From positions 35,195 to 99,194 of the forward strand of contig DATKAE010000032.1 in the NCBI GenBank assembly GCA_035498405.1: a DNA stretch of 64,000 bases, in the 5' to 3' direction. Shown here piece after piece: positions 1-64,000 of this stretch. Position numbers and translations under genes: made by a program. This DNA is from Thermoanaerobaculia bacterium (lineage in GTDB: Bacteria; Acidobacteriota; Thermoanaerobaculia; UBA5066; Gp7-AA6). The first letter of the stretch is position 1. Every line of letters starts with the position of its first letter. The notes under the pieces were generated by a model. That model had not been told where the DNA came from, searched no databases, and saw nothing but the letters and a program-made list of their open reading frames with translations.

Positions 1-338
1 ACTTGGGCCAAGGCGCGCCCATACTCCCGGTCGCCTCCCCCCGCGACCTTCCCTCCCCAGGCGTGAGCCATCCATTGCATGCCGTAGCACAGTCCCAAGG
101 TCGGCGTCCCGAAATCCCGCGGGTCCGCTGCCGGAAGCGGCGCCCCTTCTTCGTAGACACTCTGCGGGCCCCCGGAAAGGATGATCCCCGCGGGGTTCCA
201 GCGGGCGATTTCGGCGGCCGGGGCGGTTCCGGGAAGAACGACCGAGAACACCCGCGCCTCGCGGATGCGCCGCGCGATCAGTTGCGTGTACTGGGAGCCA
301 AAATCGAGAACCACGATCGGCCGCGACGGCGCACTCAC
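1..338 (-). CDS. guaA: GMP synthase (glutamine-hydrolysing), N-terminal glutamine amidotransferase part; gene continues past window start
   Basis: Minus-strand translation from GTG at 338 gives [67 protein letters not shown]...[18 protein letters not shown]. This is the canonical GuaA class-I GATase N-terminus ([20 protein letters not shown]). The GTG start overlaps the stop of the upstream membrane-protein gene by 4 nt (GTGA). It is not in the ORF track because it runs off the window edge. Confidence 0.8.
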
Positions 339-907
339 GCCTCGCCTGCCTTCCGCAGCGCCGCGAGCGGCGCCGCCAGAGCCGCGGCCGGCAGCAGGGC
401 CGCCGCGCCAGCGCCAAACGGCGCCAGGGCGACGATCAGCGGCGCCAGCAGCGTGCCCGGAGCCTTCCGAGACACCGTCGATTCGCCAAACAGCACGAGC
501 GCGCCGCTGGCCAGAAGGAACAGCACGGAGAACGCCGCGGCGAAGGACCGCCGGTAAGCGGATCCGGTCCTCCCGGCGGGTCGTCCGAAGAGCGCCGTTT
601 CCGCGAGAGTGATCCCGAGCACGAGGAGCAACGCGAAGACGTAGGCGGGGACGAAGAGGAGCCCCGCCTGCGCGAGGAAGCGCAGCTCGGGCGTCCAGCC
701 GGAGATTCGGGGCCCGATCCATTGCTCGAAAAAGGGATAGGTCCCGAAGCCGGCGTCGCCCCGCCCGTGTGTCAAGAGGAACGCGAGCGCGCCGAGGAGG
801 AAGGCCGAAGGGAGCAGGAGGGCGATCTGGCGGAGAAACGTCACGGCGCGCCGCGATTGTATCGAATCCGCCGTCTTGGCTGCCCGCCTGTAAGATGACG
901 CCGCCAT
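335..907 (-). CDS. integral membrane protein of unknown function (about 190 aa, several predicted TM segments)
   Basis: Track ORF 335..1135(-). The ATG at residue 77 (nt 907) starts a strongly hydrophobic protein ([16 protein letters not shown]..., [14 protein letters not shown]..., [15 protein letters not shown]). The upstream 76 residues are Arg-rich low complexity that overlaps the + strand gene, so the shorter start was taken. Confidence 0.5.
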
Positions 908-2804
908 GGCCCTGCGCAAGTCGACGCGAATCTGGCTGGCTCTCTTCGCGGTCGGGCTCGCCGGCATCCTCGTCAACGGATCGTCCGATCGGCTGGGAAG
1001 CGCCTCCATTCTCTTCACCCTGCTCGCCGACACCGCCGCATGCGTCCTGCTCTGGCGCGCGGGGGTGGCGGCGTTCCGCCTCATCATTCGGCGGCTGACC
1101 CTGCGTCTCGCCTTCTCGTACTTCCTGATTGGCATCGTGCCGATTCCGCTGCTGGCGGCGTTGTTCTCGGTCGCTGGTTACGTGCTCGCGCACCAGATCA
1201 TCGCAACCCGCCTGCGCGACGAGGTCAACGAGCTCGCCGACCTCGCCCGGTCGTCCGCCGCCGACGCGCCGCACGTCCAGCTCGGAAGAGACGGTCGCGT
1301 CGTGTCCTCGGATGTCTCCTGGCTGAAGCCGGGCGACGAGGTGCCGTGGGCCGGCGCTCTGGTCCTGCCCCATCCCATCATTGTCCAGGGGTCCGTCTGG
1401 ATCGGGATCCGGAACGAGACGCCGGGCGGCCCCGTGCTTCGGCTCCTGCCCTTGCAGGACCCGTCGGCGCCCTGGCTCCAGCGCCTGGCCGACCGGACCG
1501 GCTGGGACGTGATGGTGAGGGCGGGTTCCGGCGAGGGGACCTTCTCGGGCTATCAGATTCGCGTCCGCCGCAACCGCGAAAGGAAGGCCGAGGAGCGTTT
1601 CGTCAGCCCCCACCCGAGCGCGGAGCCAATCCCGAGGACTTTCTGGAGCCGCGAATGGTTGGGTGGCATCTACGTGGATCGGGCGGTCGCGATCGTGGGC
1701 GAGAAGCCCGCTGGGACTCCCGTCGTCGCCTTCCTGGCCCGCACGTCGCCAGCGGTGTTCCTTGGCCAGCTCTTTGCCCAAGGCGTTCCTGAGATCCGTC
1801 GCATCGTCCGCGTGCTGATCGTGGGACTGACCGCGGCGCTTCTCCTGGTCTATCTCGTCGCCCTCGCAATTGCCTTCGGCCTGGTGGCGTCGATCGTTCG
1901 GAACGTCAATCGCCTGACGCGAGCGACCGCGGCGATTTCCGCGGGGGATTTCTCTGTCCGGGTGAACTCGAAGTCCAAAGACCAGATCGGCGATCTGGCC
2001 CGCTCGTTCGACGGAATGGCCGCCTCCATCCAGTCGCTCCTGCGGGAGACGGCGCGGAAGGAGAAGCTCGAGGCCGACCTGGCGGTGGCACGCGCGATCC
2101 AGGAGAGCTTTCTGCCCGAGTCCGGAGTGCGCTGGAAGGGATTCCACGCCGTCGCCCATTTCGAGCCGGCCGCCGATCTGGGCGGTGATTACTACGACAT
2201 CCTTCCGATGCCCGACGGGCGCACCGCGGTCGCGATCGGCGATGTGTCCGGACACGGGCTTCCGACCGGTTTGGTCGCGGCGGCGGCCCGAGCCTCCCTG
2301 GCGAGCTTCGTCGAGCTCGGAGTGCCGGCGGATCAGGCGTTCCTGCGTCTCGGGCAGCGGACGGAACGGTCGCGCGACTCGCAGCGCCGACTCTACACGA
2401 CGCTCTCTTTCTTCGCCTACGACGCCGGGCGCCGGGTGGGGACGCTGACCAACGCGGGCCACCCGGCTCCGTACCGCGTGTCGGGCAATCGAGTGGAACG
2501 ACTCGAGGTCTCCGCCCTGCCGATCGGTCTGCTGCCCGGGAAGCCGTCCTCCTATCCCTCGAAGGACTTCGCGTTTGACCCCGGAGACCGGCTCGTCTTC
2601 TTCACCGACGGCGTCGTCGAGGCCGCCGACGCGCAGGAGGACCCGTGGGGGTACGAGCGTCTCGAGGCTCTCCTCGCGCGAGAAGGCGAACTGCCGCCTG
2701 ATCAGCTCGTCGGCGCCGTCCTGGCGGCCGTCGCCGCCCACGTCGGACCGACACCGCTCGAGGACGACCGGACATTGCTCATTCTGAGCTTCGACGCGGC
2801 CTGA
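906..2804 (+). CDS. membrane-anchored sensor Ser/Thr phosphatase: N-terminal TM, extracytoplasmic domain, second TM, HAMP, C-terminal PP2C/SpoIIE (RsbU-like) domain
   Basis: N-terminal [25 protein letters not shown]. Second [23 protein letters not shown] is followed by a HAMP-like segment ([41 protein letters not shown]). PPM motifs follow: [29 protein letters not shown]. Confidence 0.8.
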
Positions 2805-3134
2805 TCAGCCCCGGCGGTCGGCCCAGTGCCCGTCGACCCAGTACCATCCCTGGTGCGCGTGTCTCCATGAACCCGCCACCCAGACCGCTTCCGCATGAGG
2901 CCGCCGCTCCCAGCGCCCGGCCCGCCATTGGTAAGCGTTGGCCCGCCATACCCAGCTGCCCTCGATCCAGACGTAGCCCGGACCCGGAGACACCGCGCGG
3001 ACCTCGACGAGAGGAGCCGGTGGGGCGACCGCCACATACGCCACCCCCGGCGGAACAGGCACGAGGCAAGCCGACAGGAGCGGCAAGCTCATGAACGCCG
3101 CCGGCAGGAGAATCTTCTTGAGTAAGCCTTTCAT
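2805..3134 (-). CDS. small lipoprotein with WxxGxW-type repeats
   Basis: Internal ATG of track ORF 2805..3350 is preceded by AGGGAGGTG (strong RBS). Signal peptide MKGLLKKILLPAAFMSLPLLSAC has a lipobox. The mature part carries repeated YVWIEGSWVW / WVAGSW / WYWVDGHW (WxxGxW repeat family). Its stop shares a TGATCA palindrome with the convergent PP2C gene. Confidence 0.6.
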   Translation of the reverse strand: MKGLLKKILLPAAFMSLPLLSACLVPVPPGVAYVAVAPPAPLVEVRAVSPGPGYVWIEGSWVWRANAYQWRAGRWERRPHAEAVWVAGSWRHAHQGWYWVDGHWADRRG

Positions 3135-3255
3135 GGCGCACCTCCCTCGGTCGGTTCCTGCAAGATCACGACCAACTTCCCGGGCTTTCCGGCAGGGCTC
3201 GAGCCGGGCGATATAGTCGCGCCGGGCCGACCGCCTCGTCGGGCGGACAGACGCG

Positions 3256-4203
3256 ATGCCTCCGCGAAAGAGAAAGAAACAAGCCGACTCCGCCTCGCGG
3301 GGCCTCTCGGCGCCCGAGGTGGCGACAGGGTCGGCTCCGGCGAGCCTCACGGCGCTTCGCGAAGCGATCGAGGGGGACGGCGGCTCGGTCCTCGCCGCCT
3401 ACCGGGACCCGCTCGGCGGCCACTGGCAGCTGTTCGCCGCGCTACCCATCGAGCGTGTCGAGCCGACTCCGTTCCAGCGCGACCTCTCCGAAGCCCACGT
3501 CACGCGTCTGGCCCGCGTCGTCGATGGGCTCGGGCGATTCTTGGACCCGATCATCGCCGTCCGCACGCCGGAGGGCCAGTACTGGACGCCCAACGGCAAT
3601 CATCGGCTCTCCGCGATGAAGCGGCTCGGCGCCCGGTCCGTCGTCGCGCTCGTTCTGCCCGAGCGCGACGTCGCCTACAAGATCCTCGCGCTGAACACCG
3701 AGAAGGCGCACAACCTGCGGGAGAAGGCGCTCGAGGTCATCCGCATGGCGCGCGACCTCGCCGGACGGGATGGAGCGCCCGAGCGGCAATACGCGCTCGA
3801 GTTCGAGGAGGCGGCGTTTCTCACCCTCGGAATCTGTTACGAGAAGAACGGCCGGTTCGCGGGCGGCGCATACCATCCGCTTCTCAAGCGGGTAGACGAG
3901 TTTCTCGCCGAGCCCCTCCCCGGCGCTCTCGCCATTCGCGAGGGGCGGGCGGCGCGACTCCAGGAGCTCGAGGAGGCCGTGTCCGCCGCAATTCTGGGGT
4001 TGAAGGAACGCGGGTTCGAGAGCCCCTACCTGCGGGCATTCGTCGTCGCGCGGATCAATCCGTTGCGCTTCTCCAAGGCCGAGAAGCCCTCTTTCGACGG
4101 GACGCTCGAGAAGATGATCACGGCCGCGAAGAAGTTCAAGCCCGAATCGGTCAAAGCCGAGCAGGTCGCCCGAGCCGCGGGGGCCCCGGAGGAGACTTCG
4201 TAA
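3256..4203 (+). CDS. ParB/Sulfiredoxin-like nuclease-domain protein with an uncharacterised C-terminal domain
   Basis: N-terminal basic tract (PPRKRKKQ). ParB N-terminal domain signature (IERVEPTPFQRDLSEAHVTRLARVV...IIAVRTPEGQYWTPNGNHRLSAMKRLG) is followed by a roughly 170-aa helical C-terminal region. Confidence 0.6.
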   Translation: MPPRKRKKQADSASRGLSAPEVATGSAPASLTALREAIEGDGGSVLAAYRDPLGGHWQLFAALPIERVEPTPFQRDLSEAHVTRLARVVDGLGRFLDPIIAVRTPEGQYWTPNGNHRLSAMKRLGARSVVALVLPERDVAYKILALNTEKAHNLREKALEVIRMARDLAGRDGAPERQYALEFEEAAFLTLGICYEKNGRFAGGAYHPLLKRVDEFLAEPLPGALAIREGRAARLQELEEAVSAAILGLKERGFESPYLRAFVVARINPLRFSKAEKPSFDGTLEKMITAAKKFKPESVKAEQVARAAGAPEETS

Positions 4204-4259
4204 CCGAAGAACGACGCGCGGGTCGGTCGGTTGCTGTCGCGCCGGGACATAATCGGTCC

Positions 4260-5309
4260 ATGATCGTGGTCCCCCACCCCTTCGGACTCCACCGCAGCCT
4301 CGATCCGCCGGGAGTGCTGCCCCAATCGGCCCGGCGGCTCGACTCGACGCCGCGTGCTCTCGAGAACGAAATCGCCGTGGCCGTTCGCGCCCTGAACGTC
4401 GACTCCGCCTCCTTCCGGCAGATGCGCGAGACGGAGCGATCGACCGGCGAAACGGTCGAGCAGCAGGTGCTTCGCATCGTCGGCGAGCGCGGGAAGATGC
4501 AGAACCCGGTCACCGGCTCGGGCGGGATCTTCTTGGGCGAGGTCCGCGAGGTCGGCGCCCGGCATCCGGCCGCCGGAAACCTCCGGCCGGGAGAGCGGAT
4601 CGCGTCGCTCGTTTCGCTCTCCTTGACGCCGCTGTCCATCCAACGCATCAAGGCCGTGATCGCGTCCTCCGAGAGGATCGAGCTCGAGGGAACGGCGATT
4701 CTCTTCGAGCGTACCCTCTGGGCGAGGCTCCCCGGCGATTTTCGCGAGGAAGTCGCGCTCGCCGCTTTCGACGTGGCGGGGGCACCGGCCGCCGTTCTGC
4801 GCCGGGCGGGCGCGGACCAGACGGTCGTCGTGCTCGGAACGGGGAAGGCCGGCCTCCTCTGCCTGGCTGCGGCGCGCGAGGCCGTCGGGCCCGCGGGCAA
4901 GGTCTTCGCGGTCGACCCGTCGGAGGCCGCCTCGGCCCGGGCTCGGGGCGTCGGCGACGCGGACGCCGTCTTCACGATCGACGCCCGGGACCCCATCGCC
5001 GTTCATTCGGCGCTCCAGGAGGCGACGCGGAGCGGTCTCGCGGACTTGGTCGTCAATGCGGTCAACGCCCCGGGGACCGAGATCGCCAGTGTGCTCGCTT
5101 CGAAGGAGGAGGGAACCGTTCTCTTCTTCGGCATGGCGACCTCCTTCCAGGCCGCGGCCCTGGGCGCGGAAGGCCTGGCGCACCCGGCGACTCTTCTGAT
5201 CGGCAATGGCTACGTTCCGGGGCATGCCGAAGCGGTCCTGAACCTGCTCCGCCGCCGCCCGAGGCTGCGAACCGCCTTCGAGTCGCTCTGCTCGCTCGGT
5301 CCGCCTTGA
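4260..5309 (+). CDS. kdd: L-erythro-3,5-diaminohexanoate dehydrogenase (lysine fermentation pathway)
   Basis: 349 aa. N-terminal region (NEIAVAVRALNVDSASFRQ, MQNPVTGSGGIFLG) resembles the Kdd family. A central Rossmann motif VVVLGTGKAGLLCLAAA is present. It lies immediately upstream of kamDE-kal-kce. Confidence 0.6.
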   Translation: MIVVPHPFGLHRSLDPPGVLPQSARRLDSTPRALENEIAVAVRALNVDSASFRQMRETERSTGETVEQQVLRIVGERGKMQNPVTGSGGIFLGEVREVGARHPAAGNLRPGERIASLVSLSLTPLSIQRIKAVIASSERIELEGTAILFERTLWARLPGDFREEVALAAFDVAGAPAAVLRRAGADQTVVVLGTGKAGLLCLAAAREAVGPAGKVFAVDPSEAASARARGVGDADAVFTIDARDPIAVHSALQEATRSGLADLVVNAVNAPGTEIASVLASKEEGTVLFFGMATSFQAAALGAEGLAHPATLLIGNGYVPGHAEAVLNLLRRRPRLRTAFESLCSLGPP

Positions 5310-6238
5310 GCGAAGCGGCGCGCGCCCTGACGGAGCGGATCCTCGCCGCCCAGTCCCGACGGGTGGCGTTCCTCGGCCTCGCCAAGAACGCGGGAAAGAC
5401 GACGGCCCTCGTCGCGACGCTCGGCGAGCTGTCCCGCGTCGGGATCGCCGCGGGCGCGACGTCCGTCGGGCGCGACGGCGAGGACTTCGACGCCTTGACC
5501 GGCGAGCCCAAGCCTCGATTCCGCCTTTGGCCGGGCCAGCTCGTGGCCTCGGCCGAAAGCACGCTCGATGGGACGACCCTCTCCTTGACGGTGCTGGCGC
5601 GGCTTCCCTTTCCGACCCGCTTCGGGCCTGTCGCCGTCGCTCGCGTCGGAACGCCCGGTGAGCTCGAGGTGATGGGGCCAACGACGGCGTCGCAGACGGC
5701 GCAGACCGCCTCGGCCCTCGAGGCCGCGGGAGCCCGCGTGGTATTGCTCGACGGCGCCTTCGGCCGAAGGGCATTCGCTTCGGCGCGAGTGGCCGACGGA
5801 ATCGTCCTCGCGGTCGGAATGTCGGCCGGGCGGAGCCTGGAGAGTGTCCTCGAAAGGGCGCGCTTTGCCGCCGACTTGATTCAGTTGCCGACGAACTTCG
5901 CCGGCCGCCGCCGGACGATCGACGGAGCGCTGACCGACGAGCTGCTCCACGAGCTGCCACCGGAGCCCGGTGAAACTCTCGTGGCCCAGGATTTCGCCTC
6001 GGTCTTTCTCTCCGCGTCGGGGGTCCGAGACTTGAGGCAACGAGGCATCGGCCTGGCAGTCGAGCGACCGGCTCGCCTGATCGCGGTCACGGCGAACCCC
6101 TCGGCGCCGGGGCGCCCTCCCCTGCCCGCCAGGGCGTTCTTCGAGGCGCTCGCCGGCACTCTGCCGGGCATCGCGATCTTCGACCTGGAGGCGAGTCTGT
6201 CGAGCGTCGAGCCGCGAGCGGGAGAGAAGGACCGATAA
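5306..6238 (+). CDS. P-loop NTPase with deviant Walker A (CobQ/BioD/MinD-ParA-like nucleotide-binding fold), function unknown
   Basis: TTG start overlaps the kdd stop (TTGA). N-terminal VAFLGLAKNAGKTTALVATLGEL resembles KGGxGKTT-type deviant Walker A; a possible Walker B lies at RVVLLDGAF. Family assignment is tentative. Confidence 0.45.
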   Translation: MSEAARALTERILAAQSRRVAFLGLAKNAGKTTALVATLGELSRVGIAAGATSVGRDGEDFDALTGEPKPRFRLWPGQLVASAESTLDGTTLSLTVLARLPFPTRFGPVAVARVGTPGELEVMGPTTASQTAQTASALEAAGARVVLLDGAFGRRAFASARVADGIVLAVGMSAGRSLESVLERARFAADLIQLPTNFAGRRRTIDGALTDELLHELPPEPGETLVAQDFASVFLSASGVRDLRQRGIGLAVERPARLIAVTANPSAPGRPPLPARAFFEALAGTLPGIAIFDLEASLSSVEPRAGEKDR

Positions 6239-6261
6239 GGGCGCGACAACGGCCCCATCCG

Positions 6262-7206
6262 TTACCAGCTGACGCGCAACGCGGCCCCATCGGGAATGGG
6301 AACGACCTCGAGCGTCGTCTTCGGCGCGGCCGTCTCGACACCGGAAGTTTCCGCGCGGTGGCGCCGGACGAGAAAGCGCCCCGTCGCCGTGGCGAAGAGG
6401 GCCCCGGTGACGACGTCGCTGAAGAAGTGCGCCCTGTCGTTGATCCGGTCGCAGGCGACGACGAACGCGAGCCCGTAGGCGAGGGTAGGGATGATCCACC
6501 CGGGCGCGCGCATCGCGATCACGGAGGACACGGCGAAGGCCTGGGTCGCGTGGCCCGAGGTGAAGGAGTTGTGCCCGGAGAAGGGGTCGAAGATCGTTTC
6601 CCCATTGGACTGGTTCGGCCGATAGCGGCCGGCGACCGGCTTGATCACCAGGTTGGTGAAGGCTCCCGCGATGATCGCCGTCTCGAGCGCGTCTCGTCCC
6701 ATGTCCCGCACATCGCTGTCCCCGGCCACGAGGCCGATGGCCAGAAGCCCGCCGGCCACGGCAAATCCGCCACCCGCGCCGTACCAGGAGGTCCCGCTCG
6801 AGACGCTGTTGGTGAAGTTTGACCGGTGCTTCGCGAACAGGTCGTAGACGGCCTTATCGGACCAGAAGGCGCCCCCGATCATCGCGGCCGCGCCCACGGC
6901 GTGCCAGCCGTCTCGAGCGTCCCAGTGAAAGGGCGCCACCACGAGAGCGGCGGTGTCCGAGCCGTAGCGCTTCGCCTCGTTCCAGAGGGCATTGCCGACC
7001 ACCTTCAAGACCGGGGGCTTGGCCGGAGAGGCAGGGGCCTGCTCCGATTGGCCGGTTTCGACCGGGTCGAAAGCCGGGCAATCCTCTAGCTCGACGGCCG
7101 CCGCACGGCTGGAGACGAGGAGAAGCACGAGGAAAGTGAGAAATTCGGATCGGGCCCGAGGCCACCGCGCCGCGGACCACAAACCCAACCCGCTACTCGT
7201 TGGCAA
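6262..7206 (-). CDS. secreted PAP2-superfamily phosphatase (class A acid phosphatase-like)
   Basis: Signal-peptide-like N-terminus (FLTFLVLLLVSSRAAAV). All three PAP2 motifs are present: KPVAGRYRP (KX6RP), FTSGHAT (PSGH) and DRAHFFSDVVTGA (SRX5HX3D). Confidence 0.75.
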   Translation of the reverse strand: MPTSSGLGLWSAARWPRARSEFLTFLVLLLVSSRAAAVELEDCPAFDPVETGQSEQAPASPAKPPVLKVVGNALWNEAKRYGSDTAALVVAPFHWDARDGWHAVGAAAMIGGAFWSDKAVYDLFAKHRSNFTNSVSSGTSWYGAGGGFAVAGGLLAIGLVAGDSDVRDMGRDALETAIIAGAFTNLVIKPVAGRYRPNQSNGETIFDPFSGHNSFTSGHATQAFAVSSVIAMRAPGWIIPTLAYGLAFVVACDRINDRAHFFSDVVTGALFATATGRFLVRRHRAETSGVETAAPKTTLEVVPIPDGAALRVSW

Positions 7207-7282
7207 GACTCGCCCGCCTCGGAATACGCCAACCCGATCCGGTGTGCCTGTATTTCCGGGCCCCGGCTATACTGCCCCGTCG

Positions 7283-8842
7283 ATGCCCCCCAAGCTCGGT
7301 CTTTCGGCGGAGCGAATCGAGAACTGCCGGCGCCTCGCCGGGAAAGTCGCCGACGGTGTTCGAAGGGAGACGGAGCCGTTCACCACCGTTTCCACCGAAC
7401 GCGCGGTCTTGCGACTCCTGGGCGTCGATGGGGTGGATGAGCAGGACGTTCCGATCCCCAACCGAGTCGTCGAGTCCCTGCGGGCGACGGGCAAGCTCGC
7501 CCGCGGCGCCGCCGTGTGGCTGGGAAGCGCGTTGGCGGCCGGAGACTCGGGCCCGACAGAGGCCGCACGGCGGCTCTCGGATCCGTCCCAGGCGAAGGGA
7601 ATCTCGGAGCATCCGCGGTGGCGAGAGGCGCTCGCCCCACTGGTGGCTTCGACCCTCGGACGCATCCGGGGCAACGCCGCCGAACGCCGGCGGCGCCTGG
7701 CGGCGCACCCGCCGGACGAAGAGCCGCTTCTGTACGCCATCGTCGCCACGGGAAACATCTACGAAGACATCATTCAGGCCGAGGCGGCGGCCCGCGCCGG
7801 CGCGCAGTGCATCGCGGTCATCCGATCGACCGCGCAGTCGCTGCTCGACCACGTCCCTCACGGAGCGACCACCAGCGGCTTCGGCGGGACCTTCGCGACC
7901 CAGGAAAACTTTCGCCTCATGCGGGCGGCGCTCGATCGGATCGAGCCAGAGATCGGGCGCTCCGTGCGCCTGGTCAACTACTGCTCGGGACTGTGCATGC
8001 CCGAGATCGCGGCCATGGGGGCCTTCGAGCGCCTCGACATGATGTTGAACGATGCCCTCTACGGCATCATCTTCAGGGACATCAATCCCTTCCGCACGCT
8101 GATCGACCAGAACTTTTCCCGTCGGATCAACGCCGCGGCCGGTATCGTGATCAACACGGGGGAAGACAACTATCTGACGACCGCCGACGCCGTCGAGCAG
8201 GCGCCGGCGGTGCTCGCCTCTCAGTTCATCAACGAGCGTTTGGCCCTGGACGCGGGGCTCGAGCGCTGGCAAATCGGCCTCGGGCACGCCTTCGAGATCG
8301 ACCCGGAGCTCGAGGATGGCCTTCTCCTCGAGATCGCCCAGGCCGAGGCGGCTCGCGAGATTTTCACCGAGTCGCCGCTCAAGTACATGCCGCCGACCAA
8401 GCACATGACGGGCAACGTCCTGCGCGGCTACCAGCAGAACGCGCTCTTCGTGCTCACGTCCGTCGCGACGGGACAGTCGATCCACCTGCTCGGCATGCTG
8501 ACGGAGGCCCTCCACACGCCGCTGCTCTCGGACCGGTGGCTGGCGATCGACCAGGCGAAGACGATCCGCACGAACGCCCGGCACCTCTCCGAGGAGATCG
8601 CCTTCGCGCCGCACGGCCGGATCGTCCGCCGCGCGCACGAAGTCCTCGAGGGAGCCGAGGCGCTCCTCGAGCGAATCGCCGGCCAGGGGCTTTTCGACGC
8701 GCTCGCCTCGGGCGTCTTCGCCGACACGCGACGGCCGCGCGAGAGCGGACGCGGCCGGGAGGGCGTTGTCGAGCGGCATCCGGAGTATTCGAACCCCTTC
8801 CGGGAGGCTTGGGACCGCGAGCCCGCGGGGGCGGCCTCGTGA
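7283..8842 (+). CDS. kamD: lysine 5,6-aminomutase alpha subunit
   Basis: 519 aa from an in-frame ATG inside track ORF 6992..8842. It is collinear with KamD-family proteins (PF09043-like region ...[15 protein letters not shown]...[49 protein letters not shown]...). Size matches KamD (about 515-520 aa). Confidence 0.8.
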
Positions 8843-9606
8843 GCGCGCCGCGGCGCGACCCGTCTCGCCTGCGTCCGTACGGCGACAAATGGAACGACGG
8901 CGTCGTACAGGTTTCCTTCACGCTTCCCTTGCCGCACTCGGGCCTGGCGATCGAAGCCGCCAAGCGGTACGCCGGCAAGATGGGCATTCGCGACCCCTAC
9001 GTGACGCTCGCCCAGCCGGTCGCGCCCGAATTCACGTTCTTCATCGTGTACGGCAAGGCGGTCCACGAAGTCGACGCGACCGCGATCTCGGCCGAAGAGG
9101 CCGCGGCGCCCGATCTCGGCCGGGAAGAAATCGACGCGGAAATCGCCAAGAGGTTCGGCCGGCGTCTCGTCGTTCTCGGCTGCGCGCTCGAGTCGGACGC
9201 TCATACGGTGGGCATCGACGCGATTTTCAATCCGAAGGGGTTCGCCGGCGACTATGGGCTCGAGCGGTACGCGGGGTTCGATGCGCGAAACCTCGGCGCC
9301 CAGGTGCCGGTCGAGAGGCTCGTTCGCCTGGCCCGCGACGCGAAGGCCGATGCCATCTTGGTCTCGGCCACGGTCACGCAGAACGAGATTCACGTCAGGC
9401 ACCTGACGGATCTGGTCGACATGCTGGAGGCCGAGCGCCTGCGCGACGACCTGATCCTGGTGGCGGGCGGCGCGCGCCTCGACCACGCGCTCGCCAAGGA
9501 GCTCGGCTACGACGCGGGGTTCGGGCCGGGCACGACGCCGGGACGGGTCGCCGCCTTCCTACTCGAGGAGATGACCCGCCGCCGGGCGGGGCCGGGGCCG
9601 AGTTGA
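8839..9606 (+). CDS. kamE: lysine 5,6-aminomutase beta subunit (B12-binding)
   Basis: GTG start overlaps the kamD stop (GTGA). 255 aa. A B12-binding Rossmann-like region is present ([24 protein letters not shown]...[15 protein letters not shown]...[10 protein letters not shown]). Size and position are typical of KamE. Confidence 0.8.
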
Positions 9607-9995
9607 CGAACGAGAAGGTGCAGCTGCGGCTGCGCGTTGGGGCGGAGCAGGCCCACTACGGCGGCGGGCTCGTCGACGGCGCCTATCTGTTGAAGCTCTT
9701 CGGCGACGCGGCCACGGAGTTGCTCGTCCGGCACGACGGCGACGAGGGGCTCTTCCGGGCCTACTCATCGGTCGATTTTCTGGCGCCGGTCGTGGCGGGC
9801 GATTACCTGGAGGTCGAGGCGGAGCTTCTCCGGGTCGGGCGGACCTCGCGCGAGATGCGCTTCGAGGCGCGCAAGGTCATTACGCCCGCCGGCGGCGCCG
9901 CCTCCTCCTCGGTCCCTGTCGACCCGCCCGTCGTGGTCGCGCGGGCCACGGGCACCTGCGTGGTCCCGCTCGGACGCCAGAGGCGGAAAGCTTGA
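9603..9995 (+). CDS. kal: 3-aminobutyryl-CoA ammonia-lyase (hotdog fold)
   Basis: TTG start overlaps the kamE stop (TTGA). 130 aa. [68 protein letters not shown]...FEARKV matches the Kal family nearly residue by residue. Confidence 0.8.
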
Positions 9996-10816
9996 GCGAG
10001 GAGGTCGTCATCACGGTTGCCGGCGTGGGGGCGGAGGTCACCCGCACCCAACAACCGAGCCTGCCGCTGCTGCCGCCGGAGGTCGGGGAGGAGTACCGCC
10101 GGGCGCACGAGGCCGGTGCCGCGATCGGCCACATTCACGGACGAAGACCCGACGGCACGCCGACCCAGGATCTCGCGACCTTCCGCGACTATTCGCAGGC
10201 GATCCGGGCGCGCTGTCCGATCATCCAGCAATTCTCCACCGGCGGCGCGGTCGGCATGAGTGTGGAGGAGCGCATCGCCGCGCTGGAGCTCCGGCCGGAG
10301 ATGGCGACGCTCACGCTCGGAACCTGCAATTTCGGCGACGACGTCTTCGAGAACTCGCTCCCGACGATTCGGACGATCCTCGAGCGCATGCGCAAGTTCG
10401 GCATCACGCCGGAGCTCGAGATCTTCGACGATGGCATGCTCGCCACCGCCGACGTGCTCCTTGCGAAGGGGCTGCTCACCGTCCCGCTCCATTTCGACTT
10501 CGTGTTGGGCGTGCCGGGAGCCGCCGCCGCCACACCCGAGAACCTGCTTCACTTCGCCCGGTCGATTCCGGCCGGCTGCACGTGGACGGTCGCGGGAATC
10601 GGCCGGCGCCAGACCGCCATGGCCACTCTGGCCGTCGCCATGGGCGGGCACGTGCGGGTCGGCTTCGAGGACAACATCTACTACCGCCGGGGGGAGCTCG
10701 CGGACTCCAACGCCCGCTTCGTCGAGCGCGTGGCGCGGATTGCCCGGGAAGTGGGGCGCGAGCCGGCCACGGTCGAACAGGCCCGGCACATCCTGCATTT
10801 GCCCGCTGCCGCGTGA
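9992..10816 (+). CDS. kce: 3-keto-5-aminohexanoate cleavage enzyme (BKACE/DUF849)
   Basis: TTG start overlaps the kal stop (TTGA). 274 aa. BKACE hallmarks are present: ITVAGVGAE...[76 protein letters not shown]. Confidence 0.85.
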
Positions 10817-12192
10817 GCACTGCGGCCTCAGTCGTTCCGGCCGGGGAGCTGCGCCGCGGACTGAACCTCTGGGACACGACGCTGCTCGTGCTCGGGCTGG
10901 TGTTGGGCGGCGGAATCTTCCTGACGCCTTCCTCGATCGCGCAGGCCCTTCCTTCCTCCAAGGCGATCCTCGCGGCCTGGGCGGTCGGCGGTTTGCTTTC
11001 GATCGCGGGTGGGCTCGTCTACGCGGAGCTGGGTGCCCTGATGCCGCAACCCGGCGGCATGTACCTCTACATCCGGGAGGCGTTCGGTTCGATGCCGGCT
11101 TTCCTGTACGCATGGGTCGCCTACTTCGTGATCTTGGCCGGCGCCGGCGCCGCGGTCTCCGTGGGATTCGCGGAGTATCTGTCCGTCTTCTTCCCGGCGC
11201 TCGGCACCAAGCGCGTGCTCTTCGGGTTGGCGGGCCTTCCGATTTCGGCCGGGCAGCTCACGGCGGTCGCGGCCACTCTCCTGCTTTCGGCCACCCATTA
11301 CGTGGGCGTGAAAGAGGGCTCCCGGATTCAGGGATTCTTCACACTCCTGATCGTGCTGGTGTTGGCGGGACTGGTCGTTGGCGGGGTCTTCGCCGCTGCG
11401 CCTGTCGCCGCGGCCAGCCCCGAGACCTCGACGCCGGTCACGGCCGCCGCCTTCGGCGGGGCAATGGTGGCGGTCTTCTGGTGTTACTACGGCTGGAACG
11501 AGATCGCCGCGGTGGCCGGCGAGGTGGCGAGGCCGCAACGCAATCTTCCCATCGCCTTGATCGCCGGGACGGGCCTCGTGACGTTCCTCTATGTCGGCGC
11601 GAACGCCGTGTTTCTCAAGGCCATTCCCGTGGCCGAATTGGCGAACACGGCGCAGCCGGCCGCGGTCGCCTCCGCGCGGCTCTTCGGCGGCGGCTCGACC
11701 GTGGCCATCGCCCTGGCAATTACCGCGGCGGCGTTCGGCTGCGTCTCCGCCGGCATCGTCCCGGGCCCGCGCATCGTGTTCGCCCTTTCCCGGGACGGCT
11801 TGTTCCCCAAGCCGTTCGGACGCGCGCATCCCCGCTTCCGCACGCCGTCCTTCGCCCTGGTCGTGCAGGCGGTTTGGATGTCCGTCCTGTGTCTGTCGGG
11901 GCGGTACGATCAGCTCTACACGTACGCGACCTTCGCCGTCATTCTGGCCTACACGGCGAGCGGAATCTCTCTCTTCGTCTTCCGCCGCTCGCGGCCGGAC
12001 GCCCCCCGACCCTACCGCTGTTGGGGATATCCCGTGATTCCGGCCGTCTTCGTCGCCACTTCTGCCCTCCTCGCGATCAACACCGTGCGCCAGCAGCCCC
12101 TGGAGACGGCGGCCGGGTTGGGCATCTTGCTCGCCGGAGTGCCGGTCTATTTCTGGATGCGCTCGCGAGCCGAGCAACGGAGGATCCCATGA
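10813..12192 (+). CDS. APC-superfamily amino-acid permease (probable lysine/basic amino-acid transporter)
   Basis: GTG start overlaps the kce stop (GTGA). 459 aa with about 12 TM segments. APC-family signature region is GGGIFLTPSSIAQAL...AGGLVYAELGALMPQPGGMYLY. Confidence 0.8.
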   Translation: MSTAASVVPAGELRRGLNLWDTTLLVLGLVLGGGIFLTPSSIAQALPSSKAILAAWAVGGLLSIAGGLVYAELGALMPQPGGMYLYIREAFGSMPAFLYAWVAYFVILAGAGAAVSVGFAEYLSVFFPALGTKRVLFGLAGLPISAGQLTAVAATLLLSATHYVGVKEGSRIQGFFTLLIVLVLAGLVVGGVFAAAPVAAASPETSTPVTAAAFGGAMVAVFWCYYGWNEIAAVAGEVARPQRNLPIALIAGTGLVTFLYVGANAVFLKAIPVAELANTAQPAAVASARLFGGGSTVAIALAITAAAFGCVSAGIVPGPRIVFALSRDGLFPKPFGRAHPRFRTPSFALVVQAVWMSVLCLSGRYDQLYTYATFAVILAYTASGISLFVFRRSRPDAPRPYRCWGYPVIPAVFVATSALLAINTVRQQPLETAAGLGILLAGVPVYFWMRSRAEQRRIP

Positions 12193-14633
12193 GAAGAGCC
12201 CTTACGTTTCTCACCGTCTCGCTGCTGGCTCAGGCACCAGCGACCCCTCCGGCGGAGGTTCTGCGGGGCTTTTCGCCCGAGCGAACCCGCTGGCAACGAG
12301 AGTTCGAACGACGTCTTCTCGCCCTGCCCACTCCGGCGGAATCTGACGCCCTGCTGCGGCAGCTCACACGCGAACCGCATCTGGCCGGCACGCCCGGCAA
12401 CGAGCGCGTGGCCCGCTTCATCGCCGACGAGTTCCGGAAGGCGGGGCTCGAGGTCTCGACACCGGCCTACGACGTGCTGCTGTCCTACCCCAAGAGCGCC
12501 CGGCTCGAGATCGCGGGCGAGCCGGGCGTGGACCTGGGCCGGTCCGAGGAGCCGATCGCTTCCGATCCGGACACGGCGATCGCTCCCACCCTGCCGCCCT
12601 GGAACGCGTACGCGCCCGCCGCGGATCTGACCGCGGAGGTCGTCTACGTCAATCGCGGCAGCGCGGAGGACTACGACCGTCTGGCGGCACTGGGCATTGA
12701 CGTGCGGGGGCGTATCGCTCTGGCGCGGTACTTCGGCGGATACCGCGGCGGAAAATCGCTCGAAGGCGAGAAGCGCGGTGTCGCCGCCGTCCTGGTCTAC
12801 TCCGACCCGATCGACGATGGCTGGTTCAAGGGAGAGGTCTACCCGCCGGGTCCGTGGGGCCCGCCGTCGCACTTTCAGCGCGGGGCGGACGTCTACGACT
12901 TCCTCGTGCCGGGCGACCCCTTGACCCCCGGCTGGGCGTCGACCGAGGGGGCCCGAAGGATTTCCGAGGCCGAATCCACGATCCTGCCGAAGATCCCGAT
13001 GATGCCCCTTTCGGCGCGCGACGCCGCCGAGATCTTGAAGCGCCTCAAGGGCCCCGCGGTTCCCGAGGGATGGCAAGGACTCGCGATGGCGGACACCTAC
13101 CGACTCGGTCCGGGCCCCGTCCGCCTGCACCTGTCCGTCGAGAACACCCGCGAGCGCCGGACGATCCGCAACGTCATCGGCGTTCTGCGGGGGACCGACG
13201 AGCCCGACCGACAGGTCCTGCTTTCCAACCATCATGACGCCTGGGTCTACGGCGCGGTCGATCCCGCCTCGGGCACCGCGACGATGATTTCGCTCGCCCG
13301 GGCGCTGGGAACCCTGGCCAAGCAGGGTCTGCGCCCGCGCCGCACCATCGTCTTCGGCAACTGGGATGCCGAGGAGTACACGCTGACCGGATCCACCGAA
13401 TGGGGCGAGGAGAACGCGGCCGACCTCGCCCGTAACGCAGTCATCTGCATCAACGTGGATGCATCGACTTCCGGCCGGAGCTTCTCGGCTTCCGCGTCGC
13501 CCCTCGTCTTTGCCGCGATCCGAGAGACCGCCGCCGACGTCCCAGATCCCGGTTCCCCGGGCAAGTCCATCGCCGACACGTGGCGCGAGAATGCCGGGCA
13601 AACCAACGTTCGGAGCTACGCGACGGGAGCCACGGGCGACGCCCTACCCATCGCCGTTCTGGGCAGCGGCTCCGACTACACCGTTTTTTTCAACCACCTC
13701 GGGGTTTCTTCCGCCGACCTCGTCTTCGACGGCCCTTACGGCGTTTACCACTCCGTCTACGACGACTACGCGTGGATGGCGACGGCGGGAGATCCCGGCT
13801 TTCTCTACCATGCGGGGATGGCGCGGTACGCGGGAGTGCTGGCCCTGCGCTTCGCCAACGCCGACGTCCTTCCTTTCGACGCTCGCGCCTACGGCAACGA
13901 GATCGCGCGGTACGCGGAAGAACTGGCCCGGGACGCACGGGCGGCCTCCCTGGTTGCCGACCTCTCGGCGCTCTCCCGCCAGGCCTCGGCCTGGAGCCAG
14001 GCGGCGGGGACCGCGCAGACCGGATTCTTGAAGAGGGCCCAGACCGGCAACTTGCCGGCCACGACCCGGGCGGCTGTCAACGACTGGCTGCTGTCGATGG
14101 AACGGGCCCTGCTCGATCCCCAGGGTCTGCCGGAGCGGCCCTGGTTCCGACACCTCGTCTATGCGCCGCTCCCCTCCTACGCGGCCGAGACGCTTCCGGC
14201 GGTGCGCGAGGCCGTCGTTGCCGGGAATGCCGCCGGAGCCCGGCGAGAGATCGCGAAGCTCCAGGAAAGGCTCGCCGCCGCAACCACCGCGGCCCGGTCG
14301 ATCGAGGCCGTCCCGGCGGCTGCGGGTAAGCCGGCCGCCTCGCAACAGACTCTCTTCGTGGGAACCATCACGGATGCCGAGTGCGGCGGGAACCACCGGC
14401 CCATGCTTCGCAAAGGGAACATGGGAGCGAATGCGCGCGAATGCACTCTAAAGTGCGTCGCGAAGGGAACGCCCTTCGGATTCGTCGAATCGAGCTCGAA
14501 GCACTTCTACCTGATCGACGATCGAGACCGCGTCGCGAGATTCGCGGGGCGGGCCGTGCTCCTGCGAGGGCGGGCGCGCGGCGACACCATCCAGGTTGAA
14601 TCGATCCAGGGAGCGCCCGAGGACGGTCGCTGA
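12189..14633 (+). CDS. secreted M28-family peptidase, PSMA/glutamate-carboxypeptidase-II-like (PA domain + M28 + TfR-like dimerisation) with about 95-aa Cys-containing C-terminal extension
   Basis: ATG overlaps the permease stop (ATGA). Signal peptide MRRALTFLTVSLLAQAPA. M28 metal-binding regions are present (LSNHHDAWVYGAVDPASGTA, VFGNWDAEEYTLTGSTEW, GSGSDYTVF, YHSVYD). The C-terminal tail is CGGNHRPML...ECTLKCVAKG. Confidence 0.8.
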   Translation: MRRALTFLTVSLLAQAPATPPAEVLRGFSPERTRWQREFERRLLALPTPAESDALLRQLTREPHLAGTPGNERVARFIADEFRKAGLEVSTPAYDVLLSYPKSARLEIAGEPGVDLGRSEEPIASDPDTAIAPTLPPWNAYAPAADLTAEVVYVNRGSAEDYDRLAALGIDVRGRIALARYFGGYRGGKSLEGEKRGVAAVLVYSDPIDDGWFKGEVYPPGPWGPPSHFQRGADVYDFLVPGDPLTPGWASTEGARRISEAESTILPKIPMMPLSARDAAEILKRLKGPAVPEGWQGLAMADTYRLGPGPVRLHLSVENTRERRTIRNVIGVLRGTDEPDRQVLLSNHHDAWVYGAVDPASGTATMISLARALGTLAKQGLRPRRTIVFGNWDAEEYTLTGSTEWGEENAADLARNAVICINVDASTSGRSFSASASPLVFAAIRETAADVPDPGSPGKSIADTWRENAGQTNVRSYATGATGDALPIAVLGSGSDYTVFFNHLGVSSADLVFDGPYGVYHSVYDDYAWMATAGDPGFLYHAGMARYAGVLALRFANADVLPFDARAYGNEIARYAEELARDARAASLVADLSALSRQASAWSQAAGTAQTGFLKRAQTGNLPATTRAAVNDWLLSMERALLDPQGLPERPWFRHLVYAPLPSYAAETLPAVREAVVAGNAAGARREIAKLQERLAAATTAARSIEAVPAAAGKPAASQQTLFVGTITDAECGGNHRPMLRKGNMGANARECTLKCVAKGTPFGFVESSSKHFYLIDDRDRVARFAGRAVLLRGRARGDTIQVESIQGAPEDGR

Positions 14634-14634
14634 C

Positions 14635-16116
14635 CTAGCGCGCGCCCGCGACGTCCCGGACGACCGCTTCGGTCACCGCCAGGCCGAAGCGGACGTTCGC
14701 GAGTGACAGCCGCTCGTCGTCGCCGTGACTTCGGTCATCCTCCGAGGAAAGGCGGAAGGGCTCGAAGCCGTAGACGACCATCCCGATCTCCCGCAGGTAT
14801 GTGGCGTCCGTGGTCGAGGTCAGCGGGGGCGTCAGGATCGGAACCCCCGGCTCGAACCGATCGCGCGCTCTCTGGATTGCGCGGAAGAGGTCCGTATCCG
14901 TGGACGAGACCGTCGCCGGCGACTGCTGCAGCACCTGGAAGCGCAGGGTGGGATCCTTCGAGGCCTCTTGCAGCGAGGCGCGGACCGTTTCCGGGTCTTC
15001 TCCCGGCAGCAGACGGCAGTCGAGGGTGGCCGAGGCCTCTCCCGGAATCACGTTGACCTTCTCGCTGCCCGATAGCCCCGTGATCGAGACGGTGGTCCGA
15101 AGGCAGGCGTTGCGAAACGGGTCGGCGAGCAGCAGCCGCCGGCTCTCGGGGTTGGACAGGGCCGCCCGGGGGTCGGCGAGCGCCCGGGCGAGCGCGCCCG
15201 ACTCGAGCCGCGAGAGTTGCCGAAAATAGTCTTCGACCGCCGGGATCAAGCGAATCGGCGTCTCGTAGGCGAGGAGACGGTCGAGGGCGCGGACCAGGCG
15301 GGCCACCGCTCCCTCCGGTTCGGGGATCGAGGCGTGGCCGGCCTTTCCGGTCGCGACCAGACGCAGCCAGAGCACGGACTTCTCCGTGACGTCGACGTTC
15401 CAGGCCTGTGTGCGACCCTCCTCGACGGAGATGGTCGCCCCTTCGGTCAGGGCGAACTCGGCATCTCGCAAACGGTCCCGATACCGGGCGATCATCGCGC
15501 GCACGCCGTTTTCCTTCCCTTCCTCCTCGTCGGCGGTTCCCAGAAACACCACGTCCCGATCGAGCTTCGCTCCCGAGCGCTTGAGCAAGAGGAGCGTCAT
15601 CAAGTGGCAGATCGCGGTGCCCTTCATGTCGGTTGCTCCGCGTCCCCAGACATAGCCGTCACGGATCTCCCCGGAAAACGGGGGCACGGTCCACCGCGCG
15701 GCGTCCGCCGGCACGACGTCCATGTGGCTGACCAGCAAGAGCGGCCGCTTCTTGCCGTTTCCCGGCAGTCGTCCGAGGACGTTGGCCCTGCCGTGGCCCA
15801 AGTCGAAGATCTCCGCCTCGATCCCCTCGGCCTGCAGGACGCCGAGCAGGAAGTCCGCCGCCGGGCGCTCGCGGCCCGGCGGATTCGTCGTGTCGATCTT
15901 GAGATAGGTCTGCAGGAGGGCGGTCGCCTCGCGCGCCGCGCTCTCCAGGTTCGGCTCGGCGGCGACGGAGTGACCCGTGCCCGCCGTCAGCAGAAGCGCG
16001 AGGGACGCCAGGATCGCCGCGATGCGAGGAACGCGACCGATGCTCGCCGGTGGCGTGAGCGCCGGGTGTCCCGGCCGGGAGACGAGCGCGCCCCTATCGC
16101 GTGACAGAAGCGCCAC
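14635..16116 (-). CDS. secreted M20-family metallopeptidase (carboxypeptidase/ArgE-DapE-like)
   Basis: M20 motifs are present: LVSHMDVVPA, GRGATDMKG, FLGTADEEEG, HAS...; signal peptide IAAILASLALLLTAG. Its stop is 1 nt from the convergent M28 stop. The GTG start at 16116 overlaps the upstream gene's 3' end, so the exact start is uncertain. Confidence 0.75.
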   Translation of the reverse strand: MALLSRDRGALVSRPGHPALTPPASIGRVPRIAAILASLALLLTAGTGHSVAAEPNLESAAREATALLQTYLKIDTTNPPGRERPAADFLLGVLQAEGIEAEIFDLGHGRANVLGRLPGNGKKRPLLLVSHMDVVPADAARWTVPPFSGEIRDGYVWGRGATDMKGTAICHLMTLLLLKRSGAKLDRDVVFLGTADEEEGKENGVRAMIARYRDRLRDAEFALTEGATISVEEGRTQAWNVDVTEKSVLWLRLVATGKAGHASIPEPEGAVARLVRALDRLLAYETPIRLIPAVEDYFRQLSRLESGALARALADPRAALSNPESRRLLLADPFRNACLRTTVSITGLSGSEKVNVIPGEASATLDCRLLPGEDPETVRASLQEASKDPTLRFQVLQQSPATVSSTDTDLFRAIQRARDRFEPGVPILTPPLTSTTDATYLREIGMVVYGFEPFRLSSEDDRSHGDDERLSLANVRFGLAVTEAVVRDVAGAR

Positions 16117-16837
16117 CCGAGCGCGCGTTCGTCACGCCGGGAGAAGCGACGACCGGCGACCACCAGGACAGAATTCGTTTCACGTACTGAACGGTCTCGC
16201 GGTACGGAGGCACACCCCCGAAGGAGTCCACCGCGCTCTCGCCGGCGTTGTAGGCCGCGAGCACGAGCTCCGGTCGCGCCTCGAACCGGTCCATGAGCTC
16301 CCGAAGATAACGAACGCCACCCCGCACGTTCGCGCGGGGGTCGAACGGCTTGCGGACGCCGAGGCGACGGGCGGTCGACGGCATGAGCTGCATCAAGCCC
16401 CGCGCCCCCTTGCGCGAGACGCTACGGGGCTCGTAGTTGGATTCCGCCCGGATGACCGCCGAAACCAGCGCGGCGTCGACGTTGTAGCGCCGCGCCTCCG
16501 CCTCGATGATCGCGTCGAACGGCGTCCCGTAGAGAGGCCGGCGATGCGCCGCGAAGGAGAGGTCGTAAACCGGAGGGGGTCCTTCCGGCCGGGGAATCTC
16601 CACCTTCTCCGAGACCTCGACCTCGTCGTCTAGGATTCGCTCGACTCGATCCAGATTCACCCGGTAGCTTCCGCCCCCGGGCAGAGAGATCTCGAGCTCC
16701 TCCCCCAGGACTCGGTACCCGGCCGCCTTGACCACCCGACCCTCCTGGAAGAGGATGAGCTCACCGCGCGAGGGCAAGGCGAGGAGAAGGCCCCCGAAAA
16801 GGATCCCCGCGGAAAGACGGCGTCGCATCCGGACAAT
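16094..16837 (-). CDS. secreted lytic transglycosylase (SLT domain)
   Basis: Internal ATG gives signal peptide MRRRLSAGILFGGLLLALPS. SLT catalytic region is ...AESNYEPRSVSRKGARGLMQLMPSTA...AYNAGESAV. Confidence 0.8.
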   Translation of the reverse strand: MVRMRRRLSAGILFGGLLLALPSRGELILFQEGRVVKAAGYRVLGEELEISLPGGGSYRVNLDRVERILDDEVEVSEKVEIPRPEGPPPVYDLSFAAHRRPLYGTPFDAIIEAEARRYNVDAALVSAVIRAESNYEPRSVSRKGARGLMQLMPSTARRLGVRKPFDPRANVRGGVRYLRELMDRFEARPELVLAAYNAGESAVDSFGGVPPYRETVQYVKRILSWWSPVVASPGVTNARSGGASVTR

Positions 16838-16845
16838 TTTACGGA

Positions 16846-17868
16846 TTAGCGCTCGGCCTTGCCACGACCCGACCTCCCCGCCCGGGGGTGGAATCGGTCG
16901 TAAACCGTCTGCAGGTGCGCGCGCGACACCAGGGTGTAGATCTGGGTGGTCGAGATGTCCGTGTGCCCCAGCATCATCTGCAGGGACCGCAGGTCCGCCC
17001 CGTGCTGGAGCAGATGGGTCGCAAAGGAGTGCCGCAGCCGGTGCGGAGTCAGCCGGCCTCGCAACCCGACCCCGCGGCCATACCCCTCGATGAGCTGCCA
17101 GAGCCGCTGCCGCGTCATCGCCCGCCCTCGAACCGACAGAAAGAGCGCCGGGGCACCGCGTCGGTCGAGTCCCGGGCGAACCGTCTGCAGATACCTTCGC
17201 AGCCACCGCGCGGCGGACTGGCCAAAGGGCACGAGGCGCTCCTTGCCTCCCTTTCCCGTCACGCGCAGCATCCGCTCCTCCAGGTCCACCCTCTCGCGCG
17301 GCAGTTGGGCGATTTCCGATACCCGCAGGCCGGAGGCGTACAACAGCTCGAGCATCGCGCGGTCCCTCACTCCGAGAGGGCTCGAATCGTCCGGCGCCCG
17401 CAGGAGCGTCTCCACCTCCCTCTCGGTCAGCGGCTTGGGAAGGGCGAGCCCGGTTCGCGGACTGTGTAGGTGGGCCGTCGGATCTTCGGCGTGTTGCAGA
17501 TGCGCCGCCGCGAACGCATAGAAGCTGCGCAGGGCCGAGAGGGAGCGCGCCGCCGACCGGGACGAGATTCCGCGCGACCGTTGCTCACGCAAGTAACGGG
17601 AGAGTTCCTCGCGGGCGACACGCGAGGAAAGCCTTTGCCGCCGGAGCCATTGCCCGTATGCCGCCAGGTCGCGGCCGTAGGCGGCGACACTGGCCGGCGA
17701 CAGCCCGCGCTCGACCGAGAGGTGATCTAGATACGTCGGGAGCTCGCGATCGAGAAAATCGCCGCCCGTGCGGGACTCTTTCCCGCACCGCCCGGAGCGT
17801 CGGGGAGGGACGGACTCGCTACGCCCGGTAGGCAAGACGGGCCGATGGCGCGGCCGTCGCGTCGTCAA
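16846..17868 (-). CDS. xerD: tyrosine site-specific recombinase XerD/XerC-like (true start probably about 17811 or later)
   Basis: N-terminal SAM-like domain (FLDRELPTYLDHLSVERGLSPASVAAYGRDL). Catalytic domain carries R..HxxR..Y (LRHSFATHLLQHGADLRSLQMMLGHTDISTTQIYTLV). Confidence 0.75.
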   Translation of the reverse strand: MTTRRPRHRPVLPTGRSESVPPRRSGRCGKESRTGGDFLDRELPTYLDHLSVERGLSPASVAAYGRDLAAYGQWLRRQRLSSRVAREELSRYLREQRSRGISSRSAARSLSALRSFYAFAAAHLQHAEDPTAHLHSPRTGLALPKPLTEREVETLLRAPDDSSPLGVRDRAMLELLYASGLRVSEIAQLPRERVDLEERMLRVTGKGGKERLVPFGQSAARWLRRYLQTVRPGLDRRGAPALFLSVRGRAMTRQRLWQLIEGYGRGVGLRGRLTPHRLRHSFATHLLQHGADLRSLQMMLGHTDISTTQIYTLVSRAHLQTVYDRFHPRAGRSGRGKAER

Positions 17869-19166
17869 TGGGCCGCTTCGGCCGGCGCGAGGCTCGCGAC
17901 GACGGCGAGGATCTCCTCATCGGACAAGACCTGGTCACTCTGCTTGGCTCTCTGGAAGACGGCGTTGATCAGTTCCGGACGGGCCTCGATTCCGTGCGTC
18001 TCGAGCCAGCACTGCACGTTCGAAACGCCGCTCATCGGCCCCACCTCGATCGTCTGCCGCCGCCCGACCATCGCCGCAGGCACTCCCGAATAGACTCGGT
18101 CGGCCAACCAGTCGTCGCCCTTCTTGCGCGCCTTGATGATCGCCGCGGCGTGAACTCCCGTCCCCGTGCGAAAGGCGTCGCGGCCCACGATGGGATAGTT
18201 GTCGGGGATCCGCACGCCCGTGGCCTCCGAGACTCGGGTGCAGTACTCGCTCAACTTCGTCAGGTCGCGATCGATCCATCCGAGCAGCTGCAAGTTCACC
18301 AGCAGCTGATCCATCGGAGTGTTGCCCACCCGTTCGCCGATCCCGAGGGCGCAACCGTGCACGCGGTGGGCACCGGCCTCGAGGGCCCACAGCGCGTTGG
18401 TCACGCCGAGGCCGCGATCCTGATGCCCGTGCCAGTCGATCCGGACCTCCGGACCCACCTCGTCCACGACGCCCGAGACGAAGCGGATGACGTTGCGAAC
18501 CCCGTTGGGTGTGGCGTGGCCCACGGTGTCGCAGACACAGACCCGGCTGGCTCCGGCACGAATCGCCACCGTGTAAAGGGCCCGGATGTGGTCGGGATGG
18601 GCGCGGGTCGTGTCTTCCGTGACGTACATCACGGGCAAGCCCTCGCGCACCGCCATCGAAACGGCATCTTCGGTCAGGCGCAGCAAACGATCGAGGTTCC
18701 AATCCTCAGCGTACTGCCGAATCGGGGAGGACCCGATGAAACAGGCCACCTCGACCGGGATGCCCACGCGCTGCGAGATCTCGACGATCGGAAGGATGTC
18801 CGCCGCGACCGTCCGCGCCGCGCAGTTCGGCCGGATCTTCATCCGAGACGTCTGGATCTCGCGAACCAGCCTCTCGACGGTCGAGACCACATGGGGCCCC
18901 GCCCCCGGCAGGCCGACGTCTGCCGACTCGATTCCGAGCGACTCCATCAGGTGCAGGATGGCGACTTTCTGGTCGATCGAGGGACTGCGCACCGAGGGGG
19001 ATTGGAGACCGTCGCGCAGGGTCTCGTCGTCGAGCTCGACCTTGCCACGGGCCGGAGAGACCGCTCCGCCGGCTCGGTTCCAGTCGTAGATGAGTTCGGA
19101 TTCGGATGGGTGCACGCCCATTTTCGCCTTCGGCATCAGTTTATGCCGGCGTCGGACGCCGATCAA
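17865..19166 (-). CDS. 2-isopropylmalate synthase-family (LeuA type-2/actinobacterial-yeast-like catalytic core) protein lacking the C-terminal regulatory domain
   Basis: HMGL-like TIM barrel: ELDDETLRDGLQSPS, HGHQDRGLGVTNALWALEAGAHRVHGCALGIGERVGNTPMDQLL. About 420-433 aa. Track start at 19166 is TTG; alternative ATGs lie at 19136 and 19121. Confidence 0.6.
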   Translation of the reverse strand: MIGVRRRHKLMPKAKMGVHPSESELIYDWNRAGGAVSPARGKVELDDETLRDGLQSPSVRSPSIDQKVAILHLMESLGIESADVGLPGAGPHVVSTVERLVREIQTSRMKIRPNCAARTVAADILPIVEISQRVGIPVEVACFIGSSPIRQYAEDWNLDRLLRLTEDAVSMAVREGLPVMYVTEDTTRAHPDHIRALYTVAIRAGASRVCVCDTVGHATPNGVRNVIRFVSGVVDEVGPEVRIDWHGHQDRGLGVTNALWALEAGAHRVHGCALGIGERVGNTPMDQLLVNLQLLGWIDRDLTKLSEYCTRVSEATGVRIPDNYPIVGRDAFRTGTGVHAAAIIKARKKGDDWLADRVYSGVPAAMVGRRQTIEVGPMSGVSNVQCWLETHGIEARPELINAVFQRAKQSDQVLSDEEILAVVASLAPAEAAH

Positions 19167-19179
19167 CCGAAACGCGGTC

Positions 19180-20346
19180 CTAGTTGCTGCCGCCCCCGAG
19201 AAAAAGCTCGGCCGTGATCGCGAACGTCAGCTCCGGCGAGCCGAGAAAGTTGCTCAGGCCCCCGCCGAAGTCGCCGTCCCGTTTGACCGCCAGCGTGCGC
19301 GAGGGTCCGCCATGCGTGTCGACTAGGGTCATCGTCTCATTGCCCCAGGCCATTCGGAGGGAGGCCCGAACCCGCAGCCTTTCGGCGAAGGCGTGCCGAT
19401 ACGACAGGTCCCAGAAGATCTCCTTCACACTCGAGTCTGGCCGAAACCCGGCGTCGTACGCGACCGACTCCGTGCCCAGGACGGCCAACGGCGAGAAGGG
19501 AAGCTCTTCGCGGTCGTAGGTCATTGCGAGAACCAGGTCGTTTCGAGGCCAGGAGTAGCCGACCGACCACCGGAGGGCCGCCAGGGAAGCATCCGCCTTC
19601 AGCTGATTCTGTTGGAAGTCCGGCAAGGAGGCCTGCTGAACGCTGAGGGAGCCGGCCACCCGCTCGGCGTGCAGGACGAGCGTCCACCGATCGCGGCGCC
19701 AACGGGCCTCGAGCTCCGCGCCGAAGAGATTTCCCGATCCGTCGTTGGAGGATCCGGCCTCGTCGACGCCGCCTCTCGCGTTGACGTAACGGAAGGCCGC
19801 GGAGGCCTCGAAGTTCGGCCAGCGATGCCTCCAACCCGCCGCGAAGTCGAGCCGCTCGGCGCTGATGGTGCGCTGCTCGCTGATCGAGTGATCCGAGAGG
19901 CCGACGTTGACCGTGTCCGTGGCAATGTCGTCTCGCCTCTCGATGGCGACTTCGACCGAGTCGCGCTGCCCGATGGGAATCCGTCCGATCCCCGCGAAGT
20001 TCTCGTAGCGGCCCGTTCCCGTGGCCGTGATCTGCGGATTGTCGGTATTCGCGCGCCGCGCCTGCTCGTCGTGGGAGGGAGCGAGGGCCAGAAGGACCTG
20101 CCATTGCCACGCGGGCGTTCCGGCTCCGAGATCCCCCGCGGGCTGGCGATTGTTTCCCATCCCGACGAGGACGAACTTGGGCGTGACGTCCGAAACGTCC
20201 TTTTGGGCGGTGGCCGAATCGTACTTCCGAGCCAGAGTGGAGTAGGAGAAGCCCAGCTCCCCCGCGAGGCCCGGGCGCAAGGGCATGTCCACGCCGAAAA
20301 GCACGCTCGCGCAGTAAACGCAGGCACCGATGAGCTCGATTCCCAT
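19180..20346 (-). CDS. putative outer-membrane beta-barrel protein, paralog 1 (uncharacterised family)
   Basis: 388 aa from an internal ATG. C-terminal two-thirds is built of alternating amphipathic beta-strand-like segments (WTLVLHAERV, LRWSVGYSW, LVLAMTYD, LRVRASLRMAW, LTFAITAELF). N-terminus MGIELIGACVYCASVLFGV is a paralog of the next gene. Confidence 0.5.
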   Translation of the reverse strand: MGIELIGACVYCASVLFGVDMPLRPGLAGELGFSYSTLARKYDSATAQKDVSDVTPKFVLVGMGNNRQPAGDLGAGTPAWQWQVLLALAPSHDEQARRANTDNPQITATGTGRYENFAGIGRIPIGQRDSVEVAIERRDDIATDTVNVGLSDHSISEQRTISAERLDFAAGWRHRWPNFEASAAFRYVNARGGVDEAGSSNDGSGNLFGAELEARWRRDRWTLVLHAERVAGSLSVQQASLPDFQQNQLKADASLAALRWSVGYSWPRNDLVLAMTYDREELPFSPLAVLGTESVAYDAGFRPDSSVKEIFWDLSYRHAFAERLRVRASLRMAWGNETMTLVDTHGGPSRTLAVKRDGDFGGGLSNFLGSPELTFAITAELFLGGGSN

Positions 20347-20401
20347 CTCGATCTGCCTCCTCTGCCGCGGAAAAAAGGGGACGCAATCTCGTTCGAGCGG
20401 G

Positions 20402-21574
20402 TCAGTGTCCTCCGCCGATCGCGAAATCGGCGCCGACGTAGAGAGTGAACTCGGGAAACCCCAGGTTCTCGGAGAAGCCGCCGCCGAATCGGCCGCGCCG
20501 GTCGACATCCAGGGTGATCGGGGGCCGGTCGCCCAGCGCGTCCGTCAGCGTCACCTTCTCGTGCCCCGTCGCCATGCGCATGCCGATGCGGGCGCGGATC
20601 GAGGGCGTAAACGTGTATCGGACCGTCAGGTCGCCATAGAACTCGCGGTTGTTCGAGTCCGGATGGTATCCGCCGTCGAACGCCACCGTCTCGACACCGA
20701 GCACGGCCAGCGATACGAACGGGAGCCGCTGGCGGTCGAAGGTGGCCGTCAGGAAGAGGTCCGTCCGCGGCCAGGAGTACCCGAGCCCGAACCGGAGGGC
20801 CTGGAGCGTGGCGTTCTGAGAGGATTTGCGCGCCTGGAAGGCCGGAAAGCTCTCCTCGAGCACGTCGATCGAGCCCGTGAGCCACTGGAAATCGAGCGTC
20901 GTCGTCCAGCCCCCCGTCCGATATCGGCCCTCGAGTCCGCCTCCGAAGATCCCACCCGAGCTATTCATGTAGGCGCCGGCGGTCGCGTTATAGCCGGTCA
21001 CCTTGGCGTACTGAACTCTGGCCGCCACTTCCAGATCCTTCCAGCGCTGCCGCCAGCCCAGGGCTCCGTCCGCCCGCTCGGCGGTCAGGTTGCGCTGCTC
21101 GCTGATCTGATGTTCTTGTCCACCGATGTTGAGCAGGTCGGTCGCCTTCTCGGTTCGGCGATCGAGGACCGCTTCGAGAGAGCCCTGGCCTCCGATCGGA
21201 AAGCGCCCGAGCAGCGCGAAGTTCTCGTAGCGTCCCGTACCGTCCGTCTCGATCGGCTCCTGCGTCGAGGTGGCCGTACGGATCTGGTTGTCGTGGGAGG
21301 GCGCGAGGGCGACGCGCACCCGCCACTCGAAGGCCGGGGTTCCGGCACCGAGTCCGACGGGAGGGGGCCGTGCTTCGCCCACGCCGACGAGGAGGAACTT
21401 GGGCGTGACCTCGGAGATATCGGCGCTCTCGCCGGAGTTCGCCGGCGGGAGAAGACGGTCCAGTGTCGCGTAAGAGAAGCCGATCTCGGTCCCTAGGCCA
21501 TTTCGCGGGGGAAGCTCCGCACCGAGCAGGTATGGGGCGCAGAAGATGCAGGCGCTGACGAGATCGATCCCCAT
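20402..21574 (-). CDS. putative outer-membrane beta-barrel protein, paralog 2 (tandem duplicate of 19180..20346)
   Basis: 390 aa. Collinear with paralog 1 across shared blocks: MGIDLVSACIFCA, TPKF.LVG.G, LAPSHD, GTGRYENFA, ISEQR, beta-strand-rich C-terminus ending FAIGGGH. An in-frame stop 3 codons upstream fixes the ATG start. Confidence 0.5.
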   Translation of the reverse strand: MGIDLVSACIFCAPYLLGAELPPRNGLGTEIGFSYATLDRLLPPANSGESADISEVTPKFLLVGVGEARPPPVGLGAGTPAFEWRVRVALAPSHDNQIRTATSTQEPIETDGTGRYENFALLGRFPIGGQGSLEAVLDRRTEKATDLLNIGGQEHQISEQRNLTAERADGALGWRQRWKDLEVAARVQYAKVTGYNATAGAYMNSSGGIFGGGLEGRYRTGGWTTTLDFQWLTGSIDVLEESFPAFQARKSSQNATLQALRFGLGYSWPRTDLFLTATFDRQRLPFVSLAVLGVETVAFDGGYHPDSNNREFYGDLTVRYTFTPSIRARIGMRMATGHEKVTLTDALGDRPPITLDVDRRGRFGGGFSENLGFPEFTLYVGADFAIGGGH

Positions 21575-21580
21575 GCGGAG

Positions 21581-22363
21581 TCAGCGTCCGGTGAAGCGGG
21601 GGGCGCGCTTTTCCAGGAACGCCGTCATGCCTTCCTTCATGTCCTCGGTTGCCGCGCAGAGGCCGAAGAGCGTCGCCTCCAGCACGAGCCCCTCGGCGGT
21701 CGGGACCTCGATGCCCCGGCGGATCGCCTCCATCGCATACCGGCAGGCGGCCGGCCCGTTGGCGGCGATCTTTCGCGCGAGCTCCTTGGCTCCTGCGAGC
21801 GCTTGACCGGCCGGAACCACGCGGTTCACGAGCCCGATGCGGTGCGCCTCCGAGGCCGTCACGCCTTTCTCGGCCGTGAGAATCAGCTCCATCGCGCGCG
21901 CCACGCCAACCAGCCGCGCGAGGCGCTGGGTTCCGCCGTAACCCGGAAGGATTCCCAGTGAGGTTTCCGGCAGGCCCATCTTCGCGTTCTCGGAAGCGAC
22001 TCGCAGGCAGCAGGCCAGCGCGAGCTCGAGCCCCCCGCCATAGGCATAGCCGTTGATCGCCGCAATCGTGGGGACACTCATATCCGCGAGCCGATCGAGC
22101 ACGGCTTGCCCGCGCAGAGCGTGCTCGCGGCCCTGGACCGGCGTCAGTTTCGCGAGCTCGCCGATGTCGGCGCCCGCGATGAAGGCCTTTTCCCCGGCGC
22201 CGGTGACCACGAGACAACGCAGGGACGGGTCCTCGGCCGCCTCGGCGAACGCCTCGTCTAAGGCCGCGATGACCTCCGCATTCAAGGCGTTCAGCTTCTC
22301 GGGACGATCCACCGTGACCGTGCGAACTCCCTCCTCCGTCTCGATTCTGACGTTCGGGCTCAT
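21581..22363 (-). CDS. crt: enoyl-CoA hydratase / 3-hydroxybutyryl-CoA dehydratase (crotonase)
   Basis: Crotonase-fold motifs: VVTGAGEKAFIAGADI, AAINGYAYGGGLELALACCLRVA, MGLPETSLGILPGYGGTQRL. Confidence 0.85.
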   Translation of the reverse strand: MSPNVRIETEEGVRTVTVDRPEKLNALNAEVIAALDEAFAEAAEDPSLRCLVVTGAGEKAFIAGADIGELAKLTPVQGREHALRGQAVLDRLADMSVPTIAAINGYAYGGGLELALACCLRVASENAKMGLPETSLGILPGYGGTQRLARLVGVARAMELILTAEKGVTASEAHRIGLVNRVVPAGQALAGAKELARKIAANGPAACRYAMEAIRRGIEVPTAEGLVLEATLFGLCAATEDMKEGMTAFLEKRAPRFTGR

Positions 22364-23220
22364 GCCTTCTCCCCGTATTCGTAGAAGCCGCGGCCCGACT
22401 TTCGACCGTGCCGTCCGGCCAAGACCATGCGCTTCAAGAGCGGCGGCGGGGCGAAGCGCTTCTCCCGATACTCGTTGAACATGATCTCGGCGATCGCGTA
22501 GGTGGTGTCGAGCCCGACGAAGTCGAGCAGTTTCAGCGGACCCATCGGGTGGCCGCAGCCGAGCTCCATGCCGCGGTCGATGTCCTCCTTCGTCCCGACA
22601 CCCTCCTCGAGCGCCCTCACGGCGTCGAGCAGGTAGGGAACCAGAAGGCGGTTCACGATGAATCCCGAGTTGTCGCCGGCGCGGATCGGCTCCTTGCCGA
22701 GGGCGCGCGCGAAGTCGGCGACCGAATCGACGGTTTCGTCGGACGTCGCGATCGTTCGGACGACTTCCACCAGCTTCATGACGGGGACGGGATTGAAGAA
22801 GTGAAGTCCCGCGAAACGTTCCGGCCGTTTCGTGGCGGCGGAGAGCTCCGTGATGGTGAGCGAGGACGTGTTGGAGCAGAAGATCGTCTCCGGCTTGCAG
22901 AGCCGGTCGAGCTCCGCGAAAGTCTTCTTCTTGACGTCGAGATTCTCGACGATGGCCTCGATGACGATCTCGCAGTCGGAAAGATCGCCGAGCGTGGTTG
23001 TGGGCGTGACCCGTCTCCGAATCGCCTCCGCTTCTTCGGAGGTCATCTTCTTGCGCTCGACGGCGCGGGAGAGCGAAGCGTCGATGCGCCCCATCCCCTT
23101 GGAGGCGAGATCCTCCGAGACTTCACGAACCGCCGTCGGAAACCCGGCGCGCGCCGCGACCTCGGCGATCCCGGAGCCCATCAGGCCCGCTCCCAACACT
23201 CCGACCTTATGAATCTTCAT
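22360..23220 (-). CDS. hbd: 3-hydroxybutyryl-CoA dehydrogenase
   Basis: N-terminal Rossmann motif KVGVLGAGLMGSGIA; 3HCDH signature NTSSL, GLHFFNPVPVMKLVEV; C-terminal domain GMELGCGHPMGPLKLLDFVGLD. ATGA overlap with crt. Confidence 0.85.
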   Translation of the reverse strand: MKIHKVGVLGAGLMGSGIAEVAARAGFPTAVREVSEDLASKGMGRIDASLSRAVERKKMTSEEAEAIRRRVTPTTTLGDLSDCEIVIEAIVENLDVKKKTFAELDRLCKPETIFCSNTSSLTITELSAATKRPERFAGLHFFNPVPVMKLVEVVRTIATSDETVDSVADFARALGKEPIRAGDNSGFIVNRLLVPYLLDAVRALEEGVGTKEDIDRGMELGCGHPMGPLKLLDFVGLDTTYAIAEIMFNEYREKRFAPPPLLKRMVLAGRHGRKSGRGFYEYGEKA

Positions 23221-23500
23221 CGCTCGGCGGCTCCTCCTCGTCTTGGCCTCGCCCCGTCTGCCCCGGTGGCGACCCCGCGCCGCAGAACCGCTCGAGCGTC
23301 AGATCGCGGGAGAAGCCGGGGCCCGCCAGTGCCTGAAGGGGCGTATTCGGGGCAACGATAATCCAGCGATTGCCGATCCAGTGCGCGAGCGTCTCCCGGA
23401 CCAGGGAACCGTCGTTCAGGATGGCCAGAACGCCGTTCAAGTCGGCAGACCCGTGTGCGCGCAGGTCCTGGAGGAAGTCGGCCACCGCCGCCGCGCGCAC
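23207..23500 (-). CDS. small ORF of unknown function between thiolase and hbd (possible gene remnant)
   Basis: 97-codon ORF with a GTG start and GC-rich third positions, but no recognisable SD sequence. It ends in an acidic low-complexity tail overlapping the hbd start by 14 nt. It is the only open frame in the 325-nt thl-hbd spacer. Confidence 0.25.
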   Translation of the reverse strand: MRAAAVADFLQDLRAHGSADLNGVLAILNDGSLVRETLAHWIGNRWIIVAPNTPLQALAGPGFSRDLTLERFCGAGSPPGQTGRGQDEEEPPSDEDS

Positions 23501-23545
23501 GGGAAAGGAGAGGATCCGCTCCGTCCAGTTCAGCGGGCGCTCCGC

Positions 23546-24727
23546 TTACGATGGGGACTCGATGACGACGGCGATCCCCTGGCCGCCTCCGATGCAGGCT
23601 CCGGCCAGGCCGTAGCGCAACCTCCGGCGCCGCAGCTCCTTGGCGAGCGTCAGGGTGCATCGCGTACCGCTCGCTGCGAGGGGATGTCCCAAAGCGATCG
23701 CGCCGCCGTTGACGTTGAGCTTGTCGCGGTCGATCCCGAGCTCTCGCACGACCCCCAGGATCTGACCCGCAAAGGCTTCGTTGATCTCCCAGAGGTCAAT
23801 CTGGTCTATCTTGATCCCCGCCCGTTCGAGCGCCGCTCGGGCCGCCGGTGCGGGTCCCAGGCCCATCAGCTCCGGATCGCAGCCCACGACGGCCCAGGAG
23901 ACGAGCCGACACAGAGGATCGGCGCCCCGCGTCCGGGCGCGCGCCGCTGATGTCACGACGACAGCCGCCGCGCCATCGACGATACCGGAGGCGTTTCCCG
24001 CCGTGACCTGGCCGTCTTTGCCGAAGGACGGAGGCAGAAGGGCCAGCGCCTCGAGCGTCGTCTCCGGGCGGAGGTGGTCGTCCTTCGCGACAACCACGAT
24101 CTTGCGGCCCGAGCGAACCTCGACGGGCACGACCTCCTCCGACAACCGGCAGGAATCCCAGGCGGCCGCCGCCCGGCGCTGGGAGGAAAGCGCGTACTCG
24201 TCCTGCTCCTCCCGCGTGATGCCGTATTTCTTGGCCACGCGATCGGAGGTTTGCGCCATGTAGAGCCCCGTGTAGGAGTCGAGCAGGGCGACCATCAGCG
24301 AGTCCTCGAGCTGCCCTTGCCCCAGCCGGAAGCCCTTGCGGGCACCCCGGATCACGTGAGGCGCCTGCGACATGTTCTCCATGCCTCCCGCCAAGACCGT
24401 CTGCGCCTCTCCGAGCAAGATCCGATGCGCGCCCTGCACGATCGACTCGAAGCCCGACCCGCAGAGGCGGTTGACGGTCAGGGCCGGAACTTCCTTCGGA
24501 ACACCGCTCTTCAAGGCCACGTGTCGAGCCCCGTAGATCGCATCGCCGGAGGTCTGCAGGGCATTTCCGAAGATGACGTGGTCGATCTCGGCCGGCTCCG
24601 TGCCGCTTCGGTCCAGGGCCGCCTTGGACGCGTGAACTCCGAGATCGATTGCGGAGACCTCGGAGAAGGCCCCGTTGTAGTCGGCCATCGGCGTCCGAGC
24701 GCCGTCCAACAGCACGATGTCTTCCAT
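23546..24727 (-). CDS. acetyl-CoA acetyltransferase (thiolase II)
   Basis: 393 aa from internal ATG (MEDIVLLDGARTPM...). Thiolase signatures: NRLCGSG, GGMENMS, NVNGGAIALGHPLAASG, CIGGGQG. Confidence 0.85.
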   Translation of the reverse strand: MEDIVLLDGARTPMADYNGAFSEVSAIDLGVHASKAALDRSGTEPAEIDHVIFGNALQTSGDAIYGARHVALKSGVPKEVPALTVNRLCGSGFESIVQGAHRILLGEAQTVLAGGMENMSQAPHVIRGARKGFRLGQGQLEDSLMVALLDSYTGLYMAQTSDRVAKKYGITREEQDEYALSSQRRAAAAWDSCRLSEEVVPVEVRSGRKIVVVAKDDHLRPETTLEALALLPPSFGKDGQVTAGNASGIVDGAAAVVVTSAARARTRGADPLCRLVSWAVVGCDPELMGLGPAPAARAALERAGIKIDQIDLWEINEAFAGQILGVVRELGIDRDKLNVNGGAIALGHPLAASGTRCTLTLAKELRRRRLRYGLAGACIGGGQGIAVVIESPS

Positions 24728-24806
24728 GAGTCCGCGAACTATAGCAGCTTGAACCCGCGGGAATAGGCCTTGGGGGCTCGGAAGCGGAGGGCAACCCACC
24801 GAAGGA

Positions 24807-25856
24807 TCACGCTTCTCGATCCAGGACCGCGCGGTGAAACCGTCGTCGCACGTCGTTGAAGTTCACGTCTTTCGCCTCGGGATGGATCCGGTTGGTCAGG
24901 AGCACGAAGACCCGGTCGCGCCCGGGATCGATCCATACCGAGGTTCCCGTGAATCCCGTGTGCCCGAAGGCCGACTCGGAAAACTCGGGCACCGCCGAGC
25001 CCGCTCCGCGGCGTCCCTGCCAGGAGAGCCCCCGGGCTTCGGCCAGATCGGGCGTACGATCCGCCGTCCAAGCCGCTGCGGACGGATCGAGCCAGCCACG
25101 CGACAGTTTCCAGACTTCCTTCGCCGTGGCGAAGAGGCCGGCGTGCCCGGCCACACCCCCGCGGCGCAGGGCGTTTCCGTCGTGGACCTCCCCTCGGACC
25201 ACACCCTCCCGGAAGCCTCCGTACGACAGTCCGAGCGCAGAAGTCTTGCTTCGCTCGACCCGGTCGCCTTTCTCGGTCGCGGCGCAGCCCTTCGGGGAGG
25301 GCGGCAGGAACCGCGATTCCGAACCTGCCGGTGCGGCCACGAGCCCCGCGAAGCAGCGGTCGAGCGGGGCGGAGAAGAAGACTTCCAGAACCTCACCGAT
25401 GGCGAGAAAACCGAGGTCGCTGTAGATGACCGCCGAACCGGGCGCCGTCCGCGGCTCGATCTCCGAGAGGGTGCGGCGATAGGCACTGCGACCTTCGCCC
25501 CGCACATAGACTGGGTACCAGTCCGGGAGCCCGGAGGTATGCGTCAGGAGCATCTCCAGGGTGATTCCGTCGTAACGCGTCTTCTTCCACTCCGGCAGAT
25601 ACCGTCCGGGGACATCGGCCAGCGACAGCCCCCGCCCAACCGCGAGCCGAACCAGCGCCCCCGTGACGAGTGGCTTGGTCAGGCTGGCCAGGTCGAAACG
25701 GGTGTCGGCCTCGAGCGGCGTGCGCGCCGGCTCCACGGCGGCGAACCCCGCGAGGGCTTCCTCGCGGATCGAGCCCGCCGATCCGATGAGCGCGGCGGCT
25801 CCCGGAAACGATCCCGCAGCGATCTCATCCTGCAGAAAGCTCGCGAGCCCGGTCAC
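24807..25856 (-). CDS. serine hydrolase, beta-lactamase/PBP-like esterase family
   Basis: S-x-x-K motif (ASLTK), YSD and HTG-type motifs (GHTGFTG). GTG start overlaps the upstream lipoprotein stop (GTGA). Confidence 0.7.
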   Translation of the reverse strand: MTGLASFLQDEIAAGSFPGAAALIGSAGSIREEALAGFAAVEPARTPLEADTRFDLASLTKPLVTGALVRLAVGRGLSLADVPGRYLPEWKKTRYDGITLEMLLTHTSGLPDWYPVYVRGEGRSAYRRTLSEIEPRTAPGSAVIYSDLGFLAIGEVLEVFFSAPLDRCFAGLVAAPAGSESRFLPPSPKGCAATEKGDRVERSKTSALGLSYGGFREGVVRGEVHDGNALRRGGVAGHAGLFATAKEVWKLSRGWLDPSAAAWTADRTPDLAEARGLSWQGRRGAGSAVPEFSESAFGHTGFTGTSVWIDPGRDRVFVLLTNRIHPEAKDVNFNDVRRRFHRAVLDREA

Positions 25857-26410
25857 GGCGCCAGTGCTTCGAGCTCCGCCCGGCGGCCCGCGATCTTTCG
25901 CATGTTGGTCAGGAGGGCCTGCGAGGGCGTCTCCTCCTGGCGCACCGTGACTCGCTCGCGCTCGAGCGCCGCGATCTGCTCGTCGAGAACCCGGAAATCG
26001 GCGGGATCTCTGGTCTTCACTCGAGCGTTCTTGAGCGAGGTCAGCGCCTTCGCGGAGACCTCGGCGGACGCCTCCCGGACGCGCTTCTCATCGAGGGCGA
26101 CCAGCACTTCGACGACGCGGGCCCGCGTCCACGCGATCTCCTCCGGAGCAATCCCCAGCGCCCGCGCCGTCTCCGCATCCGTTCGGCCCTTGGCCGCCCG
26201 GCGCACGCGGATGAACTGATCGACCTGCTGGTCCGTGACCAGACCGTCGGCGGGCGGCCGGAATGGGGGTCCGAGCCGCCGCGCGGCTTCCCGAAGGGCG
26301 TCGCCGGCCCTTCGCGGGGTCATCGGCGCATCGGACCGATTGCACCCGGCGGCAAGCGTCAGGACCGCGGCCAACGCCGTCCAGCCCCCCGCGCCTGGCC
26401 ACTTGCTCAC
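25853..26410 (-). CDS. lipoprotein of unknown function
   Basis: GTG start gives signal peptide (M)SKWPGAGGWTALAAVLTLAAGC with a lipobox. The mature part is helical and charged. Hand-indexing of the printed text disagreed with the track by 1 nt here, so coordinates are by track offset. Confidence 0.55.
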   Translation of the reverse strand: MSKWPGAGGWTALAAVLTLAAGCNRSDAPMTPRRAGDALREAARRLGPPFRPPADGLVTDQQVDQFIRVRRAAKGRTDAETARALGIAPEEIAWTRARVVEVLVALDEKRVREASAEVSAKALTSLKNARVKTRDPADFRVLDEQIAALERERVTVRQEETPSQALLTNMRKIAGRRAELEALAP

Positions 26411-26550
26411 GAGGCCGAGTTTAGACCGGCTTGGGGCGGGCCGGGGCGTTGGACGCCGGCAAACTGCCGAGCCCAAACGAGTTGCCTGCTCGACGGCCGC
26501 CGGTTACTCGGTCCGAGGCCGGCTCGATCGTTTAAACTGATCGCGTCGCC

Positions 26551-28332
26551 ATGCTCGAGAAAATCGGCAAGTACGAGGTCTCCGAGCAGATCGGCGTGGG
26601 CGGCTTCGGCGCCGTCTATCGCGGCCGGGATCCGTTCATCAAGCGCACCGTCGCCATCAAGACCTGTTCCATCGACGACGAGGAGATCAAGAGCCGTTTC
26701 TTCCGGGAGGCGGAGCTCGCGGGCAACCTCCACCACCGCCACATCACGACGATCTATGACTTCGGCGTCGAAAACGGCATCCCTTATATCGTCCAGGAGT
26801 TCCTGACCGGCGAGGACCTCGACAAGAAAATCAAGCGGGGCGAGGCGATGCCCGCCGTTCGCAAGGTGGAGATCCTCATGGCCATCGCCGAGGGTCTTCA
26901 CTACGCCCACGAGGCTCAGATCATTCACCGCGACATCAAGCCGGCCAACGTTCGTGTCCTCGAGGACGGAACCGTCAAGCTCATGGACTTCGGAATCGCC
27001 AAGTCGCTGTTGTCGGACTCACACTTGACCCAGACGGGCATCACGCTGGGCACCTCGGCATATCTCGCTCCCGAGCAGATCCGCGGAGAGGCGGTGGATC
27101 GCCGGACGGACATCTTCGCCCTCGGCGTGCTCGCCTACGAGCTGCTCACCTACCGAAAGCCGTTCCGGGGAGAGCACCTGTCGACCGTGCTCTACCGGAT
27201 CTTGAACGAGCAGCCGGAGCCGATCGAATCGATCGCGCCCGACGTGCCTCCCGCGCTTGCGGCCGTGGTCCGCCGGGCCATGGAGAAATCCGCGGACAAG
27301 CGCTACCCGTCCATGCAGGAGATGCTGCGCGACCTCCACGCCCTGTACAAGGAGCTGACCGGCGCCTCCGCGCGTTACTCGACGATCGCGAAGATGACCT
27401 CGGCCGAACCGCCCGACTCGGAAGCGACGGTGGCCACACCGGCTCGCGGCACGGCAACGATTCACATCACGCCTCCCTCCGGCGCCCTCGCCCGGGTCCC
27501 CGCGGCGGAGCCGACGCGGCCGACTCCCCCGCCTCCGCCCGCTGCCCGCCCGGGCGGTGGTCTCGAGCTCGTCAACTTTCGAGACTCCTCCGAGGCTGCC
27601 GCTCCGGCCGCCCGACCGGCGGCGGCCGCCCCCGAAGGATCGCGGCGGCTGACTCTCCTGGCCGCGGCGGCTGTCGTCCTGTTACTGGCAGGGGCCGCGG
27701 GCTGGTACCTCTCGCGTGGGCGCGCCGCCGAACCGAGACCCCTGGTCGCCGTGCCGAAGCCTGCGGCGCCGACCGTTGCGCCTGCGGCGGAATTGCCCAA
27801 ACCCGAGCTCGGTGTGGACGCTCGGCCGGCCGCTCCGACGGCTCCCCCCGCGGAGCCGACTCCGGTGCCCAAGCCGGCGGCCCCCAAGCGCTTTGCCGTC
27901 CAGTTCTCCTCGATCCCGACGGCGACGCTCTACGTGGACGACCGTCTGATCGGTCCGTCCCTGCCGGCTCGACGCGTGGAGCTCGACGAAGGAACCCACA
28001 AGTATCGTTTCGAGGCTCCCGGCTTTCCCGCTTACGAACACACCGTTCGGGTCGGAGACAGCGGTGCTCCGCCGATCGCCTATCAGTTTCCGGTGGGCTC
28101 GCTCGCCTTGCAGACCGACCCGAGCTGGATTGGCGCCTCGATCATCGTCGACGGGAAGTACAAGGCCACGGTGCAGTCGGCTTCCGAGCAGGTACGGTTG
28201 GCGCCGGGACATCACCGCGTCATCCTTCTGCGCGAAGGATTCAAGCCCGCAAATCGCGAGGTCGAGATCGAGAAGGGCGACGAGGTGAGCTGGGCCCCGT
28301 CTCCCGCCGTGCCGCTCGAAACGGGAGGCTAG
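26551..28332 (+). CDS. Hanks-type Ser/Thr protein kinase with Pro/Ala-rich linker, one TM segment and C-terminal PEGA-like domains
   Basis: Kinase subdomains: GVGGFGAVYRG, AIK, HRDIKPANV, DFGIA, APE. TM LTLLAAAAVVLLLAGAAGW follows a P/A-rich linker. Two PEGA-like modules follow (FSSIPTATLYVDDRLIG..., ALQTDPSWIGASIIVDGKYK...). Confidence 0.85.
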   Translation: MLEKIGKYEVSEQIGVGGFGAVYRGRDPFIKRTVAIKTCSIDDEEIKSRFFREAELAGNLHHRHITTIYDFGVENGIPYIVQEFLTGEDLDKKIKRGEAMPAVRKVEILMAIAEGLHYAHEAQIIHRDIKPANVRVLEDGTVKLMDFGIAKSLLSDSHLTQTGITLGTSAYLAPEQIRGEAVDRRTDIFALGVLAYELLTYRKPFRGEHLSTVLYRILNEQPEPIESIAPDVPPALAAVVRRAMEKSADKRYPSMQEMLRDLHALYKELTGASARYSTIAKMTSAEPPDSEATVATPARGTATIHITPPSGALARVPAAEPTRPTPPPPPAARPGGGLELVNFRDSSEAAAPAARPAAAAPEGSRRLTLLAAAAVVLLLAGAAGWYLSRGRAAEPRPLVAVPKPAAPTVAPAAELPKPELGVDARPAAPTAPPAEPTPVPKPAAPKRFAVQFSSIPTATLYVDDRLIGPSLPARRVELDEGTHKYRFEAPGFPAYEHTVRVGDSGAPPIAYQFPVGSLALQTDPSWIGASIIVDGKYKATVQSASEQVRLAPGHHRVILLREGFKPANREVEIEKGDEVSWAPSPAVPLETGG

Positions 28333-29955
28333 ATGCGAATCGGTACCGTGCTCGCCGCGGTGTTGCTCGCGGCGGCAACCCTCTGGGCGCAGGAAACGCC
28401 GTCGCGGCTGGAGACGGAGGCCAAGCGCGCGTTCGACTCCGGTCTCTTCGCGGAAGCGGGCGACAAGTACTCCCGCGCCGCCCAGGCGGCCGGGCTGTCC
28501 GCCGACCGGCAGGCCAGTCTCTACCTGCAGGCCGCCTGGTCCTTCTACATCGGGGGCAACGGCAAGAACGCTCGCGAAGCGCTGCGCGCCGCGGTCAAGG
28601 CGAAGCCGACGCTCAACGTCGCGGGCGACTTGTACAGCCCCGATTTCGCGCGCCTCGCCCAGTCGGTGCGGTCGGAGGTGACGGGATCGAGCGACGCGGC
28701 GGTCGATCTCGCGGAGGTCAAGCGCGACGCCCGCGAGAAGCTCCAGCAGGGCAAGAGCGAGGAGGCCCTGGCCTCGCTCAAGCGGGGCGCAAGCGCCAAC
28801 GACCCCGAGCTCCACCGGCTTCTCGGAGAGACGTACGACCGTCTCGGCCGTCCCACCGACGCCGATCTCGAGCGAAAGCGCGCCTCGGACATCGAGCGCG
28901 GCCTGATCACGGCCAGTCCGATCGGCGGACCCGCTCCGCCCGGCTCCGCTCCCGTGACCGGGCCCGTTGCGGCGACGGCCTGGCTTCAATCGGCTGAAAA
29001 CCTTCTGCGCGCCGGCGACTCCCGCGGGGCCGAGGCCGCCGCACGCCGGGCGGCCGAGGCGGACACGCGAAACGCCGAGGCTCACGCGCTGCTCGGCGAT
29101 CTGCTGCTCGCCTCCGGGAAAGAGGCCGATGCGGAGCGGGAATTCACCGCAGCCGTCGCACTGGACGCCTCCAGCGCGCGCTCGCAGTACGGGCTCGCGG
29201 TTCTCGCCGAGCGGCAGGGCAAGTGGAACACGGCGGGGAGCCTCTATCGGCGCGCGCTCGACCTGAACCCGAACAACGTGGCCGCCGCGCTGGGGCTGGG
29301 GCGCTCGATGGAGGAGCTGAAGGACCTGACAGCCGCCCGTCTCGCCTACGGGCGCGCGATCGAAATCGACCCTTCTTCGGCCCCCGCGCACAACGACTTT
29401 GGCGTCTTCTTGTCGCGGTCGGGCGAGATCGACCGAGCGATCGAAGAACTGATCCAGGCGGTGCGGCTCGCCTCGACGCGCTCGGTCTTCCACGAGAATC
29501 TGGGCCGGGTTTACCGAAAGAAGGGCTCCTGGAAGGAGGCCGAGCGGGAGATGGCGGAGGCCTCGCGTCTGGCCCCCAACGAGATCGCGGTCTGGAACAC
29601 ACTCGGTGATCTTCGCCGAAAGTTGAAGAGACCCGAGGAGGCGGCGACGGCCTATGCCGCGGCGTTCAACATCGAACCCGGCAGCGAGGAGGCCGCTACG
29701 GGTTACGCGGCGTCGCTCTCGGAGTCGGGAAAGTTCGCGGAGGCCGAAGCCGTGCTCCGGAAGGCCATCGAGGCGCGGCCGGCTTCGGCGACTCTCTGGA
29801 ACAATCTCGGGGTGATGCGCGTCCGGCGCGCCTCTTACGCCGAGGCAATCGGCGCTCTCCAGAAGGCGCTCTCGTTGAACGCGGGCATGGCGGCGGCCGC
29901 CGCCAATCTGGAGCGCGCCGAGCAGCTGCTGGCGATCGAACGCGCGGGCGCCTAG
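28333..29955 (+). CDS. secreted tetratricopeptide-repeat protein
   Basis: ATG directly follows the kinase stop. Signal peptide MRIGTVLAAVLLAAATLWAQ is followed by multiple TPR units (AEAHALLGDLLLASGK..., GLGRSMEELKDLTAARLAYGRAIEIDP..., NNLGVMRVRRASYAEAIGALQKALSLN). Confidence 0.75.
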   Translation: MRIGTVLAAVLLAAATLWAQETPSRLETEAKRAFDSGLFAEAGDKYSRAAQAAGLSADRQASLYLQAAWSFYIGGNGKNAREALRAAVKAKPTLNVAGDLYSPDFARLAQSVRSEVTGSSDAAVDLAEVKRDAREKLQQGKSEEALASLKRGASANDPELHRLLGETYDRLGRPTDADLERKRASDIERGLITASPIGGPAPPGSAPVTGPVAATAWLQSAENLLRAGDSRGAEAAARRAAEADTRNAEAHALLGDLLLASGKEADAEREFTAAVALDASSARSQYGLAVLAERQGKWNTAGSLYRRALDLNPNNVAAALGLGRSMEELKDLTAARLAYGRAIEIDPSSAPAHNDFGVFLSRSGEIDRAIEELIQAVRLASTRSVFHENLGRVYRKKGSWKEAEREMAEASRLAPNEIAVWNTLGDLRRKLKRPEEAATAYAAAFNIEPGSEEAATGYAASLSESGKFAEAEAVLRKAIEARPASATLWNNLGVMRVRRASYAEAIGALQKALSLNAGMAAAAANLERAEQLLAIERAGA

Positions 29956-29964
29956 GTTCCCGTT

Positions 29965-30906
29965 GTGCGCCGGCCGGTGCTCCCACGCTCGTTCCTTGCG
30001 GCCGTCGTCGCGGTAATGGGCGCTGCGGGCTCACCGCCTGGGCCGACGCCGGGAGCGCCCGCGGACGTTTACCGATCCGAGATCGAGCAGTGGCGCGCTC
30101 GGCGGCTCGACCGCCTCCGCTCCGAGGGCGGGTGGCTCACGCTGGTCGGCCTCTTCTGGCTGGAACAGGGCAGGAACGCCGTCGGCGCGGACCCGGGCAA
30201 TCGAGTGGCTCTTCCTTCGGGCAAGGCCCGACCCTTCTTGGGCTCGCTCGACCGTGCGGGCGACACCGTCACCTTCCACGCGGCGCCCGGCTCGGGCGTC
30301 CTTTCGGAGGGCAAGCCTGCCACGGCAGTCTCGATGCGCTCCGACGCGGACGGCGACCCAACCGTCCTGACCGCGGGCTCGCTCTCCTTCTACGTCATCC
30401 GGCGGGGAGATCGGCTCGGCGTGCGCGTGAAAGACAGCGAGAGCGCAGCGCGTCGGAACTTCCACGGCATCGAGGCCTTTCCCATCGACCCGGCGTGGCG
30501 CGTCGAGGCGCGTTACGAGCCATACGATCCGCCGAAGTCGATCTCGGTTCCGAACGTATTGGGAACGGTCGATTCGGAATCCTGCCCGGGCGCGCTCGTT
30601 TTCGAGCTCCGGGGGAAAACCTACCGGCTCGACCCCGTGCTCGAGCAGGGCGAGACCGATCTCTTCATCATTTTCGGCGACCAGACCAATGGCAGAGAAA
30701 CCTATGGCGCCGGCCGATTCCTCTACGCCTCGCCTCCCGTCAACGGTCACACGGTGCTCGACTTCAACAAGGCCTACAACCCGCCTTGCGTCTTCACGCC
30801 CTACGCGACCTGCCCACTGCCGCCCGCGCAGAACAAGCTGCCTGTTTCCGTCGAGGCGGGCGAGAGGAGCTACGCCCACGGGGCGAAAGCCGGCTCCGCG
30901 CCCTAG
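29965..30906 (+). CDS. DUF1684-family protein
   Basis: Family hallmarks: FPIDPAWRV, FIIFGDQTNGRETYGAGRFLY, YNPPCVFTPYATCPLPP. Confidence 0.7.
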   Translation: MRRPVLPRSFLAAVVAVMGAAGSPPGPTPGAPADVYRSEIEQWRARRLDRLRSEGGWLTLVGLFWLEQGRNAVGADPGNRVALPSGKARPFLGSLDRAGDTVTFHAAPGSGVLSEGKPATAVSMRSDADGDPTVLTAGSLSFYVIRRGDRLGVRVKDSESAARRNFHGIEAFPIDPAWRVEARYEPYDPPKSISVPNVLGTVDSESCPGALVFELRGKTYRLDPVLEQGETDLFIIFGDQTNGRETYGAGRFLYASPPVNGHTVLDFNKAYNPPCVFTPYATCPLPPAQNKLPVSVEAGERSYAHGAKAGSAP

Positions 30907-30957
30907 TTCGCGGCGAACGAACACGACGAAACGGGGCGCGCCGCCTCGGCTTGCCGC

Positions 30958-31548
30958 TTACCGCAGAGCCTCGAGCAGCTCGGCGACGATTCGGGCCGTC
31001 GCGCCCCAGATGACCTGCTCCCCGTAGTGGTAGAAGAGGGCCGGTTCTTCCCGATCGGGAAGCCGGCGGATCTCGAGCACAGCGGGGTCGAGGAGCGCCG
31101 CCACGGGGACCTCCAGCACTTCTGCGATTTCGGCCTCGGCCGGACGGAAGACATAGGGCTGCGGGATCGCCGCGACGAAAGGCTCGACATAGAAATTCGT
31201 CACGGTCTCCAGGGGTGACAGACGCCCGAGCGCCAGCGCGTCCTCGGGGAGGATCCCGAGCTCCTCCTGGCTCTCGCGCAGCGCCGTGTGCCACAGGGTT
31301 TGATCCTCCGGCTCTTCGGCTCCGCCCGGAAAGGAGATTTGCCCCCGGTGGTGCTCGACCGACTCGGTTCGGCGAGTCAGGACGATCCAGAGGCCCGCCT
31401 CGCGAACGAAGAGCGGAATGAGAACGCCCGCCCGCCGAAACCCCTCCCGGGCCTCGAGAGGGGCCCGGACACGACGAGCGAGCCGCTCGCGAACCTGCTC
31501 CATCCAGCCGGCAAGTGCCGCCGGCGCCGGTGGCTCCCCGGCCCGCAT
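30958..31548 (-). CDS. Nudix hydrolase (CoA pyrophosphatase NudL-like)
   Basis: Nudix box GQISFPGGAEEPEDQTLWHTALRESQEELGI. Internal ATG at 31548 shares 1 nt with the prfB stop (TGATG). Confidence 0.75.
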   Translation of the reverse strand: MRAGEPPAPAALAGWMEQVRERLARRVRAPLEAREGFRRAGVLIPLFVREAGLWIVLTRRTESVEHHRGQISFPGGAEEPEDQTLWHTALRESQEELGILPEDALALGRLSPLETVTNFYVEPFVAAIPQPYVFRPAEAEIAEVLEVPVAALLDPAVLEIRRLPDREEPALFYHYGEQVIWGATARIVAELLEALR

Positions 31549-32667
31549 CAGCTCGCCGCCGCGCGCGAGGAATCCACGGCGGACTTGAGGTATGCCTCGA
31601 TGAAAGGCGTCAGGCCGCCGTCGAGCACGCGGTCGGTGTCTCCCGTTTCGTGACCCGTGCGGTGATCCTTGACCATCCGGTACGGGTGCAGAACGTAGGA
31701 GCGGATCTGACTGCCCCACTCGATCGCCTTCTTGTCGCCGACGCGCTTCTCCTCCTCCGCCCGGCGCTCATCCAACGCCTTCTGGTAGAGGCGTGCCCGA
31801 AGCACGCGCATCGCCATCTCGCGGTTTCGTCCCTGGCTGCGCTCGTTCTGGCAGGTGACGACGATCCCGGTCGGCAAGTGCGTGATGCGCACGGCGGAAT
31901 CGGTCACGTTGACGTGCTGGCCTCCGGCTCCGCTCGAGCGGTAGGTGTCCACCCGGAGGTCTTTGTCCGCGATGTCGATCTGGATGTCCTCATCGACCTC
32001 CGGCGAGACGTAGACGGAGGCGAAGGAAGTGTGGCGGCGCTTGGCGGCGTCGAAGGGAGAGATTCGGACCAGGCGGTGGACGCCCATCTCGCCCTTCAGG
32101 TAGCCGTAGGCATGGTCGCCGACGACGTGGAGTGTCGCGCTCTTGATGCCGGCCTCCTCGCCATCTTGCCGGTCGATCAGTTCCGCCTCCCAGCCGCGCG
32201 ACTCGGCAAAACGGAGGTACATGCGCAGCAGCATCTCGGCCCAGTCCTGCGACTCGGTGCCGCCCGCGCCCGGATGGATCATGACCCACGCATTCTTGGC
32301 GTCCTCGGGCGCGCCCATCTTGACGGCGAGCTCCAGCTCGTCGGCGAACGCCGCGGCGGCCCTCAAGGACTCGCGGGCGTCCGCGTCGGCGGGTTCGCCT
32401 TCCTTGAGCAGTTCGGCGAGGGTCTCGAGCTCGCCTCGCACCTCGTCGAGCCGGTCCGCCGTGTCGAGTTTCTTTTCCTCGGCCCGAGTCTGCCGCAGGA
32501 TCTCCTGAGCCTCCTCGGGCCGCGACCAGAACTCGGGGCTCGCCGCCTTCTCCCTCAGTCCGCCGAGCGCGCGCCGCGCCGCGTCTAGATCAAAGATAGC
32601 CTCGAAGCGAGCCGAGCCGCTCCGAGGCGCCGTGAAGGGCGGAGATGAGATCGTCCCGTTCGGTCAT
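31548..32667 (-). CDS. prfB: peptide chain release factor 2, expressed through a programmed +1 ribosomal frameshift (ORF0 32667..32593, then +1 shift and continuation 32591..31548)
   Basis: ORF0 encodes MTERDDLISALHGASERLGSLRGYL followed by in-frame TGA. The +1 frame continues DLDAARRALGGLREKAASPEFWSRPEEAQEIL... into the track ORF 31548..32441 (RF2 core with SPF and GGQ motifs: SGAGGQHVN). An SD-like GAGG lies a few nt upstream of CUU UGA, as in E. coli prfB. Confidence 0.9.
32589..32595 (-). other. prfB: prfB +1 programmed frameshift site (CUU UGA U) with upstream SD-like GAGG
   Basis: Minus strand reads ...CGAGGCUAU CUU UGA UCU..., near-identical to E. coli AGGGGGUAU CUU UGA C. ORF0 and the main ORF are offset by +1 exactly here. 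Confidence 0.8.
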
Positions 32668-34193
32668 GGTTGAGAGACGCGCTGCCGCTCCCGGTGCCAG
32701 CGCGCCAGACCGAAGAGTAGCACGGCCGAGGCGATGCCGTCGGCCAGTCGCGGAAGGAGATATCCCCATCGAGTCCACACGGTCTTCTGCTCGAAGACCC
32801 GGGCGGTTCCGCGGAGAATCCCCGGTCGATCGCGCGGCAGCTCCCTCTGAATCCTCCCCCGTTGGTCCACGATCCCCGAGACCCCGGTGATGGCGGCGCG
32901 CAGCAAGTAGCGTTTGGTTTCGATCGTGCGCAGGACAGCCCCCGCGAAGTGTTGCTCCTGAGCCCCGGCGCGCCCGTACCAGGAGTCGTTCGAGATGGTT
33001 ACGAGCAAGTTCGCCCCGAGCTCGCCCACCTCGATCCGAACGAGCGCCGAGTACAGGATCTCGTAACAGACCCCCACGCCGATACGGACGGAATTCTCAC
33101 CGAGGGTCGTGGGCCGCGGTGCGGCGGAGAACGCGCCGATTTCCGTCGAGACCTGTCGGACGAAGAAGAACACCTTCGGCAGCGGGACGTACTCCCCGAA
33201 CGGCACGAGGTGGACCTTTCGGTAGGGCCGGCCGACAGGGCCGCCGCGGTCGATCAAGCGCGCGACGTTGTAGTAGCGGTCCCCGGACTCCTGCTCGATG
33301 TCGTTGAAGAGGATCTCGCTCCCCTGCGCGATCTCGGAGAGGTCCCGGCGCAGGAGCGAGCTCCCCTCCCACGTGACCGGGAAAGCCGACTCCGGAATGA
33401 CGATCAGTGAGGGCTTCTCTCTGGCTGCGGCACGCGCCTGCCCGATCACCGCCGCGTAGATCTGCGCTTCGCTCCCGCCGAGCCGGGCCTCCTGGGAAAC
33501 GTTGGGCTGCAAGAGTGCCACGGGAAAGCCCGCATTCTCCGCGCCGCTCTCCGTTTCGGGGGCGGAGAGACGCAGGGCACCCGCGCCGCCGACGACCGCC
33601 GCGAGGCCGGCCGCCCAGATTAGCGGGGCGAGGCTCCGGCGAGTCACTGCGGCGGCAAGGAGGGCCGACACGGCAATCACGAGCGCACCGACGCCATAGA
33701 CACCCCAGAGGGAGGCCGACTGCAGCCAGATCGGGTGCCGGTAGAGCGCATGGCCCGCCAGGTTCCAGGGGAATCCGCCGTACACGAAAGAGCGCGCGTG
33801 CTCCGTCGCCATCCACAGCAAGGGAAAGGCCGCCAGCCTCCACGCCGAACCGGGCGGCGCCGCGGCAACCGTGCCCCAGGCGACCAGAGCCGGCCACTCG
33901 GCCAGGATCGCGGCGAGAATCAGGAGGCAGACGACACCCATCAATTCGCCCTGCCCGCCGTAGTGCGTGACGACGTAAACAATCCAGGGGATCGAAGCGC
34001 ACCAATAGGCCAGGCCGAACAGAAACCCCGACACGAGCGCCCGAGCCCGGCTTCGCTCTCCCGCGAGCGCCACGAGAAAGGGCACGGGGGCAAGGGGCAG
34101 GAGCAGGACCCACTCGACCGGCGGAAAGGCGAGGGAGAAGAGGAGCCCCGAGGCGACGCCGGCGACGGGCGTCCTCCACTTCCCCTGCGGCAT
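32664..34193 (-). CDS. lnt: apolipoprotein N-acyltransferase
   Basis: N-terminal polytopic membrane domain plus C-terminal CN-hydrolase domain (IVIPESAFP, YRKVHLVPFGEYVP, GVCYEILYS). Its stop overlaps the prfB ORF0 ATG (ATGA). Confidence 0.8.
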   Translation of the reverse strand: MPQGKWRTPVAGVASGLLFSLAFPPVEWVLLLPLAPVPFLVALAGERSRARALVSGFLFGLAYWCASIPWIVYVVTHYGGQGELMGVVCLLILAAILAEWPALVAWGTVAAAPPGSAWRLAAFPLLWMATEHARSFVYGGFPWNLAGHALYRHPIWLQSASLWGVYGVGALVIAVSALLAAAVTRRSLAPLIWAAGLAAVVGGAGALRLSAPETESGAENAGFPVALLQPNVSQEARLGGSEAQIYAAVIGQARAAAREKPSLIVIPESAFPVTWEGSSLLRRDLSEIAQGSEILFNDIEQESGDRYYNVARLIDRGGPVGRPYRKVHLVPFGEYVPLPKVFFFVRQVSTEIGAFSAAPRPTTLGENSVRIGVGVCYEILYSALVRIEVGELGANLLVTISNDSWYGRAGAQEQHFAGAVLRTIETKRYLLRAAITGVSGIVDQRGRIQRELPRDRPGILRGTARVFEQKTVWTRWGYLLPRLADGIASAVLLFGLARWHRERQRVSQP

Positions 34194-34198
34194 GCCGC

Positions 34199-35104
34199 TC
34201 AGACCGCCGGAGGACCCGCCGCGCGGGTCCATTCGCCCTGGGCCCGGTCCAGCGCCTCCTCCGCGCGGTAGGACGAGCGTACGAAGGGACCCGCGAAGAC
34301 GTGGCGGAAGCCGAGCCGTTCTCCGGCCTCGCGGTAGCGTTCGAAGACTTCCGGGGGCGCGTATTCCACGACCGGGAGGTTCTCACGCGAGGGCCGCAGG
34401 TACTGTCCGATCGTCACGATATCGACCCGCGCTTCTCGCAAGAGCGCCAATAGCTCCGCGACCTCCGCCGGCGTCTCCCCATGACCCAGCATGAAGCCCG
34501 ACTTGGTCGTCAACGTCGGATCCAGGATCTTCGCGGCGGAAAGCAGACCGAGCGAGCGCCCGAGGTTTGCGCCGCGCCGGACGCTCGGATAGAGACGCGT
34601 CACGGTTTCGACGTTGTGGTTGAAGACGTCGGGTCTCGCTTCGACGACGACGCGCAGCGAGTCGAAGCGGCCGCCGAAGTCCGGCGTCAACACCTCGACG
34701 CCCGGTGCGGGCGAGAGCCGGCGCAGCTCGGCGAGCGCCGACGCGAAATGCGACGCGCCACCGTCGGGAAGGTCGTCCCGGTCGACCGACGTCAGGACGA
34801 CGAAAGAGAGTCCCATGGCGCTTGCCGCGGCGGCCACACGGCCCGGCTCCAGGGGGTCGACCGGCGACGGCCGACCGGTCCGAATGTCACAGAAGCCGCA
34901 GGCCCGTGTACACACGTCGCCCAGCAAGAGAAAAGTCGCCGTCCCGCGGGAGAAGCACTCACCCCGGTTGGGGCAGCGCGCCTCTTCGCAAACGGTCGAC
35001 AGAGACCGCTGCCGCATCAGGCGCTTGACGTCGTGAAGGTCCGACAGACGCAGGCGCTTGGCCCGGATCCACTCCGGCGTTCGAAGTGGCGGCGTCGCGG
35101 TCAC
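34199..35104 (-). CDS. lipA: lipoyl synthase
   Basis: Radical-SAM CxxxCxxC (CTRACGFC) and N-terminal auxiliary-cluster cysteines (CEEARCPNRGECF). GTG start chosen at 35104 (GTGA overlap with the SPOR-protein stop). Confidence 0.85.
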   Translation of the reverse strand: MTATPPLRTPEWIRAKRLRLSDLHDVKRLMRQRSLSTVCEEARCPNRGECFSRGTATFLLLGDVCTRACGFCDIRTGRPSPVDPLEPGRVAAAASAMGLSFVVLTSVDRDDLPDGGASHFASALAELRRLSPAPGVEVLTPDFGGRFDSLRVVVEARPDVFNHNVETVTRLYPSVRRGANLGRSLGLLSAAKILDPTLTTKSGFMLGHGETPAEVAELLALLREARVDIVTIGQYLRPSRENLPVVEYAPPEVFERYREAGERLGFRHVFAGPFVRSSYRAEEALDRAQGEWTRAAGPPAV

Positions 35105-35742
35105 TGTCCTTCCCGCACAATCCACGTTTGCTTGAGTTTTTCCTTCCGGCGCAGCTTCTCCGCGGCGCGTTCGGCCTCCTCCTCGGCTCGATACGGTCCG
35201 ACTCGAACTCGAAACAGCCTGCCACTAGCGGTCTGGGCGGGAGCCAAGTGCGCGCGATAACCGGCTCGGGAGAGACGCCGGATCAAGGCGTCCGCTTCCT
35301 CTCGCGAGGTGAGCGAGGCCACTTGGACCCAGATGTTGCCGCCGGCCGAGGCCGCCCGGCCGGGTGTCGGGCTCCTGCCGGACGAAGGGGCAGCCGCTGG
35401 CGTCGGTCCTTCGGATCGATCCTCGAAGGCTCGAAGGACCGGCGGGGCCGTAGGCTCGGCCGTCGGTTCGGCCGTGCCCCCCAAGCGGTCCGACCCGCCC
35501 GGCGTCACGGAGGGAGCCGCTTCCTGCCCCGCAGCCCGTGAGCCCGCCGCCGCCTCGTCCGAGGGGATCGTCGGTGTCACGACCCCGGGAGCGGTCGCGG
35601 CGGCTCCCTTCACGCGCCCCGACAGCCCCGTCATCAGGCCGAAGAAGAAGGAAAGCCCGAGGGCAACGAGGCAGACGACGAAGAAGGCCATCGCCTGCTT
35701 TGCCGTAAAGGAGAGTTGGTAGTGGCTGCGCGGCTCCGGCAC
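35101..35742 (-). CDS. SPOR-domain membrane protein (putative cell-division/peptidoglycan-binding)
   Basis: N-terminal TM (AMAFFVVCLVALGLSFFFGL), Pro/Ala-rich linker, C-terminal SPOR domain (IWVQVASLTSREEADALIRRLSRAGYRAHLAPAQTASGRLFRVRVGPY). Confidence 0.7.
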   Translation of the reverse strand: MPEPRSHYQLSFTAKQAMAFFVVCLVALGLSFFFGLMTGLSGRVKGAAATAPGVVTPTIPSDEAAAGSRAAGQEAAPSVTPGGSDRLGGTAEPTAEPTAPPVLRAFEDRSEGPTPAAAPSSGRSPTPGRAASAGGNIWVQVASLTSREEADALIRRLSRAGYRAHLAPAQTASGRLFRVRVGPYRAEEEAERAAEKLRRKEKLKQTWIVREGQ

Positions 35743-35776
35743 GGAAAGAGTCTACAAGAGCGCCGCGCCCGATCCC

Positions 35777-36538
35777 TCACTTGTCCTTCGATATGAAGTG
35801 TCTCAGCAGCTCGATGGGCAGCGGGAACACGATCGTCGAGTTCTTTTCGTTGGCGATCTCGGTCAGGGTCTGCAGGTACCGAAGCTGCAGCGTCGCCGGC
35901 TGCTGTCCGATGATCTCCGCCGCCTCCGACAACTTGCTCGCCGCCTGGAACTCGCCTTCCGCGTGAATGATCTTCGCACGCTTCTCTCGCTCCGCCTCCG
36001 CCTGCTTGGCCATCGCGCGCTGCATCTCGGGCGGCAGGTCGACCTGCTTCACTTCGACCAGCGACACTTTCACGCCCCAGGGGCTCGTGTGCTCATCGAT
36101 GACCTTTTGGAGGGCCACGTTCAGCTTCTCTCGCTCGGAGAGGAGCTCGTCGAGCAACGCCTGTCCGAGGATGCTCCGCAGCGTCGTTTGCGCGAGCTGC
36201 GACGTGGCGTACAGGTAGTTTTCGACCTGAACCACTGCCTTGTTCGGGTCGACGACCCGGAAGTAAACGACGGCATTGACTTTCACGGACACGTTGTCCC
36301 GCGTGATGATGTCCTGCGTCGGCACATCGTGAACGACGGTTCGCATCGAGATCCGGACCATCGTCTCGAAGGGCCAGAAGATCAAGACGAGGCCGGGCCC
36401 CTTCGCGTCGCGCGAGAGGCGGCCGAGCCAGAACGTGACGGCGCGCTCGTACTCCTTCAAGACGTTGATCCATTTGAAGAGCAAGAGCAGCCCGATGAAT
36501 CCAGCAACGAGAAGGCCGGCGGGAAAAGAGGCGGGCAT
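35777..36538 (-). CDS. SPFH/band-7 (stomatin-like) protein
   Basis: N-terminal TM plus band-7 domain ([13 protein letters not shown]..., [23 protein letters not shown], coiled-coil C-terminus). The classic NfeD-stomatin pair sits upstream. Confidence 0.8.
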
Positions 36539-37839
36539 CACGTCCTCCGTTCGACTTGAAGCGTCAAGCCATCCACGCGCGCAACTGTCACCGATTCGCC
36601 GGGATGGAGGTCCGGCGGGCCCTTCGCGTCCCAATACTCCCCGTAGATCTGCACCCGCCCTTTGCCGTCAGCGAACTCCTCGACGACGCGGGCCGTCTCC
36701 CCGAGCATCCCGGCCACACCCGTCGACGCCGGGAGGCGCCGGAGCCGGACGGTCTTGGCGGTCAGCAGAGCCACGACGCCGATCGTGAGAACGAGCGAGG
36801 GGATTAGGATCCCGAGGTCCACCCGGTACGGCGAGCCCTCTCCACGGCCCGTAAAGAGAAGCAGCGAACCCGCGACGAGGGCGATCGAGCCGCCGACCGC
36901 CAGGAGGCCGTGGCTGACGATCTTGATCTCGGCCACGAAGAGGGCGATCCCGAAGATGATCAGGAAGATGCCCGCGAGATTCACCGGGAGCACCGAAAAA
37001 GCATAAAGCGCGAGGAGCAGCGAGATTCCGCCCACGATCCCGGGCAGGATGGCGCCCGGCGAAGAGAGCTCGAAATACAGCCCCACCAAACCGAGCAGGA
37101 AGAGAACGTAGGCCACGTTCGGGTGCGAAACGGCGCCGAGGAGCTTCTCGACGTCCCCCATCTCCCGCCTCTCGATGCGAGCATCGGCCAGCCGCAATGG
37201 CGAAGGCGGGCCGCCCACGCGCTTGACCTCGCGCCCGTCGAGCTGGCTGACGAGGTCGGTCGTGTTGCGCGCCAGGATCTCGATCAGCCCCGCCGCCTTT
37301 GCCTCCGTCTCGGTATAGGAGAGACTCTTGGATACCGCCGCCTCCGCCTTCTCGACGTTACGGCCCCTCTGCGACGCGAGGGTGCGGATGAAAGCCCGAG
37401 CGTCCTGCTCGGCCTTTTGGTTCAGCGTCTTCGGGAGTTCCTGTCCCTCGCCCGCGACCGGATGCGCTGCTCCCGTGTTGGTGCCGGGCGCCATGGCCGC
37501 CACGTCCCCCGCCAGAAGCAGGAAGAACCCCGCCGAAGCCGCCTGGGCACCGGAAGGGGCCACGAAGGTCACGACGGGTACTCGGGAGAGGAGGATCGCC
37601 GAGGTCATCTCTCGAGTCGAGGAGAAGAGCCCCCCGGGAGTCGATAGCTCGAGGACCACGACCGAGGCGCCATCGTGGTCGGCTTCGCGCAGCAGCTTGG
37701 AAAGATAGTTGGCGGCCGCGGGCTGAACCGGCGTGTCGACCCGGCCCACCCGGACGAGCGCAGGCGCGGTGTCTGCGGCAGGCCCAACAGCCGATGGCCA
37801 CAGAAGCAGGAGCGCGATCCCCCAGAGCCGGGATGGCAT
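36538..37839 (-). CDS. NfeD-family membrane-bound ClpP-class serine protease (STOPP)
   Basis: Signal/[21 protein letters not shown]; ClpP-like domain ([19 protein letters not shown]...[18 protein letters not shown]); C-terminal TM bundle and OB-fold. A 1-nt overlap couples it to the stomatin gene. Confidence 0.8.
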
Positions 37840-37900
37840 GGATCGGTGGACCAACGAAAGCGATTCTATCGTAGCGCGTCCTCGCGCTATAACTGGTGGC

Positions 37901-38776
37901 GTGCGCATACGCCCCTTGGAAGGGCTGAACCTCATCGCCCTCCTCACACTCTCTCTTCTGACCCTCGTCTTTTATTCGGAGTTGAAGGAACCCGGGGAGA
38001 TTCTTCTGCGCTTCGCGCTGATGGGCGCCTTCCTCGCTCTCGCCGTCTTTCTCGCGGGGCGTCTCGAGCGGCTGCCGACCGCCATTCGCGTCGCGGTGGA
38101 TTTCTATCCGGCCGCCTTCATCCCCCTGCTGTTCGAGAGCCTCGGCCCGCTGATCACGGCCGCCCGAGGCCATGCCCGCGACGAACTGCTGATCGCGGCA
38201 GACCGCGCGCTCTTCGGCACAGACGTGACGGTTTGGCTCGAGCGGCTCGTCCGGCCGTGGCTGACGAACCTCCTCTACGTCTGTTATGCCAGCTACTACT
38301 TCCTGGGTGTTTCCCTGGCCGCCCTTCTGTGGCGCCGAAACGTCGCCGATGGTCGTCGGTTCATTTTCACACTGTCCTTCTGCTACCTCGTCTCTTACGC
38401 CGGCTACTTCACCGTGCCGGCGCTCGGGCCGCGATTCGCCCTCGCTTCCGCCCAGAGCGTGACCCTCGAGACCACGCCGCTCTCACGCGCCATCTCCACG
38501 ACGATCAACGAGCTGGAGCGCACGAAGCTCGACGTCTTCCCCTCGGGCCACACGATGATCGCGACCGCCGTCCTCCTGGTCGCCTTTCGGCGCGATCGGA
38601 GGGCCTTCTGGTTCCTGCTGCCGATCGTGGTCGGGCTGATCGTCTCGACCGTCTACTGCCGATACCACTACGTCGTCGACGTGCTGGCCGGCCTCGCGCT
38701 GGCCGTCGCGACCGTGCCCTTGGGCGATCGGATCTATGACCGCCTGGCCGACTCGGGCGAGAGCTCCTTCTCATAG
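37901..38776 (+). CDS. integral-membrane PAP2-family protein (phosphatidic-acid-phosphatase-like; AUR1/IPC-synthase-like transferase candidate)
   Basis: Six predicted TM segments. PAP2 C2/C3 motifs FPSGHT and RYHYVVDVLAGLA are present. GTG start chosen at V57 of track ORF 37733..38776, because the upstream ATG would abut the divergent NfeD start. Confidence 0.65.
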   Translation: MRIRPLEGLNLIALLTLSLLTLVFYSELKEPGEILLRFALMGAFLALAVFLAGRLERLPTAIRVAVDFYPAAFIPLLFESLGPLITAARGHARDELLIAADRALFGTDVTVWLERLVRPWLTNLLYVCYASYYFLGVSLAALLWRRNVADGRRFIFTLSFCYLVSYAGYFTVPALGPRFALASAQSVTLETTPLSRAISTTINELERTKLDVFPSGHTMIATAVLLVAFRRDRRAFWFLLPIVVGLIVSTVYCRYHYVVDVLAGLALAVATVPLGDRIYDRLADSGESSFS

Positions 38777-39897
38777 ACCCGATAGGTCTTGTACGGCTTT
38801 CCGCCCCAGAGCCGCATCCCCCGAACCATCAGGTCGTTTTCCTCGAGGACCCAGGAAACCTCGCAGCCGGTGTAGCCGCGCTCGAGCGCCGTGCGCACAC
38901 TCTGCTCGAAGAGAAGAGACTGCAATCCACGCGATCGGTACTCCTTCTTGACGCCGAAGGCCAGCACCCGAACCGTGCGGATTCGTCGCGTGCCCAGGAG
39001 AAACTTCAGCCATCCGAACGGCAGGAGGCGCCCCTTGAGCGGGGCCATCGCCGTGTTGTAGTCGGGCAAGGTCAGCATGAAGGCGACCGGCTCGCGAGCT
39101 CCGTCAGGCCCCACGAACTCGCCCAGAAGCGTGAACCCCTCGACGAGAAGCGGCTTCAACCGCATGGCCATGTAATCCATCTCCTCAGGCGTCATCGGGA
39201 CGAATCCCCAATTCTTCTCCCACGCCGCGTTGTAGACCTCGCGCACGCGCGGCAGATCCCGCTTCAAGCTCCCCTTGGTGACCTTGTGAACTTGAAAACC
39301 CTGCTCGTTCCGTCGGACGCGCTCGTTGATCTTCTGGAAACGCTTGATCGGCTCCGGACCGATGTCGAACCAGAAGGCGAGCAGGTCCTTTGCCTTCCGA
39401 AGGCCCGCGCCTTCGCACAGGGCCGGGTAGTAACGCGGGTTGTAGGTCATCATCAGAACGGGCGCCGAGTCGAACCCCTCCACGAGCAGCCCCACCTCGT
39501 CGTTGAGCGAGGGGTTGACCGGGCCGCGCAGAGTCGCCATCTTCCGCTCTCGGACCCATAAGGCGGCCGCATCGAAGAGCGCCTGCGCGACCGCCGGATC
39601 ATTCACCGACTCGAAGTAGCCGAAGAAGCCCGTCTTCTCGCCCTGGAACTCATTGTGGTGGCGATCCAGGATCGCCGCGATCCGGCCCACATCGACCCCA
39701 CCGCGTCGCGCCAGGAAGAGCTGCATCTCGGCGTGCCGGAAAAAGGGGTTGTCCAGGACGAAAACCTTCGCCAAGTCGGCGCGGATCGGGGGCACCCAGT
39801 GCGGGTCGCCGGCGTAGATCGCGTCGGCGACGTCGAAGAACCGGTCTAGCTCCCTACGGCTCCGCCCGATTCGTTCGATTGCGATCGCCTGGCTCAT
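38734..39897 (-). CDS. GNAT-fold N-acyltransferase of about 387 aa (candidate bacterial ceramide-synthase-like enzyme)
   Basis: A large two-lobed protein with a C-terminal GNAT core (LAFGVKKEYRSRGLQSLLFEQSVRTALERGYTGCEVSWVLEENDLM). It is the last gene of the spt-containing operon. Confidence 0.6.
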   Translation of the reverse strand: MSQAIAIERIGRSRRELDRFFDVADAIYAGDPHWVPPIRADLAKVFVLDNPFFRHAEMQLFLARRGGVDVGRIAAILDRHHNEFQGEKTGFFGYFESVNDPAVAQALFDAAALWVRERKMATLRGPVNPSLNDEVGLLVEGFDSAPVLMMTYNPRYYPALCEGAGLRKAKDLLAFWFDIGPEPIKRFQKINERVRRNEQGFQVHKVTKGSLKRDLPRVREVYNAAWEKNWGFVPMTPEEMDYMAMRLKPLLVEGFTLLGEFVGPDGAREPVAFMLTLPDYNTAMAPLKGRLLPFGWLKFLLGTRRIRTVRVLAFGVKKEYRSRGLQSLLFEQSVRTALERGYTGCEVSWVLEENDLMVRGMRLWGGKPYKTYRVYEKELSPESARRS

Positions 39898-39918
39898 CCG
39901 GTGCGGAGAGAGAGGCGG

Positions 39919-41175
39919 TCAGACAGTGGCAGTCTGAAGCACGCCGACTTGGCGGCCAACGCGCGCAAAGGTGTCGAGGGCGCGTGAAAGTTGGTCGCGT
40001 GTGTGCGTCGCCATCAGGGACGTTCGGATCAGCGCTCTGCCCGGCGGCGTCGCGGGCGACAGCACGCAGTTGACGAAGATCCCCTCTTCTTGGAGGCGTT
40101 GCACCATCTTCAGGGCGACGAGATCCTCGCCGACGACCACCGGAACGACCGGTGTCTGCGAGTCACCCGTGTCGAATCCCAGGGATCGGAGTCCGCTGGC
40201 GAAGAACCGCGTGTTCTCCCACAGCCACTGTCGCCTCTCCGGCTCGTGCTCCATGATTTCGACCGTGGCGAGCGCGGCGGCCACCGAAGCCGGCGGCGGT
40301 GCGGCCGAAAACATCATCGAACGGGCGCGGTGCTTGATGTAGTCGATGACGACGGCATCGCCCGCGATGAACCCGCCGACGGAAGCCATCGACTTGGAGA
40401 ACGTGCCCATGATCAAGTCGACCTCGTCCTCGAGACCGAAGTGCTCGGCGGTGCCCCGCCCCGTCGGTCCGAGCACGCCGATCCCGTGGGCATCGTCGAC
40501 CATCAGGCCCGCTTCGAATTCACGCGCGGCAACGACGAGCTCCGGAAGGGGCGCGACATCCCCCTCCATCGAGAACACGCCGTCCACGACGATGAATCGC
40601 CCCTTCGCGTCCGTGTCGTTCTTCATCTGCCGCCGCAGATCCGCGACATCGCAGTGCCGGAACTTGCAGATCTCGCCGAAGGAGAGCCGTGCCCCGTCGA
40701 TGATGCAGGCGTGGTCCTGTTTATCGAGATAGACGGTGTCCCCTTTTCCCACCAGGCAGGAAATCGCGCCCAGATTCACCTGGAAGCCGGTAGCAAAGAT
40801 GATCGCTGCCTCCTTCCGGATGAACTCGGCCAGCCTTTCCTCGAGCTTGACGTGCAGGTCGAGCGTTCCGTTCAGAAAGCGGCTGCCGGCACAACCCGAG
40901 CCGTACTTGCGGATCGCCTCGATGGCCGCCTCCTTGACCCGGGGATCGTTGGTGAGGCCGAGGTAGTTGTTGGAGCCCAGCATCAGCAGGCGCCGCCCGC
41001 CCATCAAGACTTCCGGGTCCTGCGCCGATTCCACGACTCGGAAGAACGAATAGACGCCTGCCCGGCGGATCCGTCCCGCGTCGTCGTACCGTTCACATTT
41101 TTCGAAGAACGGGGAAGATCGCACCACTCCCCCCCTGGCCGCTGCGGCAGCGAGCTTGGTCATTCTCTCTCCCAC
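39919..41175 (-). CDS. spt: serine palmitoyltransferase-like alpha-oxoamine synthase (PLP-dependent)
   Basis: Collinear similarity to bacterial SPT rather than BioF/Kbl: LMLGSNNYLGLTNDPRVKEAAIEAIRKYGSGCAGSRFLNGT; PLP-lysine motif GTFSKSMASVGGF; FSAAPPPASVAAALATVEIM; FVNCVLSPATPPGRALIRTSLMATHT. Confidence 0.7.
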   Translation of the reverse strand: MGERMTKLAAAAARGGVVRSSPFFEKCERYDDAGRIRRAGVYSFFRVVESAQDPEVLMGGRRLLMLGSNNYLGLTNDPRVKEAAIEAIRKYGSGCAGSRFLNGTLDLHVKLEERLAEFIRKEAAIIFATGFQVNLGAISCLVGKGDTVYLDKQDHACIIDGARLSFGEICKFRHCDVADLRRQMKNDTDAKGRFIVVDGVFSMEGDVAPLPELVVAAREFEAGLMVDDAHGIGVLGPTGRGTAEHFGLEDEVDLIMGTFSKSMASVGGFIAGDAVVIDYIKHRARSMMFSAAPPPASVAAALATVEIMEHEPERRQWLWENTRFFASGLRSLGFDTGDSQTPVVPVVVGEDLVALKMVQRLQEEGIFVNCVLSPATPPGRALIRTSLMATHTRDQLSRALDTFARVGRQVGVLQTATV

Positions 41176-41215
41176 CTTCGAGGACTAAAAACGCTCCATT
41201 GGATCTTAGCAAATT

Positions 41216-42202
41216 TTACAAATTCAACCACCCCTGGCGGGAGTACCAATCCCAGGTTTCACGAAGCCCCGATTGCAGCGGCAACGGGGGCGGCAGCTCC
41301 AGTTCCTGGCGCAGCCCCGCCTCGCAAGTCCATTCCCCTGCAAGGAGTTCCCGTGCCTTGTCGGCGTTGAAGGCCCGCGACCGTCCTGTCAGTTTCTCGC
41401 GCAGCGTTTCAGCGAGTCCGAGGGCTCTTACGGCCGCCCCGGGGACTGGAAAGAGCCGCGCTCTCTTGGCCGGCAGGCTCGCGATGCATGCGGCGAGCGC
41501 ACCGACGGTGACCGGCTCGGGGTCGCAAAGGAAGGCCGTCCGGCCGTGGAGATCACGGCGACCCGCTGCCCGCGCGACCGCCATGGAAACCTGGGCCGCT
41601 GCGCCGATCTGGATGTGAGAGGAGGCGGCCGGCACGGGCAGCCACCCGGAGCTCGCCATCCGAAAGTATGCGAGCAGTCCCCTGTCTCCCGGGCCATAGA
41701 TCACGCCGGGCCGGAGGACGACCCACGGCCCCTTCCAGCCCGCCCGCAGCGCCGCCTCTCCCTCGAGCTTCGAGATTCCGTACCAGGAGACGGGCCGCGC
41801 GGGGTCATCGGGACCCACGGGTCGTCCTTCGCGTGCCGGTCCCGCGGCGGCTTGGCTCGATACCAGCACGAACATCGCTTCGGCGGCCACACCCGCCGCG
41901 GCGGCGAGCAGGCGCTGCGTGCCCCGAAGGTTCACTTCTCGGTACTCTTCCAACGTCCGCGCTTTGAGCCGGCCCGCCGCGTGGACGACCGCGTCGCACC
42001 CCGAAGCGGCCGAGGCAAGATCCGCCCCCGAGGACAGGTCGGCGCGAACGATTTCCAGGGGGAGGCCCTCGAGCAGAGGCGACCGCGACGGATCCCCGCG
42101 GGCGAGCGCCCTGACATGCCATCCCTCGGCAATCAGGGCGCGTGCAAGATGCCCGCCGACAAATCCGGTGGCGCCGGTCAGGAGGGCGAGCCGGGTGGCC
42201 AT
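41216..42202 (-). CDS. NAD(P)-dependent epimerase/dehydratase-family (extended SDR) oxidoreductase; candidate 3-ketodihydrosphingosine/ceramide reductase
   Basis: Rossmann motif LLTGATGFVGGHL; catalytic YxxxK (YGISK). Confidence 0.75.
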   Translation of the reverse strand: MATRLALLTGATGFVGGHLARALIAEGWHVRALARGDPSRSPLLEGLPLEIVRADLSSGADLASAASGCDAVVHAAGRLKARTLEEYREVNLRGTQRLLAAAAGVAAEAMFVLVSSQAAAGPAREGRPVGPDDPARPVSWYGISKLEGEAALRAGWKGPWVVLRPGVIYGPGDRGLLAYFRMASSGWLPVPAASSHIQIGAAAQVSMAVARAAGRRDLHGRTAFLCDPEPVTVGALAACIASLPAKRARLFPVPGAAVRALGLAETLREKLTGRSRAFNADKARELLAGEWTCEAGLRQELELPPPLPLQSGLRETWDWYSRQGWLNL

Positions 42203-42230
42203 CGTCGCGGGTGCGAAAGCAGGGCGCTCC

Positions 42231-43421
42231 TCAGTTTGCCGACCACGCCGCCAGGCGCCGTATCCCCTCCTCTACCCTCTCCATGCCGGTCGCAAACGAG
42301 AAGCGCACGCACGCATCATTCCCAAAGGCATCGCCGGGCACCGCCGCCACGCGCGCTTCCCGCAAGAGACGCTCGCAGAAGGAGGCCGAGCCGGAGACCC
42401 CCTTCGGCCCGAACAGAGCCGACACGTCGGCGAACGCGTAGAAAGAGCCCTGCGGCCAGCAGGCGCGCACGCCTCGGATCCCCTGCAGGCCCTCGATCAT
42501 CGCTTTCCGCCTCCGCGTGTATTGAGCCAGCATCTCGCCAACCGACCGTTCGGTTCGCTCCGGGTCTTTCAAGGCCGCGAGAACGGCGGCCTGCGAGATC
42601 GAGGAGGCGTTCGAGGTCGAGTGGCTCTGGAAGGACGTCATCGCCGCAACGATGTCCTGCGGCCCCGCGGCCCAGCCCAGACGCCAGCCGGTCATGGCGT
42701 AAGTCTTGGACGCCGCGCCGGTGACGACGACTCGGTCGCGGTGCTCGGCAAACGCCGCGGCCGAAACATGCCGGTGGTCGTCGTAGAGGAATCGGTCGTA
42801 GGTTTCATCGAAGATCAGGAAGGCGTCGTGCGACGCACACCAGTCGAGGAGACGCCCGATCTCTTCGGGGGGTGTGACGGCCCCGGTCGGGTTGTTCGGG
42901 GAGTTGACGATGACGCCGCGGATCGGCTCCGTCGCCGAAGCGGCGAGTCGTTGGGCGGTGACCTGCCATCCCGAGTCGAGATCCGTCGAGACCAGAACGG
43001 GCTCCGCACCGGATAGGCGAACGATCTCCGGGAAGGAGACCCAATACGGAGAGAAGATCGCGACCCGATCGCCCTCCTGGAAGAGAGCCTGGCACGCATT
43101 GAAGACCGCCTGCTTGGCCCCCGCCGTCACCACCACATTCTCGCGAGCAAAGCCGGCGCCCTGCTCGTTCCGGTATTTCTCGGCGATCGCGTCCCGCAGC
43201 GCGGGCTCGCCCGCGACGTCCGTGTACTTCGTTCGGCCCGCACCGATGGCGGCGACCCCGGCCTCCGCGACGAACCGCGGCGTGGCGAAGTCCGGCTCCC
43301 CGAGACCGAAGTCCACCACGTCCGCGCCCGATGCCGCCAGGGCCTTCGCGGCCCGGGCGACGGCGGCGGTCGACGACGGCCGAAGCTCGACGGCTCGCTT
43401 CGACAGCCGGGGGTGGCTCAT
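42231..43421 (-). CDS. class-I aminotransferase (aspartate aminotransferase family)
   Basis: 396 aa from internal ATG (MSHPRLSKRAVEL...). Signatures: NSPNNPTG, PLP-Lys region VVVTGAASKTYAMTGWRLGW. Confidence 0.8.
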   Translation of the reverse strand: MSHPRLSKRAVELRPSSTAAVARAAKALAASGADVVDFGLGEPDFATPRFVAEAGVAAIGAGRTKYTDVAGEPALRDAIAEKYRNEQGAGFARENVVVTAGAKQAVFNACQALFQEGDRVAIFSPYWVSFPEIVRLSGAEPVLVSTDLDSGWQVTAQRLAASATEPIRGVIVNSPNNPTGAVTPPEEIGRLLDWCASHDAFLIFDETYDRFLYDDHRHVSAAAFAEHRDRVVVTGAASKTYAMTGWRLGWAAGPQDIVAAMTSFQSHSTSNASSISQAAVLAALKDPERTERSVGEMLAQYTRRRKAMIEGLQGIRGVRACWPQGSFYAFADVSALFGPKGVSGSASFCERLLREARVAAVPGDAFGNDACVRFSFATGMERVEEGIRRLAAWSAN

Positions 43422-44614
43422 CGGCGCCCCTTCCACGTGCGCGAAAACGCCGCGAAGGCCAGGATCCTCTTCCGGCCGACGGCGACCAGCATCAGCTCCG
43501 CTCCGATCCATCCACCATACACGTACAGCATCACATGACGCGACGCGGGAACCAAGAACTGGATCAGCCACAAGAGGAATAGGCCGATCGCCTCGTACGC
43601 CTCGAGATCCATCGAGGCCAGGAAGATCCAGCCGAGAAACGCCTGCAGGATCGTCAGCAGAATCTCGCTTCGCTGGAAGGCGTCGAAGGGGAGCGGCTCG
43701 CTCGAGCCGTGAGACCAACAATAGATGACCGCGAGCAGTCCCGAGAGGATTCCCCACTGATTGATGTTGGAGGAGACCATGTTCATCAGAGCGACAGGGG
43801 CCCTGGTCACACGGCGCGCCCAAGCGAAGGCGGACGTCTTCTCGGGGAACTCCGACAGAAACGGGGCCACCCATTGAATGAACACGAATTGCGAAATGCC
43901 GAGGCCGGTGGCCAGGGCCAGCATGGAGCGCAGAAACGGCTCGGCCACGAAGAAGATCACGGCGCCCCCTCCCCCGAGCAGCAAGAGAACCGCCCCCCAC
44001 CGTTTGGCTCCCCGATGCGACAGGGCCCAGCGGGAGACGGCGGGGATCTCCTCGTCCTGCTCGAGTGTTTCCTCACGCGGCGGAATGCGCAGCAGCACGG
44101 CGAGGTAGATGACGTACGTCGCCGCCAAGACGACGGCGTCCACGAGCGAGAGACTCCCCTTCGCCCAAACGACGACGAAATAGGCCAAGGGCGGAAGCAA
44201 CCCCAACACCTCGATCGCATGATCGTCGGAGAGCCGCAAGGTGCCCAACCGCTGGGACCGCCGCTTGCGGGAGTAGTACGCCGCAACCGCGTAGATCATG
44301 GGCCAACCGAGTCCCGTCAGAAGTCGGAGACTGCCGGTGAAGTTCGCAATCGCCAGATGGACCATCTCGGGATTCTTGCCGGCCTTCCAGGCGATCACCG
44401 CCTCGACCGCGAACTCCGGAGCGGTCTGAATCAGGGCGAGGACAGCCAGCGCGAGCCCTTGCGACATCAGGAACTCCGCCGCCTCGGCTCCCCAGGCGAC
44501 GAGGAACGCGGAGCCGATCATGGCCGGGAAGGTCCAGAGGGCCGAGAGGGGTGTGCCGGCCGCGGCACCGTGGCCCGCGAGGGCGGCGGGCAGACTCGCC
44601 CGCGGTCGCTTCAT
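43418..44614 (-). CDS. polytopic membrane protein, possible CaCA-like cation exchanger
   Basis: About 11 TM segments. Two internal repeats with alpha-repeat-like motifs (IQTAPEFAVEAV and IQWVAPFLSEFPE). ATGA overlap with the aminotransferase start. Family call is tentative. Confidence 0.45.
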   Translation of the reverse strand: MKRPRASLPAALAGHGAAAGTPLSALWTFPAMIGSAFLVAWGAEAAEFLMSQGLALAVLALIQTAPEFAVEAVIAWKAGKNPEMVHLAIANFTGSLRLLTGLGWPMIYAVAAYYSRKRRSQRLGTLRLSDDHAIEVLGLLPPLAYFVVVWAKGSLSLVDAVVLAATYVIYLAVLLRIPPREETLEQDEEIPAVSRWALSHRGAKRWGAVLLLLGGGGAVIFFVAEPFLRSMLALATGLGISQFVFIQWVAPFLSEFPEKTSAFAWARRVTRAPVALMNMVSSNINQWGILSGLLAVIYCWSHGSSEPLPFDAFQRSEILLTILQAFLGWIFLASMDLEAYEAIGLFLLWLIQFLVPASRHVMLYVYGGWIGAELMLVAVGRKRILAFAAFSRTWKGRR

Positions 44615-44630
44615 CGCGGCGGGTTATAGC

Positions 44631-45440
44631 ATGCGAGATATGCCCGGCATCGAGTCTGCCTCGAATCCACTCATTCGCGAGATTCTCCGGTCGATCGAGA
44701 ATCGCACCCACTTCCTGCTCGAAGGCGAGAAGCCGATCCTCGAGGCGGTCGCCGCGGGTCTGGGACTCGAGCATGTGCTTCACGACGAGAGCGTGCGGCC
44801 GGGCCGGCTGGCGGCCGCGGCCGCGGCGCGGCCGAAGCTCGTGTCCCGCGGCGTGCTCGAGCGTCTAGCCGAGACGAAGACGCCTCAGCACTTGCTGGCT
44901 GTGGTCCGCCGGCGCGACCTGCCCGTGGCCGAGATCCTCGGCCGTCCGGGACCGGTCGTCTTTCTCTTCGGCTTGCAAGATCCCGGCAATCTCGGCGCCG
45001 TCGTTCGCGTCGCCGAGGCCACCGGATGCGCGGGTGTGTTGACGGCGGCGGGGTCGGCGGACTTCTTTCATCCGCGCGCCGTCCGCGCGAGCGCCGGCAG
45101 CGTCTTGCGTATCCCGGTCTCGGGAAGGGTCTCCTTCGAACCCTTCGCTCGGGACGCCAAGGAGGCGGGGCGGCTTCTCTGCGGTGCCGTCCCATCGGGC
45201 GGTGAGGACCCCTTTGGGGCGCCGCTGCCGGCGGCCTCTGTCCTCGTGATCGGATCGGAGGGAACGGGGCTGCCGGCAGGCGCCTACCGTTATCTCGACC
45301 GGCGCGTCACGATTCCGATGCAGGCGCCGGTTGATTCCCTGAATGCGGCCGTTGCCGCGGCCCTGGTCCTTTATGCGGCCAAGTTGGCGGTCGCCTCCCC
45401 CGCTCTCTCGGGAGCGGAGTCTCGCGACGGGCCGAGTTAG
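44631..45440 (+). CDS. TrmH/SpoU-family RNA 2'-O-methyltransferase
   Basis: SPOUT motifs: VVFLFGLQDPGNLGAVVRVAEATGCAGVL, VLVIGSEGTGLP, IPMQAPVDSLNAAVAAALVLY. Confidence 0.75.
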   Translation: MRDMPGIESASNPLIREILRSIENRTHFLLEGEKPILEAVAAGLGLEHVLHDESVRPGRLAAAAAARPKLVSRGVLERLAETKTPQHLLAVVRRRDLPVAEILGRPGPVVFLFGLQDPGNLGAVVRVAEATGCAGVLTAAGSADFFHPRAVRASAGSVLRIPVSGRVSFEPFARDAKEAGRLLCGAVPSGGEDPFGAPLPAASVLVIGSEGTGLPAGAYRYLDRRVTIPMQAPVDSLNAAVAAALVLYAAKLAVASPALSGAESRDGPS

Positions 45441-45499
45441 AGATGGAGGCTTTCCTTTCGGCGCCACGAACTTCTTTTGTCGATTGTCGATCCCGCGGC

Positions 45500-46060
45500 T
45501 CATTCTTCGAACACCTCCGCCTGAAACTTCCAGAACCGCACCTCGGGCCGCCGCCAGGCGTCCGGCGGAAGGCCGGCCTTTCGGCACGTCTCCTGAAGAA
45601 ACCTCGTCGGGGAAAAGCCCCACTCGGTCGCGACCTGCGGCAGCAGAAGGCCTCGACGTCCCCGGCCCTCGACGATCAACCCGTCGCGCCCGATGACGAT
45701 CTCGGCGAGTTCCTCCAGCGGCTGGGGCGCGGTCAGGACGGAGATCTCGATCTGGCAATCCGGCAGCTCCTCGGGCTCGAGGGGCGGAAAGCGCGGATCC
45801 TCGAAGGCGGCGCGCCGTGCAAACTCGGCGACGACTCGGGTCAGATCGCCTTCGGGCGAGAGTGTGCCAATGCAGCCCCGCAATTGGCCGCCGCGACGCA
45901 GAGTGACAAAGAGACCCCGCGGCTCCCCGAACGCCTCGGCGCGGTCCGAGGCCAGGCGAGGCGCCGGCTGGCCCCGGAAATGCGCCTCGAGGGATCCACG
46001 CGCGAGCTGGAGCAGGTCGCGCCGCGTCTCTTCCGAAAGGGGAGGCGGCAGTCCGCTCAT
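45500..46060 (-). CDS. AMMECR1-domain protein
   Basis: AMMECR1 hallmarks: PRGLFVTLRRGGQLRGCIGTL, conserved Cys, LLLPQVATEWGFSPTRFL. Confidence 0.8.
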   Translation of the reverse strand: MSGLPPPLSEETRRDLLQLARGSLEAHFRGQPAPRLASDRAEAFGEPRGLFVTLRRGGQLRGCIGTLSPEGDLTRVVAEFARRAAFEDPRFPPLEPEELPDCQIEISVLTAPQPLEELAEIVIGRDGLIVEGRGRRGLLLPQVATEWGFSPTRFLQETCRKAGLPPDAWRRPEVRFWKFQAEVFEE

Positions 46061-46695
46061 GGCGCAGGCACGGCGGCGGGCTGCTCCGCGAGGAATCGCC
46101 GGATCGCCTCCTCGAGCGCGGGCAGCCTGCCCTCCAGAAAATGGTCGCCCGAAGCGATCTCGACGATTCGGCCGGAATCGCCGACGAATGCCCTGAGCAA
46201 TCCCGGCGGTCCGAAACCGTCCCGCTCGCCAACGACGAAGAGGGCGGGCACCTCCGGCAACGGGAGCTCACGGGCGGTCTCGGTTGCCAGCGGCAGGCCG
46301 ACGCCAATGTAGGCGGCGACCCTCGCGTCCCCGGCGATCGCCCGCAACGCCACCGCGGCTCCAAACGAAAAGCCGCCCGCGACCAGGGGGGCTCCGCCTC
46401 GCCGCTGCGCCTCGGCCATGGCGGCCCGAAAGTCTTCCATTTCCCCGCGCCCCTCGTCGTAGCGGCCCGCCGACAAGCCCACGCCTCGAAAGTTGAAACG
46501 GAGCGTGCCGTACCCGGCCCCGGCCAGGGCCTTGGCCGCCCGGTAGACGACCTTGTTGTGCAGCGTTCCGCCGTGGAGGGGGTGGGGATGAGCGAAGACC
46601 GCCGAACCGCACGGCCGGATCGCCGCCTCCCTCCAGAGTCCTTCCAGCGGGCCTTCCGGACCCGGAAAGACGACTGCCCGCAGTTTCCCTTCCAT
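46057..46695 (-). CDS. alpha/beta-hydrolase-fold protein (dienelactone-hydrolase-like)
   Basis: 212 aa from internal ATG. Nucleophile elbow GGFSFGAAVA; HGG oxyanion-type motif (HPHPLHGGT). ATGA overlap with the AMMECR1 start. Confidence 0.6.
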   Translation of the reverse strand: MEGKLRAVVFPGPEGPLEGLWREAAIRPCGSAVFAHPHPLHGGTLHNKVVYRAAKALAGAGYGTLRFNFRGVGLSAGRYDEGRGEMEDFRAAMAEAQRRGGAPLVAGGFSFGAAVALRAIAGDARVAAYIGVGLPLATETARELPLPEVPALFVVGERDGFGPPGLLRAFVGDSGRIVEIASGDHFLEGRLPALEEAIRRFLAEQPAAVPAP

Positions 46696-46785
46696 TTCTC
46701 GGGTCTCCGCGCGTTGGAGAAATCGAGCTCTCATCGTATCCTTCTGCGACCCGTCCGGGGAGTCCCTCAGCGGACAGGAGACAAC

Positions 46786-47841
46786 ATGAGAAAGGTCGTT
46801 CACATCGTCGGCACCGGCACGATTGGAGAACCGCTGATCGGCCTCTTCACCGACTTCGACAAGCACCTCGGTGTCGACGAGGTGACCTTCCACAAGCGGA
46901 CGCCGATGACGACGGAGCGGGCCAAGGTCAACCACCTCCTTCAACGCGGGGCCAAGCTCGCCGTCGATCCGGACAAGAAGACCGACTTCGAAGCCTTGGG
47001 GCATCACGTGTCTTACGAGGCCCAGGAGGCGCTCGAACGCGCCACGGTCGTCATCGACTGCACGCCCGCGGGCAACGAGAACAAGAAGGTGTACGAGAAG
47101 ATCTCCGGACCCCGGGGCTTCCTGGCTCAAGGCAGCGAGTTTGGCTTCGGCAAGCCCTACGCCATGGGGATCAACGACGAGGCGCTCCAGGCCGGCAAAG
47201 ACCGATTTCTCCAGATCGTGTCCTGCAACACCCACAACATTGCGGCCCTGGTCAAGACGCTCGGGGAGGACGGCGAGAGCGGGCCCATACTCGAACAGGG
47301 CAGATTTGTGTGCATGCGGCGGGCCAACGACGTCTCCCAGGACTCGAGCTTCGTTCCCGCGCCCTCCGCGGGCAAACACGACGACCCCCTCTATGGAACC
47401 CACCACGCAAGAGACGCCTCTCGTCTGCTCGAGACCATTGGCTGGAAGCCGAAGCTCTTTTCCTCTGCGATGAAGCTGAACACCCAGTACATGCACTGCC
47501 TCTGGTTCAACCTCGAGTTCAATCGCCCAACCACCCGCGAGAAGACGCTCGAGAAGCTGCGGGCCAATCGCCGCATCGCCCTGACCGAAAAGCGCTCCTC
47601 CAACCAGATCTTCTCCTTCGGCCGCGACCACGGCTATTACGGGCGGATCCTCTCCCAGGCGGTCGTCGCCTCTCCGACCGTGACCCTGAGCGGCGATCGC
47701 GAGGTCGTCGGATTCTGCTTCACCCCTCAGGACGGGAACTCCCTGGCTTCGTCAATCGTCGCCGCCTTGTGGCTCATGGAGGCGGGCTTCGATCGCCAAC
47801 GGCTGTCGGTGCTCGATCGCTTCTTCTTCCGCGAGATCTGA
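46786..47841 (+). CDS. archaeal-type (type II) glyceraldehyde-3-phosphate dehydrogenase-like NAD(P) oxidoreductase
   Basis: 351 aa. N-terminal Rossmann KVVHIVGTGTIGEPLI; catalytic-Cys motif QIVSCNTHNIAAL as in type II GAPDH (SCNTT). Length matches archaeal GapDH. Confidence 0.55.
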   Translation: MRKVVHIVGTGTIGEPLIGLFTDFDKHLGVDEVTFHKRTPMTTERAKVNHLLQRGAKLAVDPDKKTDFEALGHHVSYEAQEALERATVVIDCTPAGNENKKVYEKISGPRGFLAQGSEFGFGKPYAMGINDEALQAGKDRFLQIVSCNTHNIAALVKTLGEDGESGPILEQGRFVCMRRANDVSQDSSFVPAPSAGKHDDPLYGTHHARDASRLLETIGWKPKLFSSAMKLNTQYMHCLWFNLEFNRPTTREKTLEKLRANRRIALTEKRSSNQIFSFGRDHGYYGRILSQAVVASPTVTLSGDREVVGFCFTPQDGNSLASSIVAALWLMEAGFDRQRLSVLDRFFFREI

Positions 47842-47908
47842 GTCGCCCGCCCGCCGGCAGACCTGAACGGCGGGGCAGCGGGTTCCCTGGCCTGCCGACC
47901 GGCGGGCA

Positions 47909-48826
47909 GTGACGGTACACTCTCTCGAGATGTTTTTCGTCGTTTGCCCCCGGTGCCACTTGCGCCAGAAGCCCGCGGCACAGTGTCGCCGCTGCGGTGA
48001 GCCAACGGCGGCTGCCCCGGTGTTCGCCGGCGATCCGCCGAAGCCGCCCGCGACGGAGCCGCCGCAACCGCGCCGGAGAACAGGCCTCGCGGCCGCCGCT
48101 GTCGGGGTGGCCCTGCTCCTGGTCTTCCTCTGGCTGGCTCGCGCTGGCCGCAGCTCCTCGCCGGTCCGTCCGGCGGCCACGCCGGCCCCCACCGCCGGCG
48201 CCCTCGACCTCTCCGGCCGGTGGCACGGCCAGGTCTCCAAGACGATCGGCACGAACCCGCCGCGGCCCGTTCTGAAGGAGATCTCGATCGAGACGGGCCG
48301 CGACGGCGCGATTCTCGCGGCGAGCGTCGTGTTCACCGACCCGGGCCGCGGAGGAGCCGGGGCCGGCTATTTGAGCTCGTCGGATGGCGCCGCACGCCTG
48401 GCGCCGGCGGCGTCCGGGATCGCTGCGGAGCCGAAAGGCGCGGCGCTATCGCTCGATTTTCTTCGAATGCCCGGCTGGGTGCCCGACCGGGCGCGCCTTT
48501 GGAAGGCGCTCGAGGGGACCAACCGCGGGACCGCTCCCCCGCACTATCTGCTGCTCGAGTCGCTCGAGACCGACTACCTCATCCAGGCGGGAATCAACGA
48601 GTCGGGGTTCCTCTCCTATGTCTTCTTCTCTCCCGAGTACGCCTCCGGCCGGGGGCAGGACGTCCTGTCCCGGGTGATCCATCCCGAACCGGGGGCATCC
48701 CTACGCGGCTTCCACAATCTCATCTGGGACCTCTCCGGCTCGGCCAACTTCTTGACGCTGCAGCTGCCGGTGACGATCTCCGGCCCGGAAGGCGGAGAAC
48801 CCGACGCGCTGATGCTGGCGCGCTAG
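47909..48826 (+). CDS. hypothetical protein: N-terminal zinc ribbon, one TM, about 200-aa extracytoplasmic domain
   Basis: CPRCHLRQKPAAQCRRCG (CxxC-x11-CxxC); Pro-rich linker; TM GLAAAAVGVALLLVFLWLA. Confidence 0.4.
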   Translation: MTVHSLEMFFVVCPRCHLRQKPAAQCRRCGEPTAAAPVFAGDPPKPPATEPPQPRRRTGLAAAAVGVALLLVFLWLARAGRSSSPVRPAATPAPTAGALDLSGRWHGQVSKTIGTNPPRPVLKEISIETGRDGAILAASVVFTDPGRGGAGAGYLSSSDGAARLAPAASGIAAEPKGAALSLDFLRMPGWVPDRARLWKALEGTNRGTAPPHYLLLESLETDYLIQAGINESGFLSYVFFSPEYASGRGQDVLSRVIHPEPGASLRGFHNLIWDLSGSANFLTLQLPVTISGPEGGEPDALMLAR

Positions 48827-48862
48827 GAGGGGTTAGGCGTTACGGTTTCCCCCTCGCCCGCC

Positions 48863-49822
48863 TCAGATCGAAACGATGTATCCCCCGCTCTTGACGTCCT
48901 TCTTCATCGTGATCAGCTTCTGACGCTCGGCGTCCTCGAGCAGCTCCGAGAACGACCGGTAGCCGTAGTACGACTCGTTGAAATAGGGCTGCTTGCGCTG
49001 CATCGTCTGCTTGATCATCGAACCCCAGATCACGTCGTAGTTTTCGCGCTGGAGCGCCTGCATCGAGTCGAGCATCAGCCGGAAGAGCTCCCGCTTCTTT
49101 TCGGGAAAGTTCTCGATCGACGGCAGTGACCGCGTCTCGCGCACCAGATCTTCATAGAAGATGAATTCATCGCAATTGGACAGCAGGAGGTCCGAGGTCG
49201 AATTCTTGACCCCCACGCCGATGACGCCCTTGTCGTTCTCCTTGAGCTTCGAGACCAGCGGCGAAAAGTCGGAGTCTCCCGAGCAGACCACGAAGGTCGT
49301 GATGTGCGACTTGGAGGCCGCCAGGTCCATCGCGTCGACGACCATCCGGATATCGGCCGAGTTCTTCCCGGTGTAGTTGCGTTGCGGAATGTCGATCAGC
49401 TCGATCGCCGCCTCGTGGAATTCGCGCTTGTACTCTGAGTAGCGGGTCCAGTCCGCGTACGCCTTCTTGTACACGATCCGCCCCTTCTCGATCAGCCGCT
49501 GCAGGACCAGATTGATGTCGAACTTCTTGTATTGCGCATCGCGAACGCCGAGCGCGATGTTCTCGAAATCGATGAACAGGGCCAGGCGTTGGTCGACCGC
49601 GCTCCGAGCCGGCGGAGCGGGATTGACGGTGACCGGTGCGGCGGCCGGCGCGACCAGCACCGGAGCGGGCGGAGCCGGAGTCGCGGGTTCATGCGCCGAG
49701 CGGCCTTCATCGGGGGCGGCCGGGCGGCCCTTGTGGCGCCGCGAGCCGCCTCGCCGGCGCCGTCCCTTCTTTTCGCTTTCTCCGCTTTCCGCGGCGGGAA
49801 AGGGAATCGTGTCGTCACTCAT
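48863..49822 (-). CDS. NYN (LabA-like) nuclease-domain protein with C-terminal OST-HTH/LOTUS domain
   Basis: 319 aa from internal ATG. N-terminal basic tract; NYN core (LALFIDFENIALG..., DAMDLAASKSHITTFVVCSGDSDFSPLVSKLKENDKGVIGVG); C-terminal LOTUS-like helical domain. Confidence 0.7.
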   Translation of the reverse strand: MSDDTIPFPAAESGESEKKGRRRRGGSRRHKGRPAAPDEGRSAHEPATPAPPAPVLVAPAAAPVTVNPAPPARSAVDQRLALFIDFENIALGVRDAQYKKFDINLVLQRLIEKGRIVYKKAYADWTRYSEYKREFHEAAIELIDIPQRNYTGKNSADIRMVVDAMDLAASKSHITTFVVCSGDSDFSPLVSKLKENDKGVIGVGVKNSTSDLLLSNCDEFIFYEDLVRETRSLPSIENFPEKKRELFRLMLDSMQALQRENYDVIWGSMIKQTMQRKQPYFNESYYGYRSFSELLEDAERQKLITMKKDVKSGGYIVSI

Positions 49823-50328
49823 CGTCTTTTTCCTTCCGGCGCGTAATCGAACGAGGCCGTCGTCAGCGCGAAGCTGGCAAGGACACGGGCCACCGCTCGG
49901 CCCTGGGCATCCACGAGCTCGACATCGCCCACGTTGATCCGTCTGCCTTTCTTCAAGATCCTGGCCCGCGCCCAGACGTCGGAGCGGGCACGGGCCAGGA
50001 AGTGAATCGTCAGGTCCGCCGTGGCGAACCCCATTTTTCCGTCGAAGTTGGTCGAGAGCGCGAACGCCACCGCCGTGTCGGCCACCGTCGCCAAAATGCC
50101 TCCGTGCACCGTGCCGGACCCGTTGGTCACCTCTTGCCGATAGGGCAGCCGGATGACCGAGCGATCCGGCCCTAGCTCCTCGAGCACGAGACACAGGTGC
50201 ACGAGAGCCGGAGAGGCAGCCAGGCGAGCACGGAGTCGGTCGAGCAGATCCGGAGCCAGTACCGGAACCGAGACTCGACCCGTCGGCTCACGCGGGGGAG
50301 GCCGGTCGCGATCCGCCTCAGTGGCCAC
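49819..50328 (-). CDS. PaaI/YbgC-type hotdog thioesterase
   Basis: GTVHGGILATVADTAVAFA motif; 1-nt overlap with the NYN gene start. Confidence 0.7.
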   Translation of the reverse strand: MATEADRDRPPPREPTGRVSVPVLAPDLLDRLRARLAASPALVHLCLVLEELGPDRSVIRLPYRQEVTNGSGTVHGGILATVADTAVAFALSTNFDGKMGFATADLTIHFLARARSDVWARARILKKGRRINVGDVELVDAQGRAVARVLASFALTTASFDYAPEGKRR

Positions 50329-50379
50329 GCGGCCTCGGGCGCAGTCTTTCCCATCCGTCCGGGCCCAAGCGCGACGGGC

Positions 50380-50604
50380 CTAGACCGAACCTTCCTCGGG
50401 TTCGTCCTTGCTGTAGTACGGCAGCTCCTCGGCCCGTCGGGTGGAGTTGTCCAGATGCCGGGGCACCTCGATGAGCGTTCGCGTCATGTTCGGATCGCAG
50501 GTCTCGTTCTCGCATTCGTACGTGTAGACGTTTCGGTCGGCCTCCTTCCGAAAGCCCACAACGGTCTGGTAAGTGTCGCAGTTACCGCATTTGACCGACA
50601 TCAT
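50380..50604 (-). CDS. small zinc-ribbon protein (74 aa)
   Basis: MMSVKCGNCDTYQ...YECENETCDP (CxxC...Cx4C) within track ORF 50380..51297. The upstream 230 residues of that ORF are low-complexity and overlap the + strand gene. Confidence 0.4.
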   Translation of the reverse strand: MMSVKCGNCDTYQTVVGFRKEADRNVYTYECENETCDPNMTRTLIEVPRHLDNSTRRAEELPYYSKDEPEEGSV

Positions 50605-50685
50605 GAAGATGTCGATGACGTGCAATTCCGGTCGGTCTTCCGGCTCGTCCACCGCATCATAATACGCCCGCAGGAGACTTCCAAC

Positions 50686-51144
50686 ATGCGCAAACGAGTG
50701 ACCCTCTCGCTGCTGACGCTCCTCGGCATGTACGCCGGGGCCATCGGCGCGGCACCGGAGTCCTTCGAGAAAACGATTCCCGTCCCGCGCTCGGGTGTCG
50801 CCCGGCTCGGCTGGACCTCCGATCGCTGCTCGGTCGTGAGCGTCGAGCTTCGAAATTACCCGGACTCCGAAGACATCGAGAAGGCGCGCCAGAAGGATCC
50901 CGGGGACCACTCGTGGGTCTGGTGGCAGTTCAACGTCGAGAACCGCGGGGACGCGAAATGCCGGATCCGGCTCTGGGTCGAGGTCCTCGACAAGAACGGA
51001 AACGTCCTCAAGCAGAGCGACCGGAGCGACACGGTCGACGCCCACAAGTTGGACGACGAGATCCGACTCTCGACTCGAATGAGGACGATCGACATCGCCG
51101 ATGCTCCGAAGGCGCGCCTGCGCGCGGAGATTGGACCGAAGTGA
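50686..51144 (+). CDS. small secreted protein of unknown function (152 aa)
   Basis: Signal peptide MRKRVTLSLLTLLGMYAGAIGAAP; beta-rich mature domain with two Cys. Confidence 0.45.
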   Translation: MRKRVTLSLLTLLGMYAGAIGAAPESFEKTIPVPRSGVARLGWTSDRCSVVSVELRNYPDSEDIEKARQKDPGDHSWVWWQFNVENRGDAKCRIRLWVEVLDKNGNVLKQSDRSDTVDAHKLDDEIRLSTRMRTIDIADAPKARLRAEIGPK

Positions 51145-51205
51145 CGTCCGGCTCGACCGTCGGCACGCGATAGCCGCCGACGCCGGGCGATTGCTGTCCC
51201 GTAGA

Positions 51206-52156
51206 ATGGCTCCCGTGACGCCGTCCCTGGAGGAAGCGGCCCGCGCGGGAGCGTACCGGGCCGCACGGGAGGGACTGGCGCATCGCGCGCGGGACACGGC
51301 CGTTCTCGACGTCGAGGGTCGCGACCGCGAGAGCTTCCTGCAGGGCCAGCTGACGCAGGACGTCCGATCACTGACGGCGGGTCAGTCGCGGGCGGCGGCC
51401 GCCCTCACGCCTACGGGCAAGCTCCTATTCACTGCGCGGCTGGTCGGGCTGGCCGACCGAATCCGGCTCTTGCTCCCGGCCGGCTCCCGAGAATCGGCCC
51501 TGGCTCACCTCAGAAAATTCGCGGCCTTCCAGAAGGTCTCGGTCGAGGATCGCTCCGGCGCCTATCGCCGGCTGGGGCTCTATGGGCCGCGCGGTCTCGC
51601 GCTCGCCGATCTCCCGGCCGAGATTCTTTGCCTGGCCGGCGAGGGAGAGTTCTCTTGCGAGCTCCTAGTGCCGCTTGACCGCGAAGCCGACGCCCGAGCA
51701 TGGCTCGATCGCCAGGGAGCCGTCCCGATCGACCCCGCGACGGCCGAAATCTTGCGGGTCGAGGCCGGTCGGCCGCGGTTCGGGCAGGACGTCGACACCT
51801 CGAACCTGCCCGACGAGGCTGGCCTGGACGCGGCGATCTCCTCGACCAAGGGATGCTACGTGGGCCAGGAGATCATCGCGCGCCGGCGTACCTATGGACG
51901 ACTGAACCGCCGGCTGATTGGCTACCACTTTCCGGAGGGCATCCTGCCGGCGGGAACGATACTTCGGCGGGGGGCCGCGCCTGGCGAGGCTCCCGAGGCG
52001 ACCCAGGCCGGGCGTGTCACGAGTTCCGTGGTCTCGCCGCGATTCGGCCCCATCGGACTCGGTTTCGCCTTCCACGATGTCGCGATCGGGGACCGCCTCG
52101 TTTCGGTGGATGATCTCGCCCGGACGGCCGTCGCTTCGGTGCTCCCGTTCGTGTGA
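51206..52156 (+). CDS. ygfZ: YgfZ/GcvT-like folate-binding protein
   Basis: GcvT-fold regions (ESFLQGQLTQDV, KGCYVGQEIIARRRTYG, VTSSVVSPRFGPIGLGF). Confidence 0.7.
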   Translation: MAPVTPSLEEAARAGAYRAAREGLAHRARDTAVLDVEGRDRESFLQGQLTQDVRSLTAGQSRAAAALTPTGKLLFTARLVGLADRIRLLLPAGSRESALAHLRKFAAFQKVSVEDRSGAYRRLGLYGPRGLALADLPAEILCLAGEGEFSCELLVPLDREADARAWLDRQGAVPIDPATAEILRVEAGRPRFGQDVDTSNLPDEAGLDAAISSTKGCYVGQEIIARRRTYGRLNRRLIGYHFPEGILPAGTILRRGAAPGEAPEATQAGRVTSSVVSPRFGPIGLGFAFHDVAIGDRLVSVDDLARTAVASVLPFV

Positions 52157-53067
52157 ACCCGCCGACCCGAGAAAACAGCGGCTGGCCCGTACACGTGGCC
52201 CTTCTGGGGGCCCAGACGGGGTTTTCGCTCTTTCCCATCTTCGGCAAGCTCGCCCTCGCGACCATCCCCCCCATGGTTCTCGCGGCGTTTCGTGTGGTCG
52301 CGGCCTCGCTGCTGCTCGCGATGTTCCGGCGCTTCTCCGGAGAGGAGCGGATCGCGCCGGGGGACCGCAAACGGATCCTCCTCTTCGCCCTGCTGGGAGT
52401 CTCCTTCAACCAGGTCCTCTTCATCTTCGGTCTGTCCCTGACCACGGCCATCAACACGACGATCTTGACGGCGATGATTCCGATCTACACGCTCGCGGCT
52501 GCGGCCCTGCTGCGCCACGAACGCCTGACCGTTCGCGGCGCGGCGGCCCTGCTCTTGGCCGCCCCCGGCGCTTTGCTCTTGCTTCGCGCCGAGAGTTTCG
52601 ATTGGCACAACGAGTACTTCCGCGGAGATCTGATGCTGATCGCCAACGGAATCTCGTATGCCTTCTATCTCGTTCTCTCACGGCCGATCCTGGCTCGCTA
52701 CCGCGTCCTGACGGTCGTTTCGGGCGTCTTCGCATACGGCACTCTCCCGATCGCCCTGGCGGCGCTCCCGTCGCTCGCGGCTTTCTCGGCCCGCCGGGTC
52801 ACCGCCGTGGGATGGGAGAGCCTAGCCGCGGTCATTCTCCTTTGCACCGTCCTCCCCTACTTCTGGAACTCCTGGGCCCTCGCGCGCACGCACGCCTCCC
52901 GGGTCGCCTTCTACATCTTCCTGCAGCCCCTGATCTCCTCGGCGCTGGCGATCCTCGTCCTGGGCGAGCGCCTCACGTTGCGCACCGCCGCAGCCGCGTT
53001 GCTCATCCTCTCCGGCCTGGCGGTTTCGCTCTCGCCGGCGCGTCTGGCCGCGCGCCCGATCCCATGA
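52153..53067 (+). CDS. EamA/DMT-superfamily transporter
   Basis: 10 TM segments in a duplicated EamA arrangement; GTGA overlap with the ygfZ stop. Confidence 0.75.
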   Translation: MNPPTRENSGWPVHVALLGAQTGFSLFPIFGKLALATIPPMVLAAFRVVAASLLLAMFRRFSGEERIAPGDRKRILLFALLGVSFNQVLFIFGLSLTTAINTTILTAMIPIYTLAAAALLRHERLTVRGAAALLLAAPGALLLLRAESFDWHNEYFRGDLMLIANGISYAFYLVLSRPILARYRVLTVVSGVFAYGTLPIALAALPSLAAFSARRVTAVGWESLAAVILLCTVLPYFWNSWALARTHASRVAFYIFLQPLISSALAILVLGERLTLRTAAAALLILSGLAVSLSPARLAARPIP

Positions 53068-53768
53068 CGACATCGGTCTCGGGCCTCCGAGTCGCGGTCG
53101 TCATCCCGGTCTTCAACGAGCAGGAGGCGCTTCCGCTCGTCGTCGCGGACCTGCCCCGGGCCTTGATTTCCGAGGTGATCGTCGTCGATAACGGCTCGAC
53201 CGATGGCACGGCCCAGATCGCGCGCGGGCTTCCCGTGCGCCTCATCCGGGAGGCGCGGCGGGGCTACGGGAGCGCCTGTCTGGCGGGTGTCCAAGCGCTC
53301 GCCGGCCATCCGCCCGACGTCGTCGTCTTCCTCGACGGCGACTATTCGGACCACCCCGAGCAACTGCCTCTCCTGCTCGAGGCCGTGGCACAAGGCGCCG
53401 AGCTCGTGATCGGTTCGCGGCGGCTCGGCCGCGCGGAGCCCGGAGCGTTGTTGCCCCAAGCGCGGTTCGGCAACGCGCTCGCTTGCCGGCTCATCCGATG
53501 GCTCTATGGCTATCGGTATACGGACCTCGGTCCGTTTCGCGCCATTCGGTGGGATTCGTACCGGCGCCTCGGGATGCAGGACACCGGCTTCGGATGGACC
53601 GCGGAAATGCAAGTCAAGGCGCTTTCGGCGGGACTCCGTGTGGCCGAGGTTCCGGTCTCCTACCGGCGCCGCGTCGGAGTCTCCAAGATCACCGGCACCA
53701 TCAGCGGCACCCTCCGAGCGGGTTTGAAGATCCTCTGGACGATTGCGCGCTGCCGGCTCGCGCGATGA
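53064..53768 (+). CDS. family-2 glycosyltransferase (Dpm1/ArnC-like polyprenol-phosphate glycosyltransferase)
   Basis: ATGA overlap with the EamA stop. GT2 motifs: VVIPVFNEQEAL, VIVVDNGSTDGT, DGDYSDHP (DxD). Confidence 0.75.
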   Translation: MTTSVSGLRVAVVIPVFNEQEALPLVVADLPRALISEVIVVDNGSTDGTAQIARGLPVRLIREARRGYGSACLAGVQALAGHPPDVVVFLDGDYSDHPEQLPLLLEAVAQGAELVIGSRRLGRAEPGALLPQARFGNALACRLIRWLYGYRYTDLGPFRAIRWDSYRRLGMQDTGFGWTAEMQVKALSAGLRVAEVPVSYRRRVGVSKITGTISGTLRAGLKILWTIARCRLAR

Positions 53769-53789
53769 CGCCCGCGGTTCTCGCGTGTC

Positions 53790-54194
53790 CTACTGGCGGA
53801 AGCGGTCGAGAGTTTGGACCACCTTCTCCGGCGCGTGCCTCGGCTTCCCATGAACATCCGCGAAGATGTGTCGCGTCGACCCGTCGGCCATGAGAAGGTC
53901 CGTCGCGTCGACGACCTCGTAGTCGAAACGGAGGCCCCGGCCCGAGAGCTCCGGCAGTGTGGTGCGCACGCGCAGGGGGTCGTCGTAACGAGCCGGGCGG
54001 CGATACTTGCACTGGAGTCCGATGACCGGAATCAGCAAGCCCGACTCCTCGAGCTCGCGGTAAGGCAGACCCGCCGCGCGGCAGAACTCGGTTCTTCCGA
54101 TCTCGAACCAGACCGCATAGTGGGAGTGGTAGACGACCCCCATTTGGTCGGTCTCGGCGTAGCGCACCCGGACGGCAATCTCGACGGTGCGCAT
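53790..54194 (-). CDS. acyl-CoA thioesterase, YbgC/4HBT family
   Basis: VRYAETDQMGVVYHSHYAVWFEIGRTEF hotdog thioesterase N-terminal signature. Confidence 0.75.
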   Translation of the reverse strand: MRTVEIAVRVRYAETDQMGVVYHSHYAVWFEIGRTEFCRAAGLPYRELEESGLLIPVIGLQCKYRRPARYDDPLRVRTTLPELSGRGLRFDYEVVDATDLLMADGSTRHIFADVHGKPRHAPEKVVQTLDRFRQ

Positions 54195-54223
54195 GGGGTC
54201 TCGGGTGCCGGCGCGTTCCTGGA

Positions 54224-54703
54224 TCAGAACCGCTCGGCGAGCCGCCGTCGGACCGTCTCGGGAACCAGTCCGGTCAGGTCCCCGCCCAGACGCGCGACCT
54301 CTTTGACCAGCCGGCTCGAGACGTAGGAGTATTCCTCCTTGGCCATGAGGAACACGGTCTCCACCTCCGGGGACAGGCGACGGTTCATGAGGGCCATCTG
54401 GAGCTCGTACTCGTAGTCCGAGATCGCGCGAAGTCCCCGGACGATGAGCGAGGCGCCGCAGCCCTTCGCAAAATCGACGAGCAGGCCGGAGAAAGAGCGG
54501 ACCTCGACGTCCGGGGAGTCGCCCAGAATCTCGCGGATCATGACCACGCGTTCCGGAACGGAAAAGAGCGGCGTCTTGGAATCATTTTCCAAGATGGCGA
54601 TGATCACGCGGTCCGCCAGCCGCCGCGCGCGAGAGACGATGTCCAGATGGCCGCAAGTCGGCGGGTCGAAGGAGCCCGGATAGAGCGCAACTCGTTCGGG
54701 CAT
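54224..54703 (-). CDS. coaD: phosphopantetheine adenylyltransferase
   Basis: YPGSFDPPTCGHLDIVSRA (T/HxGH) and full-length collinearity with CoaD. Confidence 0.9.
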   Translation of the reverse strand: MPERVALYPGSFDPPTCGHLDIVSRARRLADRVIIAILENDSKTPLFSVPERVVMIREILGDSPDVEVRSFSGLLVDFAKGCGASLIVRGLRAISDYEYELQMALMNRRLSPEVETVFLMAKEEYSYVSSRLVKEVARLGGDLTGLVPETVRRRLAERF

Positions 54704-55554
54704 TACCTGCTCCCCCTCTCGACCACCGCCGACCGCAGGCCCTCCGCCAGAAGATTATAGGCGGCCACCGTCAGGAAGAGAGCGATCCCGGGGAACAGAG
54801 CCATCCACCACGCCTCCTCGATGTAGGTCGGCGCCACCGCGAGGATCCCGCCCCAGGAAGCGGTCGAGGCCGGGAGCCCGACGCCGAGGAACGAGAGCGC
54901 GGCTTCGGCCAGGATCGCCCACGCCACGCCGAAAGCCGCCGACACCAAGAGCGGCGGCAGCACGTTCGGCAACAGGTGACGCACCAGGATGCGCGGGGTC
55001 GACGCGCCCGCCGCGCGCGCGGCACGCGTGTAGTCGAGGTCCTTCACCTTCAGAACCTCGGCCCGGGCATAGCGCGCGTCGCCCGGCCAGGAAGTCAGCC
55101 CGATGGCGAGGATGACGGCCGCCGGCGAGGGGGGCAGAAATGCCGCGAGCGCCAGCAGCAGGAAGAGGACCGGAAAGCACAGCACGACCTCCATGACTCG
55201 GGAGAGCAACAAATCGGCTGCGCCGCCGAAATATCCGGCACTCGCGCCGACCGCAAATCCGACCAGCAGCGACACGGCGGCCGCAGCCAGGCCAATTCCG
55301 AGCGAGATGGGTGTTGCGACCATCACTCGGGCGAATAGGTCTCGCCCGAGGTCGTCCGTACCGAAAGGATGGGTGGCCGAGGGAGCGGCCAGGCGCTCCT
55401 CCAGCCGGATCTCGGCCGCGCGACGCGCGAAGAGCGGGGAGACCAAAGCGGCGAGCCAGAGCAGGATCACCACGGCCAGAGCCACGGAGCCGGTGACCGG
55501 CAGGCGTGCTCCGCGCCGAATCCCGCGGGCGCCAGACTCCGGCGTCGCGGTCAA
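54703..55554 (-). CDS. oppC: ABC peptide-transporter permease (OppC/DppC-like)
   Basis: TTG start overlaps the oppB stop (TTGA). N-terminal TM then EAA-loop region (YARAEVLKVKDLDYTRAARAAGAS). Only the C-terminal 283 aa of track ORF 54703..56685 are used. Confidence 0.8.
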   Translation of the reverse strand: MTATPESGARGIRRGARLPVTGSVALAVVILLWLAALVSPLFARRAAEIRLEERLAAPSATHPFGTDDLGRDLFARVMVATPISLGIGLAAAAVSLLVGFAVGASAGYFGGAADLLLSRVMEVVLCFPVLFLLLALAAFLPPSPAAVILAIGLTSWPGDARYARAEVLKVKDLDYTRAARAAGASTPRILVRHLLPNVLPPLLVSAAFGVAWAILAEAALSFLGVGLPASTASWGGILAVAPTYIEEAWWMALFPGIALFLTVAAYNLLAEGLRSAVVERGSR

Positions 55555-56531
55555 CGCGGCTCCGTCCCGTCCCGGACCCGTGGATCGGCGAGGGCATAGG
55601 CCAAATCCGCGGTCAGCGTCAGGACGAGCGTCGCTACGGCGCCGAGCAAAGAAAGCGCGAGGACGACCGGATAGTCCCGCGCGAGGATGGAGTCGAAGAA
55701 CAGCCGACCCACTCCGGGCCAGGCGAAGATCCGCTCGATGATCACGCTTCCCGACAGGAGGCCGGGCAGCATCAGTCCGAGAAGCGTGATCAACGGAAGC
55801 AGGGCATTTCGAAAGGCGTGGGCCCAGAGGGCTCGGCGTGGAGAGGCGCCGCGGGCTCGCGCCGCCAAGACGAAGTCGTGTTGCCTCGCCTCGGCCACTC
55901 CCGACCGGACCAGTCGCGCAAAGAAAGCGAGCGAACCGTACGTGAGACAGACGACGGGAAGCGCGAGGTGCTCCAGTCGGTCGGACAGCCCCGCCCACCC
56001 GGAGGGCGTCCCGTCGGAGGCCACCCCGTAGAGGGGCAGCCACCGCAGACGGACCGAGAACAAGGTCTGGAGGAGCAGGGCCGCCCAAAATGAAGGCAGC
56101 GAATAGAGGGCGAACAGCACGACACCCGAAACTCGGTCGAGCGAGCCTTCCGGGTGGCCCCCCGCCGCGACACCGAGCGGAATCGCGATCCCCAGTGTGA
56201 GAAGCAGCGCCAGGCCATTCAGGAGCAAGGTGTAGGGAAGGGCTTCGAGAATCCGGGTGGCGACCGGCCGATGGTCCACGAAGGACTCGCCCAGATCCAG
56301 CCGCCCCACGCGGACCAGCCACGTGGCGAAGCGCTCGGGCAGCGGACGGTCGAGGCCGTACAGCCGCCGCATCTCTTCGGCGGCGCGGGCCGAAACACGG
56401 CGGCCGGACTCGGCCCCGAGGGCTGTCACGGGACTTCCCGGCGCCAGGTGCAGCAGGAGGAAAACGAGAATGACGATTCCCAGGAGCGTCGGCACCGCCA
56501 GGGCCAGACGCTGGAGCGTGTAGCGAATCAC
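55551..56531 (-). CDS. oppB: ABC peptide-transporter permease (OppB/DppB-like)
   Basis: (M)IRYTLQRLALAVPTLLGIVILVFLLLHLAPG; EAA loop (FVLAARARGASPRRALWAHAFRNAL). GTGA overlap with the oppA stop. Confidence 0.8.
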   Translation of the reverse strand: MIRYTLQRLALAVPTLLGIVILVFLLLHLAPGSPVTALGAESGRRVSARAAEEMRRLYGLDRPLPERFATWLVRVGRLDLGESFVDHRPVATRILEALPYTLLLNGLALLLTLGIAIPLGVAAGGHPEGSLDRVSGVVLFALYSLPSFWAALLLQTLFSVRLRWLPLYGVASDGTPSGWAGLSDRLEHLALPVVCLTYGSLAFFARLVRSGVAEARQHDFVLAARARGASPRRALWAHAFRNALLPLITLLGLMLPGLLSGSVIIERIFAWPGVGRLFFDSILARDYPVVLALSLLGAVATLVLTLTADLAYALADPRVRDGTEPR

Positions 56532-58189
56532 GGCCGGACTCCGGCGGGGGCCTCGAGAGCCCACCAGCCGAGGGGGCCAGGCCAGATGCCGAAAAGACCG
56601 AGCGGCGAGGTCTCGACACCCTGCAGGCGCCGGCGCAGCCCGTACTTCTTGGTGGCGTTGACGACGAAGACCGCCGGAGCGTCATCCCGGAAGATGCGGT
56701 GGAGTCGGTGGTAGATCGCGATGCGCCGGTCCTCCTGTCGCTCGCCGCGCGCCTGCTCCATGAGGCGATCCGCCTCGGGGTTCCGGTAGAAGCCGCTGTT
56801 TAAGCCCCGAGGCGGCCACTGCGAGGAGTCCCAGTAGGGGTACGGGTCGGGGTTTGGGTCGGAGGCGCTCGAAGCCAGCGACGCCGCCTCGAAGGCTCCG
56901 GAATCCACGCGCTCGACGAAGGAGGCCCACTCGAGCGGCCGCACCCGCGCCCGCACGCCGACCCGCGCGAGCGCTGCCGCGAAGGTCTCGTCGATCTGAC
57001 GGCCAATCGTGTTGCCCGCCGAGACGAGCAGCTCGAAGTCGAACTCGCGGCCGTCGCGGTCGCGAATACCGTCGCCGTTGGTGTCGCGCCACCCCAAGTC
57101 CTCGAGCAGGGCCGCCGCCCCTTTCGGGTCGAAGGGAAGCGGCTCGACCGACGAGTCGTAGGCGGGAGACTCCGGTGCCCACGGTCCGGAGATGACTCGG
57201 GCCGAACCCTGGAACAGATGGCGCGCAATCCCTTCCCGGTCGAGCAGCATCGTCACGGCTCGCCGCGCTCGCGGGTCGGCGAAGAAAGGAAGGCGCGCGT
57301 TCAAGGCGATGTAGTTGTAATCGAGATCGTAGAATTCGACCACGCGGCAGCACTGGGAGAAGGCCGGATCCTCCGCGGCCCGCTGTTTGAGGGGAGCGTC
57401 GATCCAGCTCTCATCGAGGTCCCCCTGCACCAATGCCCGGTAGGCGACGGCATTCTCCGGGACGACACGAAACACGATCCGGTCGAAATATCCGCGAGGG
57501 CCCCAGTAACGAAGGTTGCGCTCGAGCGTGATCGACTCCTGAGCCTTCCAGGAGGTGAGGCGGTACGGGCCATTCGAGAGCGGCGCCCGGTTGTCGGGAG
57601 CGCGGTCGAAGGCGACACCCTGAAACCGGCGGGCCGGGAGCAGCGGCAGGGCGAACGCCATCGCCCGATACGCGTCGACCCGCCGAAACCGGGCGCGAAA
57701 TGCGTGCGGCCCGGCCTCTTCGACCGAGACGAGATCCTCGAAGAAGGACTTGTAGAGCGGAGAGCTGGTTCCCGGGTCTGCGATCTTGCGGATCGTGAAC
57801 ACGGCGTCGGAGGGCGTGACCGGCACACCGTCCTCCCAAACGGCTTCGGGCCGCAGGTGCACGGTGAAGCTCAGGCCATCGGGCGAAGTCTCGAACCGCT
57901 CGGCGAGGCCCGGAACCAGTGCGAGCCGGTCGTCGAAGTCGAAGAGGTTTCGGGATAGATACTGGAGGACGAGCTGTTCGGGCACGTCCGTCTGGAGCAC
58001 GGCGTTTAGGCTCCCCGGCTCGCCGAAGAGACGCCGGTAGAGAGTCCCGCCATCGGCGGGCGAACTGCCCACCCGGGTCGCCGCCGGGGCTGGACTCTTT
58101 CTCGGCGCGGCGAAGGCGCCCTGGCGCTCCTTCCCGCGGCATCCCGCGAGAAGCGCGATCGCCACGAGGGTCGTCGCGAGAAGGCGCAC
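56528..58189 (-). CDS. oppA: ABC transporter substrate-binding lipoprotein, family 5 (oligopeptide-binding)
   Basis: Lipoprotein signal LLATTLVAIALLAGC; SBP_bac_5 architecture. Confidence 0.8.
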   Translation of the reverse strand: MRLLATTLVAIALLAGCRGKERQGAFAAPRKSPAPAATRVGSSPADGGTLYRRLFGEPGSLNAVLQTDVPEQLVLQYLSRNLFDFDDRLALVPGLAERFETSPDGLSFTVHLRPEAVWEDGVPVTPSDAVFTIRKIADPGTSSPLYKSFFEDLVSVEEAGPHAFRARFRRVDAYRAMAFALPLLPARRFQGVAFDRAPDNRAPLSNGPYRLTSWKAQESITLERNLRYWGPRGYFDRIVFRVVPENAVAYRALVQGDLDESWIDAPLKQRAAEDPAFSQCCRVVEFYDLDYNYIALNARLPFFADPRARRAVTMLLDREGIARHLFQGSARVISGPWAPESPAYDSSVEPLPFDPKGAAALLEDLGWRDTNGDGIRDRDGREFDFELLVSAGNTIGRQIDETFAAALARVGVRARVRPLEWASFVERVDSGAFEAASLASSASDPNPDPYPYWDSSQWPPRGLNSGFYRNPEADRLMEQARGERQEDRRIAIYHRLHRIFRDDAPAVFVVNATKKYGLRRRLQGVETSPLGLFGIWPGPLGWWALEAPAGVRP

Positions 58190-58241
58190 GCCCCGATTAT
58201 GAAGGACTCGATCGTCCGGATTCGACGTTCGACCGCCCGGC

Positions 58242-60419
58242 CTACGGAAGCACGAAACTCGCGGCGGCCATGTTACGCGCGATGTCCGTGACCCGAATCA
58301 GCACGTAGGCCCCATGTGGGGCTCCCGCCACGCGAATCGAGTAGGTCTCCGTCGGTGAGTCGGAAAGGCCGTCCTCGGGCTCGACGCGGATCCACTCTTT
58401 CGCATCGATGCTGTACTCGGCCTGGAGAATCGGGGAGGCCGCGTCCGCAGCCTCGAAACGCAGCAAGGAACCGGACGCCGGAAGGCGGCGAATCACGGGC
58501 GGGGTGTTGTCGACGCGCACGGGCGAGGACTCCCGCGTCGCGCTCTTGGGGTCATCCGGGTTGGCGTCCGCGTCGGAAGCCGTCAGCTGAAACACGTACT
58601 CTCCGTCGGGCAGCGAGGTCGTGTCGAAGGCGAAGTAAGTGTCCTTGATGTCCTTGCGCAGCAACACCCAGCGTGCCGAGTCCAACGGCCGCACGCGAAG
58701 CTCGTAGGTGAGGGGATCGCCGTCCCGGTCGCTCGCCTTCCAGACGAGCGTCCGATACCCCTTGCGCAGCAGCTTGCGCGGCGCCCCCTCCGCCTTGGAC
58801 TCCTCGAGGCCCGTGAAGATCCCCTTCTCGTCCGGAGCCTGCGTCTCGAAGACGTTGGAACTGCCGGAGGCGGCCCGCGCGAGCACCTCACTCGGCGCCA
58901 TCGGGTTCAGGCTATCGATCTCGGGCGCGGCGTTGCGGTTGCGATAAGCGGCTTCGGTCCTGCGGATGACCGGAACCGCCTTGCCGTCGGATGTCATTCG
59001 AACCTTCCATTGAACGTAGCGGCCGGGCGGTGCGGCGACGCTGCCGGCCCGCCCCCCGGGCTGCCATGAGGACCAAGGGCTCCAAGTCGCGTCGGGCGTC
59101 TGGGACTCGCCGGAGCGAAACGCGAACTGGACACCCGTTCCGGCGGGAACATCCCCCTCGAAGCGGAACGCTCCAAACCGGCTCGTGCGGCCCGTGTCCT
59201 TGACCGGCGAAACGTATTCGCCCTCCCGTGGTCCCTCCGACAAGCGGTAGACGGCGCAAGAGGAATTGGTGGCGATCGCGTCGCCGGCCAGCGCCGTGAT
59301 CTGTTTCTCGTCCAGGGTTCGGTCGAGCGACCAGTATCCGTTTCCGATCCGGTACAGCTTCCCATTCGGACCGGTGGCGGCAAGAACATCCCCTCGACCC
59401 CCCGCAGAGTCCAGCGCGAAGACGATCTCCTCAGTGCTCGACCAAACGGCGCGGGGCGGCTCGTCATTCGAGAAAACGATGACCTCTGACGAGTAGGCCC
59501 CCTTGCCCGAGGAGTGCGCCGGGGCCACGCGCGCCGAGGACACGCTGACGGACACCTCCGCCTTCTCCTTGCCCTCGTCGTCCTCGCGGCCCGGCGCGCG
59601 GGGCGGCTTTGCGGCCGGCAGCGCCACGGGAGCCGTGATGGGTTCGCCCGCACCGGCGGTGGCCTCCGCCGACACCGCAGCCGCCCAGATCCGGCCGTCG
59701 CCGCTCGAGGTGATCGAGGAGATTTCGCTCTTGGCCGAGTCGTAGACGGTCGACACGGTTCCGGACGGGTCGATCCGCAGGACCAGACCCGATCCGGCCG
59801 TGCCGGCCCAAATCCGTCCCTGGCCGTCTCGGAAGAGCGTCCGGACGTGGGGGTCCGAGGCAGCGTAGACCCTTTCCCCCTTGTGAGCAGAGGCGACCCG
59901 ATGGATCTCTCCCGGCAGGCCCGTGGCGACGTAGAGCGTCGGGCCTGCGAACGTGAGCGCCCACGTGTACTTGGCGCCGGTCTCGTAATAGACCTCGGCC
60001 TTGCCGCCGACGACCCGATAGACCTTGCCGCCCGGCGTCCCCCCCGCGTACAGCGCCCCATCCGGACCGAGTGCGAGCGCCGTGATCTCCTTCTCGGGCA
60101 AAGTGGCGGCGGTCTCTGCTCGTCCCCCGGTCACGCGAAGGATCTTCCCGGCGTCGCCCGTGCCGAGATAGAGAGTTCCGCCGGCGTCCTCCGCTGCCGC
60201 GAAGATCGCGGCTTCGCCCACACCCGTCACCGGCAAGACACCGCGTGACAGAGCGAGCTCTCCATCGCCGCGAACCGACACGCCGCGCGCCTCACCGGCC
60301 GAGAAATCTTGGGCGGAATCCGATAACCAGATCCGCGTTTCCGAGGCGCTCAGGCGGGAGACGGCCAGGCAGAGAACGGCCGCGCCGAGGAGCGCTCTCC
60401 CCTGAGGGAAGCTCCTCAA
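58242..60419 (-). CDS. secreted beta-propeller repeat protein (two-component-regulator-propeller-like repeats) with C-terminal Y_Y_Y-like domain; no kinase domain
   Basis: Signal peptide; repeated G-K/R-I/L-Y/W-R/A blades (GKILRV, GKVYRV, GRIWAGT, GRIWAA, GKLYRI); C-terminal TYELRVRPLDSARWVLL (Y_Y_Y-type). Confidence 0.55.
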   Translation of the reverse strand: MRSFPQGRALLGAAVLCLAVSRLSASETRIWLSDSAQDFSAGEARGVSVRGDGELALSRGVLPVTGVGEAAIFAAAEDAGGTLYLGTGDAGKILRVTGGRAETAATLPEKEITALALGPDGALYAGGTPGGKVYRVVGGKAEVYYETGAKYTWALTFAGPTLYVATGLPGEIHRVASAHKGERVYAASDPHVRTLFRDGQGRIWAGTAGSGLVLRIDPSGTVSTVYDSAKSEISSITSSGDGRIWAAAVSAEATAGAGEPITAPVALPAAKPPRAPGREDDEGKEKAEVSVSVSSARVAPAHSSGKGAYSSEVIVFSNDEPPRAVWSSTEEIVFALDSAGGRGDVLAATGPNGKLYRIGNGYWSLDRTLDEKQITALAGDAIATNSSCAVYRLSEGPREGEYVSPVKDTGRTSRFGAFRFEGDVPAGTGVQFAFRSGESQTPDATWSPWSSWQPGGRAGSVAAPPGRYVQWKVRMTSDGKAVPVIRRTEAAYRNRNAAPEIDSLNPMAPSEVLARAASGSSNVFETQAPDEKGIFTGLEESKAEGAPRKLLRKGYRTLVWKASDRDGDPLTYELRVRPLDSARWVLLRKDIKDTYFAFDTTSLPDGEYVFQLTASDADANPDDPKSATRESSPVRVDNTPPVIRRLPASGSLLRFEAADAASPILQAEYSIDAKEWIRVEPEDGLSDSPTETYSIRVAGAPHGAYVLIRVTDIARNMAAASFVLP

Positions 60420-62245
60420 AAGAGTCTCGGCAGGACGTCGAGTCGGAGGTGGACCGAACCGGTGACCGGTACGGACTGTTCGAGCGACTGCGACTCCAGG
60501 CGCACCGATGAAAGATCGGGCGCTCCGCTGCCTCCCGGACCTCGATCGAGCAGGACGGCGCCCACCGAGGGGGGCAGCGCCGTCAGGGTCTCTCCTCCGA
60601 CCACCGCGCCCGGGGCTCGCCGGTCCGCGAGCAGATTGAGCGAGTTCGGCGGGCGAACGCGGGCTAAGAAATCGAGGACCTGCGACAAAGATCGAGGATC
60701 GGGCGGATAGAGGGCGAGGTCATAGGCGGTGGCGGCGGCTCCGTCTCCGACAAAGACGTTTAAGGGACCGGGCGGCGTGTCCGGAGGCACTTGCACGAGC
60801 ATCGACACGCGACGCGCGCTTCCTCGAAAATCGACCAGATCGACGTGGATGGGCACCGATTCGCCCGGCCGAACCTTCCCCTTGCCCGCCTCGACGTTCA
60901 CCACGCGGGCGCTCTGGAGCCGATCGGAGTGCCGAATGTCCACGTCGAGGCCGGTGATCGTGAGATCCTGAAACTCGTTGGCCATCAGATAATTCGTTAG
61001 AAGCGCCAACGACGCCACGGCTTCCTCCCGTGCCGTGAGCCCCGTGAAGACGGTCTGCCAGGGGATGACGCGGTCAGGCGTTCGAATGGAAGACTTCCAC
61101 ACGAGCGTCCGCTCTCCGGTGCGCTTCTCGATCGTCGTCAGCACGCTGTCGACCGCGATGGCCGCCAGGATCGGCGTCAACATCGAGTTGTGAACCACCT
61201 GGAAGTGGAAGGTCTGCGTCGGAATGTCCTCGGAGGACAGGCGCACCTGCACCGGAACCATGGGCGCGCGGGCGCCGAAGGTGCCGAGGATGCCGGTCGA
61301 CCGGTCCTGGGAGATCGAGCCCAGGGTCTGGCCTGTTGCCGCGAGCTTGAAGGAGCGGAAGACGGATGGCAAAACGGTCAGAACGTCGGCGTCGGCCATC
61401 GGCATGTCGACGGGCCCCATCGAGAGAAACGGATGTCCGAAGGCCAGCACGCTCGAGCCCTCGACCCAGGTCACGGTTCCCGTCGCCGCGATGTCCATGT
61501 CTCCCGACATCAGTACCGTCGCGATCGGAGAACCCGGCTGGAGCCTCGCTCGACCCTCTTCGCGGGACGCCGATGCGCCGGAAGGGACAGCGATCCAACC
61601 CGCCGTGTCCGCGAACCGCGCACCGAGGGCGCTCGACAGCGGCCCGGCCGAAAACGAGATCGGAAGCGGCAAGGCGGTCATCGTTCCGCCGCCGGCGGGC
61701 CGGAAGGGCGAGAGAATCGCCTCGAGGCCGGGCCGGAAGCGACCCTCCCGGAACGCCGAGATCAGCGCCTCTGTCGACACCGCCGAACCGGCGATCGGCA
61801 CCGGAGGCGCCGCCGGCGCCTTGCGAATGTCCAACATGCTCTGAATCGGCGTGATCCCGCAGATCGGATCCTTGGCGAAGGGCCAACCGTAGGCCAGCGC
61901 GCCCACGAGCTTCCCGTCGACATAGATCGGGCTGCCACTCATGCCGGCGATGATCCCCGAACGCTCGAGACCGGCCCCGGACACGCGCCCCAGGATCATG
62001 TCTTGGCCCGGCGCAAATCGCTTCAAGGTGCCGATGATCTCGACGTCGAAACGCTGAACGCCTTTGCCGTCGCCGAAATCCGTCAGGCCATATCCCTTCA
62101 TCCCCGAAACGACGCGGTCGGCCGGCAAGATCGCGGAAGGCTGAGCCAAAGCAGCGCCACCGGCCGCGGCGAGTGCCAGGACGAAGCCGACGACAGTGGC
62201 GCGTCGCGTCACGCGATGGAAAACGCGCCGAATCGGAGCCGCCAT
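60416..62245 (-). CDS. secreted serine-peptidase-like protein, SpoIVB/S55-like
   Basis: Signal peptide VVGFVLALAAAGGAALAQP; catalytic-serine-type motif GMSGSPIY. ATGA-type 4-nt coupling to the downstream propeller gene. Family call is from memory of the SpoIVB GMSGSPI motif and is tentative. Confidence 0.45.
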   Translation of the reverse strand: MAAPIRRVFHRVTRRATVVGFVLALAAAGGAALAQPSAILPADRVVSGMKGYGLTDFGDGKGVQRFDVEIIGTLKRFAPGQDMILGRVSGAGLERSGIIAGMSGSPIYVDGKLVGALAYGWPFAKDPICGITPIQSMLDIRKAPAAPPVPIAGSAVSTEALISAFREGRFRPGLEAILSPFRPAGGGTMTALPLPISFSAGPLSSALGARFADTAGWIAVPSGASASREEGRARLQPGSPIATVLMSGDMDIAATGTVTWVEGSSVLAFGHPFLSMGPVDMPMADADVLTVLPSVFRSFKLAATGQTLGSISQDRSTGILGTFGARAPMVPVQVRLSSEDIPTQTFHFQVVHNSMLTPILAAIAVDSVLTTIEKRTGERTLVWKSSIRTPDRVIPWQTVFTGLTAREEAVASLALLTNYLMANEFQDLTITGLDVDIRHSDRLQSARVVNVEAGKGKVRPGESVPIHVDLVDFRGSARRVSMLVQVPPDTPPGPLNVFVGDGAAATAYDLALYPPDPRSLSQVLDFLARVRPPNSLNLLADRRAPGAVVGGETLTALPPSVGAVLLDRGPGGSGAPDLSSVRLESQSLEQSVPVTGSVHLRLDVLPRLF

Positions 62246-62263
62246 TCCCTTTGAATCTCTCCA

Positions 62264-63028
62264 ATGCGTATGTTACGGTCCTTTGGGATGGTCGCGGCAC
62301 TTTTTCAGCCGATCTCCAGCGAAAACCTTCCTGGCGGCGGTTCCCTTTGGGCCTTCTTTCGGGAAACCGGGCCAACGGCCAAGGTGGTCCTGGGCATTCT
62401 CTTTCTGTTCTCCCTGATCTCCTGGATCATCATTTTCGCCAAATACCTGCGCCTGCGCCGCGTGGCGAACCAGTCGGAGAAATTCGTCACTTACTTCCGA
62501 AAGTCCAAGCGATTCTCGGAGGTCAACGGGATCGCGAGCCAGCTCCCGGACACTCCCTTGACGACCCTGTTCCGGGCGGGCTACGCGGAGCTGGATGCAC
62601 AGGTGAAAGCCAACCGGCCGGAGGATCCCGCCGTGACCGCGAGCGGAGCCGGCAAACTGCTGATCAAGAACATCTCGGGAGTGGAACGGGCGTTGGAGCG
62701 GGCGATCACGGCCGAGGTGTCGCGGCTGACCCGGTACATGACGTTCCTGGCCACGACCGCCTCCGCCTGCCCGTTCATCGGTCTCTTCGGGACCGTCTGG
62801 GGAATCATGCAATCCTTCCGCGCGATCGGGAACACGGGCTCCACCTCGATCGTGGCCGTGGCGCCCGGGATCTCCGAGGCGCTCATCAATACCGCGGCCG
62901 GCCTGGCGGCTGCGATTCCGGCGCTGATCTTCTACAACTACTTCATGGGCCAGGTCCGCATGCAACGGGCAGGAATGGAGGATTTCGCGCTGGAGTTCAT
63001 CAACCTGGCAGAGAGAAATTTCACGTAG
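62264..63028 (+). CDS. MotA/TolQ/ExbB proton-channel family protein
   Basis: Three TM segments and conserved C-terminal region (FIGLFGTVWGIMQSF, ALINTAAGLAAAIPALIFYNYF). Confidence 0.8.
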   Translation: MRMLRSFGMVAALFQPISSENLPGGGSLWAFFRETGPTAKVVLGILFLFSLISWIIIFAKYLRLRRVANQSEKFVTYFRKSKRFSEVNGIASQLPDTPLTTLFRAGYAELDAQVKANRPEDPAVTASGAGKLLIKNISGVERALERAITAEVSRLTRYMTFLATTASACPFIGLFGTVWGIMQSFRAIGNTGSTSIVAVAPGISEALINTAAGLAAAIPALIFYNYFMGQVRMQRAGMEDFALEFINLAERNFT

Positions 63029-63110
63029 CCGTGGCCGACTCTTCGGACGTGCGTTGCTCTGAGAGCATCCTGATCGCCGCGCTTGACCGAGTCGCTGCGA
63101 CCCGCGACTA

Positions 63111-63539
63111 ATGGCGCTCCAACGGCAATCGGGCGATCCCTACGACCATCTGGCGGACATCAACGTGACGCCGCTGGTCGACGTCATGCTCGTGCTGTTG
63201 ATCATCTTCATGGTCACGGCGCCGATGCTCCACCAGGGCGTCTCGGTCGCGCTGCCGCGCACGGCGACGACCAACCTGCCCACCTCGATCGAGGACCCGG
63301 TCATCCTGTCCATCACGCGCGAGGGCGCCTACTACATCAACGAGACGCCGGTGGCGCGGGGACTTCTGCGGGAGCGGCTTCGGGCCTTCCTGAAGACGAG
63401 GAAGGACCGCACCGTCTTTCTCAAGGCGGACCGGGCGCTCTCCTACGGAACGGTCGTCGAGACGATCGACATCTTGAACCGCATGGGAATCGAGAACCTC
63501 GGGATGATCACAGACACCGGCGCGAAGAAGGGCAATTGA
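63111..63539 (+). CDS. ExbD/TolR biopolymer transport protein
   Basis: INVTPLVDVMLVLLIIFMV N-terminal signature; 142 aa. Confidence 0.8.
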   Translation: MALQRQSGDPYDHLADINVTPLVDVMLVLLIIFMVTAPMLHQGVSVALPRTATTNLPTSIEDPVILSITREGAYYINETPVARGLLRERLRAFLKTRKDRTVFLKADRALSYGTVVETIDILNRMGIENLGMITDTGAKKGN

Positions 63540-63570
63540 GGCCTCCGAGCTCGGACTGACCGCCACGTCA

Positions 63571-64000
63571 TGGACGCCGTCGGAGACATCCTCGCGGAAA
63601 AAGAGGAGCAGGCTTTCCCGTGGGCCGCCGGGGCGTTGCTGGCGGCGATGCTCCACTTGGGTATCGCGGCCGCGTTTCTGGCATCGTCCCTCGCAACGCC
63701 GCAGCGACTCGCGCCACCCCGCGCCGTGGCCGTGCGGATCCTCCAAGCCGGGTCCCTGCGGGGGCAGACGGCCAAGGCGGCCGCGCCGGAGCCTGCCAAA
63801 CCGAAGATCGAAAAGCCTCCGGAAGAGGCACCGCCTCCCCCCTCCCAAAAAGCCGTATTGCTGCCGGCCAAGGAAGAGAAGAAGAAGAAGCCGACACCCG
63901 CTCCCCCTGCCCGCGCGACCGCGCCCCACGGCCCGGAGGTCTCGCTCCCGAGCTCCGGCGAGGGACAGGGGACGGGTCCGGGAGTCACCGCGGCCGGCGC
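63571..64000 (+). CDS. TonB/TolA-like protein, N-terminal part (continues beyond window end)
   Basis: ATG then TM (WAAGALLAAMLHLGIAAAFL) and Pro/Lys-rich spacer (PEPAKPKIEKPPEEAPPPP). It follows exbB-exbD. Not in the ORF track because it runs off the edge. Confidence 0.55.

Follow-up and report, generated by a model that had tools for sequence, protein, structure and literature searches.

The closest known system to the locus described here is the lysine fermentation cluster found in anaerobes, among them Fusobacterium nucleatum, Clostridium sticklandii and Intestinimonas. In Alkalithermobacter paradoxus (L019) the genes are ordered kal-kce-atoDA-kdd-kamA-kamB-kamC-kamD-kamE-crt-hbd, and in two Bacillota MAGs (L020 and L062) the order is kdd-kamA-kamB-kamD-kamE-kal-kce. 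Genes of the kam type are also found in genera such as Laceyella, Thermoactinomyces and Alicyclobacillus, which are aerobes. The 3,5-diaminohexanoate lysine pathway was known earlier from many phyla (PMC3994512).

The window, i.e., the whole 64-kb stretch of DNA that was analysed, encodes the same five enzymes (Kdd, KamD, KamE, Kal and Kce) together with KamB, at 43-59% identity to those of the anaerobes and at the equivalog level. The gene order matches that of clusters L020, L062 and L093, and crt and hbd are found nearby. However, the locus lacks kamA, kamC and atoDA. It differs further in having a LAT-type permease gene and an M28B peptidase gene translationally coupled downstream, a PAP2 gene between kamB and kamD, and crt, hbd and thiolase genes that are 7-10 kb away on the other strand. 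The host is also different, being acidobacterial. The best explanation of the cluster is that it is chromosomal and catabolic and serves lysine breakdown by the known 3,5-diaminohexanoate (beta-lysine) route, with the permease and peptidases in the roles outlined below; we place the probability of this reading at roughly 0.6.

The source bacterium is an uncultured member of the phylum Acidobacteriota whose closest named relatives are Thermoanaerobaculia, and this is most likely the class of the host, a soil acidobacterium. The type species of the class lives strictly anaerobically by fermenting proteinaceous substrates, with butyrate as a product (PMC4056298), and thus the host is less unusual for this pathway than the sequence-only reading had claimed; the occurrence of kam genes in other genera and of the pathway in many phyla weakens that claim as well. 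No report of the beta-lysine route in Thermoanaerobaculia-type soil Acidobacteriota was found in the literature searched, and a search for Thermoanaerobaculia together with lysine gave nothing relevant. The novelty is the new host, the pathway itself being already known, and the single peculiarity is a locus without the gene for the first enzyme, KamA.

Enzymes of the 3,5-diaminohexanoate route

Features of the locus are listed in Table 1. The five enzymes of the route, which had been recognized from the sequence alone, are present: all reach their NCBIfam equivalog cut-offs, with Kce barely above its own. KDD_N is the Pfam domain recorded for the kdd product.

Table 1. Features of the locus by position in the window. 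Scores are in bits; NCBIfam (NF, TIGR) scores are followed by the cut-off of the model, which for the five route enzymes is the equivalog HMM cut-off.
Feature	Position	Strand	Models and domains
ParB/Srx-like protein, role not assigned	3256-4203	+	weak matches only, no Pfam hit
kdd, L-erythro-3,5-diaminohexanoate dehydrogenase	4260-5309	+	NF052381, 222.4 (200)
probable kamB, P-loop subunit of lysine 5,6-aminomutase reactivase	5306-6238	+	NF052386, 208.3 (210)
PAP2-family membrane phosphatase	6262-7206	-	PF01569, 67.5
kamD, lysine 5,6-aminomutase alpha subunit	7283-8842	+	PF09043; NF052384, 734.5 (600)
kamE, lysine 5,6-aminomutase beta subunit (B12 + PLP)	8839-9606	+	NF052385, 327.5 (280)
kal, ammonia-lyase acting on 3-aminobutyryl-CoA	9603-9995	+	NF052388, 168.2 (160); 4HBT fold
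kce, enzyme that cleaves 3-keto-5-aminohexanoate	9992-10816	+	NF052387, 382.2 (382)
APC-superfamily permease, LAT/SLC7-like	10813-12192	+	AA_permease_2 (PF13520), 189.8
secreted M28B peptidase, glutamate-carboxypeptidase-II type	12189-14633	+	PA + M28 + TFR_dimer Pfam domains
M20-family metallopeptidase or deacylase, signal-peptide-like N-terminus	14635-16116	-	PF01546, PF07687
crt, short-chain enoyl-CoA hydratase (crotonase)	21581-22363	-	ECH_1, 226.6
hbd, 3-hydroxybutyryl-CoA dehydrogenase	22360-23220	-	NF005875, 391.9 (319); 3HCDH_N, 3HCDH
thiolase (acetyl-CoA C-acyltransferase)	23546-24727	-	TIGR01930, 467.7 (240.55)

Models of related enzymes score far lower than the models of the route. 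KamD gives only 125 bits with the OraE model, and KamE gives 113.6 bits with OraE and 35.8 bits with glutamate mutase S. The best solved-structure match of KamE is the PDB lysine 5,6-aminomutase beta subunit (278 bits), and in the alignment of the two the B12-binding DxHxxG motif reads DAHTVG. Other BKACE models show 243 bits (cut-off 350) and 213 bits (cut-off 430) with Kce, whose best solved-structure match is Kce 2Y7D (258 bits); two motifs, HxH and ED, align with 2Y7D and are conserved, and we take them to be the metal and catalytic residues. The tests proposed along with the sequence-only reading, i.e., of KamD and KamE against rival mutase models and of Kce against other BKACE clades, thus fail to refute these identities because the OraE and other BKACE models score so much lower. 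An ornithine aminomutase or glutamate mutase identity for KamD and KamE is ruled out by the HMM scores.

The gene that follows kdd is probably kamB. Its product scores just under the cut-off of the KamB model, and its position is syntenic, directly upstream of kamD as in other taxa. A structure search revealed no solved homologue of KamB, and a literature search for KamB/KamC found nothing relevant. On the opposite strand, the PAP2 gene stands between kdd-kamB and the genes from kamD on. Only the window, L086 and L166 have it here, and it is absent from L005, L006, L088, L089, L167 and L168. The gene, which breaks up the cluster, is a lineage-specific insertion. It should be noted that both kamB and the PAP2 gene were omitted from the sequence-only reading. 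The ParB/Srx-like gene is directly 5′ of kdd in all related loci; it is syntenic in L005, L006, L088 and L089, where the proteins are 69-71% identical, and in L166 it stops 10 bp before kdd. Its product, which matches a Noc N-terminal domain with 22 bits and free serine kinase with E=0.04, is not a pathway enzyme.

Overlaps of 4 nt were read from the sequence at kdd/kamB (TTGA), kamD/kamE (GTGA), kamE/kal (TTGA), kal/kce (TTGA), kce/permease (GTGA) and permease/M28 (ATGA). The overlaps described previously are thus real, and they run through the permease gene into the M28 gene. An Rfam search found no riboswitch in the window, and a scan for promoters and terminators gave nothing above chance.

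At the family level, the following steps are shown. KamD and KamE together form a B12- and PLP-dependent 5,6-aminomutase that converts beta-lysine to 3,5-diaminohexanoate, with KamB as the probable reactivase subunit of KamDE. Kdd oxidises 3,5-diaminohexanoate to 3-keto-5-aminohexanoate, which Kce converts with acetyl-CoA to acetoacetate and 3-aminobutyryl-CoA. Deamination of the latter by Kal yields crotonyl-CoA. Beta-lysine would be supplied by a KamA lysine 2,3-aminomutase whose gene lies at another place in the genome, and the crt, hbd and thiolase products may carry crotonyl-CoA to acetyl-CoA. The crt-hbd-thiolase genes reported on the minus strand are confirmed by family models and are syntenic among related loci; the window Crt shares 36% identity with the Crt from within the lysine cluster of Alkalithermobacter. 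The window also encodes a peptide ABC transporter of the Opp type.

The permease and the exported peptidases

The nearest solved structures to the permease are xCT (185 bits) and BasC (184 bits), with AdiC at 82 bits. Its whole length is covered by the best structural matches, which belong to the SLC7/LAT exchangers (BasC, xCT, LAT1, y+LAT) and score 184-185 bits. In contrast to these, the permease reaches no NCBIfam or other curated equivalog cut-off. JGI names it automatically as "APA basic amino acid/polyamine antiporter", yet AdiC gives only the low score above. The permease gene follows kce in every related locus whose sequence reaches that point, and its fusion to the kam operon is found only in this acidobacterial clade. 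The permease may import lysine or beta-lysine, possibly by exchange.

The M28B peptidase shares the PA + M28 + TFR-dimer architecture with human GCPII (PSMA/FOLH1; MEROPS M28B) and matches it with 368 bits. The GCPII Zn ligands His377, Asp387, Glu425, Asp453 and His553 and the alpha-carboxylate binders Arg210, Tyr552 and Tyr700 are kept; for the ligands of the binuclear Zn site and for the catalytic Glu424, conservation was seen in each of the three sequences aligned (window, L006 and L166). However, Lys699 is changed to Ser in the same three, Asn257 is Asp or Asn (Asn in L166), and the arginine patch Arg463/Arg534/Arg536 is lost, with Ser or Ala, Asp, and Val in these positions. In GCPII, Lys699 and Asn257 serve S1′ glutamate recognition and the three arginines form the S1 arginine patch. 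Thus the description of this peptidase as PSMA-like holds for the fold and the catalytic residues, but not for specificity, since Lys699 and the arginine patch are lost. The S1′ residues were also considered as a sign of lysine specificity and rejected because Asp257 is not conserved. GCPII has a membrane anchor, whereas M28B has a bacterial signal peptide and an extra Cys-containing domain of ~95 aa fused at its C-terminus (about 14340-14633). In L006, L089 and L167 the tail is encoded apart from the peptidase, by a small gene whose product has a signal peptide of its own.

The M20 gene is convergent with the M28 gene as described earlier, their stop codons being separated by 1 nt. Its product belongs to the broad ArgE/DapE deacylase superfamily, and its best NCBIfam matches, PRK09133 and PRK07906, are under their own cut-offs. 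Both exported enzymes may be accessory and dispensable, releasing free amino acids from peptides. Among the seven loci that reach this position (six relatives and the window), M28 is present in four and M20 in six, and at least one of the two is found in every locus extending far enough. The module that had been proposed for the release, import and breakdown of lysine is thus plausible but only partly backed: the coupling of the permease to kce and its presence in every related locus reached stand in its favor, and the gaps in M28 and M20 against it.

Related loci and the search for kamA

The same block is found in seven other acidobacterial loci, 68-85% identical and with all open reading frames intact, which points to purifying selection. 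XerD, SLT and an HMGL-like gene are as syntenic as the block among these relatives. Since unrelated housekeeping genes such as XerD and SLT keep their places equally well, conservation among relatives this close is a poor guide to function, and synteny as proof of functional coupling was rejected. In an NJ tree, acidobacterial KamD adjoins a KamC-less group with the order kdd-kamA-kamB-kamD-kamE-kal-kce, and the local gene order is that of this group minus kamA.

The absence of kamA from the locus is borne out, as neither a motif scan nor tblastn with two KamA proteins detected it in the 64-kb window. Among open frames of 150 aa or longer, the only CxxxCxxC motif is CTRACGFC, near 34912 on the minus strand, which is read as lipoyl synthase. 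No gene with Radical_SAM and LAM_C domains was found at contig positions 74,210-156,333 (82 kb, i.e., the window and 10 kb at each end), and kamA was not detected within 10 kb of the cluster in the seven related acidobacterial loci, where kamC and atoDA are likewise missing near the block. The kamA gene is present in 75 of 77 non-acidobacterial clusters. KamC is also absent from the KamC-less clusters L020, L062 and L093 and from Asgard loci. AtoDA gave no tblastn match in the window or the acidobacterial loci, and the AtoDA/Bcd step to butyrate was not found in the locus; of the 56 long loci from other taxa, 26 have AtoA.

KamA was also searched for in protein collections. With a Bacillota KamA, the matches listed are from other taxa at 65% identity or more, with no Acidobacteriota among them. 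A further search used representatives at 50% identity, with hits sorted by high-GC amino-acid composition. A profile of the high-GC KamA-like proteins gave one Acidobacteriota match (P0469), located in another MAG, and two more high-GC matches came from unrelated samples. The P0469 neighborhood, with genes for FGase, KamA, two ATP-grasp ligases and GNAT/HDAC, looks biosynthetic.

Alternative explanations and significance

Counted in favor of lysine catabolism by the beta-lysine route are the equivalog scores, the six overlaps, the conserved block, the permease in every locus reached, the KamD tree and gene order, the crt-hbd-thiolase synteny, the physiology of the class and the Opp-type transporter. 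Counted against it are the absences of kamA and AtoDA, Kce at its cut-off and KamB below, the M28/M20 gaps, the XerD/SLT synteny and the lack of promoter, terminator and riboswitch signals. In an alternative view the enzymes still form a lysine pathway, but M28B and M20, and possibly the permease, are mere neighbors, the two peptidases being general secreted enzymes of a conserved chromosomal region with no lysine-specific link. The M28/M20 gaps and the synteny of XerD, SLT and the HMGL-like gene fit such a view, as do an M28 S1′ pocket with no clear lysine signature (Asp or Asn at 257, Ser at 699) and the kam clusters of other phyla, which show no linked APC, M28 or M20 genes except for a few weak M20 matches. 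However, kce overlaps the permease gene by 4 nt and the permease gene overlaps the M28 gene by 4 nt, and no sufficiently long locus is without at least one of the two peptidases. We put this explanation at clearly less than even odds. Use of another diamino acid such as D-lysine or ornithine by the aminomutase and its partners, in place of the beta-lysine route, is most improbable. KamDE enzymes do accept D-lysine, and kamA is missing, but the OraE and OraS models are far below those of KamD and KamE, OrtAB-type genes were not found in the window, and Kdd, Kce and Kal, which all pass their cut-offs, act specifically on the intermediates that 3,5-diaminohexanoate gives rise to.

The missing kamA could also mean that the clade lost the gene and that the operon serves salvage, with external beta-lysine, present as such or split from beta-lysyl or N-acyl-beta-lysine compounds by M20/M28, being imported by the LAT-type permease. 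The absence of kamA from eight of eight acidobacterial loci, against its near-constant presence in other clusters, argues for this, and it is missing from exactly the kdd-kamB slot that it occupies in the nearest KamD relatives. The clade-specific fusion of permease and operon and the deacylase superfamily of M20 are consistent with it too. Biosynthetic-looking clusters of KamA, ATP-grasp and GNAT genes exist in another Acidobacteriota MAG and in one further organism, therefore beta-lysine compounds may be made in soil communities. However, the absence covers just 82 kb of the contig and, in relatives, the 10 kb to either side of the cluster, the peptidases are variably present, and neither they nor the permease have an assigned specificity. 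Free beta-lysine is not known to be abundant as a substrate in soil. Salvage is thus considered unlikely. A more specific form of it, that this Thermoanaerobaculia clade is truly without kamA and scavenges the beta-lysine of others by a dedicated LAT-type transporter, either free or freed from beta-lysyl peptides or N-acyl-beta-lysine by exported M20/M28B, is decidedly unlikely.

Lysine catabolism by the beta-lysine (3,5-diaminohexanoate) route, the preferred reading, extends this route to Thermoanaerobaculia-type soil Acidobacteriota and is in keeping with the physiology of the one cultured member of Thermoanaerobaculia, a protein fermenter. Throughout the clade kamA, kamC and atoDA are missing at the locus and a LAT-type permease is fused to it, which would mean either that these bacteria make their own beta-lysine with a distant kamA or that they use that of others. 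Should kamA simply lie at another place in the genome, the pathway is split in an ordinary way and mainly useful for annotating soil MAGs. If scavenging is true, the locus would represent the first module dedicated to beta-lysine catabolism, and its permease the first transporter assigned to beta-lysine.

Enzymes of the cluster and their gene order

The window has a G+C content of 65-70%, and between 3256 and 16116 a third-position GC frame plot and ORF list show a single clear gene per stretch. Gene identities in the cluster were assigned by Pfam and NCBIfam profile scans, with scores compared to the NCBIfam cut-offs (see the table). The five enzymes of the 3,5-diaminohexanoate (beta-lysine) route named in the sequence-only reading, Kdd, KamD, KamE, Kal and Kce, all reach their cut-offs, Kce barely. 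Comparisons with solved structures agree: KamE matches the lysine 5,6-aminomutase beta subunit (278 bits) with the DxHxxG motif aligned (DAHTVG), and Kce matches Cloacimonas Kce 2Y7D (258 bits) and retains the HxH and ED motifs. A check of KamD and KamE against an OraE or glutamate mutase identity left the assignment standing (OraE scores are in the table), as did that of Kce against other BKACE clades, whose equivalogs score 243 against a cut-off of 350 and 213 against 430. The finding is real, and the earlier reading is correct at the enzyme level.

Features of the window, with profile scores in bits
Feature	Position	Strand	Evidence
ParB/Srx-like	3256-4203	+	weak matches only
Kdd	4260-5309	+	NF052381, 222.4 vs cut-off 200
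Probable KamB reactivase subunit	5306-6238	+	NF052386, 208.3 vs cut-off 210
PAP2 phosphatase	6262-7206	-	PF01569
KamD	7283-8842	+	NF052384, 734.5 vs cut-off 600; OraE 125
KamE	8839-9606	+	NF052385, 327.5 vs cut-off 280; OraE 113.6
Kal	9603-9995	+	NF052388, 168.2 vs cut-off 160
Kce	9992-10816	+	NF052387, 382.2 vs cut-off 382
APC permease	10813-12192	+	AA_permease_2
M28 peptidase	12189-14633	+	PA + TFR_dimer domains
Cys-containing domain of M28	14340-14633		no family match
M20 peptidase	14635-16116	-	Pfam/NCBIfam
DRE-TIM (HMGL-like) protein, 418 aa	17865-19121	-	212 vs cut-off 517
Paralogue, 388 aa	19180-20346	-	no Pfam or NCBIfam match
Paralogue, 390 aa	20402-21574	-	no Pfam or NCBIfam match
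Sphingolipid-like cluster	37916-43436
Opp-type transporter	54703-58189
Opp-type transporter and adjoining genes	54703-62245	-

The pathway locus had been drawn from 3256 onward. The enzymes begin with Kdd, and the first gene encodes no pathway enzyme. This ParB/Srx-like gene lies directly 5′ of kdd in every related locus, at 10 bp from kdd in the acidobacterial locus L166. Its product shows weak similarities, to Noc and free serine kinase only, and may be a regulator or an extra cluster component. Two genes previously passed over, the probable kamB and the PAP2 gene, also lie in this stretch.

The 4-nt start/stop overlaps are all present as described, and kdd/kamB adds one further; read in order they are TTGA, GTGA, TTGA, TTGA, GTGA and ATGA. 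The PAP2 gene, on the opposite strand, parts kdd-kamB from kamD-kamE-kal-kce-permease-M28, and there are therefore at least two transcription units in this lineage. PAP2 occurs at this position only in the window, L166 and L086; it is absent from L005, L006, L088, L089, L167 and L168, and is a recent insertion.

From the family-level assignments, KamDE, aided by KamB, would convert beta-lysine to 3,5-diaminohexanoate, which Kdd would oxidize to 3-keto-5-aminohexanoate. Kce would then form acetoacetate and 3-aminobutyryl-CoA with acetyl-CoA, and Kal would release ammonia to give crotonyl-CoA. The latter would probably proceed to acetyl-CoA via the nearby crt, hbd and thiolase, not by an in-cluster AtoDA/Bcd route to butyrate.

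Conserved block, permease and peptidases

Seven related acidobacterial loci (L005, L006, L088, L089, L166, L167, L168) were compared, at 68-85% protein identity. The block runs from the ParB-like gene, through a cyclase gene (some loci), kdd, kamB, PAP2 (some loci), kamD, kamE, kal and kce, to the permease; then follow M28 (some loci), M20 on the opposite strand (most loci), a small Cys-containing protein, SLT, XerD, the HMGL-like gene and an unknown protein, and finally crt, hbd, a small ORF and thiolase. Since SLT and XerD are equally conserved, synteny at this level of identity is a weak guide to function. The divergent HMGL-like protein, about 80% conserved in relatives, adjoins the crt-hbd-thiolase block and resembles homocitrate and isopropylmalate synthases, far under the cut-offs. 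Between its gene and crt lie two paralogues with 48% mutual identity; L166 likewise has two copies, and L005, L089, L167 and L168 have one.

The permease is found wherever a contig extends to its position (L088 breaks off within it). Its 4-nt overlap with kce is stronger evidence for coupling than synteny, and adjacency to kam genes restricted to this clade, with none in about 160 loci of other taxa, adds to it. Among solved structures the best scores are for xCT (185 bits) and BasC (184), against 82 for the APA antiporter AdiC; the permease is thus closer to SLC7/LAT exchangers than to AdiC. None of the curated substrate-level NCBIfam models matches it at cut-off. This coupled, LAT-type permease would import the substrate.

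Seven loci, the window and six relatives, extend as far as the peptidases; of these seven, M28 is present in four (window, L006, L166, L168) and M20 in six, L006 being the exception. The description of M28 as PSMA-like holds in part. The protein matches human glutamate carboxypeptidase II (GCPII) with 368 bits. All five zinc ligands are retained, as are the catalytic glutamate and the residues that bind the alpha-carboxylate, Arg210, Tyr552 and Tyr700. In each of the three acidobacterial sequences Ser replaces Lys699, which in PSMA holds the side chain of glutamate; position 257, Asn in PSMA, has Asp or Asn, and the arginine patch is lost. M28 is therefore very likely an active carboxypeptidase, though by these residues not a glutamate-specific one.

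The C-terminal ~95 residues of M28 form a Cys-containing domain (TDAECG..H.PM..KG.MG...REC...C.A.G..FGF), fused to the peptidase in the window and L166. In L006 (~17150-17418), L089 (~16490-16774) and L167 (12847-13191) the domain occurs as a small free-standing protein that has a signal peptide of its own; L089 and L167 lack an M28 gene altogether.

Elsewhere in the window, an Opp-type peptide ABC transporter comprises a family-5 solute-binding protein and two permeases, adjoined by genes for a propeller protein of 725 aa and a protein of 609 aa that weakly matches SpoIVB/S55 peptidases. This neighbourhood fits a lifestyle of general peptide scavenging, in which the exported peptidases and the transporter may take part. 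The stretch previously named a sphingolipid-like cluster encodes a PAP2_3 protein, an uncharacterized protein of 387 aa and an NAD-dependent epimerase/reductase, together with two class I/II aminotransferases whose Pfam family points to the alpha-oxoamine-synthase type.

The missing kamA

The reported absence of kamA from the locus is borne out. A tblastn search of the window with two KamA proteins gave no match, and a scan for CxxxCxxC found one long-frame match only, CTRACGFC, which is read as lipoyl synthase. The gene is also absent, by called genes and their Pfam matches, from positions 74,210-156,333 of the soil metagenome contig ERZ27256589 k141_1357099, and from all seven related loci. 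KamC and AtoDA are likewise absent from the window and the acidobacterial loci by tblastn. Among 81 other loci carrying Kdd, KamD and Kce, 75 have KamA; the six without it are four acidobacterial loci and L028 and L102 from other taxa. Neighbour joining puts the acidobacterial KamD proteins on a long stem, with very short internal branches adjoining it, and closest to a KamC-less group (L020, L062, L091, L093) with the order kdd-kamA-kamB-kamD-kamE-kal-kce, the acidobacterial order being the same minus kamA.

A KamA encoded elsewhere would supply the beta-lysine. The main rival, a genuine loss of kamA with the operon salvaging beta-lysine from outside, appears rather improbable to us. Several protein and profile search approaches found no kamA of the same genome. 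KamA-family genes do occur in Acidobacteriota; the one that could be placed, P0469 of another MAG, lies among two D-Ala-D-Ala-ligase-like ATP-grasp genes, GNAT/deacetylase genes and a gene of the FGase family, a setting that suggests biosynthesis rather than catabolism. A radical SAM gene of the KamA family, together with two such ATP-grasp genes and GNAT acetyltransferases, recurs in L169 (9201-15818), L170 (1-6419) and L171 (3755-7789), with FGase and a deacetylase domain added in L169 and L170; it is found in an Acidobacteriota MAG and also in an unrelated contig, and the recurring cluster looks like one that makes a compound containing beta-lysine. That kamA is absent from the locus throughout the clade is the sole real puzzle of the finding.

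Host and distribution

The KamD protein is also encoded on soil metagenome contigs ENA ERZ27256589 k141_1357099 (211,727 bp), ERZ27256607, and JGI 3300032782 and 3300033004, which are 99.92-100% identical to the window. With one GTDB genome per species, its only close relatives are in two Acidobacteriota MAGs (81% and 78% identity), all others reaching at most 58%; metagenome contigs supply four more at 79-85%. Permease orthologues (68-77%) lie in the same gene block and carry the NCBI names Thermoanaerobaculia bacterium or Acidobacteriota bacterium. Carriers of the syntenic cluster include ENA ERZ25039533:contig_18256 (4.28 Mb), CAWDUQ010000002.1 (1.76 Mb), ERZ25039488:contig_11883 (1.26 Mb) and the MAG GCA_035506175.1.

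The host had been called unusual. It is less surprising because Thermoanaerobaculum aquaticum, the type species of the class, is a strictly anaerobic fermenter of proteinaceous compounds that produces butyrate (PMC4056298), and the lysine pathway was previously reported from many phyla (PMC3994512). The kam genes are found, too, in Laceyella, Thermoactinomyces, Alicyclobacillus and Asgard archaeal MAGs. The first three genera are aerobes, which also lessens the surprise. Loci L063, L075 and L080 (Laceyella, Thermoactinomyces and Alicyclobacillus mengziensis), from aerobic Bacillota, have kdd-kamA-kamB-kamC-kamD-kamE, without kce or kal within 10 kb. KamD is 53-55% identical in the Asgard MAGs (Promethearchaeia/Promethearchaeum; L011, L014, L048, L067) and an uncultured archaeon (L013). 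Its gene lies beside kce, kdd, kamA and kamB, without kamC, in L011, L014 and L013, the last sharing the Asgard arrangement; L048 and L067 have kamC matches instead.

No paper tying Acidobacteriota or Thermoanaerobaculia to this lysine pathway was found in the literature searched. What is new is the host and the arrangement of the locus; the pathway itself is well known.

Follow-up and report, generated by a model that had tools for sequence, protein, structure and literature searches.

The window, i.e. the whole 64-kb (64,000-nucleotide) stretch of DNA that was analysed, comes from a member of the Thermoanaerobaculia (Acidobacteriota) and carries a gene, referred to here as kamB, located between kdd and the kamD and kamE genes (Table 1). 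These are followed by kal and kce, which constitute the remainder of the diaminohexanoate pathway within the same operon. KamDE of the window passed all of the curated cut-offs and contains the DAHTVG motif; the enzyme is intact and of the B12 type.

Table 1. Genes and sequence features of the kamB region (positions within the window).
Feature	Position	Strand	Remarks
ParB/Srx-fold-like protein gene	3256..4203	+	315 aa; weak matches to Noc, SerK and SbnI; 57 nt upstream of kdd
kdd, L-erythro-3,5-diaminohexanoate dehydrogenase	4260..5309	+	NF052381, 222.4 bits (cut-off 200); coupled upstream gene
TTGA junction	5306..5309	+	kamB TTG (5306-5308) over kdd TGA (5307-5309); 4-nt overlap, putative translational coupling
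kamB-like gene	5306..6238	+	310 aa, TTG start; short-form KamB-family P-loop NTPase
Walker A/P-loop, G24-L-A-K27-N28-A-G30-K31-T32-T33 (GLAKNAGKTT)	5375..5404	+	from translation
Family-specific motif, S53-x-G55-R-D57-G58-E59-x-x-D62	5462..5491	+	invariant columns in alignments A2 and A4
Walker B-like strand, VVLLD149-G150-A, then invariant R154	5738..5758	+	strand 145-152 in the model
Insertion point between A199 and G200	5900..5905	+	~45 extra residues here in canonical KamB; A4 columns 206-250
PAP2-family phosphatase gene	6262..7188	-	Pfam PAP2, E 1.2e-18; between kamB and kamD
kamD	7283..8842	+	NF052384, 734.5 bits (cut-off 600); start set by a 519-aa homologue in locus L001
kamE	8839..9606	+	NF052385, 327.5 bits (cut-off 280); Pfam OAM_dimer and B12-binding; DxHxxG at residue 120
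kal	9603..9995	+	NF052388, 168.2 bits (cut-off 160)
kce	9992..10816	+	NF052387, 382.2 bits (cut-off 382)

As proposed in the first-pass annotation, the kamB reading frame begins with a TTG codon inside the kdd stop, the junction being ccgccTTGAgcg in the letters of the window. An NTGA stop/start overlap between kdd and kamB was found in 33 of 41 Acidobacteriota loci. The same overlap occurs in the window at the kamD/kamE, kamE/kal, kal/kce and kce/permease junctions, so it characterises the operon as a whole and is not peculiar to kdd/kamB. The frame is a true coding frame and not a chance ORF in high-GC DNA, as shown by the GC content by codon position (GC1/GC2/GC3 of 0.72/0.57/0.85, with similar values for neighbouring genes), a match to an NCBIfam family, and the number of homologues (284 in a word-indexed search, and 1634 representative clusters matching at E≤1e-3 in an exhaustive HMMER search).

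The sole NCBIfam match of the window protein was NF052386, "lysine 5,6-aminomutase reactivase subunit KamB" (E 1.4e-61, 208.3 bits), and no Pfam family was matched at E≤0.01. NF052386 is an equivalog model of 326 positions with a curated cut-off of 210 bits, so the whole-protein score lies 1.7 bits short; the same model gave 382 bits for the Sedimentibacter gene (locus L071, 9965-11026) and 292 bits for a Solirubrobacteraceae gene. In the window protein the match is divided into two stretches, the better of which places residues 20-196 on profile positions 1-177. Both the low score and the split match result from the lack of ~45 residues, and the absence of this segment, located after residue 199, also explains the length of 310 aa as against ~350 aa in canonical KamB. 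In alignment A4, which includes members from four phyla, the segment is missing from the Acidobacteriota clade and the flanks align on both sides. As a consequence for annotation, the short Acidobacteriota KamB drops just below the NCBIfam cut-off, and it was labelled 'hypothetical protein' in every public record recovered here.

Residues 20-42 of the product (VAFLGLAKNAGKTTALVATLGEL in translation) contain the P-loop, of which G24, K27, N28, G30, K31 and T32 do not vary among the 36 family members of alignment A2 (27-59% identity). The first-pass annotation had described a KGGxGKTT-like deviant P-loop: a P-loop with an extra invariant lysine is indeed present, in the form GLAKNAGKTT, but it is not the KGGxxGK[ST] of MinD/ParA. 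D149, G150 and R154 are likewise unvarying in A2 and A4. All of the motifs that are invariant in these two alignments (GLAKNxGKT, SxGRDGExxD, KP, DGAxxR and NP) are kept in the window protein. According to the secondary structure of the models, the SxGRDGExxD motif opens a beta-rich insertion (residues ~55-125) within the P-loop domain. The protein contains four lysines and no cysteine.

The AlphaFold (AF2) model of the full-length protein was confident and compact (pLDDT 90.8), and residues 1-198 modelled alone gave a pLDDT of 86.6. Foldseek searches returned no match at E≤1e-3 for either model, with TM values of only ~0.3 for the full-length protein and at most 0.54 for the N-domain (1-198). 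The best matches were mostly, and those of higher probability exclusively, SIMIBI proteins: MeaB, KdpD-N, CapB/Wzc (TM up to 0.54, probability up to 0.99), Soj, FtsY and MobB; FleN, MinD and ParA were also found among the weak matches. Profiles A1 and A2 found nothing significant among the sequences of the PDB (best ClpC, E 0.03, and the MobB P-loop, E 0.5), and hhalign comparisons of KamB with BtuR, YgfD and MinD revealed no similarity past the P-loop. In the models, KamB is built of a P-loop domain of the SIMIBI class, which carries the beta-rich insertion peculiar to the family, and of a second alpha/beta half. The CobQ/BioD/MinD-ParA fold suggested earlier holds, by Foldseek, only at the level of the SIMIBI class; by Foldseek and hhalign, KamB falls within no specific MinD/ParA, BioD/CobQ or MeaB family.

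The genome collection was scanned for KamB loci with a 12-sequence alignment (A3), and the gene context was compared in 80 related loci plus the window (81 in total), with neighbours identified by tblastn and KamD/E counted within 10 kb. KamD/E was the only neighbour common to the four phyla, and was located beside KamB at 74 of the 81 loci: 43/43 in Acidobacteriota (window counted), 24/29 in Solirubrobacterales, 2/2 in Desulfobacterales and 5/7 in Bacillota. The co-occurrence with kamDE, a check proposed in the first-pass annotation, is therefore real; the seven loci lacking it comprise five from Solirubrobacterales and two from Bacillota, the latter on truncated contigs. The gene order is kdd-kamA-kamB-kamC-kamD-kamE in Sedimentibacter and lysS-kamD-kamE-kamB in Solirubrobacteraceae. 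Since no further lysine-pathway gene is found nearby in Solirubrobacterales, the link of KamB is to KamDE itself. In the window, kamB and kamD are separated by a single inverted gene, the PAP2 phosphatase gene, which is present only in the eight loci nearest to the window (window counted), with kamB abutting kamD elsewhere; it is an interposed gene outside the KamB system.

The protein encoded upstream of kdd had been described as ParB/Srx-like, and this description was upheld by weak, concordant matches (NCBIfam Noc, E 6.9e-5, and SerK, E 2e-3; PDB SerK, E 0.04, and SbnI, E 1.2). Its gene lies near the cluster in 33 of the 43 Acidobacteriota loci, is missing from three of them (L013, L016 and L032) despite ample upstream sequence, and was seen at none of the 38 loci outside Acidobacteriota. 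The gene is a neighbour specific to this lineage, and its product is not a partner of KamB.

Clusters of Bacillota pair kamB with kamC, which encodes its canonical partner, a MutS-like protein (NF052383, 'lysine 5,6-aminomutase reactivase ATPase KamC'). Among the 81 loci, KamC and kamA were found only in Bacillota, KamC in six of the seven. At E≤1e-5, tblastn gave no match to KamC anywhere in the 64-kb window, nor less than 10 kb away from KamB at any of the 73 other non-Bacillota loci (Acidobacteriota, Solirubrobacterales and Desulfobacterales), and neither kamC nor kamA was detected in the window by tblastn or by Pfam/NCBIfam scans of ~35 ORFs. With no KamC near, KamB would act by itself or together with a protein whose gene lies elsewhere, and a complex requiring KamC could not form from such operons alone. 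Insert length was considered as a tracker of KamC presence and rejected, as the full insert of Desulfobacterales and the shorter one of Solirubrobacterales (A4) both occur without KamC nearby. Lysine-fermentation clusters drawn in 2011 include an unnamed 'HP' gene and a 'mutS' gene, the latter shown in the clusters of Fusobacterium, Bacteroidetes and Cloacimonas (PMC3149608). The KamC-less arrangement in a soil-bacterial Acidobacteriota lineage is the only, mildly, novel point here; the gene is otherwise mostly ordinary, its family being already catalogued in NCBIfam as a reactivase subunit.

An ATP-dependent component of the clostridial enzyme, E2, was described in the 1970s. Lysine 5,6-aminomutase (5,6-LAM) undergoes suicide inactivation, and E2, of ~80 kDa, activates or reactivates it in an ATP-dependent manner (PMC3958899; PMC9081730). 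The first-pass annotation put forward the P-loop protein as a candidate for such an E2-like reactivase, and this proposal is supported by the name of NF052386 and by the adjacency to kamDE. We consider it probable (roughly 0.65) that the window gene is a short-form KamB orthologue encoding a predicted ATP-dependent accessory protein of the adenosylcobalamin- and PLP-dependent KamDE; the putative reactivase function itself is supported by curated annotation and gene context. KamDE would inactivate itself in turnover, with cob(III)alamin remaining bound. KamB would then bind the B12-carrying KamE/KamD complex and open it through ATP binding and hydrolysis, so that the damaged cofactor could leave and fresh adenosylcobalamin enter. 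This activity would correspond to the E2 of the clostridial enzyme, exerted in the Thermoanaerobaculia lineage by KamB by itself or with a partner from another part of the genome, and in Bacillota by KamB beside KamC. Points against this reading are the sub-threshold, split NF052386 match, the absence of KamC from the window and the other non-Bacillota loci, and the five Solirubrobacterales orthologues that are not linked to kamDE. In addition, the window KamB has no cysteine, whereas a sulfhydryl protein is what E2 was described as (PMC9081730). In the literature searched, we found no biochemical test of KamB; the 5,6-LAM papers of 2014, 2022 and 2025 name no E2-encoding genes, no work characterising such genes came to light when 5,6-aminomutase was looked up together with reactivase, MutS or chaperone, and the names KamB and KamC led only to unrelated uses, e.g. 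rRNA methyltransferases and Kamchatka.

A rather improbable alternative is that KamB supplies the cofactor, as a loader or as an enzyme of the 'adenosylcobalamin synthetase' kind that adenosylates enzyme-bound cobalamin with ATP, or else that it is an ATP-sensing allosteric regulator of KamDE. Isolated E2 was found to have dAdoCbl synthetase activity, with label from [8-14C]ATP moving to E1, and to make ATP an allosteric activator (PMC3958899). The conserved P-loop and the invariant acidic SxGRDGExxD motif are also consistent with this alternative, which the genomic link between KamB and KamDE suits equally well. However, when the KamB profile was compared by hhalign with BtuR of E. coli, a CobA-type adenosyltransferase, the probability was 2.7% over 62 columns round the P-loop, no adenosyltransferase was among the best 50 Foldseek matches of either model, and the NCBI curators call the family a reactivase subunit. 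A CobA/BtuR-type identity was rejected on the first two of these grounds.

It is very improbable that the short form is a decaying, non-functional remnant of KamBC that persists after the loss of KamC and of the internal segment. The score under the NCBIfam cut-off, the missing ~45 residues and the lack of a nearby KamC would fit such decay. Yet most by far of the 43 Acidobacteriota loci (56-74% identity) have an intact ORF, the tblastn matches being split or partial in a few MAG loci, and the 66 invariant columns, which include every catalytic-type residue, the conserved overlap with kdd, the normal GC by codon position and the confident, compact model all argue against it; moreover, Solirubrobacterales KamB genes with a full NF052386 score are likewise KamC-less nearby. 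Hardly credible is the earlier suggestion of a ParB-like/ParA-like pair, in which KamB would be a ParA/MinD-type positioning ATPase working with the upstream ParB/Srx-like protein and kdd would merely lie between them: the closeness of that gene and the ParA-type proteins among the weak Foldseek matches speak for it, but the ParB-like gene was found in Acidobacteriota only, the best matches of its product are the small-molecule kinases SerK and SbnI rather than partition proteins, and KamB matches none of Pfam ParA, CbiA and AAA_31 and lacks the ParA Walker A signature.

Self-inactivation limits the use of 5,6-LAM as a biocatalyst, and KamB is the curated candidate for its ATP-dependent helper E2; it is KamB, not KamC, that accompanies KamDE across four phyla, and the compact 310-aa form offers a handy minimal test case. 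Should KamB alone reactivate KamDE, co-expression could stabilise the enzyme for the production of beta-amino acids and diamines. A bolder reading, which we regard as possible but doubtful, is that KamB alone is the universal, self-sufficient nucleotide-driven chaperone/reactivase of 5,6-LAM, with KamC an add-on of anaerobic fermenters. Besides the G3E GTPases (MeaB) and the ASKHA reactivases (DdrA/EutA), the chaperones of B12 enzymes would then include a third structural class, represented by KamB and marked by a SIMIBI P-loop, a beta-insertion of its own and the lack of any close relative in the PDB. The Acidobacteriota protein, compact and free of cysteine, would be the minimal version.

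Of the known systems, the closest is canonical KamB of Sedimentibacter, a homologue of the window protein with 28-31% identity (tblastn, alignment). It shares the P-loop GLAKNxGKT and the SxGRDGE, KP, DGAxxR and NP motifs, and is also encoded beside kamDE and kdd; the window gene differs in having no kamC after it and no kamA before it, and its product in having no cysteine. ParA, MinD and Soj resemble KamB in their broad class (Soj 2bek, probability 0.92, TM 0.45 on the N-domain) and in the extra invariant P-loop lysine. Their signature lysine precedes the P-loop lysine by five positions, whereas A26-K27-N28-A29-G30-K31-T32 of KamB places it at -4, and hhalign, which set GVGKTT of MinD on NAGKTT of KamB, gave a probability of 0.8%. 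With no conserved ParB partner in addition, identity as a ParA/MinD deviant Walker A protein was rejected.

MeaB/MMAA/YgfD, the G3E-family GTPase chaperone of methylmalonyl-CoA mutase, is, like KamB, a SIMIBI P-loop protein encoded beside an adenosylcobalamin mutase. MeaB (2qm8_A) was the top Foldseek match of the KamB N-domain (E 7.7e-3, probability 0.87), with a TM of only 0.39, and hhalign against E. coli YgfD gave 6% probability, at the P-loop only. KamB is set apart from MeaB by its beta-rich insertion, and it is without the NKxD guanine-specificity motif, because none of its few lysines stands in an NKxD context; a G3E GTPase (MeaB/MMAA/ArgK) identity was rejected accordingly. DdrAB/GdrAB and EutA, which reactivate diol/glycerol dehydratase and ethanolamine ammonia-lyase, carry out ATP-driven release of damaged cobalamin from B12 enzymes after suicide inactivation; PMC9081730 cites Toraya and Mori 1999 in this connection. 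They are Hsp70/actin-like (ASKHA) ATPases and not P-loop proteins, a fold not seen among the best 50 Foldseek matches of KamB, but the job proposed for KamB is like theirs.

The kamB-like ORF begins with TTG within the stop codon of kdd, as the first-pass annotation had read it, and the DNA of the junction (ccgccTTGAgcg) contains a 4-nt overlap of this start with the upstream TGA. The window has a G+C content of ∼70% and is rich in long chance ORFs, e.g., an antisense ORF of 644 aa at positions 4026-5960. Despite this, the frame is the coding one, as follows from its codon-position G+C (GC1/GC2/GC3 of 0.72/0.57/0.85, similar in the adjoining genes), an NCBIfam match (E 1.4e-61), 284 homologues found in a word-indexed search, and 1634 representative clusters with E ≤ 1e-3 (1207 of them with E ≤ 1e-10) in an exhaustive HMMER search. 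The start position of the protein is equivalent in the homologues. Of 41 related Acidobacteriota loci, 33 have the NTGA overlap of kdd and kamB. In the window, 4-nt NTGA overlaps are also present at kamD/kamE, kamE/kal, kal/kce and kce/permease; the overlaps start at 5306, 8839, 9603, 9992 and 10813, with TTG or GTG start codons, and upstream of most of these starts no Shine-Dalgarno-like sequence was found. The coupling is therefore a trait of the operon as a whole and does not single out the kdd-kamB pair.

The neighbouring lysine genes were identified by curated NCBIfam equivalogs, each above its cut-off, and the window KamE contains the DxHxxG cobalamin motif. The PAP2 gene was found only in the eight loci nearest to the window (the window included), while elsewhere kamD directly adjoins kamB. 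Neither kamA (lysine 2,3-aminomutase) nor a MutS-like gene was found in the whole 64-kb window, and tblastn searches found no kamA up to 10 kb from the cluster in any Acidobacteriota or Solirubrobacterales locus compared. The products of kdd, kce and kal require 3,5-diaminohexanoate, which is derived from β-lysine. Instead of kamA, the lysine operon of the window has, downstream of kce, an amino-acid permease gene and two peptidase genes, M28 (with a TFR dimer domain) and M20. The recombinase and transglycosylase genes directly following the M20 gene are also found after the cluster in a related locus (L003), and thus probably represent XerC/D-like housekeeping functions rather than a mobile-element edge. 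The adjoining thiolase block could convert the crotonyl-CoA produced by Kal to acetyl-CoA; two of its proteins have no Pfam or NCBIfam match.

Features of the window discussed in the text
Feature	Position	Strand	Remarks
ParB/Srx-fold-like gene	3256-4203	+	Conserved 315-aa protein, weak concordant matches
kdd	4260-5309		NCBIfam 222 bits, cut-off 200
kamB-like gene	5306-6238	+	310 codons, TTG start
PAP2-family phosphatase gene	6262-7188	-	Between kamB and kamD, opposite orientation
kamD	7283-8842		NCBIfam 734.5 bits, cut-off 600
kamE	8839-9606		NCBIfam 327.5 bits, cut-off 280
kal	9603-9995		NCBIfam 168 bits, cut-off 160
kce	9992-10816		NCBIfam 382.2 bits, cut-off 382
Recombinase and transglycosylase genes	16094-17868	-	Tyrosine recombinase (Phage_integrase, SAM-like N domain); SLT transglycosylase
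Thiolase block	17865-24727	-	Thiolase, 3-hydroxyacyl-CoA dehydrogenase, enoyl-CoA hydratase, isopropylmalate/homocitrate-synthase-like (HMGL-like) gene
Protein of 388 aa	19180-20346	-	In thiolase block
Protein of 390 aa	20402-21574	-	In thiolase block

The sole family match of the kamB-like product is NF052386, lysine 5,6-aminomutase reactivase subunit KamB, with a score of 208.3 bits (curated cut-off, 210) in two stretches; the product belongs to no Pfam family. All 120 homologues listed (of 284) are hypothetical proteins with no Pfam domain, and the nearest public relatives in the genome collection are Thermoanaerobaculia/Acidobacteriota MAGs, with identity of up to 72%. In the canonical locus of Sedimentibacter (L071), the order is kdd, kamA, kamB, kamC, kamD, kamE, with KamB scoring 382 bits and the MutS-like KamC (NF052383, reactivase ATPase KamC) 568 bits. 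In a four-phylum alignment the window protein, whose residues 20-42 are VAFLGLAKNAGKTTALVATLGEL, keeps every invariant residue (G24, K27, N28, G30, K31, T32, S53, G55, D57, G58, E59, D62, K69, P70, D149, G150, R154, N264, P265 and D293), so that its nucleotide-binding residues are intact. Unlike canonical KamB, it lacks ∼45 residues after position 199 (window numbering), which explains the split match and the marginal score. Its membership of the KamB family, in the evolutionary sense, is close to certain. The family is already catalogued and the finding is thus largely ordinary; modestly new is that the Thermoanaerobaculia KamB is a compact variant missed by current annotation thresholds.

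An AlphaFold2 model built with 30 homologues (pLDDT 90.8, pTM 0.90) had no Foldseek match in the PDB with E ≤ 1e-3; weak matches (E ∼5e-3, TM ∼0.3) included Soj, HypB, FtsY, MeaB, FleN, Wzc, MinD, Get3 and MobB. With residues 1-198 modelled alone (pLDDT 86.6), the top match was MeaB (E 7.7e-3, TM 0.39), and the best superposition was with CapB/Wzc kinases (TM up to 0.54, probability up to 0.99), followed by FtsY (TM 0.47) and Soj (TM 0.45). Profile searches of PDB sequences returned the MobB P-loop alone (E 0.5), and when the family profile was compared by hhalign with E. coli YgfD (a MeaB homologue), BtuR and MinD, only the P-loop aligned, with probabilities of 6.0, 2.7 and 0.8%, respectively. 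The protein is therefore a P-loop NTPase of the SIMIBI class that forms a family of its own. It has a β-rich insertion (approximately residues 55-125), at the start of which lies SxGRDGE, an invariant motif, and also a second α/β half. The first-pass assignment to the MinD/ParA-CobQ/BioD fold thus holds for the P-loop and the SIMIBI class, but not for the KGGxGKTT-type motif: the additional invariant lysine, K27, lies four rather than five residues before K31, which excludes a ParA/MinD deviant Walker A. A G3E GTPase was rejected because the NKxD motif is absent.

A single scan of 185,579 species genomes yielded 80 loci (42 Acidobacteriota/Thermoanaerobaculia, 29 Solirubrobacterales, 7 Bacillota and 2 Desulfobacterales), which were searched by tblastn with the window's genes and Sedimentibacter kamA, kamB and kamC. 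The expected co-occurrence with kamDE was borne out: KamD/E lay within 10 kb of KamB in all 43 Acidobacteriota loci (with the window), 24/29 Solirubrobacterales, both Desulfobacterales and 5/7 Bacillota (the other two are truncated contigs). KamC and KamA were found nearby in six and seven, respectively, of the seven Bacillota loci, and in no locus of the other three groups. KamB without a nearby KamC is thus the rule outside Bacillota among the loci sampled, which is also modestly new. The Solirubrobacterales unit is lysS-kamD-kamE-kamB (KamB, 292 bits), with no kdd, kce or kal nearby, as at 6089-10963 of L043 (Solirubrobacteraceae chromosome OY969106.1) and ∼23 similar loci without kamA, where lysS encodes lysyl-tRNA synthetase. 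KamB is thereby linked to the mutase itself and not to the pathway, and the Solirubrobacterales lysine 5,6-aminomutase is placed in a setting other than the known fermentation pathway. The linkage to kamDE is exclusive and spans phyla. Five Solirubrobacterales orthologues (L045, L061, L069, L081 and L082), 55-66% identical to the linked ones, lie in unrelated neighbourhoods, with no B12 enzyme within 5-10 kb. These adjoin ClpB, 2-oxoacid dehydrogenase E1 or glycosyltransferase genes.

According to reviews, lysine 5,6-aminomutase has two components, the core E1, which is KamDE, and the auxiliary E2, of ∼80 kDa; recombinant KamDE is active, yet undergoes suicide inactivation, with cob(III)alamin as the end state (PMC3958899, PMC9081730). 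Reactivation and ATP-dependent regulation are the task of E2, a sulfhydryl protein (PMC9081730), and isolated E2 showed AdoCbl-synthetase activity (PMC3958899). Genes labelled HP and mutS appear, without comment, in the lysine-fermentation clusters drawn in a paper from 2011 (PMC3149608). The genes of E2 were named neither in a 2025 study of the inactivated state nor in the other lysine 5,6-aminomutase literature found, and the reactivase label of KamB therefore rests on NCBI curation and gene context. Both back the functional class that the first-pass annotation had correctly deduced from sequence alone. We consider the gene a short-form KamB and a candidate KamDE reactivase, with a probability of roughly two in three; confidence in this specific activity is below that in family membership, being weakened by the missing KamC, the sub-threshold HMM score, the complete lack of cysteines in the window protein, and the fact that no biochemical test of KamB was found in the literature searched. 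An adenosylating or ATP-sensing cofactor loader would agree with the old E2 data, but similarity to BtuR gives it no support, and we regard it as unlikely. That the short form is a decaying remnant of KamBC is very improbable given its strong conservation.

The first-pass annotation was right about a ParB/Srx-like protein upstream of kdd, judging by weak but concordant matches (Noc, E 6.9e-5; SerK, E 2e-3; a free serine kinase in the PDB, E 0.04; SbnI, E 1.2). It belongs to no Pfam family, has NGNHR at the position of the DGHHR of SerK, and is matched best by small-molecule kinases, not by partition proteins. Of the 43 Acidobacteriota loci, 33 have its gene near the lysine cluster, and no locus from the other phyla compared does; a ParA/ParB-like pair flanking kdd, with KamB as the ParA-like partner, fails on this context as well as on motif and profile, and is hardly credible.

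The occurrence of KamB with no KamC nearby in the loci sampled outside Bacillota prompts a hypothesis that can be tested: KamB would be the core chaperone, and KamC would be an accessory. As a reactivase, KamB would bind KamDE, and its binding and hydrolysis of ATP would release the damaged cobalamin, after which KamDE could be reloaded with AdoCbl. Cobalamin release and reloading is the role of MeaB-type and DdrAB-type factors for other B12 enzymes, and it is a comparable role that we infer for KamB.

Follow-up and report, generated by a model that had tools for sequence, protein, structure and literature searches.

Current understanding gives outer-membrane barrels one route to the envelope, marked either by a lipobox or by a basic n-region followed by an h-region and a cleavage site. 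No part of a protein normally evolves faster than its signal peptide. Long-chain fatty acids and hydrophobic aromatics cross the outer membrane through channels of the FadL/TodX family. FadL carries a canonical signal peptide, and a kink in its strand S3 creates a lateral opening; the genes for channels of the FadL/TodX type often lie within the catabolic operons that they serve. CymA is a cyclodextrin channel in which a short N-terminal segment acts as a mobile plug. MtrB, a barrel of ~26 strands, forms a sheath around a decahaem cytochrome; it has a normal signal peptide, and its CxxC (Cys42 and Cys45) belongs to the mature part that follows. Here we compare these systems with two adjacent genes, paralogs A and B, found in the window (the whole 64,000-nt stretch of Thermoanaerobaculia DNA that was analysed).

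The gene pair and its surroundings

Table 1. Positions of the gene pair, its N-terminal leaders and the neighbouring genes in the window
Feature	Position	Strand	Basis
Paralog A, predicted β-barrel protein with CxxC leader, 390 aa	20402..21574	-	ORF
Paralog B, tandem duplicate of A, 388 aa	19180..20346	-	ORF
Leader of A, residues 1-18, MGIDLVSACIFCAPYLLG	21521..21574	-	sequence, column entropy, codon table
Leader of B, residues 1-18, MGIELIGACVYCASVLFG	20293..20346	-	sequence
Ribosome-binding site GGAGG, 9 nt before the ATG of paralog B	20356..20360	-	sequence read directly
crt, enoyl-CoA hydratase	21581..22363	-	Pfam ECH_1, 4e-67
hbd, 3-hydroxyacyl-CoA dehydrogenase, 4-nt overlap with crt	22360..23220	-	Pfam 3HCDH_N + 3HCDH
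Thiolase, 325 nt upstream of hbd	23546..24799	-	Pfam Thiolase_N + Thiolase_C
HMGL-like / LeuA-homocitrate-synthase-type enzyme without regulatory domain, immediately 3' of B	17865..19166	-	Pfam HMGL-like, 3e-43
xerD-type recombinase, 4-nt overlap with the end of the HMGL-like gene	16846..17868	-	Pfam Phage_integrase + SAM-like domain

Paralogs A and B share 48% identity over 389 aa (BLASTP, E 2e-131), so their likeness is not due to chance, and the description of the two genes as duplicates in an earlier note on this DNA was borne out. Paralog A is 100% identical to a database protein from a Thermoanaerobaculia MAG (P0001, NCBI 'hypothetical protein VMR54_03140'). Paralog B, the reference for the invariant columns, retains every family-invariant residue. 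The crt stop codon, TGA at 21581-21583, is separated by 6 nt from the ATG of paralog A and is also the in-frame stop 3 codons 5' of this higher-coordinate copy. The gap between A and B is 55 nt, and the HMGL/LeuA-like ORF, whose earliest possible start is a TTG at 19166, follows the stop of B after 13 nt. The earlier note had read correctly both the spacing to crt and to the LeuA-type gene and the in-frame stop upstream of one paralog. The ORF of paralog B extends back to 20508; this extension overlaps A by 107 nt and contains no signal-like sequence.

Successive gaps along the gene string are -4, 6, 55, 13 and -4 nt. No terminator-like site was seen between hbd and the HMGL-like gene, and the promoter/terminator scan was uninformative. 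The thiolase probably has its true start further into the ORF than the position listed. For the HMGL-like gene all NCBIfam matches fell below the cut-off; the gene keeps 79-89% identity across most species of the lineage that shares the order crt-X-HMGL, where X is the family gene. Lysine-fermentation genes are also found near the gene pair, and no cytochrome genes are present among the annotated neighbours.

A family with named matches only in Thermoanaerobaculia/Acidobacteriota

Neither protein had a sequence match in Pfam, NCBIfam or the PDB. In Pfam this held for A and B at E 0.1 and for 24 family members at E 10, and the family profile found no PDB match even at E ≤ 10. When 1.84 billion representatives were searched exhaustively with a profile, 91 clusters were returned, and all matches with a named source came from Thermoanaerobaculia/Acidobacteriota. 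Sequence kinship to known families was thus sought in Pfam, NCBIfam, the PDB (phmmer and profile) and this large collection, and none was found, in agreement with the earlier remark that no family is recognisable. Judged by sequence, A and B are tandem paralogues of an undescribed, Thermoanaerobaculia-specific protein family.

Comparison confirmed the annotated starts, which disposes of the concern that the true starts might lie elsewhere. In-frame stops bound the start in many genomes; in loci L001 (both copies), L005 and L009 they occur 2-5 codons 5' of it. Of 84 distinct gene copies, 72 have ATG, GTG or TTG at this position; together these rule out a longer N-terminus. Family members are 386-392 aa long. 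We also considered a fusion of crt and paralog A by read-through or selenocysteine insertion. The TGA is in frame in the window and in L001, but the spacer is 10 nt in L004 and the stop is TAG in L005, and this candidate was rejected. One fused database protein (P0023, 525 aa) is an assembly artefact, since genes are fragmented throughout its locus.

Predicted fold

The earlier view of both proteins as β-barrels was supported by structure prediction, which gave confident all-β barrels for A (AF2, pLDDT 86.3, pTM 0.84) and B (pLDDT 88.8, pTM 0.87). Foldseek placed FadL among the top two matches in each case: for A the best were CymA (E 7e-9) and FadL (3e-8), and for B FadL (7.6e-9) followed by CymA. 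Down to E 1e-5 the PDB matches were outer-membrane barrels without exception, CymA (TM 0.58 by query, 0.70 by target) and FadL ranking highest. Both models contain 14 long antiparallel strands, an even number as in outer-membrane barrels generally, in a closed meander barrel, in which 1-3-residue turns alternate with longer loops. Strand 1 begins at residue 26 in A and B, and the linker that joins it to the leader varies in length in the distant clade. The 15th strand element is due to an insertion interrupting strand 14, and that clade lacks this insertion.

Within the strands hydrophobic and polar residues alternate, and the polar columns are better conserved (1.10 versus 1.34 bit; rho 0.24, p 1e-4), as a membrane barrel with a lined lumen would show. 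Twelve polar residues are invariant and kept at 25% identity: Y35, R40, T57, H94, R115, E117, R124, S132, E134, R161, R175 and E295. The last strand, G-A-D-F-x-I, is nearly invariant (115 of 117 members) and is followed by 4-6 further residues; the general β-signal pattern of outer-membrane barrels, G-x-x-Phi-x-Phi, falls within the last 15 residues in 115/117. Such a signal usually closes with an aromatic residue; here the C-terminal residue is aromatic in only four of the 117.

The N-terminal leader

Both proteins begin MGI[DE]L[VI][SG]AC[IV][FY]CA. C9 and C12 are the sole cysteines of A and of B, as they are in 77 of 117 family members. The leader of A has an acidic start, ~13 hydrophobic residues that include C9-x-x-C12, and then a Gly/Pro helix breaker; a signal-peptidase-I-type cleavage site may possibly follow L-L-G18. 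Its hydrophobic length and its pattern of breaker and small residues match a signal peptide. Residues 1-8 contain no Lys or Arg in 116/117 members and always contain Asp or Glu. Secreted proteins encoded nearby in the same organisms have canonical basic n-regions, and AxA sites or lipoboxes. The leader is modelled with low pLDDT in both proteins (~50 in A, 41-57 in B), so the models leave it undocked.

Nowhere is the protein better conserved than at residues 2-14, where mean column entropy is 0.41 bit, against 1.25 bit in the barrel. Even relatives at ~25% identity keep both C9 and C12. The two cysteines are under selection for more than hydrophobicity. Constraint on the 5' end acts mainly on the peptide, since synonymous codons vary: in codons 4-13 synonymous variation is only marginally below that of the rest of the gene (p 0.05), and all four Gly, both Asp and both Cys codons are in use while the amino acids remain unchanged. 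An RNA or DNA element as the cause of this conservation was rejected for the same reason.

The earlier description of a short N-terminus with CxxC, unlike the canonical signals for Sec or for lipoproteins, was supported, and the CxxC is invariant. The lipobox that had been read into it was not supported. The sequence V-S-A-C of the close clade does fit the lipobox L-[AS]-[GA]-C, but only 8 residues precede C9, where a lipobox Cys would come after an n-region and an h-region of at least ~7 residues, a basic n-region is absent, and in the distant clade the motif becomes G-x-[LVF]-C while CxxC is kept; a genuine lipoprotein encoded by a neighbouring gene has the canonical form MNKLLLPLLVILGAAGC, unlike the leaders of A and B. 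A c-type haem site (CxxCH) was likewise rejected because in 74 sequences position 13 is Ala (70) or Gly (4) and never His. A regular-expression scan of ~1.1 Mb of DNA found the leader motif on family members only and on no other protein, and we therefore rejected a sorting tag common to other proteins.

Proposed function and alternatives

We judge the chance to be about even (a probability near 0.5) that A and B are exported, 14-stranded outer-membrane channel-type barrels with an atypical leader, and that they serve as a lineage-wide envelope component and not as part of the thiolase-hbd-crt pathway. Each would be a monomeric barrel with a hydrophobic outer face, its strands joined by short turns at one end and by longer loops at the opposite end, and with conserved Arg, Glu, His, Ser and Tyr predicted to point into the lumen. 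Residues 1-18 would form an atypical export leader whose acidic start replaces the basic n-region; after guiding export by Sec it would be cleaved off, and BAM would insert the barrel by way of the conserved G-A-D-F-x-I last strand. By analogy with FadL/TodX, CymA and OmpG, the barrel would most likely act as a channel that passes a small solute, amphipathic or hydrophobic, passively but with substrate selectivity. In this genome the barrel genes, present in duplicate, would be co-transcribed with hbd-crt and the HMGL-like gene.

The view of the leader as a signal peptide is favored because the start is fixed and both the hydrophobic length and the pattern of breaker and small residues fit. 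Several points run counter to this proposal. A cleaved leader is not normally the most conserved part of a protein, and the number of invariant polar residues would suit an enzyme equally well. The leader without a basic residue and the rarity of an aromatic C-terminus, both read from the sequences, are also unlike a standard exported barrel.

The surroundings of the family in other lineages would also suit a different role. In ~27 other species the gene is located inside a hopanoid cluster (shc-hpnH-hpnA-hpnG-sqs / dxs-ispH-hpnL). Elsewhere it adjoins a SAM methyltransferase and a PMT_2/ArnT-like glycosyltransferase, with MacB; PagL is beside it in L006-8, and in L095 a PAP2 lipid phosphatase lies immediately upstream on the same strand. 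M16 peptidases are another type of neighbour, and distant members adjoin PagL, OMP_b-brl, DUF3187, DUF5777 and a 5'-nucleotidase that starts with a signal peptide, a set that speaks for the outer-membrane barrel proposed above. Envelope-lipid neighbours thus recur across lineages, and together with the persistence of the 12 invariant polar residues at low identity they are consistent with a barrel that handles or modifies outer-membrane lipids, either as a transfer or insertion device for lipid A or hopanoids or as an enzyme of the PagL/PagP/LpxR/OMPLA kind. The invariant His, Ser, Glu and Arg would then form an active or lipid-binding site. We consider this rather unlikely. Contexts differ by lineage, so none is family-wide; the gene in the hopanoid cluster is on the strand opposite to the hpn genes, and chance clustering is common among envelope genes. 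Known outer-membrane enzymes have 8-12 strands, and by strand position H94 and S132/E134 would be at opposite barrel ends, leaving no obvious catalytic triad.

The conservation of the leader could instead mean that the N-terminal peptide is retained as a plug or gate in or under the barrel, with CxxC serving to switch by thiol chemistry, to bind a metal or to form a disulfide with a partner, as has been proposed for the N-terminal CxxC of MtrB. Residues 2-14 are the slowest to change, C9 and C12 are kept where the adjacent lipobox-like residues are not, and these are the only cysteines in most members. CymA and FadL are established examples of pores gated by N-terminal segments. The N-terminal CxxC of MtrB, the porin of the Shewanella MtrCAB electron conduit, is conserved, and mutation of Cys42 affects ferric-iron reduction while C45A behaves as wild type (PMC12175506). 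A retained leader is nevertheless doubtful. With no separate signal peptide, a protein that keeps this segment has no known export route. AF2 leaves the peptide undocked, its linker to strand 1 is variable in length in the distant clade, and the peptide is uniformly hydrophobic and h-region-like, not amphipathic.

The earlier note had proposed a channel dedicated to the thiolase-hbd-crt substrate, and uptake or export of the substrate or product of this pathway (short or medium acyl chains, butyrate-type acids) would suit the close spacing and common direction of the barrel genes, crt and the HMGL-like gene, an arrangement retained in ~50 species. FadL as a top structural match, the habit of FadL/TodX-type genes of residing in catabolic operons and the lysine-fermentation genes close by could be read in the same way. 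A survey of neighbours argued against it. The order crt-X-HMGL belongs to one long syntenic block in a single lineage, from a beta-lactamase-fold gene to xerD, with SLT and peptidases further along; because the block includes such genes, the linkage is best seen as inherited synteny, and xerD in particular shows that functionally unrelated genes are part of the conserved string. In sister lineages the hopanoid cluster or another site houses the family, and no acyl-CoA genes accompany it. Since the whole block is syntenic and the ArnT-like, PagL, PAP2 and M16 contexts are found in other lineages, the channel does not appear to be pathway-specific. In addition, A and B lack both the hatch domain and the NPA motif of FadL, and short-chain acids normally need no dedicated outer-membrane channel. 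We regard a pathway channel as quite improbable.

Very improbable is a non-exported barrel, cytoplasmic or associated with the inner membrane and tethered by its hydrophobic, possibly thiol-modified N-terminus, that binds hydrophobic intermediates for neighbouring enzymes: the canonical signal is absent and the gene is always downstream of one for a predicted cytoplasmic or inner-membrane enzyme (crt, ExxH di-iron-like, SAM methyltransferase or PAP2), but the structural neighbours are all outer-membrane barrels, a BAM-type last-strand motif is present, the conserved positions are the polar ones, and the width of a 14-stranded barrel does not allow a soluble core to be packed, with no soluble precedent known to us.

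Implications

A more far-reaching proposal, to which we give only a small chance, is that M-x-x-[DE]-L-V...[SA]-x-C-Phi-Phi-C-[AG] represents a new maturation or targeting signal, either a cysteine-recognised export leader or a retained thiol- or metal-dependent gate. As an export leader it would be recognised through thiol chemistry, lipidation or a dedicated processing enzyme. If true, a whole bacterial class would make one conserved outer-membrane protein outside the Sec n-h-c and lipobox rules. What makes the case worth attention is that an acidic, cysteine-bearing leader is the slowest-evolving part of a class-wide, single-family predicted barrel. Should the leader be processed or used in an unusual manner, it would point to an unknown step of envelope biogenesis in the Acidobacteriota, a major and poorly cultured soil phylum; if it is merely an odd Sec signal, the finding shrinks to a new taxon-restricted porin-like family. 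Some ~90 clusters of 'hypothetical protein' also gain a name and a predicted fold. As a weaker corollary, the trafficking of hopanoids or lipid A in these bacteria could have its missing outer-membrane partner in this family. Which outer-membrane partners serve hopanoid transport is still an open question (bioRxiv 10.1101/2025.07.29.667474), and the family marks a candidate outer-membrane component beside hopanoid genes, where such partners are still sought.

Comparison with known systems

With FadL/TodX (Pfam Toluene_X, PF03349) the paralogs share a predicted monomeric 14-stranded outer-membrane barrel of similar size (Foldseek E 8e-9 to 3e-8, TM about 0.5-0.55). At ~10% identity there is no sequence relationship, and the PF03349 profile was unmatched even at E 10. 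Since only ~25 residues precede strand 1, the N-terminal hatch domain of FadL (~40 residues) is absent, and none of 117 members has the NPA motif within the first 80 residues. Membership in FadL/Toluene_X was rejected on these grounds. The earlier phrase 'FadL-like function by a different fold' needs to be revised, as the predicted fold class is the same and the features that define FadL are missing.

MtrB resembles A and B as an outer-membrane β-barrel with a conserved N-terminal CxxC. A porin-cytochrome conduit of the MtrB/PioB type, with its barrel of ~26 or more strands encoded beside multihaem cytochromes, was rejected, given the 14 predicted strands and neighbours that are acyl-CoA, hopanoid and envelope genes with no cytochromes. 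OmpG-type porins have the same strand number in a monomeric barrel and were secondary Foldseek matches (TM 0.37-0.39 by query); unlike A and B they are without a conserved N-terminal motif or comparable invariant lumen residues. The best superposition was with CymA of Klebsiella oxytoca (PDB 4v3g, 4d5b; TM 0.57-0.59 by query, 0.66-0.71 by target), which is likewise a 14-stranded monomer, at 10-13% identity. A and B are ~70 residues longer than CymA, with strands of ~20 residues, and the CymA plug, unlike their leader, lacks a CxxC and comes after a signal peptide that is normal and cleaved. What is new is the family, together with its N-terminal motif; the predicted fold is an ordinary, known one.

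A tandem gene pair in an acyl-CoA operon

The window (G+C ~68%) contains a tandem duplicate pair of genes for predicted beta-barrel proteins with a CxxC leader, paralogs A and B, which share 48% identity from end to end (E 2e-131) and both begin MGI[DE]L[VI][SG]AC[IV][FY]CA. The pair lies in a co-directional series of beta-lactamase-fold gene, thiolase, a 325-nt gap, hbd, crt, A, B, an HMGL/LeuA-like gene and xerD. From hbd onwards the intergenic gaps are -4, 6 (crt TGA to the start of A), 55, 13 (end of B to the first possible start of the HMGL/LeuA-like ORF) and -4 nt, and no terminator-like site separates these genes except a weak 5-pair stem within the HMGL-like ORF. Because the crt TGA is in frame with A, a longer N-terminus of A is impossible. 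GGAGG lies 9 nt ahead of the ATG of B, and the longer ORF of B (to 20508) overlaps A and has nothing signal-like in its extension. The coordinates, spacing, N-termini and duplication described in the earlier note are all confirmed, and the in-frame crt stop before A bears out its statement that an upstream stop bars a longer signal.

Coordinates of features in the window
Feature	Position	Strand	Description
Paralog A	20402-21574	-	390 aa ORF
Codons 4-13 of A	21536-21565		leader codons, synonymous variation slightly reduced
Paralog B	19180-20346	-	388 aa ORF
HMGL/LeuA-like protein	17865-19166	-	LeuA regulatory domain absent
crt stop/A start junction	21575-21583		TGA + 2 codons + ATG, in frame
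Thiolase-hbd gap	23221-23545		325 nt
Small ORF at the gap	23207-23500	-	97 aa
Zinc-ADH-type dehydrogenase	4260-5309	+	lysine-fermentation-type gene
Aminomutase subunit, OAM_dimer + B12-binding domains	7516-9606	+	lysine-fermentation-type gene
4HBT thioesterase-domain protein	8766-9995	+	lysine-fermentation-type gene
BKACE beta-keto-acid cleavage enzyme	9992-10816	+	lysine-fermentation-type gene

The crt/A junction of the window recurs in another locus (L001), while L004 has a 10-nt spacer and L005 a TAG stop; since the in-frame arrangement is not conserved, read-through from crt into A is unlikely. A 525-aa database protein resembling an 'ECH-barrel fusion' (P0023, L003:8001-9578) looks like a frameshift-ridden assembly instead of a real fusion, as most block genes on its contig are fragmented. 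The thiolase-hbd gap holds small minus-strand ORFs, and at the matching position L004 and L005 have a called gene of 99-112 aa without a Pfam match. The HMGL/LeuA-like protein scores far under cut-off against the NCBIfam isopropylmalate, homocitrate and citramalate synthase models (best, 212 bits vs a cut-off of 517), despite being 79-89% identical across most species of the window's lineage. Genes typical of lysine fermentation occupy the plus strand from 4260 to 10816, so the thiolase-hbd-crt set probably serves amino-acid fermentation and not fatty-acid beta-oxidation.

A new, class-restricted family

Neither paralog matched Pfam or NCBIfam at E 0.1, or PDB sequences at E 10 as a single query or a profile, in line with the earlier note's remark that no family was recognisable. 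Searching Pfam with 24 family members at E 10 gave stray matches only (e.g. OMP_b-brl, 0.007, in one member). A word-indexed search returned 285 relatives, all 'hypothetical' and nearly all 386-392 aa long, whose named sources are without exception Thermoanaerobaculia or Acidobacteriota MAGs; NCBI VMR54_03140 is identical to paralog A. When 1.84 billion representatives were searched exhaustively with a profile, 91 clusters only were recovered, and nothing linked them to a different family. Full-length members at the far end of the family are ~25-28% identical, the named ones again from Thermoanaerobaculia or Acidobacteria, and the 80 loci recovered from 185,579 scanned species genomes all belong to Thermoanaerobaculia/Acidobacteriota MAGs. 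The family is new and class-restricted.

A predicted 14-strand outer-membrane-type barrel

AlphaFold2 gave models of A (pLDDT 86.3, pTM 0.84, 64 sequences) and B (pLDDT 88.8, pTM 0.87, 120 sequences) that are pure up-and-down beta meanders, with strands of ~20 residues and turns of 1-3 residues alternating with longer loops. An apparent strand 15 is strand 14 broken by a ~15-residue excursion; because distant members lack this excursion, we count 14 strands from the DSSP strings. Every PDB match that Foldseek gave down to E 1e-5 is an outer-membrane barrel; the best are CymA (E 7e-9; TM 0.59 by query, 0.69 by target) and FadL (E 8e-9 to 3e-8), ahead of TodX, OmpG and NalP. Identity in these matches is ~10%, so they indicate fold class only and do not demonstrate homology. 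The structural check that the earlier note had proposed thus produced confident barrel models and matches to outer-membrane barrels alone, FadL and OmpG among them, and a 14-strand outer-membrane-type barrel is predicted confidently for both paralogs.

The sequences, too, are consistent with a membrane barrel. Along the strands hydrophobic positions alternate with polar ones, and the polar columns are the more conserved (entropy 1.10 vs 1.34 bit for hydrophobic columns; rho 0.24, p 1e-4), and a last-strand G-A-D-F-x-I motif is nearly invariant (115 of 117 members). This motif is not at the extreme C-terminus, and the C-terminal residue is aromatic in only 4 of 117 members. The protein is probably an outer-membrane barrel, to judge by its fold, its last-strand motif, the envelope genes beside distant members and the diderm host. 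The fold class is already known and the barrel itself ordinary; the novelty lies in the family and in the invariant CxxC leader that it carries, for neither of which a description was found in Pfam, NCBIfam or the literature searched.

The CxxC leader

The N-terminus is fixed, short, acidic-hydrophobic and CxxC-bearing, and is under strong selection at the peptide level. Mean column entropy is 0.41 bit for residues 2-14, compared with 1.35 for residues 15-25 and 1.25 for the barrel. Among 74 distinct genes of the close clade, L5, C9 and C12 never vary, and D/E4, V6, S7, A8, F11 and A13 are each conserved in at least 89%. Synonymous codons differ at the conserved positions (four Gly codons, GAT/GAC, TGC/TGT), hence selection acts on the peptide. 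Codons 4-13 show a marginal synonymous deficit relative to the gene remainder (mean 0.19 bit, p 0.05, 82 family genes), with GTC in 75/77 Val6 codons and AGC in 66/69 Ser7 codons, and a minor constraint on the mRNA 5' end, atop that on the peptide, is possible.

Residues invariant family-wide are C9, C12, Y35, R40, T57, G76, H94, G112, G114, R115, E117, R124, S132, E134, R161, G173, R175, G211, G234 and E295; C9 and C12 are the sole cysteines in A, in B and in 77 of 117 members. Distant-clade leaders are 5-7 residues longer (e.g. MDLVSRLSLLGSLCLLCGS, MPIELVHHLGAYGVLCLLCAG) and keep C-Phi-Phi-C as well as an early [DE]-L-V, with G-x-[LVF]-C in place of V-S-A-C. The CxxC to which the earlier note drew attention therefore holds throughout the family, while the lipobox-like element it described is lost in the distant clade.

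This leader is a real anomaly. Lys or Arg occurs within the first 8 residues in one of 117 members and Asp or Glu in all 117, whereas in the same organisms secreted proteins encoded nearby carry textbook signals (e.g. MLIRRLALAAFLVAAAPSAHG; lipoprotein MNKLLLPLLVILGAAGC). The motif was absent outside the family in ~1.1 Mb of DNA scanned. In one respect the leader does read like a signal peptide, with ~13 hydrophobic residues, a Gly/Pro breaker at 14 and a putative small-residue site L-L-G18. It would act as an atypical Sec leader, directing export and then being cleaved near residue 18, and the barrel would function as a channel by analogy with FadL, CymA and OmpG. We put the whole of this reading, an outer-membrane channel barrel with an atypical cleaved Sec leader, at about one in two. 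That the peptide is instead retained as a thiol or metal gate is unlikely; the N-terminal CxxC of MtrB (PMC12175506) is a loose precedent, and residues 1-20 have pLDDT 41-57 in both models, so the peptide is not docked.

Genomic contexts

The neighbourhood of the family gene across 80 species loci depends on lineage and defines no pathway. In ~50 it sits in the window-type block (beta-lactamase-fold gene, thl, hbd, crt, family gene, HMGL-like gene, xerD), which runs on into SLT and into M20 and M28 peptidase genes and is thus inherited synteny that includes unrelated genes. Another ~27, from other Thermoanaerobaculia species (within L058-L089), have none of the block's genes. There the family gene is flanked on one side by dxs-ispH-hpnL and on the other by a squalene-synthase-like gene, hpnG-like, hpnA, hpnH and squalene-hopene cyclase (e.g. 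L073:5066-7164; L066:6001-8882), of which hpnA, hpnH and shc exceed their NCBIfam cut-offs. It lies on the strand opposite to these genes, and 60-100 nt upstream of it there is invariably a gene for a 285-aa protein with two ExxH motifs, which matches nothing in Pfam or NCBIfam and is weakly similar to MiaE at best (8fhb, E 0.012). Some of these loci have a B12 radical-SAM gene (HpnR/HpnJ-like, below cut-off) after the family gene. In a few loci (e.g. L092:8258-11786) a SAM methyltransferase lies upstream and a PMT_2/ArnT-like and a MacB-type transporter gene are convergent. A PAP2 phosphatase is directly upstream at L095:7023-9149, distant members (e.g. L006:1662-5350) adjoin PagL, OMP_b-brl and DUF3187, and others adjoin M16 peptidases and a 5'-nucleotidase.

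In a neighbour-joining tree, acyl-context and hopanoid-context genes form two separate clades, and none of the MAGs behind the 80 loci has both; where the gene lies is therefore mostly a matter of lineage, not of specialised paralogues. Two copies occur in just six species loci and the window. In this rough tree A and B share one sub-clade, B clustering with the gene of L022, which has a single copy, and A with L001 and L012-15, which implies that the duplication predates these species and that losses followed. Tandem duplication occurred more than once in the family (two copies each in L065 (262-2854), L041, L049, L057, L076 and L085); five acyl-context genomes have a separate, deeper-branching extra copy upstream of the main one, and one hopanoid-context genome has two adjacent copies.

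The envelope-lipid neighbours are suggestive of an outer-membrane lipid theme, inconsistent across lineages. An outer-membrane lipid-handling protein or enzyme is an improbable reading, with PagL, PAP2, ArnT-like and hopanoid neighbours and twelve invariant polar residues in its favour; the search for outer-membrane partners in hopanoid transport continues, and a microsynteny screen near shc relied on annotated protein domains (bioRxiv 10.1101/2025.07.29.667474). The earlier note's channel dedicated to the thiolase-hbd-crt pathway is more doubtful still, since the acyl block is inherited synteny and ~27 loci lack acyl genes, the family gene having hopanoid or envelope neighbours elsewhere. A barrel that is not exported is very improbable.

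Comparison with known systems

Lipoprotein, c-type haem site and MtrB-type conduit were all rejected as classifications, a defining feature having failed in each case. Unlike members of the FadL family, A and B have no profile match, hatch domain or NPA motif. The preferred channel barrel most likely works like the 14-stranded monomeric channels.
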